A DNA stretch of 64,000 bases from Candidatus Woesearchaeota archaeon (GCA_964367375.1 CAYIXG010000001.1:148254-212253); one strand, 5' to 3'. Positions 1-64,000 are shown, counted from the first letter of the stretch. Numbers and translations are program-made. Notes: generated by a model from the sequence alone, not told the origin.

Positions 1-1
1 G

Positions 2-727
2 CGTTTTCGGGTGCATTATTATAATCCCACACTGTTGGACAAGGATGACAATAAGTGCACATCCTATTTAGCATATCTTGTGGCAGATGAGTGGGAGTGG
101 ATTGCAGCCATCGGTATTATTGGGGATTGGCAGCTGCCGTCGTTTATGAAGACGTTTAAATACAAGCGCTTGTTCAACAACCAGAAGACTCCTCCTTCTC
201 TTTTGTTTGATTCTGACTTTGGAAAGCTGATTCGCATTTTTTCGTTTGCGTTGAAAGGAGAGACAAAGGAGGTGAGGAAGGCAATTGATGCTGCGCAGAA
301 GGTGAATACTCCTCAAGAGGTGTTGCAGCAGGAGTCTGAGGCAGGAAAATGGTTGTATAGGAAGTATGAGAAGGTGAATAAGGGTTATCTAAAGTTATTA
401 GAAAAGGCGCGTGCGCTTGAGCCGAAAGCAAAGAAAGAGCCATTGGTATTTGTCTACACTGATGCAGAAACAAGTTTTACGAGCGAGTTGAGCAATGAGT
501 TGTTGCACCGAACAAAATCAGAAGTCATCATTGTTGCCAGAGAAAAGGGTGATGAGTATCGCATTTCTATTCGCGGAAGAACAATACCTATACGCCCCAT
601 AGTGAAGAAGGCGTTGGTGAAAGTGCATGGCTATGGTGGTGGTCACCCATTGGCATGCGGCGCAACAGTGCATAAGCATGATTTTGAGACGTTTATCAGT
701 GTGTTTCGGGAAGAATTGAGCAACTAG
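2..727 (+). CDS. DHH/DHHA1 phosphoesterase (RecJ/NrnA-like), C-terminal part; 5' end lies outside the window
   Basis: The frame is open back to the window edge. The C-terminal GGGH motif (HGYGGGHPLACGA) is the DHHA1 signature. Confidence 0.45.
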   Translation, partial: RFRVHYYNPTLLDKDDNKCTSYLAYLVADEWEWIAAIGIIGDWQLPSFMKTFKYKRLFNNQKTPPSLLFDSDFGKLIRIFSFALKGETKEVRKAIDAAQKVNTPQEVLQQESEAGKWLYRKYEKVNKGYLKLLEKARALEPKAKKEPLVFVYTDAETSFTSELSNELLHRTKSEVIIVAREKGDEYRISIRGRTIPIRPIVKKALVKVHGYGGGHPLACGATVHKHDFETFISVFREELSN

Positions 728-1344
728 TTCAAAACGATTCTGGCGTCAACGATTCTGATGTCTGTTGCTGTCAAGAGTAAGGGATTAATGTCAAGTTCAG
801 CGATTTGGGGATATGTGGCAGCGAGTGCAGAAAGCTTGAGTATGATCGTGATCACGCTTTTCACCTTATTAGTATGTCCTCGCGTTCCGGCAATGATAGG
901 ATAAACTTTCAGTTCATGGAGCATGTCTGCTGCATCTGCAGCGGTGACAGGGCACGCGCGGAAGCTGACATCTTTGAGTATTTCGGTGTAAATGCCGCCT
1001 GCGCCAACTGCAACAGTATGTCCGAACACAGAGTCGCGTTTGAGTCCGAGGAGCAGCGCATCCGCTTCAACATACTCTTGAATCAAGACGCCGCGAAATC
1101 CGTTGAGGCGTTTCATGCGGGTGAAATGCTTCATAACTGCCGTGTCAGTGATGAGGTTGAGTGCAACGCCGCCAACGTCACTTTTGTGGATGATAGTGGG
1201 AGAAACGACTTTCATCGCAACAGGGTAGCCGATGCGCTTGGCAGCTGCAATTGCAGTGGATGAACTCGTGCAGTACATTTGGTGTACCACAGGGAATCCT
1301 TCTTTTTTGAGAAATGCTTCTGCCTCTTTTTCAGGAAGGATCAT
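724..1344 (-). CDS. ADP-forming acetyl-CoA synthetase beta/ATP-grasp domain protein
   Basis: KSDVGGVALNL and ELDINPL motifs are typical of the ACD beta-subunit ATP-grasp domain. Length is 206 aa. Confidence 0.5.
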   Translation of the reverse strand: MILPEKEAEAFLKKEGFPVVHQMYCTSSSTAIAAAKRIGYPVAMKVVSPTIIHKSDVGGVALNLITDTAVMKHFTRMKRLNGFRGVLIQEYVEADALLLGLKRDSVFGHTVAVGAGGIYTEILKDVSFRACPVTAADAADMLHELKVYPIIAGTRGHTNKVKSVITIILKLSALAATYPQIAELDINPLLLTATDIRIVDARIVLN

Positions 1345-1353
1345 GATTGAAAA

Positions 1354-3327
1354 ATGATAAATAAGTATTTAAACTTTCTTTTTTTGAGATTGATGATGAA
1401 AAAAGGAGTGTGGATGTTTTTGTTGATCCTTCTTTCTGCGTTTGCATCGAGCGCGCAGGAAGAGTCTCCAGTGGAAAATTATCATGAGTACGAATCAGTA
1501 GATGTTTCATTTGCTCTGAATTCTTCTGTAGAAATGCAAGGAGGGCCAGTATCTGAGCTAAAGGTTGATCTGAGTTTCTTTCCGAAGCAGGAATCTGGGC
1601 AGTCAATTATAAGCAGTGAGGATGTGTCCACTCCACCGGCAGAGATAACAACAGATGAAAGCAGCAAGCGTTTTGTGTGGAGGAATATAGATACAAATAG
1701 GGTGGATTTTGGAGCGCGTGCAAAGATGAAAATTTCGAGGCAAATGCCAAGGGTGTTGAAAAAGATCGAGTTTCCGGTACATAATCTTGATTCTGAGTTA
1801 AGTCAGTACACGAAAGCAACGCAGTTTATTGACCTGAATGCTGCAATTGAATCGCAAGCACTCGCCTTGGCAGGGTCTGAAAATGATGTGTATCGCGTTA
1901 TCTTCAAGCTTGCGGATTGGACAAAGCAGAATATTGAGTATGATTTATCAACATTGACTGCGGATGTGGTGCAGAAGAGCAGCTGGGTGTTGGAGCAGAA
2001 GCAGGGGGTGTGTGATGAGCTCACAAACCTATTTATTTCATTAGTGCGGTCATTGGGTGTTCCTGCGCGGTTCGTGTCTGGGATGGTGTATTCAAATATA
2101 GGATATGATTTTGGTCCGCATGGATGGGCGGAAGTGTTTTTTCCAGGTGTGGGCTGGGTTCCGTTTGATATTACCTTTGGTCAGTTTGGGTGGATTGATG
2201 CGTCACATGTGAAATTGAAGGATCATGAGGATTCGGGGAGTCCTGCAACAGAGTATCAGTGGCAGCCTGCAGATGTGGAGATGGATGTGGGTGAGATTGT
2301 GATGCATACGCAGCTTCTGAGTACAGGGCCTCGTGCAGAGCCAATGGTTGAAATAACTGCTGAGCCAAAGAGGAAGGCAGTGCGTCAGGGAAGTGTTGTT
2401 CCCTTGTTTGTCACAGTGGAGAATAAGAAGCCGTTTTACGTTTCTCCTATTCTTGTCATGACAAAGGCTCCGGGAGTTCGCGGGAGTAATACAAGGGAAG
2501 TGCTTCTCGGTCCTGGAGAGACAAAGACGGTTGCATGGGCGTTGGAAATTCCTGAGGAAGTGAAGGAAGGTTATATTTACACTTCAACAATTGAGGTTGT
2601 GTCTCCGTTTGGTGAGCCAGCGCGTGCGCAAGTGCGCTATGGGGAAGATTTTGAGTTCTTTAATGAGATAATTGCATTAAAGATGGTGGATGAGGTGAAT
2701 GAGCAGTCTGCAAAGCAGCAGTTGGACGGCGTTTCATTTACGTGTCAGACTGCAAACCAGTTGTATTATGTTGATGAGGTGGTAAGCATTTCCTGCAGGT
2801 TGACAAATCAACGCGTATCTTCTCTTGATGGAAGGGTGTGCAGTGCAGCGCAGTGCAAGCAGTTGAGTCTTGCACCAGGAGGCACGGAAAGTATCTCCTT
2901 TGAGATAAAGGCAGTGCAGTCAGGAAGAACGTCTGCAGTTGTTGAGGTGGATGAGGGTGTGGTGTATGCGTTTTTTGATCTGAATGTGGTGAAGATTCCT
3001 GAGGTGACTATCCAGAATGTGCAGCCGCAAAAGGTAAATTATAAGGATAATGTTGAGGTGTCATTTGATGTGGTGAGTGATGAGGTGATTCAGGATGTGG
3101 TGATGCAGTTTGATTTTAAAGAGCTTGAGTTAGGAAGCATTGAGGGCGAGAAAAATATTCGGGTGACGACTGCAGGAAGATTTATAGTGGAGGGATTAAA
3201 ATTTAATTTATTTTATAAGGATGCGAAAGGAAAATCATATGAGTCAAAGGAAATTGTGCAGATTGAAGTGGTGAACATTCTGTGGTATGCGAAAGCGTTG
3301 TACTGGGTGAAAAACTTATTTGGATGA
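1354..3327 (+). CDS. secreted/membrane-anchored transglutaminase-like cysteine protease domain protein with C-terminal beta-rich domains
   Basis: N-terminal hydrophobic signal/anchor. Transglutaminase core triad context: GVCDE (Cys), HGWAEV (His), WVPFD (Asp). The true start may be the downstream Met (MMKKGVW). Confidence 0.6.
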   Translation: MINKYLNFLFLRLMMKKGVWMFLLILLSAFASSAQEESPVENYHEYESVDVSFALNSSVEMQGGPVSELKVDLSFFPKQESGQSIISSEDVSTPPAEITTDESSKRFVWRNIDTNRVDFGARAKMKISRQMPRVLKKIEFPVHNLDSELSQYTKATQFIDLNAAIESQALALAGSENDVYRVIFKLADWTKQNIEYDLSTLTADVVQKSSWVLEQKQGVCDELTNLFISLVRSLGVPARFVSGMVYSNIGYDFGPHGWAEVFFPGVGWVPFDITFGQFGWIDASHVKLKDHEDSGSPATEYQWQPADVEMDVGEIVMHTQLLSTGPRAEPMVEITAEPKRKAVRQGSVVPLFVTVENKKPFYVSPILVMTKAPGVRGSNTREVLLGPGETKTVAWALEIPEEVKEGYIYTSTIEVVSPFGEPARAQVRYGEDFEFFNEIIALKMVDEVNEQSAKQQLDGVSFTCQTANQLYYVDEVVSISCRLTNQRVSSLDGRVCSAAQCKQLSLAPGGTESISFEIKAVQSGRTSAVVEVDEGVVYAFFDLNVVKIPEVTIQNVQPQKVNYKDNVEVSFDVVSDEVIQDVVMQFDFKELELGSIEGEKNIRVTTAGRFIVEGLKFNLFYKDAKGKSYESKEIVQIEVVNILWYAKALYWVKNLFG

Positions 3328-4560
3328 AGCGTGCTTTTTTTGATCGCTGTCGACGCGCGTTAACGCAATAACTCCCAAGATAATGAAGAAGGTGACAGCA
3401 ATGATGGCAATGCGGTATCGTGTGCTTCCAAGAGAAACAAGATTGGACACAATCAATCCCCATACAATAGGTCCAATGAATGAGGAGGCGCGTTCTGCCA
3501 GTCCAAAATAGGCAAAGGTGAGGTTATGTCTTCCAGGAGGTGCAATATATGCCATGACAGAGCGTGATACTGTCCATGTTGCGCCAAACCAGAATCCCAT
3601 GAGTGTTGTGGCAATAACAAAAAGAGTGAAATTGGTGATGAGTCCGACTAATGGGAGGAGGAAAACCCATCCGATAAGAATGCACAAAAGTGTTTTTTTG
3701 TGGCCAATTCGATCTGCAATTAATCCAGAGAGAAGTCCGCCAATGGCGCACGTGATTAAAACGCCGAGTAGGAGGTATGTTTTAACAGTGTCTGAGACGT
3801 GCCAGACTTGTTCAAGGAAGATGGGGAAATTATTGGAGGCAGTGAGAACAGCATCATTGAACAAGAAGTAAGCAAGAAGGAAGAAAGCAACGCTTGAGGA
3901 TGCGAGTAAATGTTTGGTGGCAGTAAATGTGTGTTTGACATGTGCCCAGAAGGAGAATGGCATTTTTTTCTTGTGAGGTTCGATGAAAAAGAGGAGCATG
4001 GGAAGCGAGAAAAGAAAGAAGACAATGACAGACGGCAAAAGAGTTTCAGCTCGCTGAGCGGATCCAAAAAGGCTAATGCTTCCATTAGAGAAGGGAAGCG
4101 CTATTAAGAGTCCTGCAAATTGGCCGAGGTAGTTTGCAGTGATGCCTAAGCCAGAGACGAATCCTCGTTTCTGAGGATGTGAGATGTCAGTAATGAGGGG
4201 AGTGTAGAAGGTAAAGGAAAGGAGATAGGAATACAGTCCAAGGGTGAAGAAGATGAGTGCAAGCATATCTTTGTTATATACAGCTGAGAGTGCGCATAGG
4301 CCGTAAAAGAGCACAGTGAAAAGTGTGCTGTATCTCAATCCAGTAATTCTTCTTAAGAAGGTGTCAAGCAGGCAGCCAGTCAGCGGAACAGTAAAGAGGA
4401 GGAGGATTGCAGAAATGGTGAAGGTTAAGTTAAAGGTGAGGTCAGATACGCCTCTGTCAACAACGATCCATTGGGAAAAATAGAGGAAGAAGACGACAGA
4501 AACGATGGAGTTTGCAAAATCATAGAGAATCCAGAGGAACGTGTTTCGTTTGGTGTTCAT
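3316..4560 (-). CDS. MFS-type transporter
   Basis: About 12 predicted TM helices and a GxLaDRxGrkk-like loop (GLIADRIGHKK). 414 aa. Confidence 0.55.
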   Translation of the reverse strand: MNTKRNTFLWILYDFANSIVSVVFFLYFSQWIVVDRGVSDLTFNLTFTISAILLLFTVPLTGCLLDTFLRRITGLRYSTLFTVLFYGLCALSAVYNKDMLALIFFTLGLYSYLLSFTFYTPLITDISHPQKRGFVSGLGITANYLGQFAGLLIALPFSNGSISLFGSAQRAETLLPSVIVFFLFSLPMLLFFIEPHKKKMPFSFWAHVKHTFTATKHLLASSSVAFFLLAYFLFNDAVLTASNNFPIFLEQVWHVSDTVKTYLLLGVLITCAIGGLLSGLIADRIGHKKTLLCILIGWVFLLPLVGLITNFTLFVIATTLMGFWFGATWTVSRSVMAYIAPPGRHNLTFAYFGLAERASSFIGPIVWGLIVSNLVSLGSTRYRIAIIAVTFFIILGVIALTRVDSDQKKHASSK

Positions 4561-4569
4561 ATGTAAAAA

Positions 4570-6054
4570 TTAGTAGCTTTTTGCAACGTACACAAGATGA
4601 TTGGCTTCTTTCTTGCAGATAATACAAATTTGTCCTTGTTTCACACGATCTTCCTCTGGGTAGAGTGTGCCGCACACGTTTCCTCCGTCAGTTTCCGCTT
4701 TCAAAACATCGCTGCATTTTTCTCCGTCGAAGTCAACAGAGCAGAAAGGAACAGTAACAAATCCTCTATGAGTGTGCAAGGTTTTTTTAAGAGTGTCCAG
4801 TGTGTCAACGGATCGCACATTGTGCGCGAAGTATGCCTCTGCGCGTGCGTGAATGTCTTTGTCAATAGTGGCTGCTGCATGGGCTATTTCTATGGTAAGG
4901 TCAGCAAGAACAAAGCTGGTGCGTTTCTCTTTTGTGCGGAGCGCTGCTGATACTGTTTTTGCTTTGGTTTCCTTTGGTCCAATTTCAAGGCGAACAGGAA
5001 CTCCTTTCATTTCCCACTTGTTGTATTTGTAGCCAGGGCTTTCACTGCTGTCATCTAATGTCACGCGGTATCCTTTGTTTGTGAGCGTTTTCACAACCTG
5101 TCTGCAAAAGCTGAGGACTTCTTTTCCTTCGTCTGCTTTGCCTGCAAAGAGAATAGGAATGACAACAATTTGTACAGGTGCCATATCAAAGGGAATGATC
5201 AATCCTTTATCATCTCCATGGATGCCGATGAGTGCTGCCATGATTCTCCACACTCCTGGTCCAAAGCAGGTTTGCCAGGCAAACTGGTCTTTCTCGTCTT
5301 TTCCCTTCACTTTGATGGTAAATGCTTTGGAGAAGTTTTGTCCGAGGTCATGGGTGGATGCAAGCTGGTTTCGTTTGCCGTCAGGCATGATCGTGTCTGG
5401 AGTGTAAGTGTTGTCAGCTCCTTTGAACTTGTCCCATTGGGGTCGTTGAAAGTAGAAAAAAGGAATATGAACCTTTTCTTCAATCACGTGTTTGCATGTT
5501 GCCAAGTCTTGTTCTATTTGCTCGAGTGCTTCCTCGTGCGTGTTGAACACATCATGGGTTTCAAAGAACATAAATTCTCTTCCTCTGAGGAAGGGGCGTG
5601 TGGTCATTTCGTTTCTGAATGCGGGAATCCTGCTTTGGTAGCCTTTGAAGGGCAAGTCTTTATGGCTTCTGAACCAGAGTGCATACAAGGGATAGATTTG
5701 TGCCTCTCCCGTTGGTCGTAAGGCAAAGCGCTCTTCTATTTTCTTGTCTCCTGCTTCACTTACCCAGAAGACATTGGGGGTGAATCCGGCATGCTCTTTT
5801 TCTTTGTGCAGGTTTTCTTCCTTTACAACACTAGGGAAGAGAAAGGGAAGATGTCCTTGCGCTTCAACTGCTGCTTCTAAGTATTCGTAAATCTTCTTGA
5901 TGAGGAAAAATCCCCACGGACGATGGACAATGAATCCTTGGATGCCGAAGCGGATGTCTGCAAGCTCTGCTTTATTCACTATTTGTGTGTACCATTCGGA
6001 GAAGTTCTCTTTTTTGGTGACAGTAATTCCTTCGTCTGGTTCTTTTGCTCTCAT
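4570..6054 (-). CDS. proS: prolyl-tRNA synthetase, archaeal/eukaryotic type
   Basis: Class II aaRS motifs, 494 aa. The C-terminus ends in Tyr (…VAKSY), as in archaeal-type ProRS. Confidence 0.85.
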   Translation of the reverse strand: MRAKEPDEGITVTKKENFSEWYTQIVNKAELADIRFGIQGFIVHRPWGFFLIKKIYEYLEAAVEAQGHLPFLFPSVVKEENLHKEKEHAGFTPNVFWVSEAGDKKIEERFALRPTGEAQIYPLYALWFRSHKDLPFKGYQSRIPAFRNEMTTRPFLRGREFMFFETHDVFNTHEEALEQIEQDLATCKHVIEEKVHIPFFYFQRPQWDKFKGADNTYTPDTIMPDGKRNQLASTHDLGQNFSKAFTIKVKGKDEKDQFAWQTCFGPGVWRIMAALIGIHGDDKGLIIPFDMAPVQIVVIPILFAGKADEGKEVLSFCRQVVKTLTNKGYRVTLDDSSESPGYKYNKWEMKGVPVRLEIGPKETKAKTVSAALRTKEKRTSFVLADLTIEIAHAAATIDKDIHARAEAYFAHNVRSVDTLDTLKKTLHTHRGFVTVPFCSVDFDGEKCSDVLKAETDGGNVCGTLYPEEDRVKQGQICIICKKEANHLVYVAKSY

Positions 6055-6157
6055 TCAAAAAAAGTGAAGGTTGTTCTTTTTAAATGTTTAGTCATTGCGG
6101 AAGGGTTTCGGTTGAAGGAAGAAAAGGCTTATTAAGAATAAGATAAAGAAAGAAGGG

Positions 6158-6361
6158 ATGTTTATTCATAAGAGATATGTAACAATAGCAACGATAGTGT
6201 CCGCATTGCTTACAGTGATAGGAACTGCTGCAGCCTTAGTTTATTATCTTTATCTCACTCCATATAATACCTCACTCAATTTTAGTATTCTTTTGGGAGG
6301 ATACATGTTTATGGTGAGCGCTACAGTATATGATGTGAACAGGAGGTTGAAGCGTGTCTGA
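6158..6361 (+). CDS. small membrane protein (hypothetical)
   Basis: 67 aa with two hydrophobic helices. Sits in an otherwise non-coding 570 nt gap. Confidence 0.25.
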   Translation: MFIHKRYVTIATIVSALLTVIGTAAALVYYLYLTPYNTSLNFSILLGGYMFMVSATVYDVNRRLKRV

Positions 6362-6626
6362 AAAAAGTAAGGATTGGATAATGTTTGTGCTTATTGGTAT
6401 TGCAATCCTCTTATTTTTGTATATTATTTTTAAGATATCTCCAGGGCCTGTTTCCTAATAAAGAAGAAGATGCACAGGTGAGAATAAATGCGTGTAAGAC
6501 TATATACGCTTGTTCATTGTATTCATAATCTAAGAGATGAAATGCAATAATGTTTATAAACACATGCGCAGTTTCTGCACCAGAAGAGGTGAACACGAGA
6601 AGAATAGGTATATATGAGACTAAGGA

Positions 6627-7226
6627 ATGGGTGTGTTTTTTCTGTTGACGAAGCGCGAACGTTTTGTCATGTATAGTGTGCTGGGAATAGGCATGGTCAT
6701 GTGTGGAGTAACAGCTTTTTTGGCATATAATTATATTGCAGAAGGAAAGGAATCTTCTTCTCCAGCGCTTCCCAATCTTACTGATGTGATGTTTATGCTG
6801 GACCGTGAACCTGAAGTGATTGAGAAGGAAGTGGTTGTGCAGGTGCCTGCAGCATATCTTGAGGTGAACGGGAGGAATTATACGTCTGCAAATGTTTTGG
6901 AAATCTTAGAGGTGAAAGGATATAACGCTCTTTCGTTTGATAAGTGGATCAAGCATCTCTTTAACATTGCAGAGGGGCAGATGAGCTTTCACTTTAATGC
7001 GCAGACATATGGTCCGGGAGAATATGAGGTTGAGGATGTGGAGTCAAACGAGTGTATTATCCGATTTGAGCATATCGGTTTTGATGAAGGAGTCATATTA
7101 TGTGGGGATGTGGAAATTGAGACAGATGATGCTGAGGATTTGGAGTGCAGTGTGGAGATCTTTTTTGAGCGGAATAACAAATATGAGCTCGGAAAGGTAA
7201 GAAGCTGCGAGATTGATATTGGGTAA
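6627..7226 (+). CDS. hypothetical protein with N-terminal TM anchor
   Basis: 199-aa ORF with an N-terminal hydrophobic helix and an acidic C-terminal domain. No recognisable motifs. Confidence 0.3.
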   Translation: MGVFFLLTKRERFVMYSVLGIGMVMCGVTAFLAYNYIAEGKESSSPALPNLTDVMFMLDREPEVIEKEVVVQVPAAYLEVNGRNYTSANVLEILEVKGYNALSFDKWIKHLFNIAEGQMSFHFNAQTYGPGEYEVEDVESNECIIRFEHIGFDEGVILCGDVEIETDDAEDLECSVEIFFERNNKYELGKVRSCEIDIG

Positions 7227-7244
7227 TCTTTGTATTGTTAGATA

Positions 7245-7961
7245 TTATGGTTTGGCAATGTTCCAGAGCAACGTAAAATAGTTAGTATACAGTTGTGCCA
7301 TTTTTTTACTTTTGATGACTACCATGTACAATTCATCTTCAGGAAGAAAAAGGACTGTGGTATCTCCATACACCCACATCCCGCTCGGGCTTTGATATGC
7401 TGCAGGAATAAATCGTGTGTGGGTCAATGGTTCTTGAAGCAAGGGCGAGTCTTTTAAGGTGGAGTCTGCAAGGATTTTTCGTTTGATTCCGAGTTTGATT
7501 CGTTTTCTCTGGAAATGGGAGTAATAAAATTGGAGCTTTTTTGCGACTGTTCCAGTAAATCCGAAGATAAGAATATCCTTTCGTGCAGCAAGGTAGTCTT
7601 GCAAGACAGATTTTAAGCCATTTTTTCCTTGATAGACTTCAATGTCTACGTGCTTTTTCTGTTTTCCAAGGTGAGAGAGGTGGGGTAGGATTGCTCTGAA
7701 GTGAGCTTCTTTTTCCTTGATTTTTGCAAGGAGCTTATCAGGGCTTATCGCGTGGAAGTATTTTTTTCCTGATTGAATGGTGTAGGATACAACTCCTTTC
7801 TGAATGAGCTTATACAGCCGATCATAAATATGGGTTCTATTAATATGTGTTTCTTTGACAATCTGGCTCACAAGGGAGGGGCCAAGCGTGAGGAGCGCGG
7901 TGTAAATGGTTGCTTCATTTTCTGACAAGCCAGTGTCTTGGAGGACTTTGTTGATGTTCAT
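7245..7961 (-). CDS. TrmB-family transcriptional regulator
   Basis: N-terminal wHTH (LSENEATIYTALLTLGPSLVSQIVKETHINRTHIYDRLYKLIQKGVV) typical of TrmB. Confidence 0.6.
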   Translation of the reverse strand: MNINKVLQDTGLSENEATIYTALLTLGPSLVSQIVKETHINRTHIYDRLYKLIQKGVVSYTIQSGKKYFHAISPDKLLAKIKEKEAHFRAILPHLSHLGKQKKHVDIEVYQGKNGLKSVLQDYLAARKDILIFGFTGTVAKKLQFYYSHFQRKRIKLGIKRKILADSTLKDSPLLQEPLTHTRFIPAAYQSPSGMWVYGDTTVLFLPEDELYMVVIKSKKMAQLYTNYFTLLWNIAKP

Positions 7962-8054
7962 CGAGAAACGGGAAGATATGCTCCTTTTTAAAAGTTTTGT
8001 CTCATATGAAACAACAAAAGTTTTTATAGCTCGTTTCCAGAAAGAGTTGAAAGG

Positions 8055-9182
8055 ATGAAAACCAGCACAAAGATCAGTATAGGAGTGATTTTACTAGCTG
8101 CTATTATAGGGGTAACATGGATTGTAGTCATGCAAGAGCCACAATCGAAAGCTCCTATGAAGATTGGAGTCATTGCTCCCTTAACAGGGCCAGTAGGCGT
8201 TATTGGTCAATACATGCAAGAAGGCCTGCTGTTAGCACAAAGAGAGATTAACGAGAGGGGAGGTATCCAAGGGAGGTCTCTTGAGCTCGTTTTTGAAGAC
8301 ACGATTGTTGACCCAAAACTCTCAGTAAGTGCGATGCAGAAATTTATCGATATTGATAACATAAAAGTGGTTATTGGTGACTATCGTTCTTCAAATACGC
8401 TCGCTGTAGCGCCAATAGCAGAAGAGAAAAAGGTTATTTTGATAAGTCCTGGGTCTCAAGCAGATTCCTTATCAGAGGCAGGAGACTATATTTTTAGAAC
8501 GCAAGTAACTGCTGAGGTGGAGGCTGAAAAGCTCGCTGATGTTATCAAGAATCAATTAGAAGAGACGCAAGTCTCCACAATAGTAACCAATCAAGATTAT
8601 GGAATTAGTTTTGAGGAAAAGTTTACAATATTTTTCAAGGAAAAGGGTGGAAGAGTATTACTCAACAATCGTGCAGAGACACAAGAAACGGATTACAGAA
8701 CAATGCTTCTGAAAAGCAAGGAGAAGGGCATTGATATGATTGTGTTAGCTGTTGGAGGGCTGGCTGGGGGATTGATTGCAAACCAAGCAAAGGAATTAGG
8801 ATTATCATTCACATTTGTCGCCTCTTCAATTATTCAGACAGGTGAGTTGCTTGAGGTGGGTAAAGGCAATGTTGAAGGATTTTTGTACGTCTACCCTTAT
8901 GCGCATATGACAAAGGAACAAGAGGTATTTACGCAGAACTACAAGAAAGCATACGGGAGAGAAAATGAAGTGATCGCTGCAAATAGTTATGATGCGCTAA
9001 TGCTCGCTGCTGAAGCGATAGAAATGTGTGAAGAAGATACTTCTTGTATCAAAGATGAGCTGTATGAAGTGAAAAACTATTCCGGTGCGAGCGGAGTCTT
9101 AAGCTTCGACGAAAATGGAGATGTGATAAAACCATTAATAATAAAAACAGTGAAGGATGGAAAATTTGTAAGTGTTATGTAA
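8055..9182 (+). CDS. LivJ/LivK-like (type 1 periplasmic binding fold) ligand-binding protein, membrane anchored
   Basis: IGVIAPLTGPVGVIGQ…GGIQGRSLELVFEDT is the classic Leu/Ile/Val-binding protein N-terminus. One N-terminal TM helix. No permease or ATPase genes nearby. Confidence 0.7.
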   Translation: MKTSTKISIGVILLAAIIGVTWIVVMQEPQSKAPMKIGVIAPLTGPVGVIGQYMQEGLLLAQREINERGGIQGRSLELVFEDTIVDPKLSVSAMQKFIDIDNIKVVIGDYRSSNTLAVAPIAEEKKVILISPGSQADSLSEAGDYIFRTQVTAEVEAEKLADVIKNQLEETQVSTIVTNQDYGISFEEKFTIFFKEKGGRVLLNNRAETQETDYRTMLLKSKEKGIDMIVLAVGGLAGGLIANQAKELGLSFTFVASSIIQTGELLEVGKGNVEGFLYVYPYAHMTKEQEVFTQNYKKAYGRENEVIAANSYDALMLAAEAIEMCEEDTSCIKDELYEVKNYSGASGVLSFDENGDVIKPLIIKTVKDGKFVSVM

Positions 9183-9245
9183 TAATATAATATATTCTCC
9201 ATATAAATAAACAAAGAAGAAACAGTTCTTTATTATTATATTCTC

Positions 9246-10319
9246 TCAGCATTTTTTTCTTTTGGAGTCTTTTTTCTTTGGGTAGTCTAATAAAGTTAAG
9301 ATTGTTCTCAATAATTCTCCAATGAATAAACTAACTCCTGCTAAAATAAATCCAATTCCAAGATTTGTATTTATTTCTTTTTTGTCTTTTTTGCGCTGTG
9401 AGTAAGAACTAATTGTAAACTCTTGATGTAAGTATTTCGAACTTTTATCATCAATATTTTCGTAATAATCAGGAGGATAACGTATTTTGATAATATTTCC
9501 ATACGCTTCTGGTTCAACATTAATCATCTTTCCAAAATTATGCACGTCTTGTCTATAATGACCTAAATCAAATATTATAGTTTCTCTTGCATTAGTTCCG
9601 TATGCACGATAAGCAAATATTAGAAGTCTAAAAATTCCATTCGGATAGAACTCTTCTGGTTCATTAAGCAAAATATTAACCTTAACATTATTTAAAGTTT
9701 GATTAAATTTATCAAATATTATATAATTTCGATCTGTTTTGTTTAATTGGTTTATTTCTACTTCATATTCAACACTTTTTATTAGAGTTATACCATTACT
9801 CTCCAAGGTTATATTTGTAATGTTAATCTCTTTTGGTATATTAATACTTAATGAACTAAGGGGTTCATCTTCAATCATCTCAAAACTTAAATTACCATTC
9901 GAATCTTTAAAATTAAAATTAATGTTAAAGTCTCTCACAACAAGTTTTCCATTCGGGCTGGGATATAATTCAAATTCGTAAGTTTTAAAAGGAAGTGAAG
10001 TATCCATTTTTAAACCAGAATATAATAAAGAGAACCCAAAATAAAAACTAAAGTATATAGTTATGCATATCAAAAAAGTATCTCTTAAATTTTTTCTAAA
10101 ATCTTTATTAAGATAATGTTCTTTCTTAGATTCTACGAGAAAATATAAACCAAAAAGTATAGTAATAAAAATAAAGATAATCAATGATTTCTTAAAGCTA
10201 CCTTCTATTAATAAGAGTACAAGAAAAAATATTATGATTACATAAACAAAAGAAAAAATCTTTTTCCATTTATAGCGATTCGGTTCTTCTTTATTATAAG
10301 ATGCATTCGGTTTTTTCAT
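9246..10319 (-). CDS. hypothetical membrane protein in a low-GC island
   Basis: 357 aa, rich in K/N/I/F/Y, with 3-4 TM helices. Local GC is about 25% against about 42% elsewhere. Confidence 0.4.
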   Translation of the reverse strand: MKKPNASYNKEEPNRYKWKKIFSFVYVIIIFFLVLLLIEGSFKKSLIIFIFITILFGLYFLVESKKEHYLNKDFRKNLRDTFLICITIYFSFYFGFSLLYSGLKMDTSLPFKTYEFELYPSPNGKLVVRDFNINFNFKDSNGNLSFEMIEDEPLSSLSINIPKEINITNITLESNGITLIKSVEYEVEINQLNKTDRNYIIFDKFNQTLNNVKVNILLNEPEEFYPNGIFRLLIFAYRAYGTNARETIIFDLGHYRQDVHNFGKMINVEPEAYGNIIKIRYPPDYYENIDDKSSKYLHQEFTISSYSQRKKDKKEINTNLGIGFILAGVSLFIGELLRTILTLLDYPKKKDSKRKKC

Positions 10320-10415
10320 TTTCCATCCGAGGAGTATATCTTAGCAATAGTATATAATATTTCTGGTAAGAGAATTACTGACAAAATATTAAGCACTCTA
10401 TAAAACATAAAAGAG

Positions 10416-10544
10416 TGAGCCCGTGAGGATTTGAACCCCAATCAGCTGGTTGCTCCTTGTCACTCATCAAAGGAGTGGATGATCCGAAGCCAACCGCACT
10501 TACTGGTACTTATTGAAAGTAAATCCAGGTTATGCTACGGGCCC
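10416..10544 (-). tRNA. tRNA-Arg(UCG), apparently with two introns (D-loop and anticodon loop, 37/38 region)
   Basis: Acceptor stem GGGCCCG/CGGGCTC with discriminator A. U8, A14, G18G19 and A21 are present. T-arm is TGGGG-TTCAAAT-CCTCA. Anticodon stem GTTGG/CCAGC with loop CTTCGGA gives anticodon TCG at plus 10485-10487. About 22 nt and about 33 nt intervening sequences sit at roughly 10501-10523 and 10450-10482. Confidence 0.5.
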
Positions 10545-10587
10545 GCTAATAAAAAACTAATGCATTTCCTTATAAAAGGTTTCGGTT

Positions 10588-11352
10588 TTATCTCTTTTCA
10601 GAAAAGGTATGAAGTGCTTGTATTATAGTATAAAATTGGGTGTTTGAGAGTGTATCAACAGATTTCTCCAGGAGGGTAGGAGATAAGGTAAATGTGTCAA
10701 CAGCATTTTTTGCTTGATTCTGAGTGAGAGAATACATTTTATGAAGAGAAGAAACAAGAGCATTTTTCACTTTCTTGTCTGTTTGCAGGATGAACGTTTT
10801 GATGAGCTCCTCATCTTTTGAGAGGAAAATTGTCCTTTTTTCAAGAACAAAAAGCACTGAATCTGTTCGTGGTTTCGGTGTGAAAGCCTCTCGAGAGACA
10901 TCTGCTATTTTTTTCACAGTAAAGAAGAGTTTACCTATAGTGGACCATTTGCTTTTCGTATCAGAGAGGAGCTGGTAAAATTGTTTTCCTGTGAGCAGCA
11001 CTCCGCGTGCAAAGGAATGGTGTGTTATTTTTTTAAAGAGCGGTTCGGTGATGGAATAGGGAATGTTAGAAACGATTTTCGTGAAAGAGAAGGTGTCAAT
11101 TAAGGTGAGTGCATTCCCATAAATAACATGAACAGATGAGGGAAGTTTTTCTAAATAAGGGCGCATGTTCGTGTCTATTTCAATGGTAATCACTTTTTTC
11201 GCATGGTGCGCAAGTGCTTCAGTTAAGACTCCAGTGCCTGCTCCTATTTCAAGGATAACATCATCTGGAGTGATGTCAGCAGCAGCGATAATTTTCTGTA
11301 AAACAGTTTTATCAGTGAGAAAATGTTGGTCTAAGTGTTTAGTCATTTTCAT
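10588..11352 (-). CDS. ksgA: 16S rRNA (adenine1518/1519-N6)-dimethyltransferase KsgA/Dim1
   Basis: DQHFL motif, EIGAGTGVLT SAM-binding motif, and NIPYSIT catalytic motif. Confidence 0.85.
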   Translation of the reverse strand: MKMTKHLDQHFLTDKTVLQKIIAAADITPDDVILEIGAGTGVLTEALAHHAKKVITIEIDTNMRPYLEKLPSSVHVIYGNALTLIDTFSFTKIVSNIPYSITEPLFKKITHHSFARGVLLTGKQFYQLLSDTKSKWSTIGKLFFTVKKIADVSREAFTPKPRTDSVLFVLEKRTIFLSKDEELIKTFILQTDKKVKNALVSSLHKMYSLTQNQAKNAVDTFTLSPTLLEKSVDTLSNTQFYTIIQALHTFSEKR

Positions 11353-11356
11353 AAGT

Positions 11357-12403
11357 TTATTTCACAATGAGGAGAGATCGTGGAGTGTGTGAAAGAACCG
11401 TTACTTTTGTGTTTCCAACAACAACATCATCTTCGATGCGAATGCCATACTTTCCAGGAAAGTACAATCCAGGTTCAATAGTAATAACATTTCCAGTGTG
11501 AAGGATGGTATCTTTTTTTGGTCGAATGTATTCGTGCACGTCAATGCCTAATCCATGACCAATGCCATGAATGTAATATTTTCCAAGTTTTTCTCGCGCA
11601 TATTCTTGAATCTTTCCATAATTCACTCCATCTTTTACCATAGCAATGCATGCTTCTTGCACATCATGCACCTTTCCATAGGTGAGGAGTTCTTTCTGTG
11701 TAGGTGTACCAAAATAAAGAGTTCTAGTTAAATCAGAGCAATATCCTTTATACACAACACCCATATCAATGACAGTCATTCCTTTGAGCTTATTGTTTCC
11801 AGAGGTGTGGTGCGGTGTTGCCCCGTTCTTTCCTGATGCAACAATGGTTGGAAAGCTTTCTCTCACGCCATGGTCAAGCATGGTTTTTCTGATAAATGTT
11901 TGCAGCGCAAGTTCAGTGCGGAAGGTGTGTGCATGAGAAAATATTGCAGTAAATAGAGAATCAGTAATAGCGCACGCCTTTTTGATCGTGCTTATTTCTG
12001 TAGTGTCTTTCACAGTTCGAAGCTGTTCAATCAAAGGAGATGCATCACAAAACGATTTTTTCGTCTGTTTCTTGAATTGACTCACAAAAGTGTGAGGAAG
12101 AAAGTGTAAATGCAATCCTACTTTTTTTCCTAAATGTGGTTTAATGTCTTTGAAAAACGTTTTCTGCATTGCTTTTACAGGAGTGATAGTAGAGTGGTGT
12201 TGTGCGTATCCCAGTTCTAAAGGAGATACATAGACAACGTTCTTTTTTTTGGTTGCAATAAAGCATCCAGTCACGTCCTGTAATCCAGTAAAATAGAAGA
12301 ATGCAGGATCTTGTCGTTCAATCCAGGTGAAAACTGCAATACTGTCCAGAGAATGATGAAGAAGCTGCTGGTGCAGTTTTTTGAAGCGCATGACCGTAAA
12401 CAT
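11357..12403 (-). CDS. M24 family Xaa-Pro aminopeptidase/prolidase
   Basis: HGIGHGLGIDVHE metal-binding motif. The N-terminal extension of the ORF to 12502 overlaps the divergent gene, so the start is placed at MFTVMRFKK (12403, or 12391). Confidence 0.7.
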   Translation of the reverse strand: MFTVMRFKKLHQQLLHHSLDSIAVFTWIERQDPAFFYFTGLQDVTGCFIATKKKNVVYVSPLELGYAQHHSTITPVKAMQKTFFKDIKPHLGKKVGLHLHFLPHTFVSQFKKQTKKSFCDASPLIEQLRTVKDTTEISTIKKACAITDSLFTAIFSHAHTFRTELALQTFIRKTMLDHGVRESFPTIVASGKNGATPHHTSGNNKLKGMTVIDMGVVYKGYCSDLTRTLYFGTPTQKELLTYGKVHDVQEACIAMVKDGVNYGKIQEYAREKLGKYYIHGIGHGLGIDVHEYIRPKKDTILHTGNVITIEPGLYFPGKYGIRIEDDVVVGNTKVTVLSHTPRSLLIVK

Positions 12404-12431
12404 TATATAGATCTTTATATAGGTATCGTCA
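12404..12431. promoter_or_regulatory. divergent AT-rich promoter region (TATA-like tttatata) between the M24 and M16 peptidase genes
   Basis: 28-nt spacer tatatagatctttatataggtatcgtca sits between the two start codons. TATA-like boxes lie about -25 from each start. Confidence 0.3.
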
Positions 12432-13625
12432 ATGTTGCGGCGAAAACTCAAGAATGGGATGACACTTCTTGTGGATAGTCGAAAAACGGATTCTGTTGCC
12501 ATTGGTGTTCATGTGGGCGTCGGTTCAAATAATGAAAACAAGGAGCAGGCCGGTCTTTCACACATGCTTGAGCACATGCTCTTTGAAGGGACGAAAGAAA
12601 AGACTGCGCGGGAGTTATCCAATGCCATTGAATCTGTAGGTGGGGAATGTAATGCACATACCACACAGGAGCGCACGTATTATTATGTGGTGGTGCCGAA
12701 AAAGTATGTGGATCGTGCAATTGCAATGCTGTTTGATATTATGGTGAATGCAGCATTTGACAGCACATCTTTGAGGAAGGAGAAGAATGTGGTCATAAAT
12801 GAAATTCGAGTGGTTGATGATGATCCCAAATCATATCAGTGGATTGTTTTGTTTAAGAAGTTGTTTCAAAAGCATCCTGCAAAAAACCCGGTGTATGGGA
12901 ATGTGTCTGCAATTGTGAAGTCTTCAAGGAAGAACATGGTTTCCTATTTCAAAAAATATTATGTGCCGAATAATATAATTATATCGGTGAGTGGCGGTGC
13001 AGGAAACGCTGGACACATGATTGAAAAAGCATTTGCATCTCTCAAACAGAGAAAGATACAGCAGGTGAAAGAAGTGAAGGAAAAGCCGTTGCAAAAAGTG
13101 GTTGCTGTAAAGGTGAAGAGGAAAGTAGAGCATTCGTATTTGGTTATCGGCTTTCGTGCGCCGCCGCGCACGCATAAGGATTCCTATACATTTGATGTGA
13201 TTCGCGCCATATTAAGCAGGGGTCAAAGTTCTCGCTTGTTTGACGAAATTCGGAACAAGAGGGGCATTGCATATACTGTAGGTGCGGATTATGAGGGTGG
13301 CAAGACCTTTGGCATCTTTGTTGCGTTTGTCAGCACCAGAAAAAAGCATGTGGATGAGGCAAGAAAGATCTTGTTAACGCAAGTGCATCTGCCGAATCTT
13401 TCCGCTCAGGAAGTAGCGGATGCAAAGAGGTATCTTGAGGGTAATTTTATGTTGATTAATGAGGACAACAAAGAACGTGCAGAGCAAAACGCGTTATGGG
13501 AGTTTTTGGGAAAAAAGAGAGATGCGTATGTAAAAAATATTAGGAAAGTGACGCGTGCGGATGTGATGCGGGTTATTAAGAAATATGTGCGTCAAAAGTA
13601 TGTGGAAGTGTTAATTCAAAAGTAA
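12432..13625 (+). CDS. M16 family (pitrilysin/insulinase-like) zinc peptidase
   Basis: Inverted zinc motif HxxEH (HMLEHMLFEGT). 397 aa. Confidence 0.75.
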   Translation: MLRRKLKNGMTLLVDSRKTDSVAIGVHVGVGSNNENKEQAGLSHMLEHMLFEGTKEKTARELSNAIESVGGECNAHTTQERTYYYVVVPKKYVDRAIAMLFDIMVNAAFDSTSLRKEKNVVINEIRVVDDDPKSYQWIVLFKKLFQKHPAKNPVYGNVSAIVKSSRKNMVSYFKKYYVPNNIIISVSGGAGNAGHMIEKAFASLKQRKIQQVKEVKEKPLQKVVAVKVKRKVEHSYLVIGFRAPPRTHKDSYTFDVIRAILSRGQSSRLFDEIRNKRGIAYTVGADYEGGKTFGIFVAFVSTRKKHVDEARKILLTQVHLPNLSAQEVADAKRYLEGNFMLINEDNKERAEQNALWEFLGKKRDAYVKNIRKVTRADVMRVIKKYVRQKYVEVLIQK

Positions 13626-13627
13626 AT

Positions 13628-14362
13628 TCAAAAGGAACGGAGTGTTTTTTGCTGTTTTTTGTGTTTTTCGAAGTATTTGGGTGGCTCAATGCATTTATAT
13701 GCAAATCCTTGTGTTTCAAGGAAGTCTTTCACTCCAGGAGAAAGTTTTTGGCAAGCCAGAATGCCGCGCACAGTGGAAAGTCCTTTGCTTTGTTTGATGC
13801 GTTCGACATATCGTGCAAGCTGCGCAACAGCGTCAAAATCTCCCGCGTAGCGCTTGCATTCTACCACAACCAAAACATTGTTCTTGTCGTATCCAAACAC
13901 GTCGATGAATCCATATGTGGTGTGTTCTTCTCTGCTTAAGGGCGTGAATCCTTCTTCAATCAGCTGTGGATTGGTATAGATCATGTCTGACATGTCTTTT
14001 TCATTTCCCAGGAGAGTGATGGTTTCTGCATCAATAAGAGGCGCTGCATTGAAGAAATAAATGGTGTAAAGGGTGATGAAAAGGTCTTCTTTGTGCAAGG
14101 GATGGTGGATGTGTATGTGGGTAACGTCTCCAGAAGTAAGGGTGTGAATGGCTCCTTCTTTCATGTAGTTGACAGGTGCTGCTCCAGTGGGTTGGTGGAT
14201 GAGGATGGTTTTGTCTGGTTTGATGATAATGACGCGGTCACCTTTCTCAAGGTGGCTTTCTGCTCGCCCATGGTAGGTGACTGTACATTCCGCTGCAAAG
14301 ACGATGAAATGGTTTTTGGCAAGATGCTCGTGAAGCTGTTGAGAAAAGGGAGATAAATCCAT
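13628..14362 (-). CDS. nucS: endonuclease NucS/EndoMS (mismatch-specific RecB-like nuclease)
   Basis: 244 aa. C-terminal RecB-like nuclease motifs GFIDVFGYD…VVVECKRY (D…E.K). Confidence 0.7.
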   Translation of the reverse strand: MDLSPFSQQLHEHLAKNHFIVFAAECTVTYHGRAESHLEKGDRVIIIKPDKTILIHQPTGAAPVNYMKEGAIHTLTSGDVTHIHIHHPLHKEDLFITLYTIYFFNAAPLIDAETITLLGNEKDMSDMIYTNPQLIEEGFTPLSREEHTTYGFIDVFGYDKNNVLVVVECKRYAGDFDAVAQLARYVERIKQSKGLSTVRGILACQKLSPGVKDFLETQGFAYKCIEPPKYFEKHKKQQKTLRSF

Positions 14363-14426
14363 AAAGGGTATTTGATATGATGCTATAAAAGCATTCTGAT
14401 GCTAGAAATAGAATGTAGTAAAATTA

Positions 14427-15185
14427 TCATGTTCCAATAGGTTTTGTTTTTTTCCAGAGTGCTTGAAAATATGCTTTAAAGGAGTCTGCTACTTCTTGTC
14501 TCATAATTTCAATATTAATTGGTTTTTTTCCAGGTATACCAATAACTGCAATGTTTTTGTATCCACAAAACCATACAGGTGTGTCTATTTGAAGTGGCAT
14601 ATAACGAGCATCACAACCCTTGTATGAGTTTCTGTTTTGTAATACAGTTTTATCAGTGTTTGGATGAAAGAGGAGCTTGCATTTGATTCCTGCGTTGACT
14701 CTTCTGCGATGATCCTTTTTCCAGTAGGCATGAAAGTGTTTTGGTTGGTCTGGAATAATCCCTTGATAGAAATATTCTTCTCCAGGTTGTAATCTTTTGT
14801 AGGTGTGTTCATGAACCTCAATCATTCCTTTAAATCCTTCAAAGACCCTCACTTCGCTTTTTTCTTCGGGTTGTTTTTGGAGTAATTGAGGGAGGAAGTG
14901 TTCTACTTTTTCTTTGATAGCATGAAGTTTTTGCTCTCGTTCTTCGATATAATCAATAATGCGTTCTGGTTGTGCTGCTTGGAAGTATTTTGTTTGTTCT
15001 TTGATGATATAAGAAACAAGCCCTTTTTGGATGAGATTCTCGAGGATCTGGTAAATGATTGATCGAGAGATGGTTGATTTTTCAACAATTGGTCCTGTTG
15101 TTGAATCACCAAGTTCGAGGAGAGCTAAATACACTTTGATTTCTCCATCAGTAAGTCCTGCTTCACGAAGAAGTGCAAGTTCCAT
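14427..15185 (-). CDS. TrmB-family transcriptional regulator
   Basis: wHTH (LTDGEIKVYLALLELGDSTTGPIVEKSTISRSIIYQILENLIQKGLVS). Confidence 0.6.
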   Translation of the reverse strand: MELALLREAGLTDGEIKVYLALLELGDSTTGPIVEKSTISRSIIYQILENLIQKGLVSYIIKEQTKYFQAAQPERIIDYIEEREQKLHAIKEKVEHFLPQLLQKQPEEKSEVRVFEGFKGMIEVHEHTYKRLQPGEEYFYQGIIPDQPKHFHAYWKKDHRRRVNAGIKCKLLFHPNTDKTVLQNRNSYKGCDARYMPLQIDTPVWFCGYKNIAVIGIPGKKPINIEIMRQEVADSFKAYFQALWKKTKPIGT

Positions 15186-15302
15186 ATGATAGATACGTGA
15201 AGGACCTATTTAACTCTTTCTTTTAGCATACCAATACTGGTATGTTCAATTTAATAAATATTTTACTACTTAACAAAAGTTAAAATATGGAGAATAATAC
15301 TC

Positions 15303-16412
15303 ATGGTCAACAAAAAAACAACAATCATTCTAAGTGTATGCATGCTTATAGTGATAGGTGCAGTCATAGGATTTTCCCTAACTAGTCGTGCAATTACTGC
15401 AAATACAATTGATATAGGTGCCATTTTCATGTTGACAGGAACAGGAGCAACATGGGGGATCAATTCACAACGAGGTGTTGAACTTGCAGTTGAAGAAATA
15501 AATGATAATGGAGGAGTGAATGGGAGGCAGATACGTGTAGTATATGAAGATAATCAAGGAGACAATCCAAAGATAGCAGTGACAGCATTACATAAGCTCT
15601 CTAATCAAGGTATTAACATTATTCTCGGACCAAATTGGTCTCCCTCAGGAAATGCAGTTGCACCAATAGCATGTGAAAAAGGAATTGTAATGATATCTCC
15701 TTCATTGGGAGTTGCTGATTTTAATGAGGAATGTGATTTTTTGTTTAATTTATGGCCACATGATGATGTATCATCAGAAAAGCTTGGAGAGTATCTTTAT
15801 GAAAAAGGATATAAAAAAATCGCAGTACTTGGCTCTTTGCAGGTATGGGAGCAAACGCAAGCATATGCAGTAAAAAAAGGATTTGAAGGAAAAGGTGGAA
15901 AAGTAGTTTCATTCATTCTTACGCAACCAGAAGAAACAGATTTTGGTGGAGAAGTTGTTAAAATAAAAAATGTAGACCCAGACGCAATTGTATTTACAAA
16001 TTATGCAGGTGAACATATAAGTGCAAAGCGATTACGAGAAATAAATGTTCAAGTTCCATTCTTTTCGATATTAATTGATGATGAAAAGATAAAGAGTGCA
16101 CAAGGAGCACTTGAAGATGCAATTATTATTACTTCATTTACTCCATCAGAAAAATTCATGAACAAGTTTAAAGAAAAATATAAAGAGCAACCAGATATTG
16201 GTTCAGATACATCATATGATGCAGTGATGCTTCTTGCACAAGCGATGAGAGAAACACAGTCAACAAATCCAGAAATCCTCAAAAAGTATATGAATGGATT
16301 AAAAAAATATGAAGGAACTTCTGGGCGTTTGGTATTTGATAGGAAAGGAGGAGTAACAAAGGAGCCAGAGCTAATGATTGTGAAAGAAGGGAAACTCATA
16401 CCTTTTGAATAA
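15303..16412 (+). CDS. LivJ/LivK-like ligand-binding protein, membrane anchored (paralog of 8055..9182)
   Basis: IGAIFMLTGTGATWGINSQRGVELAVEEINDNGGVNGRQIRVVYEDNQGD. One N-terminal TM helix. Divergent from a TrmB gene. Confidence 0.7.
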   Translation: MVNKKTTIILSVCMLIVIGAVIGFSLTSRAITANTIDIGAIFMLTGTGATWGINSQRGVELAVEEINDNGGVNGRQIRVVYEDNQGDNPKIAVTALHKLSNQGINIILGPNWSPSGNAVAPIACEKGIVMISPSLGVADFNEECDFLFNLWPHDDVSSEKLGEYLYEKGYKKIAVLGSLQVWEQTQAYAVKKGFEGKGGKVVSFILTQPEETDFGGEVVKIKNVDPDAIVFTNYAGEHISAKRLREINVQVPFFSILIDDEKIKSAQGALEDAIIITSFTPSEKFMNKFKEKYKEQPDIGSDTSYDAVMLLAQAMRETQSTNPEILKKYMNGLKKYEGTSGRLVFDRKGGVTKEPELMIVKEGKLIPFE

Positions 16413-16456
16413 AGATTCCAGAAACCTTTAAATAACGCTTATGATCTCTTAGGTAC

Positions 16457-16660
16457 ATGAAGCTCGCAACAGCAATCATCATTCTCTTGTTAATCTTAGG
16501 GTTGTATTATTATACTGCAGAAACGTATGATATTGCGAAGGTTGTGGGAAAATATGCCTATGAGTTCATTTCAAATGTGTATCAGGAATTAAAGGAAAAA
16601 AGCGAAAAGGGTGACTTTGATAAGCCTGTTGAGGATATCAAAGAACGGTTTGAAGACTAA
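16457..16660 (+). CDS. small membrane protein (hypothetical)
   Basis: 67 aa with an N-terminal TM helix. Confidence 0.25.
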   Translation: MKLATAIIILLLILGLYYYTAETYDIAKVVGKYAYEFISNVYQELKEKSEKGDFDKPVEDIKERFED

Positions 16661-16664
16661 ACTT

Positions 16665-17594
16665 TTACGCGCTAGTATTGCTCTGGTTTTGAATGATGGG
16701 GGGGTTCACGCTAAACTTCAAGAGTCGTGATTTCTTGGTTTCTCCAAGGGGATCATGCTCGTCGCAGAGCAAGTCAAGGCAGTAGTAGCATCGTACTTCA
16801 TATTCTACAGTCACCTTTCCAATACCGTTGTATTCGCCTTGTTCAAAGGTTCCGGGTGCAGTGTCTTTGATGATTTCCTGGCTTTTCTTGTCAACTTCCT
16901 CAATGAACATGTCTAAGTTGTAGTCTTCAAGTTCAGGATTGTTGTCAAAGTTTTCATCCACAGTGACATGTCTGTCAATGAAGCAGACCATGGTTGAAGA
17001 GTCTTCATTGAAGATTTTGAGTATAATGTCCTGGTAATAAGGACTATTAAGGACAAGATGTTCGCCGCCAATGTTTCCAGTGGGCTGTTCAAAAGGGCCG
17101 AGCTCTTCATCTTCAAGGCTGATTTTGAAGTCTGGTCCGGGATAATTTTGTTTTTTTGTGGGTTGTGTTGTTTGGTTTGGTGATGGTGATTGGGATGGTG
17201 AAGGTGTAGTATTTTGTGCAGAGGCAATATTCGCGATTGCAGCGCCGGTAATAGGGTTATTTTTTGAATCACTAGGAGTGGCTCCTGAATCATCTTTAAG
17301 GAACAAGAAGGCTCCTGCAGCGCCAACAACGATGACAAGAATGATCATGTTCCACATGACAAGGCGTCGAAACAGGGTTTCTGTGGAAGCAGGAATTTCT
17401 CGTTTGAAGGAGTCATCCCGTTCTGGTCGTTGTGGTTTTTGGTCTTTAGGAGCGTCATCATCGCGGGAAATGGTTTCTTTGCTTGCAGGCGGCTCGCGTC
17501 GTCGTTCCTGCTTTTGCAATCTGTCTTTTGCTTCAAGAAGCTCTTTCTTGGCTTCAAGTGACCTTTTTTGGCGTAAATATTCTTCAATGTCCAT
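16665..17594 (-). CDS. hypothetical single-pass membrane protein with S/P/T-rich linker
   Basis: N-terminal charged coiled-coil region, then a TM helix, then a Ser/Pro/Thr/Gln-rich low-complexity segment, then a C-terminal globular domain. Confidence 0.4.
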   Translation of the reverse strand: MDIEEYLRQKRSLEAKKELLEAKDRLQKQERRREPPASKETISRDDDAPKDQKPQRPERDDSFKREIPASTETLFRRLVMWNMIILVIVVGAAGAFLFLKDDSGATPSDSKNNPITGAAIANIASAQNTTPSPSQSPSPNQTTQPTKKQNYPGPDFKISLEDEELGPFEQPTGNIGGEHLVLNSPYYQDIILKIFNEDSSTMVCFIDRHVTVDENFDNNPELEDYNLDMFIEEVDKKSQEIIKDTAPGTFEQGEYNGIGKVTVEYEVRCYYCLDLLCDEHDPLGETKKSRLLKFSVNPPIIQNQSNTSA

Positions 17595-17970
17595 AAGACG
17601 TTCCCTGCACGGCGTGCTTTATTAACTGAGATGTGGTGGCTCTTTTTAAATATTTCTGCAATTCAATCTATACTGGAGAAAACAGCGTCTCAAGACGTGG
17701 AAACTTAGTTTTGTGCAGCATAATCATCAAGAAGGTCAAAGATGCAGGTGGTGTGGAAGCCGTAACTTTCGTGTCCTTTTGGAGTGGGAAGAGTAATGAG
17801 TACTGCAGCTTCCTCTGGATCACGATGGCATGCGGTATAATAGCACTTATTGAGAAGTTTGTTTTCGCTAGTGGTAACTCTTCCTTCATGGAGAAGAGAT
17901 TCCCTTAAGATAAGAGCAGCAAGTCTATTGCTGTTTGCAGTGTACGTTTTGCCAATGAGAGAGTGAGAAG

Positions 17971-19263
17971 TCATGGAGTGTACCGTAACATGGTTCTTGG
18001 GAATGGAATGGCATCTTTGATGTTGTCCAAGCCGCAAATCCAGTTGACAACGCGTTCAACGCCCATGCCAAATCCCGCGTGAGGGACGCTGCCATATGTT
18101 CTTGTGTCAAGATACCATTTGTAGTTTTCTATTTTCTCTCCTTCTTTTTTGAGCGCTTTCTTCAGTTCCTCAATGTCTGTGTCTCGTTGTGATCCTCCGA
18201 TGATTTCTCCATATCCTTCTGGCGCGAGCATGTCAAAGCAGAGTGCTGTTTCTGGATGCTTCGGATCTTTGGGTTTGTAGAATGCCATGATTTCTTTTGG
18301 ATAGTGAGTAACAATGACTGGCTTGTCAAAGTGCTTCATGATCAAGTCTTCTTCAATGGTGCGCAGGTCTTTGCCGAAAGGAATATTTATCTTTTCTTTT
18401 TCTTTCAAGAGTTTCAGCGCATCAGCGTAGGTGATGCGGGTGAACGGTGCTGTCACTGTTCTCAGTTTTTCAACGTCTCGTTCAAGAATGACAAGCTCTT
18501 TTTCATTCTTCTTGATCACTTCCTGCACGATGAATGAAACGCACTCTTCCGCGATGGTTGCAAGCTGATCCAGTCCAATCCATGCTGCTTCCATTTCTGC
18601 CATCCAGAACTCGCTCAAGTGGCGGGAAGTCTTGCTTTTTTCTGCTCTGAAGCATGGACTAATACAAAAGATTTTTTCAAGTGCAAAGACAGCTGATTCT
18701 GCGTAGAGCTGCCAGGATTGGGTAAGATAGAGCTTGTGCTTGTAGTAATTAATGGAGAAAAGTGTGGAGCCTCCCTCGCACGCGTTGGGAGTGAGGATGG
18801 GAGGAGCCATTTCATAATATCCACTGGTTTTGAAGAAGGTCCTAAATGCATCCATCACTGTTGATCGTATTTTCATGACTGCTGTTAAGCGTCTGCTGCG
18901 AATTGCTAAGTGTCTCACATCAAGTAAAAATTCGGTGCTTTGGTCTTTGGTGATGGGAAAGGTGTCTGCGCGTTGGATGACCTGAAAAGTCTTCACGTGC
19001 AGTTCATAGCCGGTTGGCGCGCGCTTGTCGGGGTGCAATGTTCCTTCAAGCTCGATTGAGCTTTCAATGGTAAGCTTGTCAAGCTCATCCCATTCGTTGG
19101 CAGAAAAGTCTGTTTTTTTGCAGACGCATTGGATAATATTGCTACTATCACGGAGAACGATAAACTTGAGCTCGTTGCTGCCGCGCTCGCGGTACACCCA
19201 GCCATGAAGGTGCACATTTCCTTTGCCCTTGTCGAGTGCTTCTTGAATGGAAATGAATGCCAT
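17971..19263 (-). CDS. asnS: asparaginyl-tRNA synthetase (class IIb)
   Basis: LTQSWQLYAE…CFRAEKSKTSRHLSEFWMAEMEAAW closely matches AsnRS motif 2. C-terminal GMGVERVV…PFPR. Confidence 0.65.
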   Translation of the reverse strand: MAFISIQEALDKGKGNVHLHGWVYRERGSNELKFIVLRDSSNIIQCVCKKTDFSANEWDELDKLTIESSIELEGTLHPDKRAPTGYELHVKTFQVIQRADTFPITKDQSTEFLLDVRHLAIRSRRLTAVMKIRSTVMDAFRTFFKTSGYYEMAPPILTPNACEGGSTLFSINYYKHKLYLTQSWQLYAESAVFALEKIFCISPCFRAEKSKTSRHLSEFWMAEMEAAWIGLDQLATIAEECVSFIVQEVIKKNEKELVILERDVEKLRTVTAPFTRITYADALKLLKEKEKINIPFGKDLRTIEEDLIMKHFDKPVIVTHYPKEIMAFYKPKDPKHPETALCFDMLAPEGYGEIIGGSQRDTDIEELKKALKKEGEKIENYKWYLDTRTYGSVPHAGFGMGVERVVNWICGLDNIKDAIPFPRTMLRYTP

Positions 19264-19301
19264 CCAGTAAGGGCAGGAATCCTGTTTTATATAGGTTATG
19301 G

Positions 19302-19778
19302 TTAAAGAGAGAAGTCGTCGAGTTGCCCGTCAACAACGTTTAAGTAATCTGTTGTCTGCATCAAGATGCTTTTGGTTTGGAGTCCTGCGTTGAAGTTAAT
19401 CTTTGCGCTTCGGAGTACGCTTCTGTCAATATACAAGGGAATATGAAAGAGGTTGCCAAAGGGTGGCACGCCCCCGATAACGCATCCTGTTATGTCTTTG
19501 ACTTCTTCCGGTGTTGCAAGGCTCACGCTTTTTGTTTGCAAAATCTTTTTGACTTTGGAAAAATCTATCTTCTTGTCCGCGCTTAACACGCACATGAAAA
19601 AGCGTCCCGAGCTCCGCAGCACCATGGCTTTTGCTCCTTCGGATAAGGGTGTTTTCCTTATACGTGCAGAGTCTGCAGAGGTGGGTGTTGGCTCATGCTC
19701 AAGTGCAGTGTATTGCATATGATGTGTGTCAAGGAGTGCAATGATTTTTTCAAAGGTATGCATATAAGGAGTTCTCAA
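19302..19778 (-). CDS. YbaK/ProX-family aminoacyl-tRNA deacylase (trans-editing domain)
   Basis: 158 aa with the GGVPPFG motif of the YbaK/ProX deacylase fold. Confidence 0.55.
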   Translation of the reverse strand: MRTPYMHTFEKIIALLDTHHMQYTALEHEPTPTSADSARIRKTPLSEGAKAMVLRSSGRFFMCVLSADKKIDFSKVKKILQTKSVSLATPEEVKDITGCVIGGVPPFGNLFHIPLYIDRSVLRSAKINFNAGLQTKSILMQTTDYLNVVDGQLDDFSL

Positions 19779-19918
19779 TAAATGTCTGCTATTTAAACCA
19801 ATCTTTTTGGGTGCATCGGATCGTTTTCGTAAAAGAAGGGAAATCCTTTTTTAAGGATAATATGCTTCAAAAAAAAGACCATCAGTCTTATATATAAGTA
19901 ATATATAACTAATTATAT

Positions 19919-20146
19919 ATGGATGCGGTGTCAACAATACAATTGAAGAAAGACGTGATAAAGCAACTAAAGAAGGCAAAGGAGTACCAAAGGCAGACCT
20001 ATAATGAGCTGATTGAAAGAATGACAAAAGTATTCATAAAACTTAAGGAAAGGAATCAATATGATGAATTCCTGCATAAAGTCCAGCAAGAAAAAATGAA
20101 AGAGCTCTGGAATAACAAGGAAGATGAGGAGTGGGAGAATGCATAA
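19919..20146 (+). CDS. putative antitoxin (small coiled-coil/DNA-binding protein) of MazF/PemK pair
   Basis: 75-aa ORF overlapping the downstream toxin gene by about 20 nt. AT-rich palindromic promoter upstream. Confidence 0.4.
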   Translation: MDAVSTIQLKKDVIKQLKKAKEYQRQTYNELIERMTKVFIKLKERNQYDEFLHKVQQEKMKELWNNKEDEEWENA

Positions 20147-20468
20147 GTGTGGTAATGTGATTCTCACTCAAGTGCAGTTTGTTGACACGTTTGAGGTTAA
20201 AAAGCGGCCTGCAGTGGTATTATTTGAAGAGTATGGAAATATTGTGGTTGCGGGAATAACAAGCAATAGAGAAATGAAAGGAATACCACTCACAAAAAAA
20301 GAAGGAGCGATCAAAGAAAGTGTTATTAAATTAAACTACATTTTTACCATATCTGAAAAAATGGTTGAAAAAAGCTTGTTTTCAGTGTCTGCAGAAAAGA
20401 GGAATAAGATAATAGCAGAGTTGATGAAGAAGTTGACATGCGAAGAAAATAAAAGAGCATCTTTATAA
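20124..20468 (+). CDS. MazF/PemK-family endoribonuclease toxin
   Basis: About 110 aa. VILTQVQFVDT…KKRPAVVL resembles the MazF N-terminal strand/RPAVVLS motif. Confidence 0.55.
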   Translation: MRSGRMHKCGNVILTQVQFVDTFEVKKRPAVVLFEEYGNIVVAGITSNREMKGIPLTKKEGAIKESVIKLNYIFTISEKMVEKSLFSVSAEKRNKIIAELMKKLTCEENKRASL

Positions 20469-20501
20469 ATATAAAGAATTCAAAAATATCAAAGAAGAGG
20501 T

Positions 20502-21719
20502 GTGTGCATGCATTTCCTTGGAATGTTTCTGGTAAAAATGATTGCAGGAATTGCTGTTGTTTTGGTAATACTAACTCTTCTTCTTTCCTATGAGTGTGCT
20601 GCATGGAGAAAGAGGGTGAAGAAACACAGGAAGCAGGTAGTTTTCTTTGGAGTTCTTTTCATATTCATCTTTTTCTTTATTGGACATTCAATGAGTAAGG
20701 TGCCGAGTTTTGATTATTTTGTGCAAACAGTAGGGCCGGGAATTGGCCCGCAATTATCAATGGAGAGCGCGGTGAAATTTCTTGTTAATCTTGATAAAAT
20801 AAGAGAAGTAGCAAACATTGCTCGTGATCCTGCAGACGTTCCTGCGCTTTCTGAGTCGCGTGAAGTTGCGTACGTTATTGATGTTGAGGAGGTAATAAAT
20901 GAGGTTGCCCCAGGGGTGATAGTAAGCTCGTGGGTGTACAATGGAAAGGTTCCTGGGCCGTTGTTGCGTGCGAAAGTAGGTGATAAGGTTTCTATTCTCT
21001 TAAAGAATAGTAAGAAGAGCTTGCACACGCATAGCATTGATTTTCATGCAGTAACTGGTCCGGGGGGTGGAGCTGCGGTGCTCCAAGTTCCTCCGGGAGA
21101 AGAAAGATCATTAACATTTAAAGCAGTGAATCCGGGAGTGTATGTGTATCACTGTGCGACGCCAAATGTGGGTGCGCACATGACGCATGGTCTGTATGGA
21201 CTTATTCTCATTGAGCCGGAAGAGGGTTTGCCGATTGCAGATAAGGAATTTTATGTCATGCAGGGTGAGGTCTACACGTCAGGTCATATTGGGAAAAAAG
21301 GACTGCAAATATTTGATGCAAAGAAGTTTTTATCAGGAGACCCGACATATGTCATCTTTAATGGAAGGATAGGAAGTCTTGAAGGGAAAATGAAAGCAAG
21401 GGTTGGTGATAAGGTAAGGATATATGTAGGAAATGGCGGAGTAAATCTTGCAAGCAATTTTCATGTGATTGGGGAAATTTTTGACACGGTGTATCCAGAA
21501 GGTGGAACGCCAGTGCAGCAGAATATTCAAACAACGCTTGTTCCTGCAGGTGGTGCAACCATTGTTGAGTTTACAGTGGATCTTCCAGGAAAGTATATTT
21601 TGGTTGATCACGCATTAGCGCGGTTAGACAAGGGTGCATGGGGAACTCTCGAAGTAGAAGGCGCGTGGGATGATACCTTGTATTTTCCACAACCTTTGAC
21701 ATCTTCATTGAATCATTAA
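20502..21719 (+). CDS. NirK-like copper-containing nitrite reductase / two-domain multicopper protein with N-terminal TM anchors
   Basis: HTHSIDFHAVTGPGG (compare NirK HNIDFHAATG), YVYHCATP…H…M (type-1 Cu ligand context), and FHVIGEIFD. Two N-terminal TM helices. Confidence 0.55.
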   Translation: MCMHFLGMFLVKMIAGIAVVLVILTLLLSYECAAWRKRVKKHRKQVVFFGVLFIFIFFFIGHSMSKVPSFDYFVQTVGPGIGPQLSMESAVKFLVNLDKIREVANIARDPADVPALSESREVAYVIDVEEVINEVAPGVIVSSWVYNGKVPGPLLRAKVGDKVSILLKNSKKSLHTHSIDFHAVTGPGGGAAVLQVPPGEERSLTFKAVNPGVYVYHCATPNVGAHMTHGLYGLILIEPEEGLPIADKEFYVMQGEVYTSGHIGKKGLQIFDAKKFLSGDPTYVIFNGRIGSLEGKMKARVGDKVRIYVGNGGVNLASNFHVIGEIFDTVYPEGGTPVQQNIQTTLVPAGGATIVEFTVDLPGKYILVDHALARLDKGAWGTLEVEGAWDDTLYFPQPLTSSLNH

Positions 21720-21734
21720 GAATAGAGAAGTTCT

Positions 21735-22121
21735 TTACTTTTTTCCATCTGTTATTTTTGTAACTTCTTTCCATAAAAAGTATGATGCAAACATTACTGC
21801 AAGGAAGATGAGAGGAAAGATAATGGCAATGGGAGCTCCTTTGATGAAATAAAAGGAGGCTGAAGCGCTTACATAGTCAATGAAGAAGCCAGCATACGCC
21901 CATTCTTTTATCGTTCGAAATTTTGTCTGAATGATGGAAATGGAGCCAAGGATCTTTGCAATGCCTAAAATGATGAGAAAATATGTAGGATAGCCTAATT
22001 GTCGCATAACCTCTAAGCCTTTCTCATTCGGGAAAAATTCAGAAATTCCTGATGCGAAATTGGCAAGACAGAAAAGAATGGTGACAATCCAATAGATGAT
22101 CTTTGTCGTTTGTGGCTTCAT
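21735..22121 (-). CDS. DoxX-family membrane protein
   Basis: Four TM helices. Start placed at the internal Met (MKPQTT) because the longer ORF to 22364 overlaps aspS. Confidence 0.45.
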   Translation of the reverse strand: MKPQTTKIIYWIVTILFCLANFASGISEFFPNEKGLEVMRQLGYPTYFLIILGIAKILGSISIIQTKFRTIKEWAYAGFFIDYVSASASFYFIKGAPIAIIFPLIFLAVMFASYFLWKEVTKITDGKK

Positions 22122-22161
22122 GATGGTATTTTCCTTTTTTACAAATGAATGGGAAGCTGTG

Positions 22162-23475
22162 TTAAGGAACGACTCGTTCTGGGTCTCTGGGAAATAAGCA
22201 GCATTCTTTGATGTTGGGCATGTGTAATACTGCTTGGGTAATCCGTTCAATGCCGACTGCATATCCTCCCATTGGAGGCGCTCCATATTTGAAGTGGTCA
22301 ATAAACCACTGCAGCTTTTCTGGATTGAGTCCTTTCTGTTTGATTTGTGCAACAAGAGTCTCATAGCGGTGTTCTCTCTGTCCTCCGGAGCTGAGTTCGA
22401 GCTCGCGGAAATTCAAGTCAACGCTTCGTGCAAATTGCGGGTTTTTGTTGTCATACATGACATAAAAGGGTTTGATGGCGCTGGGAAATTTGTTGATAAA
22501 ATAGAAGTCTGATTGGTATTTCTTTTTCACGTAATCTGCAAGGAGCTTCATGGCATCGTTGTCTAAATCTTCGTCCTGCTTGATCTTTTTGCCAAGTTCT
22601 TTCAGAATGTCCCACACATGAGGAAATTCAAGCACAGGAAAGGGTGTTTTGGGAATCACTGGAGTGATCTTGAGTGTGGCAAAGTCAGCTGCGCTTTCTG
22701 TGGCTGCATGCGTGATGCTTGCAGCGATCATTTCTTCTTCCACTTTCATCACATCATATTCATCATTGATGAATGCCATTTCTGGTGCGATGGCTCGGTG
22801 TTCGCAGAGGTGTCTGGTAGTATGACTTTTCTCTGCTCTCCAGTTTGGTCCGAGGTCATACAGTTTCTCAATGCCTCCGAGGATGGCAAGTTCCCGATGC
22901 AGCTGAGGGTCTTGGCGGAGAAATGCGGGTTTTCCATAGTAGTCAATAGTGAACACGTCTGCTCCGGATTCTGAGGGCACTCCCATGATGCAGGGCGTGA
23001 ATACTTTCAAGAATCCTTTTTTTAAGAGATATGCTTCCATGCCTTCAACGAGGCGTGCTTGGATTTTGAAAACTGCAAGAACCTCTGGCTTGCGTAAATC
23101 AATACATCGATGATCAAAGCGTGTAGACAAATCTGTCTGAATAGTCTTGTCTTTTTCAAAGACTTGAATGGGAAGTTTTGCTGCTTTTGTTTCGACAGAA
23201 AACGTTTTCACAATAACTTCATATCCTTGGCGTGCTTCCTTGTTTTTGTGCACAACTCCCTGCACAGAAATCACGCTTTCCAAGGGAATCTTCCCAAAGG
23301 AATCAAAAGTGTTTCCAAGCTCTGGTTTTGCAACGAGTTGGGTAATTCCTGTCCAGTCTCTTAAGAGGATGAACTTGACTTTGCTGAGATCTCGAACTTC
23401 ATGAGCCCATCCTTGAAGAAATACTTCTTTTTCGTGAAGCGCTGGAGAAAGGTCTTTGATGGGGGTGCGGTGCAT
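22162..23475 (-). CDS. aspS: aspartyl-tRNA synthetase, archaeal type (class IIb)
   Basis: QDPQLHRE (QSPQ-like), WRAEKSHTTRHL…APEMAFIN, C-terminal GIERI…LFPRDPERVVP. Confidence 0.7.
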   Translation of the reverse strand: MHRTPIKDLSPALHEKEVFLQGWAHEVRDLSKVKFILLRDWTGITQLVAKPELGNTFDSFGKIPLESVISVQGVVHKNKEARQGYEVIVKTFSVETKAAKLPIQVFEKDKTIQTDLSTRFDHRCIDLRKPEVLAVFKIQARLVEGMEAYLLKKGFLKVFTPCIMGVPSESGADVFTIDYYGKPAFLRQDPQLHRELAILGGIEKLYDLGPNWRAEKSHTTRHLCEHRAIAPEMAFINDEYDVMKVEEEMIAASITHAATESAADFATLKITPVIPKTPFPVLEFPHVWDILKELGKKIKQDEDLDNDAMKLLADYVKKKYQSDFYFINKFPSAIKPFYVMYDNKNPQFARSVDLNFRELELSSGGQREHRYETLVAQIKQKGLNPEKLQWFIDHFKYGAPPMGGYAVGIERITQAVLHMPNIKECCLFPRDPERVVP

Positions 23476-23542
23476 AATTGCTGTACTTTCGCTGTCATAT
23501 ATAAAAGTATCTCAGGAGATGAGAAAAAAGTGATTGAACTGT

Positions 23543-23710
23543 TTAATCACGCATATTTCCTTTCTGTTGCAGAAGGAGCATGACGAGAAATCCAAGGCCA
23601 ATACCAATAAAGATTCCTTCAACGACCTTGTCAAAGAGCATGCCTATGCCCATACCAAGAAACATGAATGCAGCATATATAATCCAGGAAGAAAATGGGC
23701 TCTTTTTCAT
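23543..23710 (-). CDS. unannotated 55-aa small membrane protein (hypothetical)
   Basis: Minus-strand ATG at 23710 and TAA at 23543-23545 encode MKKSPFSSWIIYAAFMFLGMGIGMLFDKVVEGIFIGIGLGFLVMLLLQQKGNMRD. Two TM helices. Below the 60-aa cutoff of the ORF track. Confidence 0.25.
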   Translation of the reverse strand: MKKSPFSSWIIYAAFMFLGMGIGMLFDKVVEGIFIGIGLGFLVMLLLQQKGNMRD

Positions 23711-23800
23711 AATAAAAAAAAGAGGTAAGTCTATTTAAATTTTTTCTTTTTTTAATAGAAAAGAGAAACCTTTTTAATTTCCATTGCCTTCCAAAAGAGG

Positions 23801-24061
23801 ATGAGATTTGAAAAAAAGGCATGGCCAAAGTTCTTTCAAAAAGTGCTTGACGGAGAGAAGACCTGTGATGTGCGTCTTGCAGACGTTGCATGCAAGCCAG
23901 GAGACATTCTTGTGTTAAAGGAGTGGGATCCTGAAAAGGAAAAGTACACAGGAAGAGTTGTGGAAAAGAAAATAACATATGTGATGAAGACGAAAGAGAT
24001 GCAGTTTTGGTCTGAGGAAGAAATCGAGAAGCACGGGTTGCAGATTATTTCGTTTAAGTAA
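23801..24061 (+). CDS. ASCH/PUA-like domain protein
   Basis: 86 aa. RLADVACKPGDILVLKEW resembles the ASCH beta-barrel core. Confidence 0.4.
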   Translation: MRFEKKAWPKFFQKVLDGEKTCDVRLADVACKPGDILVLKEWDPEKEKYTGRVVEKKITYVMKTKEMQFWSEEEIEKHGLQIISFK

Positions 24062-25472
24062 GTTTTTCTTTGATGAATTCCATCACTTTTTTGCCTTCTA
24101 TTTTTCCCTTGTACTTGTTCATGACCATTCCCATGAGTGCATTGGGAGTAATATTTGCATTTTGAGAGATGAGTGTGTCAATGTCTTTTTCTATTTTTTC
24201 GAGAGATACAGGTTTGTACATATCAATATGAACTATTTTTCCTTGTGCGAGTTCTGCAAGGATGTCAAGTGCAGCTTCTTTGGTGATTGTTTTGTTGTGG
24301 ATATGTTCAATGACAAAAGTGAAGTCTTTCTCGCGCAGTTTTTCTGGATCGATTTTAAATCTCGTTTTAAGTTCTTTCGGTGTTTCGATGAGGATGTGTG
24401 CGATGAGCGATGGTTCTAATGGAAATGCTCTGGCGCAGTGTTCAAAGAGGTTCAGTTTCTCGCTCTCAAGGAGTTCTCGTGCAAGTTGGCTTGGTAATTT
24501 ATACCTCTGTTCAAGCGAGACTGTTTTTTCAGTGAGGAGCTCGGGAATAGTAAGAGATGTATATAATTGGTGAACTGAAAACGCGTGATGGTCTGTTTCA
24601 ACATACATGCGCGAAGATCCAGGCATGGGTCGTAAGAAAGTGGTGCTGCCGTCTGGTTGTGCTTGTCGTACTTCACTCTTTCCTTGAGAAAGGAGTTGTT
24701 GCTGTCTGTCAATTTCCAGTTCGATGATTTTGGGAATCATGCGCAGTTCTTGCACGCCCTTGATTTCTACTCGTGGATGTCTGGTGATGCTCACATTGAG
24801 GTCTTGTCTAATGGTTCCAATGCCTGATTTGAATCTGCCGGTGCTTTTCAGGATCATTCCTAAATATTCAGCTACTTCCTTTGCATGTTCGGGGCTTTTC
24901 ATGTCTGGCGCGGTTGCAATTTCGATAAGAGGTATGCCGAGTCGATCAAGACGGAAAACAACATGCTCTTTTTCTGTTGTCATTCTTCGTGCAGAGTCTT
25001 CTTCGATGCACACACTGTCAATGCCTACTTTTCCTGAAGGAGTCTGTACATATCCGTGAACTCCTATAAGAGCTGTTCTCTGGAAGCCGGAGGTGTTGCT
25101 GTAGTCAATGACTTGTTTGCGCATCACCTGGATTTCATCGACAACATGCATGTGCAGGAGCTTGCACACTTGGAGGACAATGGCAAGTGCATCCTGGTTT
25201 ATTGGATGAATGGGTTCTTCATCAAGCTCAACCAGGCAGGTGGTGTCTTCATATCCTTGGTAGAGCGCGTGTCTCTTTTTTCCGAGTTCAAATTTGGCAA
25301 CTGTATCATGCTCTCCCATCTCGCTTGCAACAGACCGGAGTTCTCGTTTCGTGATGGTGTCAGGTTGTCTTTCTTGGAGTTCTGAAGCGCAATGACAAAA
25401 AAGTTTATGGCTTTCAATTTGTCTATGAATTTCTAATCCTATTTTCAATCCGAGTTGCGCATAGTCAACCAT
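24054..25472 (-). CDS. gatE: Glu-tRNA(Gln) amidotransferase subunit E (GatB/GatE family; unusually short at 472 aa)
   Basis: N-terminus LGLKIGLEIHRQIESHKLFCHC matches the GatE/GatB start. C-terminal GatB/YqeY-like tail. Sits downstream of gatD. Confidence 0.6.
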   Translation of the reverse strand: MVDYAQLGLKIGLEIHRQIESHKLFCHCASELQERQPDTITKRELRSVASEMGEHDTVAKFELGKKRHALYQGYEDTTCLVELDEEPIHPINQDALAIVLQVCKLLHMHVVDEIQVMRKQVIDYSNTSGFQRTALIGVHGYVQTPSGKVGIDSVCIEEDSARRMTTEKEHVVFRLDRLGIPLIEIATAPDMKSPEHAKEVAEYLGMILKSTGRFKSGIGTIRQDLNVSITRHPRVEIKGVQELRMIPKIIELEIDRQQQLLSQGKSEVRQAQPDGSTTFLRPMPGSSRMYVETDHHAFSVHQLYTSLTIPELLTEKTVSLEQRYKLPSQLARELLESEKLNLFEHCARAFPLEPSLIAHILIETPKELKTRFKIDPEKLREKDFTFVIEHIHNKTITKEAALDILAELAQGKIVHIDMYKPVSLEKIEKDIDTLISQNANITPNALMGMVMNKYKGKIEGKKVMEFIKEKLT

Positions 25473-25515
25473 AGAGAAGAAAAGAAATTGCTCCTATTTA
25501 TAGGTTTGGATGGCA

Positions 25516-25752
25516 TTATCGTTCCCACACGACTTTTCCGTTTTTTTTGACTTGACGAATACGATGGAGAGGGATATGGACTTTTGTGTCGCCTCGTTTG
25601 ATGACAATAAAATTGCCTATTCTTCCAATTTTGGTGAAGGATATTTCAAAAGTTTTTTCTGCGATTCTGTCAAAGTAGAGGAGAGTGTACTCTTCTGGTT
25701 TTAATTGTTTGTCCCAGCGGATCCTGTTAAGAAGATCGCCAATATAAGTCAT
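25516..25752 (-). CDS. small conserved hypothetical protein
   Basis: The 112-aa ORF overlaps the gatD 3' end. An internal Met (MTYIGDLL) gives a 78-aa product between gatD and gatE. Confidence 0.25.
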   Translation of the reverse strand: MTYIGDLLNRIRWDKQLKPEEYTLLYFDRIAEKTFEISFTKIGRIGNFIVIKRGDTKVHIPLHRIRQVKKNGKVVWER

Positions 25753-27077
25753 GGGGTAAAAGTGGAGAGTGTGCTTCTTTTGCTCAGTTCGCCGCGAAGG
25801 TTTTCTGCCATGATATAAGGAATATCCTTCTTTGGATAATTGCTCAATGCCCATGCGAGCTTAATAAACGTTGTTTCAGGGAGCATGTCTGAATAGTCTC
25901 CCAAGATGCCAAGGGCCTTGATTTTCCTTCCTGTTTCATAGACATTCATATTGACTCGCCCATACAGCGGTTGGGGTGCAATAACAACAGGAATTTTTAC
26001 TGCAAGTTTCTTCATGAATGTGTAAATGGTTGCGTGCTCTTTCGTTTCCTTATCTATCTGATTAATAGGAAAATTGCAAAGTCCCAGTCCTTCAATAACA
26101 AGTCCATGAAACTTTTCATACAGTTTGAATTCTTGTACAGACATGTGGGGATGCGCCTTGAGGATGCCAATATGAAGTTTTTCGTTGAATGGTTTCACTA
26201 CCAGTTTCCGGGAAGCATCCTTTTTCTTATATTCATGGTGGAGGATGTCTATTGCTCCTTCTTTGGTGACGCGGGCAAAGGGTTTTCCGTTGATGACTTT
26301 GAAGGCGTCTCTGCGTGAGGTATGCATTTTGCGTGTTTTGCATGCAGGAAGAATGATGCAGGAATCATCTGCGCTTGTTTCGTGCATGCAGATCCCAACT
26401 TCCCCAAAATCGCTGTGTGCAATGAACTGGGCAGCGCAAATGAGATTGAGGAAGGCATCACTACTTCCGCGGTCGCTGCTGCGTTGTGCAGCAACTAAGA
26501 TAACTGGTATAGGTACGTGTTCAAGTGCAAAGCTGAGTGCTGCTGCGGTGTATGCTAAAGTATCAGTGCCGTGGGTGATGATAATCCCATCAACGCCATG
26601 CGCTATCTCTTTCTTAATTTCATGTGCAATGATATTGTAATGGCTAAATCGCATGTCTTCAGACCACATATTTCTGACAAGGCGTGATCGGATGGATGCA
26701 ACGTGCGTGAGCTCAGGAAACATGGCTATCATGTCTTCAGGAGTGAATTTCGGGATCGTGCCTCCTGTTTCGTAATCGACTTCAGAAGCGATAGTGCCTC
26801 CGGTGTGGAGGATTGAGATAACAGGAAGTCCTTGCTTTTTCTGTGATACTTTTTGAAGGGGAATGCGTTGCGTTGTCTCGCATGCTTTTGCGCTTTTTGT
26901 AAAGTGTTTCGCAACAGTGATCTTTTTGATATTCTTTTGTGTAATGCCTATATTGTACCCGCTCTGCAGTTTGAGAACAAGGGTGTGGGGAGTGCTGCTC
27001 GGCATCACCATGCCTGTATATTCAATGTTGTCTGTGGTAAGAATAGTGACAGTGTCGCAGGCGTTGTGGCGAGGCAT
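25749..27077 (-). CDS. gatD: Glu-tRNA(Gln) amidotransferase subunit D (asparaginase-like)
   Basis: N-terminal GatD domain (VLKLQSGYNIGI) and asparaginase motif ILHTGGTIAS. 442 aa. Confidence 0.8.
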   Translation of the reverse strand: MPRHNACDTVTILTTDNIEYTGMVMPSSTPHTLVLKLQSGYNIGITQKNIKKITVAKHFTKSAKACETTQRIPLQKVSQKKQGLPVISILHTGGTIASEVDYETGGTIPKFTPEDMIAMFPELTHVASIRSRLVRNMWSEDMRFSHYNIIAHEIKKEIAHGVDGIIITHGTDTLAYTAAALSFALEHVPIPVILVAAQRSSDRGSSDAFLNLICAAQFIAHSDFGEVGICMHETSADDSCIILPACKTRKMHTSRRDAFKVINGKPFARVTKEGAIDILHHEYKKKDASRKLVVKPFNEKLHIGILKAHPHMSVQEFKLYEKFHGLVIEGLGLCNFPINQIDKETKEHATIYTFMKKLAVKIPVVIAPQPLYGRVNMNVYETGRKIKALGILGDYSDMLPETTFIKLAWALSNYPKKDIPYIMAENLRGELSKRSTLSTFTP

Positions 27078-27524
27078 AGGGAAAAAAGAGACATGAAATA
27101 TAAAAAGCTATGGTTAGAAATGAAAAGAGCGTCATGCATGACGAAAAAGAGGGAAAGAAGTGTGCAAAAAGGAGAGGAAAAAGAAGTGAAAGAGTAAATG
27201 TAGTAACTATAATATCTATATTGGAAGAAAAAAATATTTATATATATGGAGTGAGTAAAAAAAGAATTAGAGCTTTAGTTTGTTCAAAGTAATCAAAGTA
27301 AAAGAAAATGTTTCATTTCAATTGGCGTTGAAATGAAGTGAGCTTTTACTCGTAATCGGATCGTAGTTAGACGTTTGTTCTCAAAGTTTAAATCATGAAT
27401 CATTAAACTTGGTAGTGCCTAACTTCTTTAAAAAAGTATAAACACAAGCTACAATATAAGTATTGTGGTCTTGGAGAATATACAACATGCAAAATCAAAA
27501 ACAGACCAGGGGGGGAAAAGAACA

Positions 27525-28622
27525 ATGGAAAGCTTGTTGAATAATGCATTGCAAACACAAAAACAATTTAATCAGAATATGATGGATAGGCCTGCAGAGG
27601 CAAACATCATTGTTGTCGGATGCGGAGGCGGCGGAAACAATATGGTTTCATGGCTGCACAAGAAAGGCATCCAGGGAGCAAAGGTATTCGCGCTCAACAC
27701 AGATCAGCAGCACTTGAATATTAGTGAGGCTGATGTCAAGCTCTTAATTGGTCGTGAGCTGACTCGTGGTCTTGGCTGTGGAGGATTTCCAGACAAGGGA
27801 CGAGAGGCAGCAAAGGAGAGCTTGCACGAATTAAAGAACATGATGAAGGATGCAGACATGGTCTTTGTCTGCGCCGGCCTTGGTGGAGGAACTGGTACTG
27901 GTTCTGCTCCAGAAGTGGCGCGCATTGCACGTGAAGTAGGAGCGATTGTGATTGGAACAGTCACGATGCCCTTTGATATTGAGCGTGCGCGTGTCGATAA
28001 GGCTGAATTTGGCTTGCAGCAACTGCGAGATGTCTGTGATACAGTAATTGTGATTGATAACAACAGACTGGTCAGCATTGCAGGAAACTTGCCTATTCAA
28101 CAAGCATTTGCCGTGGCAAACGAGCTTGTAAGCACCATGATTAAGGGTATTGTGGAAACGATTGCTATTCCTTCCTTAGTCAACCTGGACTACGCAGACG
28201 TTCGCGCCATCATGGCAAACGGTGACGTGTCTGTCATTGGCATTGGCGAGTCTGATACTGAATCTCGAGTGGAAGAGGCAACGCGAAGAGCCTTGACAAA
28301 TCCCCTCCTCGATGTGAGTTATGAAGGTGCGACAGGAGCACTCATTCACATTAGTGGCGGCGATGATCTGACGCTTGAAGAGGTCAATAGGGTCGGTGAA
28401 ATTATTACCGAGTCGCTCGAAGCAGATGCAAATGTCATCTGGGGAGCACGTATTGATCCGAAGATGGCTGGTCGTTTACGAGTGATGACTATTGTGACTG
28501 GTGTCAATTCCCCATACATCTTGGGAAGAAACACCAAGCAGAAGAAGGAATCTGACGTGGCCATGCAAATCGGAGAGGACCTCGGCATCGACATGGTTGG
28601 CTTTACCTCGAAAAAGAGGTAA
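27525..28622 (+). CDS. ftsZ: cell division GTPase FtsZ
   Basis: GCGGGGNN and GLGGGTGTGSAP tubulin/FtsZ motifs. Start may be 27465 or 27525. Confidence 0.9.
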   Translation: MESLLNNALQTQKQFNQNMMDRPAEANIIVVGCGGGGNNMVSWLHKKGIQGAKVFALNTDQQHLNISEADVKLLIGRELTRGLGCGGFPDKGREAAKESLHELKNMMKDADMVFVCAGLGGGTGTGSAPEVARIAREVGAIVIGTVTMPFDIERARVDKAEFGLQQLRDVCDTVIVIDNNRLVSIAGNLPIQQAFAVANELVSTMIKGIVETIAIPSLVNLDYADVRAIMANGDVSVIGIGESDTESRVEEATRRALTNPLLDVSYEGATGALIHISGGDDLTLEEVNRVGEIITESLEADANVIWGARIDPKMAGRLRVMTIVTGVNSPYILGRNTKQKKESDVAMQIGEDLGIDMVGFTSKKR

Positions 28623-28672
28623 GGCATTTCCTACTCAAGGGCAAAACCCCCAAAACCAATTAGCCCTTGCTT

Positions 28673-28724
28673 GCTGATGCCATCTCCTTCTATTATAATG
28701 GCATCAGCTCTTTTTTCTTTTTTC
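28673..28724 (+). terminator. hairpin plus oligo-T terminator after ftsZ
   Basis: Perfect 11-bp inverted repeat gctgatgccat…atggcatcagc followed by tcttttttcttttttc. Confidence 0.4.
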
Positions 28725-28760
28725 ATTCATAATATTTAAAAAGAAGTGCATTTCTTGTTG

Positions 28761-29747
28761 ATGATGACTGAGAGCAATGTTATAGAAATAAATCATCTGA
28801 CAAAAGAATTTGTGTTAAAGATAAAGAAGCCTGGATTTCTGAATGGGATTAAATCGATCGTTCGTGCAGAGAAAAAGAAAGTAAAGGCAGTAAATGCAAT
28901 TTCGTTCACAGTGAAGAAGGGGGAAATTATTGGGTTTATTGGCCCTAACGGTGCGGGAAAATCAACAACAATTAAGATGATGACGGGAATTCTTTTTCCG
29001 ACAAAAGGAAGTATATCTGTGCTTGGCTATAATCCTCAGGAGCAAAGAAAGGAATTAGCATATCATATTGGAACAGTATTTGGACAAAAACCACAGTTGT
29101 GGCAGCACTTGCCTCCGATTGACACGTTTTATTTGTTTGCGCAGATCTACGAGGTGGACAAGGCTGATTTTGAGAGGAGATTGCATAAGCTGATAGAGCT
29201 GTTTGATATTCAAGATTTTTTATATACGCCTGTGCGCAAGCTTTCATTAGGGCAAAGGATGAGGTGCGAGATCGTTGCTGCTCTCTTGCATAATCCTGAA
29301 GTTATTTTTCTTGATGAACCAACCATTGGTCTTGACATTATTGCAAAAAAAAAGATCAGAGAGCTTCTCAAAAAACTCAATGAGGAAGAAGGCACAACTA
29401 TTATTCTTACTTCTCACGACATGGAAGATATAGAAAAAATCTGTAAGCGAATCATTATCATCAATAAAGGATGTATTGTTTTTGACGGCTCTATTGAAAA
29501 GGTCAAGAGGCTCATGAAGAATAAGATTGTCTCGCTGTATTTTAATGATAAAATTGCAGACATCATAATTCCAAAAGGAGTAAAGGTTATTGAAAAGAGT
29601 GTGTTTAAGGTGGCTCTTGAAGTAGATACGTCAAAGGTGAGTATCACTAAATTGCTGAATTTCTTCTTCACAAAATATGAAATTGCAGATATTGTCATAA
29701 AAGAGATTCCTATTGAGGAAATTATTGAAGATATATACAAAAGATGA
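28761..29747 (+). CDS. ABC transporter ATP-binding protein (ABC-2 type)
   Basis: Walker A GPNGAGKSTT, signature LSLGQRMR, Walker B IIFLDEPTIGLD. Confidence 0.8.
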   Translation: MMTESNVIEINHLTKEFVLKIKKPGFLNGIKSIVRAEKKKVKAVNAISFTVKKGEIIGFIGPNGAGKSTTIKMMTGILFPTKGSISVLGYNPQEQRKELAYHIGTVFGQKPQLWQHLPPIDTFYLFAQIYEVDKADFERRLHKLIELFDIQDFLYTPVRKLSLGQRMRCEIVAALLHNPEVIFLDEPTIGLDIIAKKKIRELLKKLNEEEGTTIILTSHDMEDIEKICKRIIIINKGCIVFDGSIEKVKRLMKNKIVSLYFNDKIADIIIPKGVKVIEKSVFKVALEVDTSKVSITKLLNFFFTKYEIADIVIKEIPIEEIIEDIYKR

Positions 29748-30553
29748 TACAGAAAAAATTGTGGTTATCTAAATACTGGTGGATCTTTAAGCTAGATTGG
29801 AAGCAAAGTGTCCATTATTTTTCTGACTATCTCCTTTCAGCGCTCTTTATTGCGATCATTTTGTTCATATTTACTCATTTATGGCAGACGATTTTTGCAG
29901 GGAATAGAAGTGTTGAAGGTCTCACAATCACCCAACTTATTTGGTATTTGACGTTAACAGAGTCAATTGCATTAAGTATTGGGTGGCGGTCAATGTTTGA
30001 TAATGTTGCTGATGACATAAAATCTGGGTCTATTGCAAATTATCTGACCAAGCCTCTTTCGTACATGGGATGGTATTTTAGCAGTAATTTGAGTAAATTC
30101 TTTAATTACTTTGCAACATTCATCGTAATTGGAGGTATTGTGACCTATGCTCTTGTTGGTCCATTGCACTTTTCCTTGCTTAATTTATTACCATTAGTAT
30201 TTCTCTTGATTCTCTCATTTATCTTGAGTTTTTTTGTGGGTATGGCCTTTGTATCATTAGCCTTCTGGTTTGAGGATGTAACAGCTTTTTATTGGATATT
30301 ACAAAAAGCGCTCTTTATTCTTGGGGGAATGCTTGTTCCTATAGATGTGTATCCTGAATTCGTGCAGCAATATTTGTATTATTTGCCAGTGAGTTTTATT
30401 ACATATTGGCCGGCAAAATATTTTGTTACTGGAAGTGCTGATATATTATATACTGCAGTTCTTGGTCAAGTGATATGGGGTGTCATATTTTTTGGAATTG
30501 CAGTTTCTATTTACAAAATAGGCATACGAAAGGTGAATATTCATGGTGGTTAA
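29744..30553 (+). CDS. ABC-2 family transporter permease
   Basis: Six TM helices. Translationally coupled to the upstream ATPase. Confidence 0.55.
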   Translation: MIQKKLWLSKYWWIFKLDWKQSVHYFSDYLLSALFIAIILFIFTHLWQTIFAGNRSVEGLTITQLIWYLTLTESIALSIGWRSMFDNVADDIKSGSIANYLTKPLSYMGWYFSSNLSKFFNYFATFIVIGGIVTYALVGPLHFSLLNLLPLVFLLILSFILSFFVGMAFVSLAFWFEDVTAFYWILQKALFILGGMLVPIDVYPEFVQQYLYYLPVSFITYWPAKYFVTGSADILYTAVLGQVIWGVIFFGIAVSIYKIGIRKVNIHGG

Positions 30554-31349
30554 TACAAAGAGAAAGAACACATTCCTAGCGCACCTAGGTTTATTTCTTG
30601 AAAACACGAAGTTATCACTTCTTTCTGCGATGGAATACAAGTTTAATTTTATAATGCAGACAGTAGGGATGTTTGTGAATGATATATTCTGGCTGTTATT
30701 GTGGTGGTTGTTGTTTACTCGCTTTGAAGCGATTAATGATTGGGTGTTTAAGGACATGCTTGTATTATATTCTATAGCAACTGTTTCTTTTGGAGTATCA
30801 ACTGCATTCTTTTACGGAGCAAGAAGATTGTATAAAACAATTGCTGAGGGAAGATTAGACTATTATTTGGCATTGCCAAAAAATGTTCTCTTTCACTCAT
30901 CATTAAGAACGAGTTATTCTGCATGTGGAGATATCTTATTTGGCCTTATGCTTGTGCCATTCAGCATCAGTCTTTCGCAAGTGCCGTTGTATGTGTATTT
31001 TGTGATATGTGGAAGTGTGTTATTCACTGCTATAACAATTATTTTTAATTCGCTAGCATTTTATATAGGAAATGCCGAGCGTGCGCGGCAAACAGGGGAC
31101 GAAGCGTTCATGAGTTTTGCGATGTATCCCTTCTCTGCATTTGGAGGGGCAACGAAGTTTTTCTTGTTAACGATTTTTCCTGCAGGGTTTGTGACAGGAA
31201 TTCCTGTTGAGGTGATGAGAGAATTTAATTGGATGTGGTTTTCGTTGACAGGAATAGTGGCATTTCTATTCTTAGGAATTGCGATTGTGCTGTTCTATAA
31301 AGGATTAAAGAGGTATGAATCAGGCAATTTGATGTATGCTAAGGATTGA
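30543..31349 (+). CDS. ABC-2 family transporter permease (second subunit)
   Basis: Six TM helices. Overlaps the preceding permease gene. Confidence 0.55.
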   Translation: MVVNTKRKNTFLAHLGLFLENTKLSLLSAMEYKFNFIMQTVGMFVNDIFWLLLWWLLFTRFEAINDWVFKDMLVLYSIATVSFGVSTAFFYGARRLYKTIAEGRLDYYLALPKNVLFHSSLRTSYSACGDILFGLMLVPFSISLSQVPLYVYFVICGSVLFTAITIIFNSLAFYIGNAERARQTGDEAFMSFAMYPFSAFGGATKFFLLTIFPAGFVTGIPVEVMREFNWMWFSLTGIVAFLFLGIAIVLFYKGLKRYESGNLMYAKD

Positions 31350-31387
31350 ACAGATGCCTATCAAGAAGTTTAATAGAATAAGAGAGT

Positions 31388-32038
31388 TTATTTCTTGAAC
31401 AAGAAGTGTTTGAGTTTTTTGATGCCTTGTTCAATGCCTTGTTCTGCGTTCGCAGTTGCTTTCGTCACATTTTTTCCATATTTAGAAAGAGGAAGAAAAC
31501 TAACGTCTCGCCTTTTTTCGCCATATCTGTTAAAATAAGTGACAAGGTCAAAACTTTTTCTCGGAATTTCCTTGTCAAGGATGTCAGGATACCCGAGGGT
31601 AAGGATCATCTCTGGAATGATAGTGTCAGGAATGTATAAAAGTCTCTGAATGGCGCGTTCGTCAAAGCTCCCGATCCAGCAGGTTGCGAGGCCGAGTGAT
31701 TCTGCTTTGAGCATCATGTGTCCTGCGGCAATGGCGCAGCTTTGGGTTGCGTACATTTTTCCTCTGGTGGAGAAGCGTTTGGTAACCTTATCTTGGTCGT
31801 TGCATATGACGATAAGAATGGGTGCTTGTGCCATCCAGATTTGGTTGAGGCAGATGTTTGCAATTTCTTTCTTTAATGCTTCGTTATCCACAATAACAAA
31901 GAACCAGTTTTGCAGGTTTCCTGCGGATGGCGCGTGAGTGGCTGCATCAATGATTTCGCCAACAGCATCCCACTGCACTTTTTTGTTTTTGTATGTTCTG
32001 CAGCTGCGTCTATCGGTGATGCATGCATCAATGTCCAT
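31388..32038 (-). CDS. nitroreductase-family flavoprotein
   Basis: RRSCRTY…PSAGNLQNW motifs of the nitroreductase fold. Confidence 0.7.
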   Translation of the reverse strand: MDIDACITDRRSCRTYKNKKVQWDAVGEIIDAATHAPSAGNLQNWFFVIVDNEALKKEIANICLNQIWMAQAPILIVICNDQDKVTKRFSTRGKMYATQSCAIAAGHMMLKAESLGLATCWIGSFDERAIQRLLYIPDTIIPEMILTLGYPDILDKEIPRKSFDLVTYFNRYGEKRRDVSFLPLSKYGKNVTKATANAEQGIEQGIKKLKHFLFKK

Positions 32039-32091
32039 GCAGAAAAAGAGGAAAAGCAGCTATATATTGTTTTCGATGAAAATAAAGAGCA

Positions 32092-33174
32092 TCATTTTCG
32101 TTTGACTCTGCCAACATCAGCATCGTGTTCGCCCTTCTCATTTTCAAACACTGTAACAAAATAGATCCATGTTCCATCTGCTGGTAATGTTGCTTCTCCT
32201 ATTCCCCAGACGCCGTAGCCAGGACTTTTTGGTGGTCCAATAACCTTTGTTGGTTCAGTCCACGAGTTTTTGCCGGTGCGTGTGCTTTTCCAGACAGACA
32301 AAGTGCTGTCGCGTGCAGAAGTGAAATAGAGTGTGCCTTCTGTAGTGAGAAACGGCTGGTTGTCTGCAGGGAACTGAAGAGGTGGTGCGAGTGCTTCAGG
32401 TTCTGTCCATGCTCCATCAACATATCGTGTAACCCAGAGGCCGCCTCGCGAGGTGGGATCGCCTTTTTCGTCATCGAGGCTGTCAAAAAACAATTCCTTT
32501 CCGTACGCAGTTTCGATGGAGTGGGGGTTGTCTTCTTTGTATTGGTCAGCTCCAGGAATGGGGAGTCGTTCTCCATTCTTGTAAAGATCCATGTTATCTT
32601 GGGTGTGGGAAACAGAGTACCAATCGCCATTGGCTGCTTGCATCAGCCCCCATTCGTTCTCTCCATCTTTGGAGTATGTGAATTTCTCGACGTTGCAGAA
32701 TGTATCTCCTATTTTTTGTGCATGAAAGGAGTCGCTTGTGTAAAGAGGAGTAACTCCTCGAGATGGTCCGCGATGATATGTGGAGAATTGTCTAGGGTCG
32801 CCACCAAGTCCTCCTTGGTCTACAGGAGTATAATACTTGAGAATTCCTGCAATGTTCAACAAATCTCCGCGGAGGTAGAAGAAGGAGAGTGTTTCTCCAT
32901 CTGCAGAAATATATGCACTATCTTCCCAGCCAATGGTATTCACATCTCCTTCAATAAGCTCGGGGTTTTCCCATTCGTCAGCAACGTAAATGTTTGGGAA
33001 GGTTTCTTGTTTTACCTGTTTCCAAGCAGCGACAGTTGCAGGGTCATCTTCTGCATCAATAGATGTATTGCATGCAGTAATATCTCTGCGTTCTTCAGGA
33101 GCATTGTCTGGTGTGCTGGAATTGCATCCGCTGAGGAAAAGAAGGATAAAAAAGAGTCCAATAAAATATTTCAT
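32092..33174 (-). CDS. predicted lipoprotein with BNR/sialidase-like repeats
   Basis: Lipobox-like LFLSGCNSS. Repeated S/T-x-D/T-G-x-x-W motifs (YSKDGENEWG, TRTGKNSWTEP, VDGAWTEP). Confidence 0.4.
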   Translation of the reverse strand: MKYFIGLFFILLFLSGCNSSTPDNAPEERRDITACNTSIDAEDDPATVAAWKQVKQETFPNIYVADEWENPELIEGDVNTIGWEDSAYISADGETLSFFYLRGDLLNIAGILKYYTPVDQGGLGGDPRQFSTYHRGPSRGVTPLYTSDSFHAQKIGDTFCNVEKFTYSKDGENEWGLMQAANGDWYSVSHTQDNMDLYKNGERLPIPGADQYKEDNPHSIETAYGKELFFDSLDDEKGDPTSRGGLWVTRYVDGAWTEPEALAPPLQFPADNQPFLTTEGTLYFTSARDSTLSVWKSTRTGKNSWTEPTKVIGPPKSPGYGVWGIGEATLPADGTWIYFVTVFENEKGEHDADVGRVKRK

Positions 33175-33263
33175 CAGAGTAAATTTGTTGTCGTATTTTT
33201 AAAACTTTCTTGAGAAAAAACAGAGAATATTTAAAGAGAAGGCATTTCCTCTTCTTTTTGAGA

Positions 33264-34202
33264 ATGAAGATCAATCACGTGATTTCTACAGCGCAGTTTC
33301 TGGAGAGAGATGTGTTGCAAGAGCTGTTCCATCAGGCAGATGAGATGGAAATGCGTGATAAGAAAAAGAGTCTTCCAGAGCTGTTTAAGGGGAAGGTAAT
33401 GACTTGTGTTTTTTATGAGCCAAGTACAAGAACGAGATTTTCATTTGAGGCCGCAATGCAGAAGTTGGGAGGAAAAGTGATTACGACAGAAAGCGCTGGC
33501 CAATTTTCTTCAGCAACAAAAGGAGAGTCTCTGCAGGATACAATAAAGATCATGGGTGGGTATGCGGATGTGATTGTATTGCGTCATTCAGAGCAGGGTT
33601 CCGCTGCAATTGCGGCAGAAGTGTCTACTGTTCCTGTGATTAACGCAGGTGATGGTCCAGGAGAACATCCAACGCAAGCGTTGCTCGATTTGTACACAAT
33701 TCAAAAGGAGTGCAAAAAGATTGATGGAATAACGATTGCAATGGTGGGTGATTTGGTGCATGGAAGAACGATTCATTCTCTCGTGAAGCTCATTGCAATA
33801 TATAGAGATATCAAGATTTATTTCGTTGCTCCGGAGCAATTGAGATTGCCTGAAGAGTATAAAAGATATCTCAGAGAAAAGAATGTTTCCTTTGAGGAAG
33901 TTTCGAATTTGAAAGAGGTTGTAAAGAAAGTAGATGTATTGTACATGACAAGGGTGCAGAAGGAGCGGTTTACGAGTATCGAAGAGTATAACCAAGTAAA
34001 GGATGAATATATTATTAATAAGGACATTGTTAGTGTGTTGAAAAAAACTGCCATGATCATGCATCCATTGCCTCGAGTGAATGAGATTGATCCAGAAATA
34101 GATAGTGACCCGAGAGCCGCGTATTTCCGGCAGGCAAAGAATGGATTGTACATTCGCATGGCTCTCTTGCAGATGATCTTCAAAGGGAAGGAAGAGCAAT
34201 GA
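33264..34202 (+). CDS. pyrB: aspartate carbamoyltransferase catalytic subunit
   Basis: STRTRFSFE, HPLP, and carbamoyl-phosphate/aspartate binding motifs. The ORF extends to 33210, but MKINHVIS is the more typical start. Confidence 0.85.
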   Translation: MKINHVISTAQFLERDVLQELFHQADEMEMRDKKKSLPELFKGKVMTCVFYEPSTRTRFSFEAAMQKLGGKVITTESAGQFSSATKGESLQDTIKIMGGYADVIVLRHSEQGSAAIAAEVSTVPVINAGDGPGEHPTQALLDLYTIQKECKKIDGITIAMVGDLVHGRTIHSLVKLIAIYRDIKIYFVAPEQLRLPEEYKRYLREKNVSFEEVSNLKEVVKKVDVLYMTRVQKERFTSIEEYNQVKDEYIINKDIVSVLKKTAMIMHPLPRVNEIDPEIDSDPRAAYFRQAKNGLYIRMALLQMIFKGKEEQ

Positions 34203-34666
34203 TTGATGTTGACACAAAAGCACCTGAATTTGAATTGGAAAGTGATCAAAGAACAACAGTGAGTTTGAAAGAATTGAAAGGAAAAAAAGTGGTCTTGTAT
34301 TTTTATCCAAAAGATAGCACGCCAGGCTGCACGATAGAGGCTGTTGATTTTTCAGCTTACACATAGGAGTTACGTAAGCTCAATACCATTGTTATAGGAG
34401 TGAGTAAGGATTCTATTAATGCGCATCGCAAGTTTAGGGAGTCTCAAAAACTGACCATCACGCTGCTCTCTGATCCTGATGCGAAGGTGCAGAAAGTATA
34501 TGGTGTGTGGAGAAAGAAGAAGTTCATGGGAAAGGAGTTTCTTGGCACAGTACGAAGCACGTTCTTGATTGATGAGCAAGGAATGGTTGTAAAGGTGTGG
34601 GATGCAGTAAAAGCAGAGGGCCATGCAGCAGAAGTGCTCAAAGAAGTGCGGAAAAGGAACCTTTAA
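34199..34666 (+). pseudogene. bcp: Bcp-type peroxiredoxin interrupted by one in-frame TAG (34364-34366)
   Basis: ATG overlaps the pyrB stop (ATGA). FYPKDSTPGCTIEA is the peroxidatic Cys motif. The downstream ORF 34400..34666 is in the same frame and completes a 155-aa Bcp (VIGVSKDSINAHRKF…TFLIDEQG). Confidence 0.55.
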
Positions 34667-34679
34667 TAAGTTCTGCTGA

Positions 34680-36368
34680 TTGAAAGAGTGCATGGAGTAC
34701 AAGGCGTTAGTTGCTGTGTATCTTAATCTGGAAAAGACAACAAAGCGGTTGGAAAAAACTGCCATCATCGCTGAGTTCTTGAAGAAAGTGGCAGCGGGGG
34801 ATCTGCCAATGATTATTCAATTAGTAGAAGGTCGCGTATTTCCAGAGAATGAAGATCAGAAAATAGGGTTTAGTTCTCGGTTGATATTAAAGGCGATTGC
34901 CAGTTCTTCTGGTGTCGATGAAGAAAAAGTGGAGAATGTCTGGAGTAAAGTTGGTGATCTGGGAACTGTTGCAGAGCAATTGCTTGAAAAAAGAGTGCAG
35001 ATGACTTTATTGCAAAGGAAAGTGTCTGTGGAGAAAGTGTATAAAAATATAAGGAATCTTGCAGAGTTGGAGGGTGCAGGGACAGTGTCGAGAAAGGTGG
35101 CTCTTGTTGCAGAGCTTCTGACATCTTCGTCTCCGATAGAAGCTCGCTTTATTGTGCGAACGATTCTGGAAACGTTGCGCATTGGTACTGCTGCAGGAAT
35201 TATTCGGGATGCGATTGCGTCTGCATTTGAGAAAGATGTGAATGAAGTAGAAGCAGCGTTTGATGTAATTGTGGATTATGGAGAAGTGGCGCAACGAGCG
35301 AAGAACAATAAGTTGCATACCATTACATTAAATCCAGGAAAACCGATGAAAGTCATGCTTGCATTGCTCGTAAAGGATGTTGCAGATGCATTTATTGCAG
35401 TGGGAAAGCCAGCCTTATTTGAGTATAAGCTTGATGGGTTTCGCCTACAGATTCATAAGAGTAAAGAAAAAATAATGTTGTTCACGAGGCGGATGGAGAA
35501 TGTGACGAAGCAGTTTCCTGATGTGGTTGCAGTGGTAAAGAAGCAAGTGAAAGGGTCTTCGTTTATTATTGATTGCGAAGCAGTAGGTATTGACATGAAG
35601 ACTGGTCGTCATTTGCCTTTTCAGATGGTATCGCAGCGCATTAAGAGGAAGTATACCATTGAAGAAATGGCAAGGAAGTTTCCTGTGGAGCTGAACGTGT
35701 TTGATGTTATGTATTATAATGAAAAGAGTTTGTTGCACACATCTCAGGCAGAGCGAAGAAAACTTTTAGAAACAATTGTTCTTCCGCAAAAGTGTAAGGT
35801 GAAGGTGACCACAAAAATGGTGACTGCAAATGTAAAGGATGCGGAAACATTTTACAAAAAATCTTTGGAAAAAGGAAACGAGGGTCTTATTGGGAAAAAT
35901 CTTGCTGCAGTGTATCGTCCAGGAAGGTATGTGGAGGGGTGGGTGAAGTTGAAGCCGACATTAGAACCATTAGATGTAGTCATTGTGAAGGCAGAGTATG
36001 GTGAGGGAAAGCGAGCAACGTGGCTAAGTTCATTTACAATTGCATGCGCAAGCAATGGTGATCTTCTAGAGATAGGAAAAGTATCTACTGGTTTAAAAGA
36101 GAAGGAAGACGCGGGAGTTTCTTTTAAGGAAATGACGTCTTTGTTAAAGCCGTTAATCATAAGCAAAAAGGGAAAAGGAGTTGAGGTGAAACCGAAGGTC
36201 GTGATTGAAGTGGGGTATGAGGAAATTCAAAAAAGTCCGACATACACATCAGGATATGCCTTGCGTTTCCCGCGCGTGCTAAGGTTGCGTGAGGATAAGT
36301 CAGTGAAAGAGATATCTAATTTGGAAATGGTGGAATCGATTTACCATTCACAAAAGGGGAAGAAATAG
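34680..36368 (+). CDS. lig: ATP-dependent DNA ligase
   Basis: Adenylation motif I KLDGFR (EYKLDGFRLQIHK). 562 aa. Confidence 0.85.
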   Translation: MKECMEYKALVAVYLNLEKTTKRLEKTAIIAEFLKKVAAGDLPMIIQLVEGRVFPENEDQKIGFSSRLILKAIASSSGVDEEKVENVWSKVGDLGTVAEQLLEKRVQMTLLQRKVSVEKVYKNIRNLAELEGAGTVSRKVALVAELLTSSSPIEARFIVRTILETLRIGTAAGIIRDAIASAFEKDVNEVEAAFDVIVDYGEVAQRAKNNKLHTITLNPGKPMKVMLALLVKDVADAFIAVGKPALFEYKLDGFRLQIHKSKEKIMLFTRRMENVTKQFPDVVAVVKKQVKGSSFIIDCEAVGIDMKTGRHLPFQMVSQRIKRKYTIEEMARKFPVELNVFDVMYYNEKSLLHTSQAERRKLLETIVLPQKCKVKVTTKMVTANVKDAETFYKKSLEKGNEGLIGKNLAAVYRPGRYVEGWVKLKPTLEPLDVVIVKAEYGEGKRATWLSSFTIACASNGDLLEIGKVSTGLKEKEDAGVSFKEMTSLLKPLIISKKGKGVEVKPKVVIEVGYEEIQKSPTYTSGYALRFPRVLRLREDKSVKEISNLEMVESIYHSQKGKK

Positions 36369-36499
36369 CAGTTACTCATAAAAGAAGAATGTATATAATG
36401 ACTGAATGATAACAATGTTTATATAGGAGTTGTTGATAGTATTAACTCATAGTAAAAAAATGCATATTGTAGTTCAGAAGAGGTGAAGGAAGCAAAAAA

Positions 36500-37336
36500 G
36501 TGGGTGAAAGGGAGGCGCGTGGCATGATTGTGAAAGAAGAGTTTTTGAATAAGCTCAGAAATTTGTTTAGTCTTAATCTGTATGAAGTCAGGATCTGGAC
36601 GTCGTTGTTGTCTCGCGGTGTTTCAACTGCAGGTGAATTGTCTGATATCGGGAATGTGCCTCGCTCTCGTGCGTATGATGTTCTTGAATCGTTAGAGAAG
36701 AAGGGCTTCGTGATTATGAAGCTCGGAAAGCCCATTAAGTACATTGCAGTTGAGCCGAAAGAAGTGGTAGAGCGGGTGAAGAAATATGTCAGCACAAATA
36801 CAAATGAACGCTTGAAGAAGTTGGAGAACTTGAAGGGGAGTGATGTGCTTGCTGAGCTGAATCAGCTGCATAAAGATGGCGTCGAATTTATTGAGCCGTC
36901 TGATCTTTCTGGTGCAATTCGGGGCAGGCATAATATTTACACGCACTTGGAGATGATGATTAAGAACGCACAGAAGTCTGTTGTCTTGGTGACAACATCA
37001 AAGGGTGTGATGCGGAAGATTGAGGCGTTAAAGCCAGAGCTGGAGCGCTTGAAGAAGAAGGGTGTTTCGATTCGAATTGCAGCGCCATTGACAAAGGAGA
37101 GCACGTCATTAGTTGCTGATGTGACCAAGTTTGCGCAGATTAAGCATGCAAATAAGCTTGATGCGCGCTTTTGCATTGTGGATGGAAAAGAGTTGATGTT
37201 TATGGTGTTAAATGATGAAGAAGTGCACCCGACGTATGATGTGGGTGTCTGGGTGAAAACACCCTATTTTGCCACAGCAATGGAAGAGATGTTTAATTTT
37301 TCGTGGAAAAACATGAGTGATGCAGCCTCGGATTAG
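36500..37336 (+). CDS. TrmB-family transcriptional regulator (full length with C-terminal effector domain)
   Basis: N-terminal wHTH LNLYEVRIWTSLLSRGVSTAGELSDIGNVPRSRAYDVLESLEKKGFV. Confidence 0.65.
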   Translation: MGEREARGMIVKEEFLNKLRNLFSLNLYEVRIWTSLLSRGVSTAGELSDIGNVPRSRAYDVLESLEKKGFVIMKLGKPIKYIAVEPKEVVERVKKYVSTNTNERLKKLENLKGSDVLAELNQLHKDGVEFIEPSDLSGAIRGRHNIYTHLEMMIKNAQKSVVLVTTSKGVMRKIEALKPELERLKKKGVSIRIAAPLTKESTSLVADVTKFAQIKHANKLDARFCIVDGKELMFMVLNDEEVHPTYDVGVWVKTPYFATAMEEMFNFSWKNMSDAASD

Positions 37337-37425
37337 ATATTTCTCTTTGGTATACTGTTAAGTGTTTGTGACGAGGAAGCCAGGGGAGAAGAAGATTTAT
37401 ATAAATTGAGGGTGTCTGAAAAGGT

Positions 37426-39240
37426 ATGGGAAAGAGAGGGAAACGATATGAATTAGTAGTGGTTGTGCTTCTGATAGGTCTTTTTGCAGTTTTTTTGCGG
37501 GAAACAAGTCTTCCTTCGCCGACAGGATATCAAACACTTCCCACACAGCCCGGTCAGCCATTGCCTCGTATTGCAGCGGCGACGTTAGCAAGTGCGGGTA
37601 TATCAGCAAATCCGGTGTTGTCTCGTGACTCTTCCTCTGGAGATTTGACATGTACATTGCCTCTTCCTTCATCAGTTGCGCAAAGTCCGAATCTTGATAT
37701 GACATACAATTTTGTGAAGAATGGGCAGTCAACAACGAGGCTGATTCTTGATTTTAATGCGCAGGTGTTAGCAGGATTATCGACAACAACAACTGTGGTT
37801 ACACCAACGTTTTATGACAATTCAGGGTATCAGAATGATGTGTATAATGCGCAGGCGATGCCTGTTGATAGCTCGGGAGAATTTGGGTGGGCAGTCACGT
37901 TTAATGGGCAAACAGTATACATGGGAATTCCGCATTCGAGCTCGCTGAATCTTGGTGGTGAGTACACTATTGAGTTGTTTGCGCAGCCGCAAGCGCGGGT
38001 GCCTGCGGGAGCAGGAGGAGAGAACTGGAAAACGTTGCTTGCAAAGACGCAGCTCGCGCCAGGGGATCCAAACCAAGGGTTTTTCTTGCGGACAGGGACA
38101 AGTGTTCCTATCACAACACTTCCAGGGGTAAATTCAAGTAATGATGAGCTTGAGTTTGGGTATTATGATGGGAATGAATGGCATATTCTAGTGACAAACA
38201 ATGTCAATCTTCAGAATGGGTATATCTATTACATTGTTGTGGTGAAGCGTCAGAATGAAATGGTGAAAATATTTGTGAATGGGGTGCAAGCAGCAACATC
38301 ATGTGAGATTGGAAACTGTGTGGACACGATGACGGATACGAATGCAGGGTTGGCGATTGGTGCAGATCCAAGAAACTTGGGCTTGCTGACAGGGCAAAAT
38401 TATTTCCAGTATGCTGGTGGTGTTGAGGAGGTGAGGATGTGGAACAGGGCGTTGTCTCCTGAGCAAATCACAAAAGTTAAGCAGACATATTCGTATAAGG
38501 TGATGGTGGGTGAAGAAACGTTGCCGGGTGAGACGTGGAAGTGTCAGGTTATTTTGAGTTATAATGAGGCGGTGAATGGAACGAGGACCGTGTCTTTAGA
38601 GGCGTATCCCTTGCAGTCAAATGAGATTGTGATTCCTTCTTCAAGTCCGGGAAGCAGTGGAAGTGGTGGAAGCGGGATCAGCACCTTTGAGTTTAATGTT
38701 GCAACAACTGCATCTCGAGTATTTGTGATGGAGGAAGATGACAAGATTAATGTGCGTGGCGTTTCTTCTCGGGTGTATCGCTTGAAGTTGACAGATATTG
38801 ATTCAAGTGACATTGAGTTTATGATCTTCCCGGGTGATGAGGAGTTTGCAGTTGATGAGGAGAGCAGCATCAATCTTGATTTGAATGATGATGGTGATGA
38901 TGATATTACTCTTGAGTATCAGGATGAGCTGTCAAACTCTCGGGTGAGGGTGAAGCTGATAAGAATTTCTGCTGCGCCACCAATAACGCAGACGCCTTCT
39001 CCCGCTCCTCCGCAGCAGACGAAGCAGACAAAGAAGCAGCCTCCTGCGCCTCCGCAGCCAGTTCCTCAGCCTCCGGTGGTGACGCGAACAGTGGTGGAAG
39101 AGGAAGACACGACGCTGTATAAGGTGGTCTTGTTCATGTTGAGTGTGGGGATTCTTGTTCTTGTTATTATTGGGATAATGCTGGGGAAGAGATATGCGAG
39201 AAAGTCACGATATACAAATCCGATCATTGGAAGAAAGTAA
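37426..39240 (+). CDS. cell-surface protein with LamG/concanavalin-like domain, Pro-rich stalk and C-terminal TM anchor
   Basis: N-terminal signal/TM. VEEVRMWNRALSPEQI is the hallmark Laminin_G_3 motif. PAPPQQTKQTKKQPPAPPQPVPQPP linker, then a C-terminal hydrophobic helix plus basic tail. Confidence 0.55.
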   Translation: MGKRGKRYELVVVVLLIGLFAVFLRETSLPSPTGYQTLPTQPGQPLPRIAAATLASAGISANPVLSRDSSSGDLTCTLPLPSSVAQSPNLDMTYNFVKNGQSTTRLILDFNAQVLAGLSTTTTVVTPTFYDNSGYQNDVYNAQAMPVDSSGEFGWAVTFNGQTVYMGIPHSSSLNLGGEYTIELFAQPQARVPAGAGGENWKTLLAKTQLAPGDPNQGFFLRTGTSVPITTLPGVNSSNDELEFGYYDGNEWHILVTNNVNLQNGYIYYIVVVKRQNEMVKIFVNGVQAATSCEIGNCVDTMTDTNAGLAIGADPRNLGLLTGQNYFQYAGGVEEVRMWNRALSPEQITKVKQTYSYKVMVGEETLPGETWKCQVILSYNEAVNGTRTVSLEAYPLQSNEIVIPSSSPGSSGSGGSGISTFEFNVATTASRVFVMEEDDKINVRGVSSRVYRLKLTDIDSSDIEFMIFPGDEEFAVDEESSINLDLNDDGDDDITLEYQDELSNSRVRVKLIRISAAPPITQTPSPAPPQQTKQTKKQPPAPPQPVPQPPVVTRTVVEEEDTTLYKVVLFMLSVGILVLVIIGIMLGKRYARKSRYTNPIIGRK

Positions 39241-39295
39241 GGTTTCTGAGGGAAAGGAATAATATTTATATAGAGTGTTCCAGTGTGGATGAGAT

Positions 39296-40969
39296 ATGAG
39301 CATGAAGGAAGAGCTTGCTGTTGTGTTGCGCAAGGAATTGGGAGAAGAGGTTTTTGACATTCTTGAAGTTCCTCCTGATGATAATCTAGGTGATGTTGCG
39401 TTGCCGTGTTTTTCGCTTGCGAAGAAGTGGAGGAAATCTCCGCAGGCAATTGCAGATGATGTTGCAGGGAGGGTGAAGGCATCTTTTCTCGATAAAGTTG
39501 TGGTGGTGGGTGCGTATGTGAATTTTTTTGTGAAGAAGGAGTATGTTGCAGAGCATATTTTAGAAGAAATTCTAGCGAAGAAGGAGAAATTTGGCAGCCA
39601 GCAGATAAGGAAGGAAAAGATTGTGATTGAGTATCCGTCTCCGAATACGAACAAGCCCTTACATTTGGGTCATTTGAGGAATATTTTTCTCGCGCAGGCA
39701 GTTGCAAACCTTCTACGTTTTTGTGGGAATAAAATAATTCACGTGAATTTGAATAATGATCGGGGGGTGCATATTTGCAAGTCCATGTATGCATATCAGA
39801 AGTTTGGGAATAATAAGCAGCCAGATAAGAAGACAGATCACTTTGTGGGTGATTTTTATGTGTTGTATAGCAAGCAAGTTCCTGAAGGTGGTGAGAGTGA
39901 AATTCAGGAGATGTTGCAGAAGTGGGAGAGTGGTGATAGGCAGGTGCTTGCATTGTGGAAGAAGATGAATGACTGGGCGATGCAGGGGTTTGCTGAAACG
40001 TATGCGCGATTAGAAGTGAAGCATGATAAGACGTATAACGAGCACGAGTTTTATGATAAGGGAAAAGCGCTTGTTGCAGCTGGATTAAAGAAAGGGGTTT
40101 TTTATAGGAATGATGAGGGTGCTGTTGAGGTGGATCTGGAGAAGTATGGATTGGGAAAGAAGGTGTTGTTGCGTCCTGATGGAACGTCTATTTACATCAC
40201 GCAGGATATGTATTTGGCGAAGAAGAAGTTTGATGATTTTAAGATGGATCGTTCATTATATGTTGTGGGTTCTGAGCAGAATCATCATTTCAAAGTCTTG
40301 TTTAAAATATTAGAATTGTTAGGCATGCCGTTTGCGGAGAAGTGTGTGCATCTAAGTTATGGAATGGTGCATTTGCCTGAAGGCAGAATGAAGTCTCGCG
40401 AAGGAACAGTAGTTGATGCTGATGACATCTTGGATGAAGTTGAAGGTCTTGCTTTGGAAGAAATTGAGAAAAGGCATAAGCTATCAAAGGAAGAAGCTGT
40501 GTCTCGGGCAAAGAGTATTGGTCAAGGAGCCTTGCGCTTTTTTGTGTTGAAGTTTGATCCTGCGAAGGACATGGTGTATAATCCTCGAGAGTCATTATCG
40601 TTTGAGGGAGAAACAGGGCCCTATGTGCAGTATACGCACGCGCGGATTTGTTCTATTTTGAGGAAAGTGAACGAAAAACTGAAGAAGGTTGATTGTGCAA
40701 TATATGGTGATGAGGAAATAGTGCTTCTGAAGATGCTTGGTCGATTTCCTGAGGTGGTGAAGGATGCGGCAGTGCATTATAAGCCTTCTGTTGTGGCGCA
40801 TTATGTGATAAAGTTGTGTCAGGAGTTCAACACATTTTATACCCAATGTCCAGTGTTGAAGGCAGAGCCAAAGTTGAGGAATGCACGTCTGGTGTTGATA
40901 GATGCAGTGCGGTTGGTGGTGAAAAACAGCTTGGCATTGGTGCAGATGGATGCGCCTGAGGAGATGTGA
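39296..40969 (+). CDS. argS: arginyl-tRNA synthetase
   Basis: HIGH-region PSPNTNKPLHLGHLRN. 557 aa. Confidence 0.9.
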   Translation: MSMKEELAVVLRKELGEEVFDILEVPPDDNLGDVALPCFSLAKKWRKSPQAIADDVAGRVKASFLDKVVVVGAYVNFFVKKEYVAEHILEEILAKKEKFGSQQIRKEKIVIEYPSPNTNKPLHLGHLRNIFLAQAVANLLRFCGNKIIHVNLNNDRGVHICKSMYAYQKFGNNKQPDKKTDHFVGDFYVLYSKQVPEGGESEIQEMLQKWESGDRQVLALWKKMNDWAMQGFAETYARLEVKHDKTYNEHEFYDKGKALVAAGLKKGVFYRNDEGAVEVDLEKYGLGKKVLLRPDGTSIYITQDMYLAKKKFDDFKMDRSLYVVGSEQNHHFKVLFKILELLGMPFAEKCVHLSYGMVHLPEGRMKSREGTVVDADDILDEVEGLALEEIEKRHKLSKEEAVSRAKSIGQGALRFFVLKFDPAKDMVYNPRESLSFEGETGPYVQYTHARICSILRKVNEKLKKVDCAIYGDEEIVLLKMLGRFPEVVKDAAVHYKPSVVAHYVIKLCQEFNTFYTQCPVLKAEPKLRNARLVLIDAVRLVVKNSLALVQMDAPEEM

Positions 40970-41063
40970 TTGTACTGATTCATTTCTGAAACAGATAATA
41001 AGTATGAGAATAGAAAATTTTATAATGGAAGAGGTTATTATATTAAGATAAAAAGAGATCAAA

Positions 41064-41486
41064 ATGGAAAAAGAAAAAACGAAAACTCCTGCAGGAATTA
41101 TATGGATAGCTATTCTTGATTTTATTGTTGGATTTGTAATAGTGGGAATTCTGCTGTTGATTTATACACTTTCAAATGCATTGTTTGCAAGTCCTGGTCC
41201 TGGATTAGGGAAATTCTTATTCTTTCCTGTGATAATAGGAATTTTATTAATAGGAACAGGGATAAGTATTCTTCTGAGAAAGAAAATTTTCAGAACAGTG
41301 CAGATTGTTGTTTCAATAATCTTATTGGGAGTTTCTGGATGGTTTGTAATTGCATCTATTGCTTCACCTCATGGTGAGGAAAAATTCTGGATACTGCCTG
41401 GATTATGTATAGCATTGATAAATGCCTTTATTATCGTGTATTTAACATTGAACAAAAAAGCAAAGGATCATTTCGAGATTTTGTAA
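41064..41486 (+). CDS. hypothetical four-TM membrane protein
   Basis: 140 aa with four hydrophobic helices. An oligo-T tract follows the stop. Confidence 0.35.
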   Translation: MEKEKTKTPAGIIWIAILDFIVGFVIVGILLLIYTLSNALFASPGPGLGKFLFFPVIIGILLIGTGISILLRKKIFRTVQIVVSIILLGVSGWFVIASIASPHGEEKFWILPGLCIALINAFIIVYLTLNKKAKDHFEIL

Positions 41487-41581
41487 CGAGCTCTATTTTT
41501 TCCTTGTCCTTGGTTTGAATGATGATGGTGTTGAAAACTAGGTTCCTGTTGCTACACATAGAAGCTCCGGAAGAAATGTAA

Positions 41582-43522
41582 TCAGCCATGTTCAGTAACA
41601 AATGATTCAACAACAAACGGTAGTTGCCTCGGGTCACGAATGGATTGCGCAAATGTGCAATGCCTGCTGAGGATAGGAAAGTAATCTGATGCATGATTGT
41701 CCACGTTTAAGTACACTGTTCTGATGCCACTTGCTTCTGCTTCCATGAACGCCATCGAAGTGTCAATAACAGGGTCTCCGGAAGATCCGCTGCCCACTGG
41801 TCTTCCATCAGAGATGACATACAATGTTTTTTGCTTTGCGTCATGCTGAAGGAGTTCTGCAGTGACGCCTCTGATTGCCACTCCATCTGCGTTTGCGTGT
41901 TCTGGTCTGAGCGCTCCAAGGTTTTCAATTGAAGTGAGAGGGTACAGTGTCGTTCCTCTACCATTAGTGGAGAATGCATACAACAAAACAGTGTCTCCAA
42001 TTGCAGTTAGTCCTTGAGAGATGAGTGCTGCCGCTATTTTTTCCACTTCAATGACTTGCATACCATGGTTAAGGGTGCTGCCAGTGGAGCCACTAATATC
42101 AAGGAGAACTGCTTCAAGAGCATCACGCCGGTGAATGTGAAAGCTGTCAAAAATGGCTGCGGTAGTGCGGAGTGCTGGTGCTGCAAGCACTTCAAGCACT
42201 GCTTCGATGTTAAGATCATGAGGTTCACGCGATTGGAAGACGCGTTGTATCTGGTTTAACCGAAGCCGTTCGAAGTGGCTGATGATGTCATCTCGTTGGG
42301 ATGCATATTTGTCAAGTGCAGCGACAAACGTAGGATTAGAAGAGGTATAAGGCCGAATGTAAACAGTATGAAGGTGCAGGTACGCTTTTCGTAAGTCATC
42401 GTAAGTGATGACTGTGACGCTTCGTTCTTCTTCCACGCGTCCTTCTCCATCAGGGCCAACTCCTGGAAATCTAGGTGTTTCTTGCGAAGGGAGAAGAGTG
42501 TTATCGAGAGATGATCGAGGTGTTTGCGAAGGATCTCTCGTCTTCTTTGAAATATACTTCTTTTCTTCTTTAGGTGTATGTGCTGCTTTTTGTGTGTCTT
42601 TTTTTGGGAGTTTGTAATCGCCAACAAGATCTGTAACAGTTTTTCCTTTTCGTTCTCCCTGGGAGAAGTCGTGTGCATCGCCTCGAAATCCAAGATAAAT
42701 TTTAACTTGGGGTTGCTGCGGAGGATTGTCTGAAGCACTTCCAGATGTTTGAAGAGGGGCGAAAGGTGAAAGTGGGCTAGGAAATTGGGTAAGGAGTTGA
42801 GGGAATGCCTTGCTGAGGAGATCGTATAATTCCGGAAGAACTGCGATGCTTGCCTCGACTGGCTGAGTGTAGACGCGTGAAGTGATGGTGGTAAGTTTCT
42901 TAACAAGTTGGTGAACAGTAGTGATGCCTTGTTGCTGAAGTTGAGGGTTTGAAATAACTGTTGCAAGTGTTTCGCGTTCTGCGTTTTTGATATTCTTGTT
43001 GAATCGTGAGGGTAGTGCGTTGAGGAGGACGTGTGAAAGATATAAATCCATGACGCGCTCGTGCAGTGCTTCGGGAAAAGGTCTTTTGCGTGTAAGATAC
43101 TGGTTTGATTTTGATAAAAGAGTAATGTCTGCTTCTCGTGCAAAGGATGCGGCGTTGTGTTCTATGCGTCCATCTTCAGTGATGTTAAAAATGGAATGTG
43201 CAAGTGCTGGTTGACTAAACTGAGCAAAATAATTTCTCGGATCGAGTAGAAAGGTTCCGCAGCGAATGTGCAGTATTTCGTGAAAAAGGTCTGCTAAATA
43301 CAAGCTCAAGTTTCTGTTGTTAGAGAGGTCTTCTTTTTCATCAGGGAAATCGCTCTTTGCAACAGGTAACATAATGCATTTTCCATCTGTTTGTGGGCGT
43401 TCTCCCTTAACAAGCGGGAAGCTGCCGAGGTAGCTAAAGATGAAGCGGTGAAGATGGGGAAGCGCTTCTTCGAAAGTGACTGTATGCCAGTTGTTTTGGG
43501 AAAAAAGGTGATCGAGGCTCAT
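41582..43522 (-). CDS. VWA-domain protein (NorD/CobT-like architecture) with N-terminal HExxH motif
   Basis: C-terminal MIDAS DISGST. N-terminal LFHEILHIRCG (HExxH). 646 aa. Last gene of the MoxR operon. Confidence 0.5.
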   Translation of the reverse strand: MSLDHLFSQNNWHTVTFEEALPHLHRFIFSYLGSFPLVKGERPQTDGKCIMLPVAKSDFPDEKEDLSNNRNLSLYLADLFHEILHIRCGTFLLDPRNYFAQFSQPALAHSIFNITEDGRIEHNAASFAREADITLLSKSNQYLTRKRPFPEALHERVMDLYLSHVLLNALPSRFNKNIKNAERETLATVISNPQLQQQGITTVHQLVKKLTTITSRVYTQPVEASIAVLPELYDLLSKAFPQLLTQFPSPLSPFAPLQTSGSASDNPPQQPQVKIYLGFRGDAHDFSQGERKGKTVTDLVGDYKLPKKDTQKAAHTPKEEKKYISKKTRDPSQTPRSSLDNTLLPSQETPRFPGVGPDGEGRVEEERSVTVITYDDLRKAYLHLHTVYIRPYTSSNPTFVAALDKYASQRDDIISHFERLRLNQIQRVFQSREPHDLNIEAVLEVLAAPALRTTAAIFDSFHIHRRDALEAVLLDISGSTGSTLNHGMQVIEVEKIAAALISQGLTAIGDTVLLYAFSTNGRGTTLYPLTSIENLGALRPEHANADGVAIRGVTAELLQHDAKQKTLYVISDGRPVGSGSSGDPVIDTSMAFMEAEASGIRTVYLNVDNHASDYFPILSRHCTFAQSIRDPRQLPFVVESFVTEHG

Positions 43523-44859
43523 GGTACTTTTTTTCCGGTGTTTGCTGTCTGGTTTCTGAAGTAGTCAACAATTGTTTTTGCCCAGTTTCGCGTAGTCCCA
43601 GCAGCAAGTGTTTCTTGTAATCCTGTCAGAAACTGAGATTGATGCTGTGCTTCAGTGGCGAAATGATATGCTTGAGCAACTACAAAAAAGTCTGCAGCGC
43701 TGAGTGTTGTTAGTAATCTTGGATTAGGGATTTTTGTTGCGAGTTCGATCCAAGTAGGCTTATCTGCAGGATGAATGTAACTGTAAACATCTTTTCTGCC
43801 TATTTTTTCAGCAAGGGTAAATGCGGTTTCTCTGGGAACTCCTCCTTGTTCAAATCCGGAGGCAAGAGGAAAATAAGCAGGATTTCTGCGAAAGATGCCT
43901 GTTGCTTGATCAATGAGTGTCGAGAGAGAAAGACGAGGAAGTATTTTGGTGGCAAAGGCAAAGTAATGGAATGCACGAATGATATCTTTCTGTTCATGTT
44001 CATCTAGTTTCTTAAAAAATGGAGCAAACGTTTTGATGCGTTCTTCAGCGCCTTCGATGCATGTATGCAAAGAACTGCCTGTTTCCGCCTTCCATGCAGT
44101 AGCAAGTGTTTTGTAAGCTCTGCTATAAGAAGTTCCAAAGGTACGTAAAACAATTCCTGCTTCTAGAGGGTCTTGGTAATTCCTGAAAAGAGTGCGCCGT
44201 TTAGTTCGGGTGAGCTGCTCGTAAGCGTTAATTGTTTGTTCAGGATCATTGCCAAGGAATTGGGTAAATTCATTCATAGTCTGGGTGTGGTTTGCTGGTT
44301 TTGTTCTTTGAGAGATATAGGATGCAATCTCTGCGCGCACCCAAAGGGTAGAAATTGGTTTTGCACTAGCAATAAGTTGGTTTCGAAGATGTTCTGGAAG
44401 AATGAAAATAGTGCGTTCTGCTTCTGTCGTGCAGCTTGTAACTAAAGTATCTAAGGTTTTTTTCACTGTTTCTGGAGAATTTTTCCAAGCCACTTTCCAA
44501 AGGTAATCAAGAACTAAATGTCCTATGCCTGGAGGTACAGTTGCGAGGCTGCGAGCAAAGCGAACTGCTTCTACAGCTCCGTCAGCGAGCGTGGCTCCAA
44601 TCCTGTCCATAACCATTGGCAATTGTTCGCCGTATTTTCTGAGTTCTGGTTTGATATGGGATAATAATTCTTGGAATTCGTTGTACGTTGGACTGAGAGA
44701 TGTTGGTGGAGTATGTTTTGATCTGGTAATTTCCTGCATCGTTTCATGCACTTCTTGCATGGCTTCGTCTACCTTTTCTTCAAGTTCATCATCTTCAGAG
44801 TTTTCAGTATCAAATGGTTCGTTACCAAAGCCGAGAGAAAGGCCAAGTCTCATGTGCAT
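43519..44859 (-). CDS. hypothetical alpha-helical protein (MoxR/VWA operon member)
   Basis: 446 aa with an acidic N-terminus. Overlaps both neighbours by 4 nt. Confidence 0.35.
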   Translation of the reverse strand: MHMRLGLSLGFGNEPFDTENSEDDELEEKVDEAMQEVHETMQEITRSKHTPPTSLSPTYNEFQELLSHIKPELRKYGEQLPMVMDRIGATLADGAVEAVRFARSLATVPPGIGHLVLDYLWKVAWKNSPETVKKTLDTLVTSCTTEAERTIFILPEHLRNQLIASAKPISTLWVRAEIASYISQRTKPANHTQTMNEFTQFLGNDPEQTINAYEQLTRTKRRTLFRNYQDPLEAGIVLRTFGTSYSRAYKTLATAWKAETGSSLHTCIEGAEERIKTFAPFFKKLDEHEQKDIIRAFHYFAFATKILPRLSLSTLIDQATGIFRRNPAYFPLASGFEQGGVPRETAFTLAEKIGRKDVYSYIHPADKPTWIELATKIPNPRLLTTLSAADFFVVAQAYHFATEAQHQSQFLTGLQETLAAGTTRNWAKTIVDYFRNQTANTGKKVP

Positions 44860-44865
44860 GCCTCG

Positions 44866-46002
44866 TTAAAAATCAGTGCGCGCTGCTGCGCTTCCGATGA
44901 GGTTGTGGAATTGGGCGAGTGAGGTGACTGCGTCTCGGGTGGTGATGCTTCCCAGTGGTTTCAAGCCGAATTTGCCGTAGCAGATTTGGTCAATAACAAC
45001 ACGGCTGGCGTATACTTGGGCATATTGTGGTTCCATACCTTCGCGGACAAGAAAAGTGTACTGATCAAGTGCTGCTTTTGCAATTCTCAGTGACGGTTTG
45101 TGTAAGGGAACACGAGTAATTTCTCCGATGTCTCGCAAGTAGGTTTTGATTTCTTGTTCAAGCGCTGTCGTGCCGTGGTCTGCAAATGATCGAACAACGG
45201 TAAAGAATCTGGTGAGTGCGTGTGCAAACTCCTTTTGAGTAAGGGAGCGTGGGGGTGTTTCTCGTGCTTTTTCTGGTTTATGAAAAACAGAGTAGGTGGT
45301 AACTTCATCAGTGAGTTCGACTGGTACTATTGGTGGAAGGAAAGAGTTCCAGCGAGAGCCGTTATGGCGGAAAAGCTTTGGGAGCTTTGTTTTTGGATCA
45401 TAAGCTATTGCTCTCTTTTCAAGTTGGAGTGCTTCAGTGTTCCGTAAAGCGAGTGCTGCTTCAAGTGGAGAAGGAAGATAATCAAGATAGAGGTGTACAA
45501 ATCTGTCTGCAACGGATTCTTCAAGTTCTCGGTGGCTGAGCTTGTCGCTCGGGTTATATGATAAAACAGTCATGAAGCCGTCTGCTGCAGGAATGACAGT
45601 GCCATCTCGTCTTGTTATTCGTCTTCGGTCATCAAAGAGGGAGTTCAGTCGTTTTTGCATGCTCCCGCTTAATCGGTCAACTTCGTCTAAGTAGAGGATG
45701 CCTCCTTGCTCTGCTGCTGTTGTTGCGATTGTTGTTGTCCATCGGGTGACAGTACTTCCATTTGCGGATGCAAGTTCTGGTGCGCCAACTAAGGCAGCGT
45801 CAGTCATGTATTCGTCACAGGTGATTTCGCTGAGGGGTCTTCTGAGTAAGGTCTCGAGGCTGGTGACGAGCTCTGTCTTTCCTTGCCCAGGTGGACCTGC
45901 GAGGGCAACGTGCTGTCCGAGACTGTGCGCTAAGACAATACGTTGCACTTCATCAAGTCCTTCAGGAGTGACCTGATTCGCGATGTAACTGATGCTCTGC
46001 AT
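44866..46002 (-). CDS. MoxR/CbbQ/NorQ-like AAA+ ATPase (AAA_5)
   Basis: Walker A GPPGQGKTELV, Walker B ILYLDEVDRL. Confidence 0.7.
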   Translation of the reverse strand: MQSISYIANQVTPEGLDEVQRIVLAHSLGQHVALAGPPGQGKTELVTSLETLLRRPLSEITCDEYMTDAALVGAPELASANGSTVTRWTTTIATTAAEQGGILYLDEVDRLSGSMQKRLNSLFDDRRRITRRDGTVIPAADGFMTVLSYNPSDKLSHRELEESVADRFVHLYLDYLPSPLEAALALRNTEALQLEKRAIAYDPKTKLPKLFRHNGSRWNSFLPPIVPVELTDEVTTYSVFHKPEKARETPPRSLTQKEFAHALTRFFTVVRSFADHGTTALEQEIKTYLRDIGEITRVPLHKPSLRIAKAALDQYTFLVREGMEPQYAQVYASRVVIDQICYGKFGLKPLGSITTRDAVTSLAQFHNLIGSAAARTDF

Positions 46003-46014
46003 AAGACGCTCCTT

Positions 46015-46257
46015 TTACCAGCTTCCTTGTCTCAGTCGTTCGTACAAGGATTTTCCGTCTTGGTATTGCAGTGCTTGTCGAAGCCAGGGTACTACCATCT
46101 GCTTGACGTGTGTGGATTCTGCAATAGGACAGGGTCGCAAGCCTGCGTACACGAGCATGAAAGGGTGCTTAGTTCCTTCTCTGACAATAATGCCTTGAAA
46201 CCCATCAAGCATGCTGATGAGGCTGCGGATCTTGATGCCGTCTGCTGTTTTTGCCAT
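46015..46257 (-). CDS. small hypothetical protein, first gene of MoxR/VWA operon
   Basis: 80-aa ORF 12 nt upstream of the AAA+ gene. Confidence 0.3.
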   Translation of the reverse strand: MAKTADGIKIRSLISMLDGFQGIIVREGTKHPFMLVYAGLRPCPIAESTHVKQMVVPWLRQALQYQDGKSLYERLRQGSW

Positions 46258-46400
46258 GGTGTTCCTCCAATGATTTTTTCACCTCCAGAGCAAATGACAA
46301 AAAACATAACATTTATATATAACTGATATAAAGAATATGCTTAATATGCATAATAAAAATAAGGGAGTATAGTGATGAATAGGAGAAATAGGAGACAATC

Positions 46401-47339
46401 ATGAGACGAAAAATAATCAAGCAAGGAAACAATTCCTACACATTAACCATTCCTATTCACTGGATTAAGGAGCATAATCTGGACGGCAGCCAGGATGTGG
46501 AGGTGAATGAGGAAGATGGAAAACTAATGGTTGCAGTGCCATCAGAGATGAAACGGCCGGAAGTGTCATTAAATGTGGATATTAGCAAGTATAATGAGAG
46601 GACAATTAAGGTTGTGGTATTTCAAGCGTATCGGAAGGGATTTGATAAAATGATAGTGACCTATGGTGAGATGAAGCAGCTTGAGGTTGTGCGCTCTCTT
46701 GTTACCAATAGCTTGCTTGGCTTTGAGATTGTGAGCGAGGAGCAAAACAAGTGTGTCATCCAGAATATTGCAGAGCCTTCCTCTGAGAAGTTTGATATTA
46801 TTTTGAGGAAGGAAATGTTGTTGTTGAAGGAAGAAAGTCAAGAGATTTTGCAGCATCTGGAGAAGAACAAGTATGATATCAGAAGAAGGGAAGATATGAA
46901 GGTGATGTTTGACAAGTTAAACAATTTTACGAGAAGGGTGATTGTTCGGGACAAAATAGGAGGCACAAAAAATTCGTATTTTCTCTTTTATTTCACGTCA
47001 AAATTGTCATTGTTGTATCATGCCTATTTCTATTTCTACAAGGCGTATGCGCAAGAGAAGATGAAGAATGTGGACAAAGATATTAAGGAATTGCTCATTA
47101 AGGTGAATGAAAATTATGGGTTGTTATATGATGCTTTTTACAAGAAGAATTTGGATATTGCGCATCAAGTAAAGACAGGCTCTGAGGAGGCCATAAAAAG
47201 GGTTTTTGAGCTGATTGGAGAGAAAAAGGGGATGCAAAATAAGTTACTTATACATATTGCAAACATTGCGCGGGTGACTGCAATGGCATCTACCATTCTC
47301 TTTGGAATTTACTTTGCTGGTGAAGACTCAAGTAAGTAG
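46401..47339 (+). CDS. AbrB/SpoVT-domain plus PhoU-like helical domain regulator
   Basis: N-terminal swapped-hairpin motif KQGNNSYTLTIPIHWIKEHNLDGSQDVEVNEEDGKLMV. Helical C-terminal region typical of archaeal PhoU homologs. Confidence 0.5.
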   Translation: MRRKIIKQGNNSYTLTIPIHWIKEHNLDGSQDVEVNEEDGKLMVAVPSEMKRPEVSLNVDISKYNERTIKVVVFQAYRKGFDKMIVTYGEMKQLEVVRSLVTNSLLGFEIVSEEQNKCVIQNIAEPSSEKFDIILRKEMLLLKEESQEILQHLEKNKYDIRRREDMKVMFDKLNNFTRRVIVRDKIGGTKNSYFLFYFTSKLSLLYHAYFYFYKAYAQEKMKNVDKDIKELLIKVNENYGLLYDAFYKKNLDIAHQVKTGSEEAIKRVFELIGEKKGMQNKLLIHIANIARVTAMASTILFGIYFAGEDSSK

Positions 47340-47980
47340 GCGAGTTTTTTCGAGAGAGGGACAGCATCGCCTATTTTATGTTGAAGGGTGCGAATGCCTA
47401 GCGCGGCAGCAGCAGTAAGATTTCGTTCTTGGTCGTCAATAAATAAGCAGTCTTCTGGAGACAATCCGTGATCTTGAAGAATTCGTTGATATGCGTTTGG
47501 TTCTGGTTTGCGATGGCCAATTTCACAGGAGAAATAACTTCCATCAAAGAAGTCCATGTAATTATATCGTTCTCTATTTCCTCGAAGAATATCAGGATTG
47601 GTATTAGAAAGGATAAACACGCGATATCCTTCAGCTTTTAATTTTTGTGCAACATCAAGAGCATCAGGGTCTACATCAGTAATCAGCATTTCAAGCGCTG
47701 CTTGCATCGCTTTGATATTCTTTGGAGTAGGTTGCATTTTATGATGTTTCAAGACGCGAGACCAGAAATCAGTTGCTGATAATTCTCCTCGGGCGTATTG
47801 GTAGAGGGGGTTATCTGGAGCGTCTGTATAGAGGCGGAATGAGACAACAAGCTCTTCGGGTTTCAGAGCAGGATATCCAATGGATTGTGCAGCTCGGGCA
47901 ACCCGTTCCCAGTCGCTGTCTACCAAAACCTGCTCATTATCAAAAATGATCGCTTTTGGCTTGTTGTTGGTGTTTTTCAT
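47309..47980 (-). CDS. HAD-superfamily hydrolase (subfamily IA-like)
   Basis: Motif I AIIFDNEQVLVD, motif II ILSNT, motif IV FIDDQERN. Start placed at MKNTNNKPKAIIFD. Confidence 0.5.
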   Translation of the reverse strand: MKNTNNKPKAIIFDNEQVLVDSDWERVARAAQSIGYPALKPEELVVSFRLYTDAPDNPLYQYARGELSATDFWSRVLKHHKMQPTPKNIKAMQAALEMLITDVDPDALDVAQKLKAEGYRVFILSNTNPDILRGNRERYNYMDFFDGSYFSCEIGHRKPEPNAYQRILQDHGLSPEDCLFIDDQERNLTAAAALGIRTLQHKIGDAVPLSKKLAYLLESSPAK

Positions 47981-48245
47981 GGTCTTTTTACGAAAAGGCA
48001 TTTTATATGCCTTGCCGCTATAGAGAATATGCATGTTGGCTGTGTAAAATCATCAAGAAGGAAAAAGGGGAGTTTTCTCCTTTATAAGGCTTCCTATATT
48101 TTGTTACTAATAAGTGGTTACAATTAGAAAGGTTTAAAAGTAAGAAAAACCGCCAAAAAATAGACCAAACCGTGAAAATAGGAATATATTGAATAGCGGG
48201 AAGGTTTTAGTAAAAAAGGATTGAAAGTTACGTGAAAAATATTAT

Positions 48246-50171
48246 ATGGAAGCTCCTATACATCCATCGGAAGAAGAAAGATCTGGATTGTTAGCAAGAC
48301 TCAGAAACACAGGGAAGAAACTGTGGGAAAACGTTGAGCTGTATGTGGAGCAAAGAAGGCGGAAGCAAAAAGAGATGCGATTTCAAAGAGGAAGGGTAGA
48401 TTACGCATTATCATCCCTTGCAAATAGGATGCGAGTTGCAGTGTGGAACCATCCCACATTATTTACCTTAGCCACTGCAGTAACTACTGCGTTTACAAGA
48501 AAAGAGACAAATGATGAACAGATAGGCGTTGCTTTAGCATACGCTGTAGGTGCAGATTGTTTAAAATATATTATTAACAGAAATGTGCAAAAGGAGTCAA
48601 GAACTGCTGCAGAAAAAACTAATTTAGCAAAAATTATGGAGGTTGAATACTTAAACGAAATAATTCACCTTGTAAGAGAATATTACGGCCACAGAGGAGA
48701 AGTAGTGAGCATTGAGGAAGATACAGGGAAGCAGGATGGCACAGGTATTTTCAAGAGTGGCTATTCATCAAAAGTGCGGTTTAGATTTGCCGATGGAAAT
48801 ACTGCAGAAGTGTTCTATAAATATTCAGAAAAGCACGATCCAGGAAATGTAACAGCGGAGCGTGAAGGACGTTTCACAAATCTTTTACACGCTGCAGGGT
48901 TTGAATTTGTTCCACACGTGTTTATTCCATTTATGTCTAATTCAAGATTCATTAGATGGCTGAGAGGGGGCTGGAGCGATGAAGTGGAAGAAAAAGCTTC
49001 GCAACCAAATAGGGGTGTAGTATACGAATACATTGATGGAGAGACATTAGAAATGCGAGTTCGGGGAGAACACTCAAATGTTGATCAAAGAAAAATAATT
49101 CCTACAGCTACCGTATGCGAAACGTTTAGGCAGTTAGGGCAATTATACATGTTTGCAGGACAAGATAATGTGATTGGAGAGAAAGGGTTGTTTGGAGCAA
49201 GAGATGATGTTCCTCTTGAAGAGTACAGGTTCCACCATTCGCTTGTTTCTAAATTAGAAGGGGTTGGAGAAAAAGATTTTGCAAGAAGATTGAGGTTGGC
49301 GCATTTGCATACATTTAATGGTATTCCACTCACGATAGTACACGGTGATTTGCATCAAGGCAACATCATTGAAACCAGAAAAGGAAGTGTAAAGATTATT
49401 GACTGGGATAATGCAGCATTTGGCGTTCCATATGAAGATTTCTTCCATTTCGCAGTCATTTCCGATTTTGAAAGGAGCACGGATTTTGAAAAAGAAAGAA
49501 CTGCATTTGTGAAAGCGCAAGAAAAACAAGGAATTCACCTTTCTGAAGAACACTTAAAATTAATAGAGTTTGAGACATATCTGAGTTTATTCGCTCGATA
49601 TCAGCATGCGATAGTGAATGAAGAGATAAATGAAGAGTTTTGGGAGAACATGCATACTTCATGTAGGTATCTCTTAGAAGGTGCAAGAAAGTCAGTAACG
49701 CAATATGCGGATCTCACGGGAAATAGAGAATTAGCAGATAATTTTGAAAAGTTTGCTGAGAAAACTTTAGTAGAATCTATCACATCTTATAACCCATTAG
49801 CAAGCATTGCGTATGCGCACCGAGTGAATGCAAATGAAAGAAAGCTTGACAAAAGAGAAGCTGCGGTGGTAAACTTCACACGACACGCAGCCAGATTGGA
49901 AACAAGTTTACGCGCTGATCAAACATTGCGTGCAGTAGGAAGATTCGTGAAAGCAGGATTTGATATTGGATTACATTATGGCGCATATCACTTAATCAAA
50001 ACATGGGCTGAGTTGAATGCTGCAGGAAATTTGGATGGAGATGATATGAGTTTCACGACAAGGACTGTAGCAACACTAGGAGCTTTAGGAGTGTATGATT
50101 ATTTCTTCACTCCAATTCCTCGATGGATAAAGGCAGGTGTGCAGCGAGTATTCGGGAGAGAGGAGCATTAA
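48246..50171 (+). CDS. protein-kinase-like fold (APH/ChoK/CotS-type) kinase with N- and C-terminal hydrophobic extensions
   Basis: Brenner motif IVHGDLHQGNII and DWDNAAFGVPYEDF (DxD). 641 aa. Confidence 0.5.
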   Translation: MEAPIHPSEEERSGLLARLRNTGKKLWENVELYVEQRRRKQKEMRFQRGRVDYALSSLANRMRVAVWNHPTLFTLATAVTTAFTRKETNDEQIGVALAYAVGADCLKYIINRNVQKESRTAAEKTNLAKIMEVEYLNEIIHLVREYYGHRGEVVSIEEDTGKQDGTGIFKSGYSSKVRFRFADGNTAEVFYKYSEKHDPGNVTAEREGRFTNLLHAAGFEFVPHVFIPFMSNSRFIRWLRGGWSDEVEEKASQPNRGVVYEYIDGETLEMRVRGEHSNVDQRKIIPTATVCETFRQLGQLYMFAGQDNVIGEKGLFGARDDVPLEEYRFHHSLVSKLEGVGEKDFARRLRLAHLHTFNGIPLTIVHGDLHQGNIIETRKGSVKIIDWDNAAFGVPYEDFFHFAVISDFERSTDFEKERTAFVKAQEKQGIHLSEEHLKLIEFETYLSLFARYQHAIVNEEINEEFWENMHTSCRYLLEGARKSVTQYADLTGNRELADNFEKFAEKTLVESITSYNPLASIAYAHRVNANERKLDKREAAVVNFTRHAARLETSLRADQTLRAVGRFVKAGFDIGLHYGAYHLIKTWAELNAAGNLDGDDMSFTTRTVATLGALGVYDYFFTPIPRWIKAGVQRVFGREEH

Positions 50172-52067
50172 ATGACAAGAAGAAGACACACGTGGGCAGA
50201 TGAGCTGGGTGAAGAAAAAAAGAATCTGGTTCTTGATACTCTTTTATCAAAAATAGGAAGTGCTTCAAGAAAGTTTCATGAAGGACGATTTACCTTCACT
50301 ACAATAGGAGCAACATTGGGTGGATTAGATACGTTACTTTCTGGAGAGCTTGATTGGAAAGGTTTGGCATGGTTATTGGGTGGTGGATTAGCTTTCGATG
50401 CGTTAAAGGCAGGTGTTTATTACGTGAGAAACCAAGGGCAGATCAAAAAAATTAGAAACGAAAAAACAACAATTGGAAGGGTGATGGGCTCTGATTATTT
50501 AGAAGCGCTCATCACGAACATTCGAGAGTATGGATGTGCGCGAGGGGAGTGTGTGGCAATTGAAGAGCAGGTAAGCAACACAGAAGGTACAAACTTGCAC
50601 AGGGAGGGTTATACAATCTCGCTTATGTTCACGTTCGCAGATGGAACGCAAGTGCCAGCTTTTTTCAAGTACAACTACAGGCAGGGCAATGATGAGCATC
50701 CAGAGAATAATGGAAGAATAACGAGATTTTTGAGTGACAGAGGTCATTCGTTTGTGCCAAAAGTATTGAGTCCTGATATAGATGTATTAATGCAAGAACA
50801 GTTGTTTACTCTTGATAGGGAAAGAGGAACTGCTTCTCCAATAGAAGGTACAACAAACCGAGGATTGGTGTATGAATGGGTCAACGGTGCAAACTTGGAA
50901 TGGTTATTATACACGGAAAAAAATGTTGTGGTGAAAGGGAGCTTCAGGCAGAATACATTAAGTGTGAATGATATTCCTGTGGATGCACTTTTTGAGAATA
51001 TGTGGGAGGTGTATGAAGATGACTTGCGAGGATTTTTTTTACCTGCGAAAACAAGAACGTTTCACAATAGTTTAGTTGCAAAAATACAGCAAGCTTCACC
51101 AGAATTTGCATCTATAGTAGATAAGGTGCATAAAGAAACGATTACAGATGATGCATTGCTGTTGAAAGCGAGAATAATTCATGGTGATTTGCATCAAGGC
51201 AACATCATGGTAAATACAGGAGAAGTCATGACACACGGAATGTTTGGAACGCAGTTCACCGCAGCAGGGATTAAAGTATTTGATTGGGACAATGCGGAGA
51301 TTGGCATTCCTTATCAGGATTTCTTCCATTTTGCAGTTATTTCAGATTTTGAGAGAAGTGATGCATTTCCTGAAGCAAGAGCTAAATTCTTAAAAAAGCA
51401 GAAGAAAGTACTTCCTGGAGTGACTGAGGCGCAGACGAGATTGATCGAATTTGAAACCTATGTAAGTTTGCTCATGCGATATCATGCAGCAGTCGCAGAA
51501 AAAACGCTGAAGCCAGAGTTTGAGCAGAACATATTGACCTCATGCAGGTATTTGCTTGAGAAATCAAGAGCTGCAGTAGATGCGTTTGCTGCGACAACTG
51601 GAAATGATGGCATACGCACTGCATACGATCAATTTGTCAGGGAAAATCTGAGTGAAGTGGAAGCAACGCCATTTGATCAAAGTGCGAGCGTTGGCTATGC
51701 GCACACAGTTAATCATAAAGAGCGACGGATTAAAAATGGAGATTCATTAGCAGATGTGGTGCGGAAGAATCAGCAGGTCCATCAAAGAAGAATAGAGAGA
51801 AGAGTCAAGCAGACAAACCTTTATGGAAATATGCTATGGTTTGCAGCTGCATTAAACACGGCAGTCTACGCATATATAATGGGAGCGACATATGTTGGCA
51901 TGCAGGCAGGAAAGGTAAGTCAGGAGCACTTTTCTGAGGCTGCAGTGGATGGTGGGAAAGGTCTTCTTGCTATTTATGGATTGGCGTTACTTGGAAACAA
52001 CATTGATAGAATAGTAAGATGTGGGAAGCGAATGTATCACTGGTTTGCAGGGCAACGCAAATCATAG
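50172..52067 (+). CDS. protein-kinase-like fold (APH/ChoK-type) kinase, tandem paralog
   Basis: IIHGDLHQGNIM and FDWDNAEIGIPYQDFFHFAVISDFERS. Start directly abuts the upstream paralog's stop. Confidence 0.5.
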   Translation: MTRRRHTWADELGEEKKNLVLDTLLSKIGSASRKFHEGRFTFTTIGATLGGLDTLLSGELDWKGLAWLLGGGLAFDALKAGVYYVRNQGQIKKIRNEKTTIGRVMGSDYLEALITNIREYGCARGECVAIEEQVSNTEGTNLHREGYTISLMFTFADGTQVPAFFKYNYRQGNDEHPENNGRITRFLSDRGHSFVPKVLSPDIDVLMQEQLFTLDRERGTASPIEGTTNRGLVYEWVNGANLEWLLYTEKNVVVKGSFRQNTLSVNDIPVDALFENMWEVYEDDLRGFFLPAKTRTFHNSLVAKIQQASPEFASIVDKVHKETITDDALLLKARIIHGDLHQGNIMVNTGEVMTHGMFGTQFTAAGIKVFDWDNAEIGIPYQDFFHFAVISDFERSDAFPEARAKFLKKQKKVLPGVTEAQTRLIEFETYVSLLMRYHAAVAEKTLKPEFEQNILTSCRYLLEKSRAAVDAFAATTGNDGIRTAYDQFVRENLSEVEATPFDQSASVGYAHTVNHKERRIKNGDSLADVVRKNQQVHQRRIERRVKQTNLYGNMLWFAAALNTAVYAYIMGATYVGMQAGKVSQEHFSEAAVDGGKGLLAIYGLALLGNNIDRIVRCGKRMYHWFAGQRKS

Positions 52068-52117
52068 TGTGAAAGGTTTCAATAAAAGAAGAATTCTAAA
52101 CAGGAGTTATAAGCAAT

Positions 52118-53077
52118 ATGGTCATCATTTATCGTGGTAAAATTGAGGAAGTTGCACGAGAGTTGCAGAAGCATAAAGATGTGTTAGATGCGCAGTATGT
52201 GAAGATTCTCGGCAGTGAACGTGCGAAGAAGGTAGCAATAGGAGCAGAGAGATTGCTTCCTTCAGAAAGCTTTTTTGACACTCCAGAACAAGTAAAACAA
52301 GCAACTGGTGCTAATATTGAAGCGAATACACCGAATAAGATGTTGTTGGCGAGCGACACAAATATGGTGATTGGGGAAGATGGAAGAATAAGCAATAGAA
52401 AAATAAGGACTGCACCCGGATTTTATATTTCAGCAGCAGGGTTTGAACATTCTGGTTCTAAGCAGTTTACAGAGAATCCTCTAGCATCATATGTGCATGA
52501 GTTTGATCATTTTATATGGTATGCATTGCAAGAGAAGCCGTTTGCATTAATAAACATGGCTTTAGATGAAGCGTTGCAACCAAAACGAAAACCGCTTCAT
52601 CTTCCGAATTATGTTGAAGAACTGTTAGCAGCTCACCTTTCACAGGAAGAAATGTTACGGCGATTAGTCTTAGCAGTGTTTTCTGAGATAACTGAGGATG
52701 CGCATGAAAAATCAAATAGGATACTTGATCAATGGGTGTTAAGGTCAATAGGAGTGAACGTGCCTCTCGACTGGCGGGGAAAGGAAAAGGAGTATGCAGG
52801 ATTTCAGCTTCCAACAGGGCAGATCATCGGTTTGCCGGTTGGTGGAGATCAATTTAAAGGATTCAAGGATGAAGAGGTGCTTGAACGAATGATTAAATGG
52901 CAGGATCATTTTGCACCATCTCTTTCTGCGTATCGGTTTGGAGATAGAAGAGGCGTTTCTGGCAGCCCTCCCTATCTGCACAATCTTATTGAATCCTTCG
53001 GGAGCGTGAAGATATCTCGCGTGTCGCTTGTAGAGTTAAAAAGGTTATCCGCAAGAAAAAAGAAGCGGAGGGATTAG
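52118..53077 (+). CDS. hypothetical protein with HExxH (HEFDH) zincin-like motif
   Basis: 319 aa. YVHEFDHFIWYAL. Downstream of the kinase pair. Confidence 0.3.
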   Translation: MVIIYRGKIEEVARELQKHKDVLDAQYVKILGSERAKKVAIGAERLLPSESFFDTPEQVKQATGANIEANTPNKMLLASDTNMVIGEDGRISNRKIRTAPGFYISAAGFEHSGSKQFTENPLASYVHEFDHFIWYALQEKPFALINMALDEALQPKRKPLHLPNYVEELLAAHLSQEEMLRRLVLAVFSEITEDAHEKSNRILDQWVLRSIGVNVPLDWRGKEKEYAGFQLPTGQIIGLPVGGDQFKGFKDEEVLERMIKWQDHFAPSLSAYRFGDRRGVSGSPPYLHNLIESFGSVKISRVSLVELKRLSARKKKRRD

Positions 53078-53141
53078 TAAATGTGGTTTATACATATTGG
53101 ATAATAGTAATCTATTAAAACTGGTTCTTGTTCCTCTCGGA

Positions 53142-54872
53142 ATGCACCAACCAGCGCAAAAAACGAAGTATATAGTTGTTCTCGGTGGAGTGTTATCAGG
53201 CGTTGGGAAAGGTGTTGCAACGGCTTCTATTGGAAAGATTTTGAAGGAATACGGCTTGTCAGTCACTGCAATGAAGATTGATCCGTATCTGAATTTGAAT
53301 GCTGGCACCTTAAGACCTACAGAGCATGGGGAAGTCTGGGTGACTGATGATGGCGGTGAGATTGATCAGGATCTTGGCAATTATGAACGATTTCTCGGGG
53401 TTGACATTCCGAAGAAGAATTGTATCACCTCTGGGCAGATTTACAAGACAATTATTGATAAGGAGATTGCTGGCGGGTATCTAGGAAAGACAGTGCAGTT
53501 TATTCCGCACGTGCCGGATGAGGTGAAGCGCAGGATAAATGATGCTGCCGATGGATTTGAGGTGTGCTTGATTGAAGTTGGCGGAACAGTGGGCGATTAC
53601 GAGAACATTCCCTTTTTGTTTGCGGTAAAAAGTTTGGAGCGAGAGTTAGGAAAGGAAAACATGATGTATGTGCTTGTGTCTTATTTGCCTGTGCCATCTC
53701 ATGTGGGTGAGATGAAAACCAAGCCAACACAAATGGCAGTGAAGTTGTTGTCTGAGCAGGGTATTTTCCCTGATTTTATTTTGTGCCGTGCGGCAAAGCC
53801 GTTAGATGAGATACGGAGGAAGAAGATCGAGCAGTATGCAAACATTCCTGCAGAGCATGTCATTTCTGCTCCGGATGTGGATACTATTTATTCCATTCCA
53901 TTAAATTTTGAGAAGGAAAATCTGGGTGAGAAGATTATGAATCAGTTGAAGGTAACGCCAAAAAAGAAGCTGTCGTGGGATAAGTGGAAGGTGCTTGTGG
54001 ATATTTTGAGGAGCGCGCAGAAGAAGGTGCATATTGCGATGATCGGGAAATATGTGGAGAGTGGTGATTTTGTACTTTCTGATTCATACATTTCTGTGAA
54101 TGAATCATTGAAGCACGCTGCTGCAGCAATTGGGATGGGCATCACAATTTCCTGGGTGGATGCAAAGGCATTGGAGCAAGAAGAGGATATCAACCAAATG
54201 CTTGAAAAGTTTGATGGGATTGTTGTTCCTGGAGGATTTGGAGCGACAGGCGTTGAGGGGAAAATAAATGCAATTCAGTATGCACGGGAGCACAAAGTGC
54301 CCTATTTGGGGTTGTGTTATGGGATGCAGCTTGCGGTTGTTGAATTTGCGAGAAATGTGTGTAATTTGAAAGATGCGCACACAACAGAAATTAGTAAAGG
54401 CTGTGCATCTCCGGTGATTGACCTTCTTCCGGAGCAGCAGCAGGTGAAGGAGATGAGTGGCACGATGCGTCTGGGTGCGTTTGCTGCTGTGTTGAAGGAA
54501 GGCACGCAAATTGCGCGTCTGTATCAAGAGACGAAACGTGTGGAGAAAGATCAGGTGCGGTTAGAAACGCTTCGCGAGAATGGTGAAACATTGAGATTAG
54601 GGAAACTTCCAGAAAAAGGGATAGTGATCTTAGAAAGGCACAGGCATCGGTTTGAGCAAAATCCGAAGTTTGTCAAGGCATTGGAAGATAAGGGTATGGT
54701 TTTTTCTGGCTATCACGAGCGTCAGGATGGCACAAGATTGATGGAGTTTATTGAGCTTCCCGGACAAACCTTTTTGGGAACGCAAGCGCATCCGGAGTTC
54801 AAGTCGCGGTTGGAAGATCCATCGCCGTTATTTCTGGGATTTGTGGAGGCTGCTGCCAAGCAGAAAGCTTAA
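53142..54872 (+). CDS. pyrG: CTP synthase
   Basis: KYIVVLGGVLSGVGKG N-terminus. GATase catalytic GLCYGMQ. Start placed at MHQPAQK (the ORF opens at 53097). Confidence 0.9.
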   Translation: MHQPAQKTKYIVVLGGVLSGVGKGVATASIGKILKEYGLSVTAMKIDPYLNLNAGTLRPTEHGEVWVTDDGGEIDQDLGNYERFLGVDIPKKNCITSGQIYKTIIDKEIAGGYLGKTVQFIPHVPDEVKRRINDAADGFEVCLIEVGGTVGDYENIPFLFAVKSLERELGKENMMYVLVSYLPVPSHVGEMKTKPTQMAVKLLSEQGIFPDFILCRAAKPLDEIRRKKIEQYANIPAEHVISAPDVDTIYSIPLNFEKENLGEKIMNQLKVTPKKKLSWDKWKVLVDILRSAQKKVHIAMIGKYVESGDFVLSDSYISVNESLKHAAAAIGMGITISWVDAKALEQEEDINQMLEKFDGIVVPGGFGATGVEGKINAIQYAREHKVPYLGLCYGMQLAVVEFARNVCNLKDAHTTEISKGCASPVIDLLPEQQQVKEMSGTMRLGAFAAVLKEGTQIARLYQETKRVEKDQVRLETLRENGETLRLGKLPEKGIVILERHRHRFEQNPKFVKALEDKGMVFSGYHERQDGTRLMEFIELPGQTFLGTQAHPEFKSRLEDPSPLFLGFVEAAAKQKA

Positions 54873-54898
54873 AAAGAGGTCATGAAGCATTTGAGAAT

Positions 54899-55258
54899 AT
54901 GTCACCATCAGAGCAGATTATTTATGAAGTAACAAATGGAGCAGTTCCTCCTTTGTACGAGCCGCGAAATCTGGAGCGTGTTGTTTTAAGCCAAAATGGA
55001 TGGCCTAATCAGGATGGGTTTTCGAGTGATAGAAGAGGAGCATTGATATGGGCGCATCGTGAAGGAGGAGTCACGATGCTTGGGTTTCATTTGTGTGGTG
55101 TGTCCTTGCAATATGTGCATCGTCCGCATAATGGAAGTGCATCTGTGTTGTTCAAAGCGATTGGTGAGCCTGAGTACATAGATCCTGTTGTGAACAGGTT
55201 TAGAGTGTTGGAAGAGACGTTTGTGGATCTTCCAGTAATGAAAAAGGCACGAGCATAA
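54899..55258 (+). CDS. hypothetical protein
   Basis: 119-aa ORF between pyrG and dut. Confidence 0.3.
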   Translation: MSPSEQIIYEVTNGAVPPLYEPRNLERVVLSQNGWPNQDGFSSDRRGALIWAHREGGVTMLGFHLCGVSLQYVHRPHNGSASVLFKAIGEPEYIDPVVNRFRVLEETFVDLPVMKKARA

Positions 55259-55696
55259 TCATCCGGTGCTGCCAAATCCGCCGCGTGTTTTTTTTGTGAT
55301 TTCATCCACTTCTTCAAAGTCAACTTTGGTTATCTTGACGAAAACTGCTTGCGCGATGCGTTCTCCTTTTTCGATGATGACGGGCTGGTCTGCGAAGTTG
55401 TATACTTGCAGTTGTAAAACATCGTCTGGGCCGCAGTAATCCTGGTCGATGATGCCAATGCCATGAGGAATGAGCAGGTTTTTCTTTCGGGGTGTGGAGG
55501 ATCTGGGAACAAGCACAAGCATATGATCTGGTGGTGTTTCAATGATGGTGTTTAAGGGAACAAGGGCAACTGTTTTAGGAGGAATAATTACTTCTTTCCC
55601 GCTCGTGAGGTCAAATGCTGCCGCTCCTTTTGTGTGGTATTGGGGTAAAGGAATGGTTTTGTCGATGCGTTTAATGGCGGCTTTCATGGATATCAA
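55259..55696 (-). CDS. dut: dUTP diphosphatase (trimeric dUTPase)
   Basis: All five dUTPase motifs: AAAFDL, RSSTPRK, GIIDQDYCG, GERIAQ, RGGFGSTG. Confidence 0.85.
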   Translation of the reverse strand: MISMKAAIKRIDKTIPLPQYHTKGAAAFDLTSGKEVIIPPKTVALVPLNTIIETPPDHMLVLVPRSSTPRKKNLLIPHGIGIIDQDYCGPDDVLQLQVYNFADQPVIIEKGERIAQAVFVKITKVDFEEVDEITKKTRGGFGSTG

Positions 55697-55853
55697 TTGA
55701 AGTGTGAAGAATAATAAATTTTGAATTGAAGTTTATAAAGATTATGGGAATGAAAGAGTGGCAATAAATATATGCACTTTGTTGGTCGTGTTGGAAATGA
55801 TATAATTACAAAGAAGATGTGTTTAAATAGGTAAGAAAGGTGATAGAAAAAAG

Positions 55854-57605
55854 ATGCCGTTAAAAAATTTTTCTGAGGAAGAAGCAGAGAAGATTCGCGC
55901 GTTTTTGTTTACCAATCCTCATGGAGACACGAGTTTTGTGTATCCACAGCAATTAGTTGCAGGGGAAGAGCTTTCTCCATTAATGGCTGCGTATTCGCGC
56001 ACGCATATTCCTTTTCAAGACAGAGTATTGCAATTTCTTGATGTTGAGAAGCCTGAGCAAACGCGGGGTTTTCTTCCCTTCATTGATCCGCTGGTGCAGC
56101 TGTTTCGGAATGCTGATGGGTCGCTTGTTGTCTCTCGGAAGACGCGGGGGTTTAATGAGGAGTGGGTGTTGAAGCATGGGCATAGTTCAATTAAGGAGGA
56201 GACTGCCTTGTTTGGATATTGTGAAGATGTTTCTGACATCACAGGGAAGCAAATCACCGGCCATCCATTAATAAAGCCGCAGGTGAAGTCAACGCGCTAT
56301 CTTTCCTATGGGAAAGTGTTGGAGCGTTCGCTTGATGATCCAGACATACGTTCTTTACCGAATGCAGATCGTATTCTTGAGCACATTGTTTTTCTGAATA
56401 AAAGATATCTTGAAGTTGCAGAGCAGCTTGCAACATTGGTGTGGGAGCATGCAGATACGAGAGAAGCAGTTGCGTTTCTCAGAAGTCCAGCAGTGGTAGA
56501 AAGGGAAGTGAGGCGGCGTTTTGAAAAAGCAGGAAAAAGTAACCCTTCAGAAGAAGAATGGAAAAAAGAATATAGATCTGTAGAGAAAGGGGTAGCTGAT
56601 GAGGGAATAAGGAAGGATGTTGCAAAAGGCGTTCTTGATGATGCGCGGGTGTATCTTCCTGCAGTGACACGAACGTCTATCGGATTCTCTGTTGATGCGA
56701 GAACCTTAGAAGATGTTATCATAAATCTTATTTCAAGTGAAAGACAGGAAGATCAAGAAAGAGGAAATGTGCTCTGGAGAGAGGCGAGAAAGATAGCTCC
56801 AGTGCTTCTTGGAGAGAGAAGTCATGTGAAAAGGGATGAGTGGAGAAGGGCAACAGAGAAGGAGCTGAGGGTGTATGTGGAGCGTAATCTTGGCCATTGT
56901 GATAGTGAAGAGAAAAGAAGAGTGCGTTTAATCACGCCGCGAGGGATTGATATAGATTCTGATATATGGAGCGCGACGGTGGTTGCGTTCCAGTATGCTG
57001 ATGCGTCTGTGTTGGATATATATACGCTAATGACAGAGGAGCATGCTGCTGACATTCTTGAGTTGGCACATAAGCACAGATCAGATCATGATGTGCTGCA
57101 TCCTGCGATTGCGCATAGTGGGTTTATGGTTGAGTTTTTGATGGGATATCATGCGTATCGTGATGTGTTTCGTCACAGAAGAGGTTCGAGAACGAATCAG
57201 CGGTTGACAACAATGCATGGGTTTGAGGTTCCGGAAATATTCAAGGTTTTTGGGATAGATGAAAGATACAAAGAGGATATGGAGAAAGCGGCGCAGGTCT
57301 ATGAAATGGTCAGGAGACAGGCAGGGATGCAGGTTGCGGAGAAGCTCGTTCCGTTTGGAGCATTGTGTCGGTCGTTGCATTCCTGGCAGGTCAATCAGAT
57401 GGGATATGTAGGAAGGTTGAGAAGTGACATTGCAAAGGGGAATCGGTCGTATGTGGAAGTAACACGAGAGCTCATGGCTGAAGTGGGAAAAGTGCTTCCG
57501 GAGACTGCAAAATATTTGAGGTATGATACGCGAGAATATCCTTCACACCTCTGGAAGGGTGCATATGAATGGTATGATGCGACGCAACGAGGGAAGGGAA
57601 AATGA
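55854..57605 (+). CDS. ThyX-like (flavin-dependent thymidylate synthase family) protein, long tandem/degenerate form
   Basis: The C-terminal half carries FRHRRGSRTNQ (RHRxxS). The N-terminal half carries KSTRY (SxRY-like). 583 aa against about 220-250 for canonical ThyX. Confidence 0.5.
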   Translation: MPLKNFSEEEAEKIRAFLFTNPHGDTSFVYPQQLVAGEELSPLMAAYSRTHIPFQDRVLQFLDVEKPEQTRGFLPFIDPLVQLFRNADGSLVVSRKTRGFNEEWVLKHGHSSIKEETALFGYCEDVSDITGKQITGHPLIKPQVKSTRYLSYGKVLERSLDDPDIRSLPNADRILEHIVFLNKRYLEVAEQLATLVWEHADTREAVAFLRSPAVVEREVRRRFEKAGKSNPSEEEWKKEYRSVEKGVADEGIRKDVAKGVLDDARVYLPAVTRTSIGFSVDARTLEDVIINLISSERQEDQERGNVLWREARKIAPVLLGERSHVKRDEWRRATEKELRVYVERNLGHCDSEEKRRVRLITPRGIDIDSDIWSATVVAFQYADASVLDIYTLMTEEHAADILELAHKHRSDHDVLHPAIAHSGFMVEFLMGYHAYRDVFRHRRGSRTNQRLTTMHGFEVPEIFKVFGIDERYKEDMEKAAQVYEMVRRQAGMQVAEKLVPFGALCRSLHSWQVNQMGYVGRLRSDIAKGNRSYVEVTRELMAEVGKVLPETAKYLRYDTREYPSHLWKGAYEWYDATQRGKGK

Positions 57606-58252
57606 AGATAGAAATCTTGCGAAGAATTCCTTTTTCTGAATTGGAAGATATGATAAGGCGTGTGCCGTTGAAGGGAAAGACTCCTGAGGGAAAAGATATC
57701 TTGGTATATCAGCATGCGCGGATTGCGCTGAAACAGCTTGAGGCTGGTGAGGTGAATCCGACAACGTTTTATCTGGTAAGAAAGAATATGGATGTGCAAA
57801 GAGAGATACGTGCATGCTTGCGTGCAGAGCATGGCATTGACAGTCTTCAGCTTGATGGCGCGTTGGAGATTCAGAATGATCAAGGAGAGGTGTGGACATT
57901 AACGCCTCCGATTGTTGAATTCACTTCAAGGATTGTGCACTATGTTGCGCAGCAGGGGGAGAAAGAGTGTGAAAGAAATGTAAAGATTGCAATTCCTATC
58001 GTTAATGATGGTGCGCATCGGGTTGCGCTCGCAAGGGATTTAGGAGTTCCTTTTAATGCAGTGGTTATTTCTGGCGCATTGGAGGCATTTCTCTTTTATG
58101 CGCATCCGAATGCGTGGGATGAAGTGCGTTTAGTTGATGCAGTTCCTGCACAAAGAGAGGAGAAGAAGTTATACATAAGAGACGACTGTTATTTCTTGTA
58201 TCGTGATTTTGGTGTATTGGGATGCGGAGCTCCGCGGAGTCCTCACAAATAA
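57602..58252 (+). CDS. ParB/sulfiredoxin-like (ParB N-terminal NTP-binding/nuclease fold) protein
   Basis: IPIVNDGAHRVALARDLGVPFNAVVI matches the DGhHR…ArelG core of the ParB/Srx fold. Stop overlaps the next gene. Confidence 0.45.
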   Translation: MKIEILRRIPFSELEDMIRRVPLKGKTPEGKDILVYQHARIALKQLEAGEVNPTTFYLVRKNMDVQREIRACLRAEHGIDSLQLDGALEIQNDQGEVWTLTPPIVEFTSRIVHYVAQQGEKECERNVKIAIPIVNDGAHRVALARDLGVPFNAVVISGALEAFLFYAHPNAWDEVRLVDAVPAQREEKKLYIRDDCYFLYRDFGVLGCGAPRSPHK

Positions 58253-58253
58253 A

Positions 58254-58871
58254 ATGGCAAAGCTCATTCATATTGTGGGAACATCAGGGTCTGGAAAGCA
58301 AACATTGCAGCAAGACCTTCGGCAAAGAGTTGAGCGTGCAGGTTTTGCTGTTGAGGAGATTGTTGAGCCTGGTCCGTTAGCGAGGTTCATTAAGGAATAT
58401 CGTCTCTCTCCAGAGAAAGACCCGTGGGTTGAAGTTGCATTGTTTACTGCAGATCGAACGATGACTTATGCACAAAAGATTCTTCCAAGAATACATGATC
58501 CAAATAGGGTGTTTGTGAGCGCTCGGGGATTGCCAGACACGATTGTCTATCAAGGGTTGATTGGAGGTGTGGATATTCCAATCATTATGAGGATGAATAG
58601 GCATATTCCTGAGTCTGATCTGTATCTTGTGCTTGTTGTGAGTGGAAATGTGGGTCATGAGAGGATACGGGCAAGATATTGTTCGAGTGGAAGAGATGAG
58701 CATAGGATAAGTCCGAACGAGCAGCCTGCTGCGATTGATAAATTAGCAGCAGAGTATCGAACGCTTCCTGATTTTTTTCATAATGTGCATGTGATTGATA
58801 CAACCTCTCTTTCTCCTGAGGAAGTGGGAGAAGCAGCGTGGAAAGAAGTTGAGAGTGTGTTGAAAAAATGA
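58254..58871 (+). CDS. divergent thymidylate-kinase-fold P-loop (d)NMP kinase
   Basis: P-loop IHIVGTSGSGKQT, ALFTADRTMTYAQ (Tmk FaaDR-like motif), lid region. Distinct from the canonical tmk at 63567. Confidence 0.5.
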   Translation: MAKLIHIVGTSGSGKQTLQQDLRQRVERAGFAVEEIVEPGPLARFIKEYRLSPEKDPWVEVALFTADRTMTYAQKILPRIHDPNRVFVSARGLPDTIVYQGLIGGVDIPIIMRMNRHIPESDLYLVLVVSGNVGHERIRARYCSSGRDEHRISPNEQPAAIDKLAAEYRTLPDFFHNVHVIDTTSLSPEEVGEAAWKEVESVLKK

Positions 58872-59521
58872 GTGAAAAAGAAGTGGATGTTGTTGGTTTT
58901 GATCTGGATAATACATTGTATACGCTTACAGAGGAAATGCAGTCCTGGATAAGGCAGAGGGTGTGTGTAGTTACAAGTGAAAGGTTGAGGAGAGATAGTG
59001 GTGAAGTGCAAAGGGAATTTGAAGAAAGGTATAAAGAGTTGCAGAGTGCGCGACGATCCCTCATGGCCTTAGGATTGCCAGAGGATGAATCTATAGACAT
59101 TGTGCAGCGTTGTTTAGAAGAGGAAGAAATAGTAGGATTCATCAAGAGGGATGAGCAGCTTGCTGCATTAATAGGTAAATTGCGAAAAGAATATGGGCTT
59201 TTTTTGATTACAGGAAGTAATGAAAAGCTCACAGGAGAAAAATTAAGAAGGTTGGGTGTGGAGAAAGAAGTTTTTTCAGTAATGGTGTGTGCAAACACTC
59301 AATACAGAAGGGAAGATGGCTCTGCATTTCACTATGTGTCTGCAGCGCTGCAAGTTCCTCATCAGCGGATGCTTTTTGTGGGTGATAGAGAAGCAGTTGA
59401 CATTCTTCCCGCAGCGCGATTAGGAATCAAAACAGCAATAGTAAATGGGCGTTCTGCGCATGCAACGTATAATTTGAGCACTCTTTATGATCTTGAAGGG
59501 ATTCTTTTAGCAAGAAGGTGA
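58868..59521 (+). CDS. HAD-superfamily phosphatase (nucleotidase-like)
   Basis: Motif I VVGFDLDNTLY (DxDxT). Confidence 0.6.
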   Translation: MSEKEVDVVGFDLDNTLYTLTEEMQSWIRQRVCVVTSERLRRDSGEVQREFEERYKELQSARRSLMALGLPEDESIDIVQRCLEEEEIVGFIKRDEQLAALIGKLRKEYGLFLITGSNEKLTGEKLRRLGVEKEVFSVMVCANTQYRREDGSAFHYVSAALQVPHQRMLFVGDREAVDILPAARLGIKTAIVNGRSAHATYNLSTLYDLEGILLARR

Positions 59522-59525
59522 ATGG

Positions 59526-60086
59526 TTAATCTTGGCTGATTTTGCTTGCCCCTGGCCCGACAGATTTCAGATATTTTGAATCTGGTCGTTTATCATAGGG
59601 TGTGCTGGTGGGAGTGCTGAGTTTGTCAAATGTGATTCTGCAGATGCGTGATCCTGGCCAGAGCTTGATGGGAACTTTTGCAATGTTCACAATTTCCAGG
59701 GTAATATTGCCTTCGAATCCGGGGTCAATGGATCCGGCTGTGGAGTGAATCACCAATCCTAATCGTGCGAGTGAGCTTCTTCCATCGAGCCGTCCGACAA
59801 GGTCATAGGGGAGCTTGACGTATTCCTTTGTGCTTCCGAGGACAAGTTCTCCAGGATGGATGACAATAGAGTTACCTTCGTCAATAAGGAAGCTGTGCAT
59901 GTGGTGGTCTTTCACGCCTTCTTTGGTGTCGATGTGGGTTAAGTCATTGTATTTGTACATCTTAAATTGGGAGCTTAAATGGAGATCAACAGATGCCATG
60001 GAGATGCATTCGGGCAGGTGATCTTTAATTAACAGAGCTCCAGAAGAAAGGTATTTTTTGATGTCAATGTCGCTTAAGACTACCAT
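59526..60086 (-). CDS. dcd: dCTP deaminase
   Basis: 186 aa. LPYDLVGRLDGRSSLARLGL…AGSIDPGF matches the Dcd/dUTPase-like jelly-roll motifs. Confidence 0.8.
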   Translation of the reverse strand: MVVLSDIDIKKYLSSGALLIKDHLPECISMASVDLHLSSQFKMYKYNDLTHIDTKEGVKDHHMHSFLIDEGNSIVIHPGELVLGSTKEYVKLPYDLVGRLDGRSSLARLGLVIHSTAGSIDPGFEGNITLEIVNIAKVPIKLWPGSRICRITFDKLSTPTSTPYDKRPDSKYLKSVGPGASKISQD

Positions 60087-60222
60087 AGGTATTATGAATG
60101 AGGAGAGTTTAAATGGTTTTTATCACTTGAATATAGATGTTGAAAATGAATGAAAGAAAAAAGAGAACTATTCCTAATAATAATAAGGCAATGTTTATAA
60201 AAAGGAGTTTTCTATCTGAAAT

Positions 60223-61236
60223 ATGCAGCGTTTAAAAGCAGCAGTGATTGGTTTAGGGCGTCAAGCAATAGAAGATCATATCCCTGGCTTGAAGGATTCT
60301 CAATTTGGTCAATTAGAGGCAGTCTGCGATCTTGATGAAAGAAAGGTTGCAGAATGGAGTGAGAAGACAGGCGTGCGGGGATTTAAGGATTATAATGAAC
60401 TATTTGATAGTGTAGAACTTGATTTTATTGTAGCTGTAACGCCTCATAATGTGTATCCTGGAATTATTGAAGAGGCAGCGAAGAGACGTTTGCATGTGTT
60501 GAAAGAGAAACCATTTGCACGAAATTTGCAGGAAGCTTCTCATTTTAGAAGTATATGTGAGAAGAATGGTATTCAAGTAATGACGACATTGCAAAGGAGG
60601 TTTAATCCGGTGTATAGCACATTTTTTCAGCTTATAGATCAAATTGGAAATCCCTTTTTTGTGGATATTAAATACACTCTTTTTGTAGAAAATCCTCATG
60701 AAGGATGGAGAGCAAGCAAAGAAAAAGCAGGTGGGGGGTGTATTATTGATATGGGATATCATATGGTTGATATGATTATATGGTATTTTGGTCTTCCTGA
60801 TAAAGTCCATGCAGAATGCTCGTCGCTGGCAAAATCAGATGAAAAATATGACGCAGAAGATACTGCAAGCATTCTCTTTTCGTATGATACAGGATTGCAT
60901 GGTTCGCTATTAGTATCGCGATCTCTGCCTCCGAAAACAGAACAAATGAGGGTTGTGGGAAGTAGAGGTATTATTGAGGTTGAAAGAGGTCATATTCGAA
61001 AGTTGAGAAGTAATGGAGAAGTAGCTGAATCATTAACAAGAGAGCACGCGTGGCCTGTTGCTGCAGCAAACCAAATTGATTATTTTTGTAGAGTAATCAA
61101 AGGAGAAAGAGAAAATATAGGTGGTCCTCAGTATCACATGCAGCACGTGAGTTTTGTAGATGCATGTTATCAATCAAAGGCAGAAGGAAGATATGTCAAT
61201 CCAAAGGAGTTGTTAGCACGATGCCAAACGTCTTAG
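60223..61236 (+). CDS. Gfo/Idh/MocA-family NAD(P)-dependent oxidoreductase (inositol/sugar dehydrogenase-like)
   Basis: N-terminal Rossmann fold KAAVIGLGRQAIEDH. C-terminal alpha/beta dimerisation domain. Confidence 0.7.
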   Translation: MQRLKAAVIGLGRQAIEDHIPGLKDSQFGQLEAVCDLDERKVAEWSEKTGVRGFKDYNELFDSVELDFIVAVTPHNVYPGIIEEAAKRRLHVLKEKPFARNLQEASHFRSICEKNGIQVMTTLQRRFNPVYSTFFQLIDQIGNPFFVDIKYTLFVENPHEGWRASKEKAGGGCIIDMGYHMVDMIIWYFGLPDKVHAECSSLAKSDEKYDAEDTASILFSYDTGLHGSLLVSRSLPPKTEQMRVVGSRGIIEVERGHIRKLRSNGEVAESLTREHAWPVAAANQIDYFCRVIKGERENIGGPQYHMQHVSFVDACYQSKAEGRYVNPKELLARCQTS

Positions 61237-62471
61237 CAATTCATGGTGGTGAAAAAAGAGTATCGATAGAGAGACCGCATTATGTGTGGCCACCAATAAC
61301 GGAAAGAACAAGAGAAGCAGTGTTGAGGCAACTTGAGGAAAGCATTTCTATTTATGACAGGTCTGGAATTATAGAAAGGTTAGAAAACCGATGTGCTGAG
61401 TATCATGGAAAAAAACATGCACTTCTGACAAGTTCTGGGACTGCGGGATTACATAGCATGTTTGTTGGTGCTGATGTGAAGGAAGGTGATGAGGTAATTT
61501 GTCCTGCATATACTTTTTATGCAACAGTCACTCCTTTATTTTTTACAGGAGCTGTTCCGGTACTCGCTGATTGTACAGAGGAAGGAAATATTGATCCGAA
61601 AGATATTGAGAAAAAAATCACCGGTCGTACAAAAGCAATAGTGGTGACGCATATGTGGGGGATACCAGGAGATATGGAAGCAATAAAAAAAATTGCAAAG
61701 GAGTATCATCTTCTATTGTTTGAGGATGGGTCACATGCGCATGGGGCTCTTTATAAAGGAGAAAAAGTAGGAACATGTGGCGATGCTGCTGTATTGAGTT
61801 TACAAGGACAAAAAACAATAACTGGAGGAGAAGGTGGAATATTAGTAACAGATAATGATGAACTCTTTTACAGGGCATTGTTATTTGGTCATTATAATAA
61901 GAGATGCAAAAGAGAAATACCTGTTGATCATCCTCTTCATCTATTTGCTGTCACGGGAATGGGATTGAAGTTACGAATTCATCCTCTTGCAGCTGCCATT
62001 GCAGATGAGCAGTTTGACAACCTGGAAAGTGTTTTGGAAGGACGAAGAAAAACTGCTGGAAGGATGAGAAATGCATTGCAAGGAGTGGCAGGAATTTCAG
62101 TTCCGAAAGTAGGTGAAGGCAAAAGCCCCAGTTGGTATGGGTTTGTCATGCAGTATAATGCAGAAGAGTTAGGGGGGCTTTCTATTGAAAGATTTTTTGA
62201 AGCAGTAGTTGCTGAAGGGTGTAAAGAGTTAGATAGGCCGGGATCAACATGTCCGTTAAATCTGCATCCTCTTTTTCAAACGCCAGAAGCGGTATTTCCT
62301 CAGTATAAGGGAAGAGTAAGGTACAAAAAGGGAGATTTTCCAAGAGCTGAGGAATTTCATGCTCGTTCCTTGAAGTTACCGGTATGGCACGACCCAAATG
62401 ATAATGAAATTGTTGAAGGATATATTGAAGCATTGAAAAAAGTAAGTAAGCATCACGGTGATCTTTTATGA
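61221..62471 (+). CDS. DegT/DnrJ/EryC1/StrS-family PLP-dependent aminotransferase
   Basis: PLP-lysine context SLQGQKTITGGEGG. Start at MPNVLAIHGG overlaps the oxidoreductase stop. Confidence 0.75.
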   Translation: MPNVLAIHGGEKRVSIERPHYVWPPITERTREAVLRQLEESISIYDRSGIIERLENRCAEYHGKKHALLTSSGTAGLHSMFVGADVKEGDEVICPAYTFYATVTPLFFTGAVPVLADCTEEGNIDPKDIEKKITGRTKAIVVTHMWGIPGDMEAIKKIAKEYHLLLFEDGSHAHGALYKGEKVGTCGDAAVLSLQGQKTITGGEGGILVTDNDELFYRALLFGHYNKRCKREIPVDHPLHLFAVTGMGLKLRIHPLAAAIADEQFDNLESVLEGRRKTAGRMRNALQGVAGISVPKVGEGKSPSWYGFVMQYNAEELGGLSIERFFEAVVAEGCKELDRPGSTCPLNLHPLFQTPEAVFPQYKGRVRYKKGDFPRAEEFHARSLKLPVWHDPNDNEIVEGYIEALKKVSKHHGDLL

Positions 62472-63565
62472 AAACGCAGCTTCCTGTAGTTAATGTGTTT
62501 ACAGAATGGGCGCCATTGAAAGAGGTGATTATAGGTTCTTGCGTGAACTTTAATCATCTCAAAATTGATACAACTTTCAGGTTTATGTATGAGAATAGGG
62601 ATGGTCATTTTAAAGACAGGAATTTTCCATGGCAAATCGACCCGAGATATGTTGCAGAGCGACAGGAGGATTTGGATAATTTGCAAGAATTATTAGAGAA
62701 AGAAGGAGTTGTTGTGAGAAGGCCTGAGCGTCTCGATGATGTCACAGAGATTAAAACTCCTTTTTTTGATGCATATACCACAGCATGCGATTCGCCAAGG
62801 GACATGTTTCTTTGTATTGGCGATGAGATTATAGAAACGCCTCCAACAAATACGAAGAGGTTCTTTGAAGGATATTTGTTAAGAGAAATATTTATGGAAT
62901 ATTTCAGAAGAGGAGCACGATGGACAGTTGCTCCGCGGTCAACAGTAGATCAAAAAAGGTTGGATCTCTCATATTGGAAAGATAATGTAGGAAAACCAGT
63001 AGATAAAATGGAAGATATAGAACCAGTTTTTGAAATTGCGATTGATGCTGCAAACTGCTTAAAATTTGGAAAAGATGTGGTAGTAAATGTGGGGACAAAA
63101 AATCAGGAGTTAGGGGCATATTGGTTGCAAAGGCATCTGGAAGGAAGATTGAGAGTGCATATGGTAAGAATGGCGGACAGCCATTTAGATGGTCATCTCG
63201 TTCCTATTGCTCCGGGGAGATTATTAGTAAATGAAGGTGCAATGCACGGGCTCTATGATTGTTTACCTGCACCTCTGAAAAAGTGGGATATTGTTCCTAT
63301 TCTTGATAAGAGCACAAATTTTGATTATCCTAATGATCATTTGCAGATGGCAACAAATGTGGGAATGAGTGTGAACGTATTATCTCTCGATGAAAGAAGA
63401 ATTCTCATTAGGAATACTGCAACGTTAACTATTGAGGCTTTAAAGAAAGCAGGTTTTGAGCCAATTCCTGTACAGTTAAGGCATAGTGAGCTTTTTGGTG
63501 GGGGCATTCATTGTACAACTGTTGATGTGAGAAGAGATGAAGCAATAGATGATTTTTTTAGTTGA
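62468..63565 (+). CDS. amidinotransferase-family enzyme (AGAT/StrB1-like)
   Basis: C-terminal catalytic motif GGGIHCTTVDVRRD (compare HC.T.DVRR of glycine/inosamine-phosphate amidinotransferases). Confidence 0.6.
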   Translation: MKTQLPVVNVFTEWAPLKEVIIGSCVNFNHLKIDTTFRFMYENRDGHFKDRNFPWQIDPRYVAERQEDLDNLQELLEKEGVVVRRPERLDDVTEIKTPFFDAYTTACDSPRDMFLCIGDEIIETPPTNTKRFFEGYLLREIFMEYFRRGARWTVAPRSTVDQKRLDLSYWKDNVGKPVDKMEDIEPVFEIAIDAANCLKFGKDVVVNVGTKNQELGAYWLQRHLEGRLRVHMVRMADSHLDGHLVPIAPGRLLVNEGAMHGLYDCLPAPLKKWDIVPILDKSTNFDYPNDHLQMATNVGMSVNVLSLDERRILIRNTATLTIEALKKAGFEPIPVQLRHSELFGGGIHCTTVDVRRDEAIDDFFS

Positions 63566-63566
63566 A

Positions 63567-64000
63567 TATGAAAATTGTTTCTTTTGAAGGAATTGATGGT
63601 GCTGGTAAAACAACGCAAACGAGACTGCAATACGATCGTTTAGAACAAGAAGGTCTATCTGTTGGTGTATATTCGTATAGTAATAAAAATAATAGATGGG
63701 GAAGGATCATTAGAAGAATGTATACATTGGATGCGCCGACACCGTTTGACTGGTTTTTTCGGAGGAGAGGAGTGCAAGAGGTATTATACTCCCTTTCTGC
63801 TCGACATAATTTGAAAGAATCTGGTTTATCTGGAAGAGACGTTGTTATATCAGATAGAAGTATTGTGACTGCATATGCAAGCCATATAGATCAAGTGCCA
63901 GAATGGTTCATATCTTTTGTGGAGCCTTCTTTCGTGCCTAATTTAGTTGTTTTTTTAGATGTTCAACCTCAAGTAGGTTTAGAGAGAATAAGCGGAAGGG
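63567..64000 (+). CDS. tmk: thymidylate kinase (3' end outside window)
   Basis: MKIVSFEGIDGAGKTTQ P-loop, ISDRSIVT, VVFLDV. Confidence 0.8.

Follow-up and report, generated by a model that had tools for sequence, protein, structure and literature searches.

Three overlapping genes of a Candidatus Woesearchaeota archaeon, encoding a Gfo/Idh/MocA dehydrogenase (Gfo), a DegT-type PLP aminotransferase (DegT) and an amidinotransferase of the AGAT/StrB1/SxtG family (AmT), open an operon of six genes that recurs in DPANN archaea. We tentatively propose that the encoded enzymes modify the sugar ring of a nucleotide, with a guanidino-deoxynucleotide as the product. The trio occupies positions 60223-63565 on the + strand of the stretch of DNA analysed (64,000 nucleotides, hereafter the window). 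A preliminary description of this DNA had read streptidine logic from it, the conversion of a cyclitol hydroxyl to keto, amino and finally guanidino. By enzyme family this series holds, but the cyclitol substrate probably does not: the conserved partners of the trio, a Tmk-like kinase and Nudix hydrolases, are nucleotide-handling, which suggests a nucleotide, and not a cyclitol like that of streptomycin, as the target of the modification.

Organization of the operon

The gfo gene (60223..61236, + strand, 337 aa) is proposed to supply the hydroxyl-to-keto step, the degT gene (61221..62471, +, 416 aa) the keto-to-amine step and the amT gene (62468..63565, +, 365 aa) the amine-to-guanidine step, with arginine as donor. 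The translational coupling noticed at the outset was borne out: the TAG that ends Gfo (61234-61236) is reached 16 nt into the DegT gene, and an ATGA at 62468-62471 combines the DegT stop with the AmT start. The DegT ORF is open from 61164; in an identical public contig (L004) the start of the gene is placed at 61221. A TATA-like box, TTTATAAAA, read at 60194..60202 (+), ∼21-29 nt 5′ of the first start codon, would be the operon promoter, judging from archaeal promoter architecture. Downstream, the 5′ part of a gene for a Tmk-like P-loop kinase, TmkB (63568..64000, +; MKIVSFEGIDGAGKTTQT read in its sequence), is cut by the end of the window. The operon runs on in L004, where the whole TmkB gene (8390-9037, 215 aa) is followed by those of two MutT-like Nudix hydrolases, NudA (9034-9531) and NudB (9521-9973). 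A HAD-family phosphatase gene upstream (58868..59521, +; PF00702 at 4.7e-12) was assigned to a separate ThyX-ParB-Tmk-HAD operon; the protein could be an accessory for a Pur3-like dephosphorylation step, its membership being uncertain.

The operon in the window adjoins the housekeeping pyrimidine genes dcd, dut, thyX, tmk and pyrG, so that the nucleotide signal is possibly overstated at this locus; the other loci are unaffected. Such surroundings are also what would be seen if there were no joint pathway and housekeeping or nucleotide-salvage genes of a reduced genome had stayed adjacent by inherited synteny. In keeping with this, TmkB (PF02223 at 2.8e-24) barely clears the dTMP kinase model TIGR00041 (85.3 bits, cut-off 83.25). 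However, 30 TmkB clusters score at least 163 bits before a gap down to 55 bits, several of the matches lie on contigs equal in size to those of AmT matches, and TmkB shares no more than 21-32% identity with any of three further Tmk-like proteins. By these sequence comparisons TmkB appears as a narrow clade, distinct from general archaeal Tmk.

AmT is an amidinotransferase with an intact catalytic triad

No Pfam match was obtained for AmT. In the PDB it matched, over its full length (residues 7-364), SxtG (4.5e-54), StrB1 (2.8e-49), HsvA (3.6e-48) and human AGAT (2.6e-46), all in a range of 35-40% identity. Since SxtG, HsvA and AGAT score like StrB1, AmT has no specific affinity to StrB1. Counted on the PDB-match alignment, AmT D193, H239 and C349 align with StrB1 (1bwd) D179, H227 and C332, so that the Cys-His-Asp triad called for in the preliminary description is present, and it is invariant in 17 homologues. 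A C-terminal GGGIHCTTVDVRR motif was also found. An assignment as arginine deiminase or DDAH, considered as an alternative from the start, was rejected, with DDAH models matching the C-terminus only (22-24 bits, cut-offs 300-340). On sequence grounds AmT is thus a genuine member of the AGAT/StrB1/SxtG amidinotransferases, predicted to transfer the amidino group of L-arginine to an amine acceptor.

Enzymes of this kind had been called very unusual in archaea. We found dozens of AmT relatives, 60-75% identical, in Woesearchaeota, Pacearchaeota and Nanoarchaeota. All homologues of at least 63% identity (the module-linked subclade) that had enough flanking DNA lie beside DegT and a dehydrogenase, which indicates that the clustering of the trio is not due to chance; more distant homologues have unrelated gene contexts.

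Gfo and DegT score below the curated sugar and cyclitol models

Gfo contains PF01408, PF02894 and PF22725 (1e-16 to 2e-23), and 14 orthologues share without exception its EKP motif (K94-E95-K96-P97) and D176/H180. Among solved structures it comes closest to UDP-sugar 3-dehydrogenases of the WlbA type (4e-20, 75 bits), represented by 3q2i and 3q2k, which we take to be WlbA UDP-GlcNAcA 3-dehydrogenases. DegT (PF01041 at 7.6e-74) has its PLP lysine, K198 in SLQGQK, aligned to the lysine of KdnA and QdtB. Both proteins miss every NCBIfam equivalog cut-off.

These matches bear on a pathway to an amino- or guanidino-sugar, in which an NDP-sugar or a sugar phosphate would be the substrate of Gfo and DegT, and AmT would then make a guanidino-sugar for a surface glycan, a solute or an antibiotic, with Nudix splitting the nucleotide carrier off the sugar and the kinase recycling NMP. 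Gfo-family 3-dehydrogenases, DegT-family aminotransferases and phosphatases are combined in the kanosamine and 3-amino-sugar routes (RifL/RifK/RifM, NtdC/NtdA/NtdB, WbpB/WbpE, WlbA). The module shares the Gfo and DegT pairing with them, no solved protein matches Gfo better than WlbA, and the DegT matches are sugar or NDP-sugar aminotransferases (PseC 3e-52, QdtB, KdnA, AHBA synthase); in the window the HAD phosphatase, too, lies just 5′ of the trio. Yet a WbpB/WbpE-type UDP-sugar assignment, which the preliminary description had proposed checking, found no backing in the curated models, which are missed widely: Gfo reaches 88 bits (6e-25) against the archaeal UDP-GlcNAc 3-dehydrogenase model (cut-off 450), and DegT 178 bits against that of PseC (cut-off 423). 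Even the 75-bit WlbA match is weak, and the module differs from these routes in its lack of glycan-assembly genes, with no sugar nucleotidyltransferase, glycosyltransferase, acetyltransferase or flippase in the conserved neighbourhood. The HAD gene is unconserved beside the module, NudB looks MutT-like and the dehydrogenase has a MoaA-like alternative (both below), and related cassettes of Actinobacteria lie in mobile-element and restriction-modification contexts, not in glycan loci. To our knowledge, Nudix, kinase, MoaA-like and amidinotransferase partners do not occur in the kanosamine and 3-amino-sugar routes. We therefore consider a sugar pathway unlikely, if the most serious of the alternatives.

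A streptidine-like route would have a cyclitol (myo-inositol or scyllo-inosose) oxidised, transaminated, phosphorylated by APH-fold kinases and amidinated to a guanidino-cyclitol. The streptidine branch (StrI, StsC/StrS, StrB1) does resemble the module in its three enzyme families and chemical series, in a last step that passes the amidino group of arginine to an amine carried on a ring beside a phosphate, and in the catalytic Asp, His and Cys that AmT shares with StrB1. AmT has StrB1 among its closest solved relatives, inositol 2-dehydrogenase IolG is the top NCBIfam match of Gfo (1e-29), 2-deoxy-scyllo-inosose aminotransferases are among the DegT matches, and APH-fold kinases and HADs lie within 12 kb. 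However, StrB1 is not preferred, Gfo falls far short of the IolG model (103 bits, cut-off 355), and the particular kinship to StrI and StsC first suggested found no support among solved relatives, where Gfo was closest to WlbA and DegT closer to KdnA (9e-44) than to the 2-deoxy-scyllo-inosose aminotransferases (∼1e-38; 8e-39). Neither the APH-fold kinases (48-52 kb) nor the HADs (47.3 and 58.9 kb), earlier counted as pathway members, stand beside the module in any related locus. Inositol-phosphate synthase and inositol monophosphatase were seen near no module locus, the scanned ORFs of the window include no inositol genes, inositol-phosphate synthase among them, and no glycosyltransferase, and the partners that do occur, a Tmk-like kinase, a Nudix pair and a MoaA-like radical SAM enzyme, have no role in such a route. 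A guanidino-cyclitol is accordingly very unlikely.

The module is shuffled, fused and partly exchanged in DPANN genomes

About 11 distinct genomes of Woesearchaeota, Pacearchaeota and Nanoarchaeia carry the six-gene set, which takes at least eight different orders among them. Across the 11 distinct DPANN versions AmT always occurs with DegT and a dehydrogenase, and nearly always with TmkB, NudA and NudB. NudA, DegT and NudB form a single uninterrupted ORF of 716 aa in three loci (L001, L010 and L180), and DegT and NudB are joined in one ORF in L009. The closest matches of NudB are MutT and pyrimidine (d)NTP diphosphatase (1e-13 to 3e-16), so that it is like MutT and the NTP diphosphatases rather than the NDP-sugar hydrolases. 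Some loci also carry NT5C, extra Tmk-like kinases or proteins weakly similar to NDK or CYTH; the NT5C nucleotidase is found in one lineage (L002) instead of the HAD of the window. In the related loci the module has neither a phosphatase nor an exporter common to all, and no further conserved family was detected within 10 kb.

In some DPANN loci a MoaA-like radical SAM enzyme stands where Gfo does; no locus has both. Across this exchange DegT and AmT are still orthologous (53-69% identity). The radical SAM protein matched archaeal MoaA over its full length (5e-44, 150 bits, cut-off 325) and retains the MoaA R17 equivalent and the GGEPL and TxNG motifs. After MoaA, the solved structures nearest to it are those of viperin and BlsE. 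Matches to viperin/pVip models (1.6e-21 in PADLOC, 2.4e-19 in NCBIfam; 70 bits, cut-off 180) span the radical SAM core only. With the curated cut-offs missed, we rejected the protein as a true MoaA or viperin; it is MoaA-like in architecture only. MoaA binds NTP, and the substrates of viperin and BlsE are nucleotides or nucleosides.

These data speak against inherited synteny as the cause of the gene grouping. The same set occurs in many orders and in places as single-ORF fusions, a non-homologous enzyme substitutes for one component, the distribution of the module is sporadic (about a dozen among the species representatives scanned), the module core is also found on actinobacterial plasmids and ICE-like regions, and TmkB appears set apart from general archaeal Tmk. 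Of all explanations, we give the absence of a joint pathway the least credence.

A mobile core cassette lacks the amidinotransferase

Gfo orthologues, 55-57% identical, occur in many actinobacterial taxa, and Gfo, DegT and Nudix are found there together at 55-60% identity. Tmk-Gfo-DegT-Nudix cassettes devoid of AmT are present in Actinobacteria and Aenigmatarchaeota (orthologue e-values of 1e-130 for Gfo, 1e-143 to 1e-159 for DegT and 1e-30 to 1e-40 for NudB). The gfo gene adjoins degT wherever it was found in the DPANN, actinobacterial and Aenigmatarchaeota loci examined. The actinobacterial cassettes lie on plasmids, in ICE-like regions and beside restriction-modification genes. The core of kinase, dehydrogenase, aminotransferase and Nudix is a widespread mobile cassette, to which AmT, TmkB and NudA are a DPANN-specific add-on. 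In the literature searched we found no published account of the DPANN or the actinobacterial cassette.

That the core apparently works without AmT, as its gene content in Actinobacteria and Aenigmatarchaeota implies, raises the possibility that AmT bypasses the DegT product and makes guanidinoacetate, homoarginine or, as HsvA does, an amidinated polyamine, being co-located with an aminonucleotide cassette for co-regulation or because the two products are later joined. HsvA, AGAT and SxtG match AmT as well as StrB1 does, and AmT, with a kinase and a Nudix of its own, moves as a sub-module. In the pseudouridimycin pathway, guanidinoacetate is reportedly joined to an aminonucleoside. However, the module has no conserved ligase, whether ATP-grasp, NRPS or amide synthetase, that could join two products, several of the gene arrangements have the AmT gene overlapping one for DegT, Gfo or radical SAM, and DegT is present every time in the module-linked AmT clade. 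A bypass is thus doubtful, less probable than a sugar pathway though not as remote as a cyclitol route.

Proposed nucleotide modification

In puromycin biosynthesis Pur10 (an NAD-dependent, RifL-like ATP dehydrogenase), Pur4 (aminotransferase), Pur7 (Nudix) and Pur3 convert NTP to 3′-amino-3′-deoxy-adenosine, and the Pur homologues AdgB-E of Photorhabdus make 3′-amino-3′-deoxyguanosine from NTP (PMC9239236, PMC11641026). Like the window with its continuation in L004, and like all related Gfo loci, these cassettes group together an NAD dehydrogenase of the Gfo/RifL type, a DegT-type aminotransferase and a Nudix of the MutT type; a phosphatase is shared in some cases (HAD in the window, NT5C in L002). 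Hydroxyl-keto-amine logic on an NTP also suits the kinase, Nudix and MoaA-like partners of the module. By contrast, the Pur/Adg cassettes lack the amidinotransferase, the dedicated Tmk-like kinase and the second Nudix, whereas the module has no MFS exporter or tailoring enzymes and its hosts are DPANN archaea. The proposed link is one of family and gene context. For the amidination a precedent is offered by StrB1, a close solved relative of AmT, which the PDB names inosamine-phosphate amidinotransferase and which acts on the amine of a phosphorylated ring. The cassette parallel suggests as the best reading a puromycin/aminodeoxyguanosine-like nucleotide amination, following Pur10/Pur4/Pur7 logic, to which a DPANN amidination would be added.

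A possible order of steps begins with the kinase holding the nucleotide as di- or triphosphate. Gfo would then oxidise a ribose hydroxyl to the ketone, most likely at 3′ as with Pur10 and AdgB, a step that the MoaA-like radical SAM enzyme would take over in sister genomes. DegT would transaminate the ketone to an amine, a Nudix enzyme would trim the polyphosphate, and AmT would transfer the amidino group of arginine to the new amine through a thio-intermediate at Cys349. TmkB and the second Nudix may set the phosphorylation state of the guanidino-deoxynucleotide. With a 2′-deoxynucleotide as substrate, the 3′-keto intermediate would be chemically labile.

Some features sit uneasily with nucleotide modification. 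The best solved relatives of DegT take sugars, NDP-sugars or cyclitols and those of Gfo take UDP-sugars, the presence of two Nudix enzymes and a second kinase would be explained only ad hoc, and no phosphatase or exporter is common to all loci. The RifL-like character of Pur10, which might equally be cited for a sugar substrate, means that sugar and nucleotide chemistries are evolutionarily close. We know of no natural guanidino-nucleotide; if the proposal is right, the product would be a type of natural nucleotide analogue of which the literature searched holds no description. Speculatively, its likely role is that of a toxic or antiviral nucleotide analogue.

A further parallel is offered by pVip, prokaryotic viperins with adjacent nucleotide kinases, whose radical SAM enzyme acts on the ribose of NTP. 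Here, too, a radical SAM protein is paired with a Tmk/CMPK-like kinase, and the core cassette lies in mobile or defence-type surroundings. The window differs in carrying Gfo and no radical SAM enzyme, the sister radical SAM protein is closer to MoaA, and the chemistry predicted for the module is amination and amidination, whereas that of pVip is dehydration. As for the Pur cassette of puromycin, it has kin in A201A and cystocin.

Composition of the operon

Three genes on the forward strand encode a Gfo/Idh/MocA dehydrogenase (Gfo, 337 aa; 60223-61236), a DegT/DnrJ/EryC1/StrS aminotransferase (DegT, 416 aa; 61221-62471) and an amidinotransferase (AmT, 365 aa; 62468-63565). The preliminary description had assigned a trio of these families to 60223-63565, and open reading frames, domain matches and PDB matches confirm it. 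The Gfo and DegT genes overlap by 16 nt, DegT and AmT meet at a common ATGA, and a TATA-like TTTATAAAA (60194-60202, +) lies upstream of the Gfo gene, the first of the three. An Rfam scan of 44-64 kb of the window detected no RNA element, and hence no riboswitch, including the guanidine classes.

All three Gfo/Idh/MocA domains are present in Gfo, whose orthologues share its EKP and D...H motifs without variation. DegT matched PF01041 (7.6e-74), and its K198 aligns with the PLP lysine of KdnA and QdtB. As this lysine separates transaminases from ColD/E1-type dehydratases, DegT belongs with the transaminases. Its PDB matches 8gyh and 8y96 gave no functional lead. A Pfam scan of AmT returned zero matches, and its family was set instead by a PDB sequence search, in which solved amidinotransferases matched over the whole length (SxtG 4.5e-54, StrB1 2.8e-49, HsvA 3.6e-48, AGAT 2.6e-46). 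The expected catalytic triad is intact: D193, H239 and C349 align with StrB1 D179, H227 and C332 and are invariant in 17 homologues. The counter-scenario of the preliminary description, in which the third protein is an ADI or DDAH, is excluded.

The operon extends beyond these three genes. A gene for a Tmk-like P-loop kinase begins 3 nt past the AmT stop and is cut off by the window end. On an identical public contig from a groundwater metagenome (L004) this kinase, TmkB, is complete (215 aa) and is followed by mutually overlapping genes for two MutT-like Nudix hydrolases, NudA and NudB. PADLOC, which lacks a model for Gfo, DegT or AmT, matched none of these three to a known or candidate defence model; NudB matched candidate PDC-S07 (3.5e-20) and TmkB weakly matched PDC-M51B.

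Conservation of the module in DPANN archaea

We collected 80 genome loci around AmT homologues, compared every ORF with the proteins of the window and with accessory proteins from two related contigs, and clustered the flanking ORFs. The closest AmT homologues are labelled Woesearchaeota, Pacearchaeota and Nanoarchaeota; amidinotransferases had been considered very unusual in archaea, and this type is not rare in the DPANN lineage. Among the 80 loci, those with one of the approximately 11 distinct AmT versions of at least 63% identity all encode DegT and a dehydrogenase, and nearly all encode TmkB, NudA and NudB. That AmT acts on an unrelated small amine is made less likely by this strict co-occurrence with DegT and by the lack of any ligase, and we regard it as distinctly unlikely.

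The genes of this module occur in at least eight arrangements, for example Gfo-DegT-AmT-TmkB-NudA-NudB, Gfo-AmT-TmkB-NudA-DegT-NudB, Gfo-DegT-TmkB-AmT-NudA-NudB and AmT-NudA-HTH-NDKlike-rSAM-DegT-NudB-NT5C. NudA, DegT and NudB form a single 716-aa ORF in three loci (L001, L010 and L180), and DegT and NudB one ORF in another (L009); we read these uninterrupted ORFs on metagenome-assembled contigs as fusions. The first enzyme is exchangeable: nine module loci (eight plus the window) contain Gfo, six contain a 310-aa radical SAM protein and none contains both, while DegT and AmT are orthologous in the two types of loci. The AmT tree was built by plain neighbour joining and carries no support values. 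Archaeal MoaA aligns with the whole length of the radical SAM protein (5e-44, under the cut-off), in which the equivalent of MoaA R17 and the GGEPL and TxNG motifs are retained; further solved relatives are viperin and BlsE, a cytosylglucuronate decarboxylase.

The partners of AmT are of a type that handles nucleotides. NudB is closest to MutT and pyrimidine (d)NTP diphosphatases. Additional genes encode an NT5C nucleotidase and a weak NDK-like protein in one lineage and a weak CYTH-like protein in another, the NDK and CYTH calls being sub-threshold (19-22 bits) and weak hints only. These NTP-type partners, and the absence of conserved glycan genes around the module, argue against an NDP-sugar or sugar-phosphate route of the kanosamine or WbpB/WbpE kind. 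The best PDB matches of Gfo, which are weak (WlbA, 4e-20), and those of DegT favour such a route, but every curated model was missed by wide margins, and we judge it unlikely.

AmT homologues of at most 55% identity, from Omnitrophota, Bacteriovoracaceae and other bacteria, are found in PKS or radical SAM/SPASM surroundings unrelated to the module and were set aside as uninformative on it; for some, the nearest few kb contain just a DegT-family match of weaker score (1e-23 to 1e-49). Streptomycin-type clusters were sought among the 80 loci for a comparison with StrI and StsC, and no actinomycete locus carried a match to Gfo or DegT close to its amidinotransferase. The neighbour of one 53%-identical homologue, in a bacterial MAG (L088, 1-5886), is an ORF exceeding 1966 aa and composed of repeated B12-binding/radical SAM units, with additional radical SAM/SPASM genes around it.

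In five or six DPANN lineages a protein of approximately 390 aa, absent from the window, is encoded beside the module (L001 7807-8979, L002 11588-12754, L011, L013, L014). It combines an uncharacterised N-terminal domain with a C-terminal ArsR/TrmB-like winged helix and may be a dedicated regulator or sensor.

A core cassette without the amidinotransferase

Gfo orthologues of 55-57% identity occur in many Actinobacteria. In Actinomadura, Streptomyces, Amycolatopsis and Streptosporangium, and on one Aenigmatarchaeota contig, they belong to a (Tmk-like)-Gfo-DegT-Nudix cassette without AmT, whose proteins match window DegT at 1e-143 to 1e-159 and NudB at 1e-30 to 1e-40. Plain inherited synteny of housekeeping genes is contradicted by this occurrence of the core in Actinobacteria, by component exchange, and by the shuffled orders and fusions of the DPANN loci; we find it scarcely credible.

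The association of the cassette with mobile or defence-type genes is drawn from six loci inspected by eye (L089, L090, L171, L172, L173 and L175), in Actinobacteria and Aenigmatarchaeota. Their surroundings comprise a type I restriction-modification system with a transposase, an MmeI-like methyltransferase with a TacAT toxin-antitoxin pair, ICE-like genes, and a position approximately 9 kb from a cas7 gene on plasmid pSGZL of Streptomyces sp. 769. Next to the cassette in L171 and L173, a 388-aa HTH_3/HTH_31 regulator and a 5-formyl-THF cyclo-ligase-like gene recur.

A DegT-seeded metagenome census yielded 15 loci with orthologues of at least 39% identity; Gfo was adjacent in 13, NudB was present in most, the cassette-type kinase in several and AmT in one. 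This cassette kinase (Tmk172/TmkAct type) is distinct from TmkB, which forms a narrow clade, several of its matches lying on contigs of the same size as those of AmT matches. From these sequence relationships AmT, TmkB and NudA appear to have been added to an older cassette of kinase, dehydrogenase, aminotransferase and Nudix.

An origin in phage DNA modification was unsupported: the viral collections held only remote AmT-like genes (at most 37% identity), and no Gfo-family relative was found in the IMG/VR collections. Many IMG/VR contigs (L091-L170) encode such distant AmT-like proteins, 23-37% identical to the window protein. On a Streptomyces sp. BB1-1-1 plasmid (L176, 7956-11645), a distant Gfo (31% identity) and DegT (4e-90) are followed by a thymidine phosphorylase, in a cluster that also contains GTP cyclohydrolase II, glycosyltransferases and ABC/MFS transporters and may be a nucleoside natural-product cluster.

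A putative route to a guanidino-deoxynucleotide

The preliminary description proposed that a hydroxyl is converted to a ketone, an amine and finally a guanidine. We retain this series, which follows naturally from the three enzymes. The cyclitol scaffold it envisaged is probably wrong, and the neighbouring genes suggest that the substrate is a nucleotide; the cyclitol route, for which no kinase, phosphatase or inositol gene is conserved, appears very improbable. MoaA takes the 3'-hydrogen from GTP; the substitution of a MoaA-like enzyme for Gfo is consistent with an NTP being oxidized at its 3' position. Because StrB1 acts on the amine of a phosphorylated ring, to which an amino-deoxy-NMP is a comparable acceptor, we propose a guanidino-deoxynucleotide as the product. 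Gfo or the MoaA-like enzyme would oxidize a nucleotide hydroxyl to a ketone, DegT would replace the ketone with an amine and AmT would convert the amine to a guanidine, with TmkB and NudA setting the phosphorylation state of the product. The substrate, modified position, order of steps and biological role are all inferred, and we advance the model tentatively, as a plausible one.

The closest documented precedent, likened by enzyme families and gene context rather than by sequence, is the aminonucleoside cassette. In puromycin, A201A and cystocin biosynthesis it comprises Pur10 (a RifL-like, NAD-dependent ATP dehydrogenase), Pur4 (aminotransferase), Pur7 (Nudix) and Pur3 (phosphatase), and the homologous AdgB-E convert GTP to 3'-amino-3'-deoxyguanosine (PMC9239236, PMC11641026). 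We class the operon as an aminonucleoside-type cassette plus an amidinotransferase. It is real, conserved and apparently undescribed, in the sense that the literature searched, with incomplete coverage, yielded no account of either cassette, of guanidino-nucleotides or of amidinotransferases in DPANN archaea.

More speculatively, a subset of DPANN archaea might make a guanidino-deoxynucleotide (for example 3'-guanidino-3'-deoxy-NMP or -NTP) through an arginine-dependent AmT with its own kinase and Nudix grafted onto the widespread core cassette; the core would on this view also be a new source of chain-terminating aminonucleotides for antiviral defence or inter-microbial conflict. We consider this possible yet doubtful. 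A guanidino-nucleotide would be a new modification among the few natural sugar-modified nucleotide analogues (3'-amino nucleosides, viperin ddhNTPs), several of which are antibiotics, antivirals or laboratory reagents, and AmT would be the first amidinotransferase shown with a nucleotide acceptor. Genome-reduced DPANN archaea would then spend six genes on a specialised small molecule, which bears on how they handle hosts or viruses. The AmT-free cassette, common in Actinobacteria, is a candidate new aminonucleotide antibiotic or immunity system, directly testable at low cost.

Neighbouring genes in the window

APH-fold kinases and HAD phosphatases had been put forward as pathway partners, and none accompanies the module in any other locus. 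The two upstream APH-fold kinases, both HADs, the ThyX-like and ParB-CE proteins and TmkA, a separate Tmk-like kinase of a third type, were rejected as pathway members on the same ground of conservation. The APH-fold proteins are tandem paralogues of approximately 635 aa (48246-50171 and 50172-52067, both +) with a central APH/choline-kinase-like fold (PF01636) and a hydrophobic C-terminal region, have no link to the module in other genomes, and are followed by a 319-aa ORF without a family match (52118-53077).

Four overlapping genes (55854-59521, +) encode the ThyX-like protein (583 aa, roughly double the normal size; PF02511, 8.8e-16), the ParB-CE domain protein, TmkA and a HAD. Flanked by a dUTPase (55259-55696, -), a dCTP deaminase (59526-60086, -) and a CTP synthase (53097-54872, +), this group of genes may represent either a pyrimidine dNTP block or a second operon that modifies nucleotides; no other locus has it beside the AmT module.

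Genes elsewhere in the window code for GatD/GatE-type amidotransferase subunits, an ATP-dependent DNA ligase, FtsZ, an archaeal-type ProRS and NucS; with the labels of the closest AmT homologues, they identify the source as a DPANN archaeon. An OTC/ATCase-family carbamoyltransferase is encoded at 33210-34202. Genes for two class II Asp/Asn/Lys-type aminoacyl-tRNA synthetases, paralogues of each other, are closely spaced and adjoin GatE/GatB-like and GatD-like genes (17971-19263, 22162-23475 and 24054-27077, all -). GC skew is positive (0.08-0.34) in each 2-kb bin of the window (1-64000), irrespective of gene strand, and cumulative skew rises monotonically over all 64 kb.
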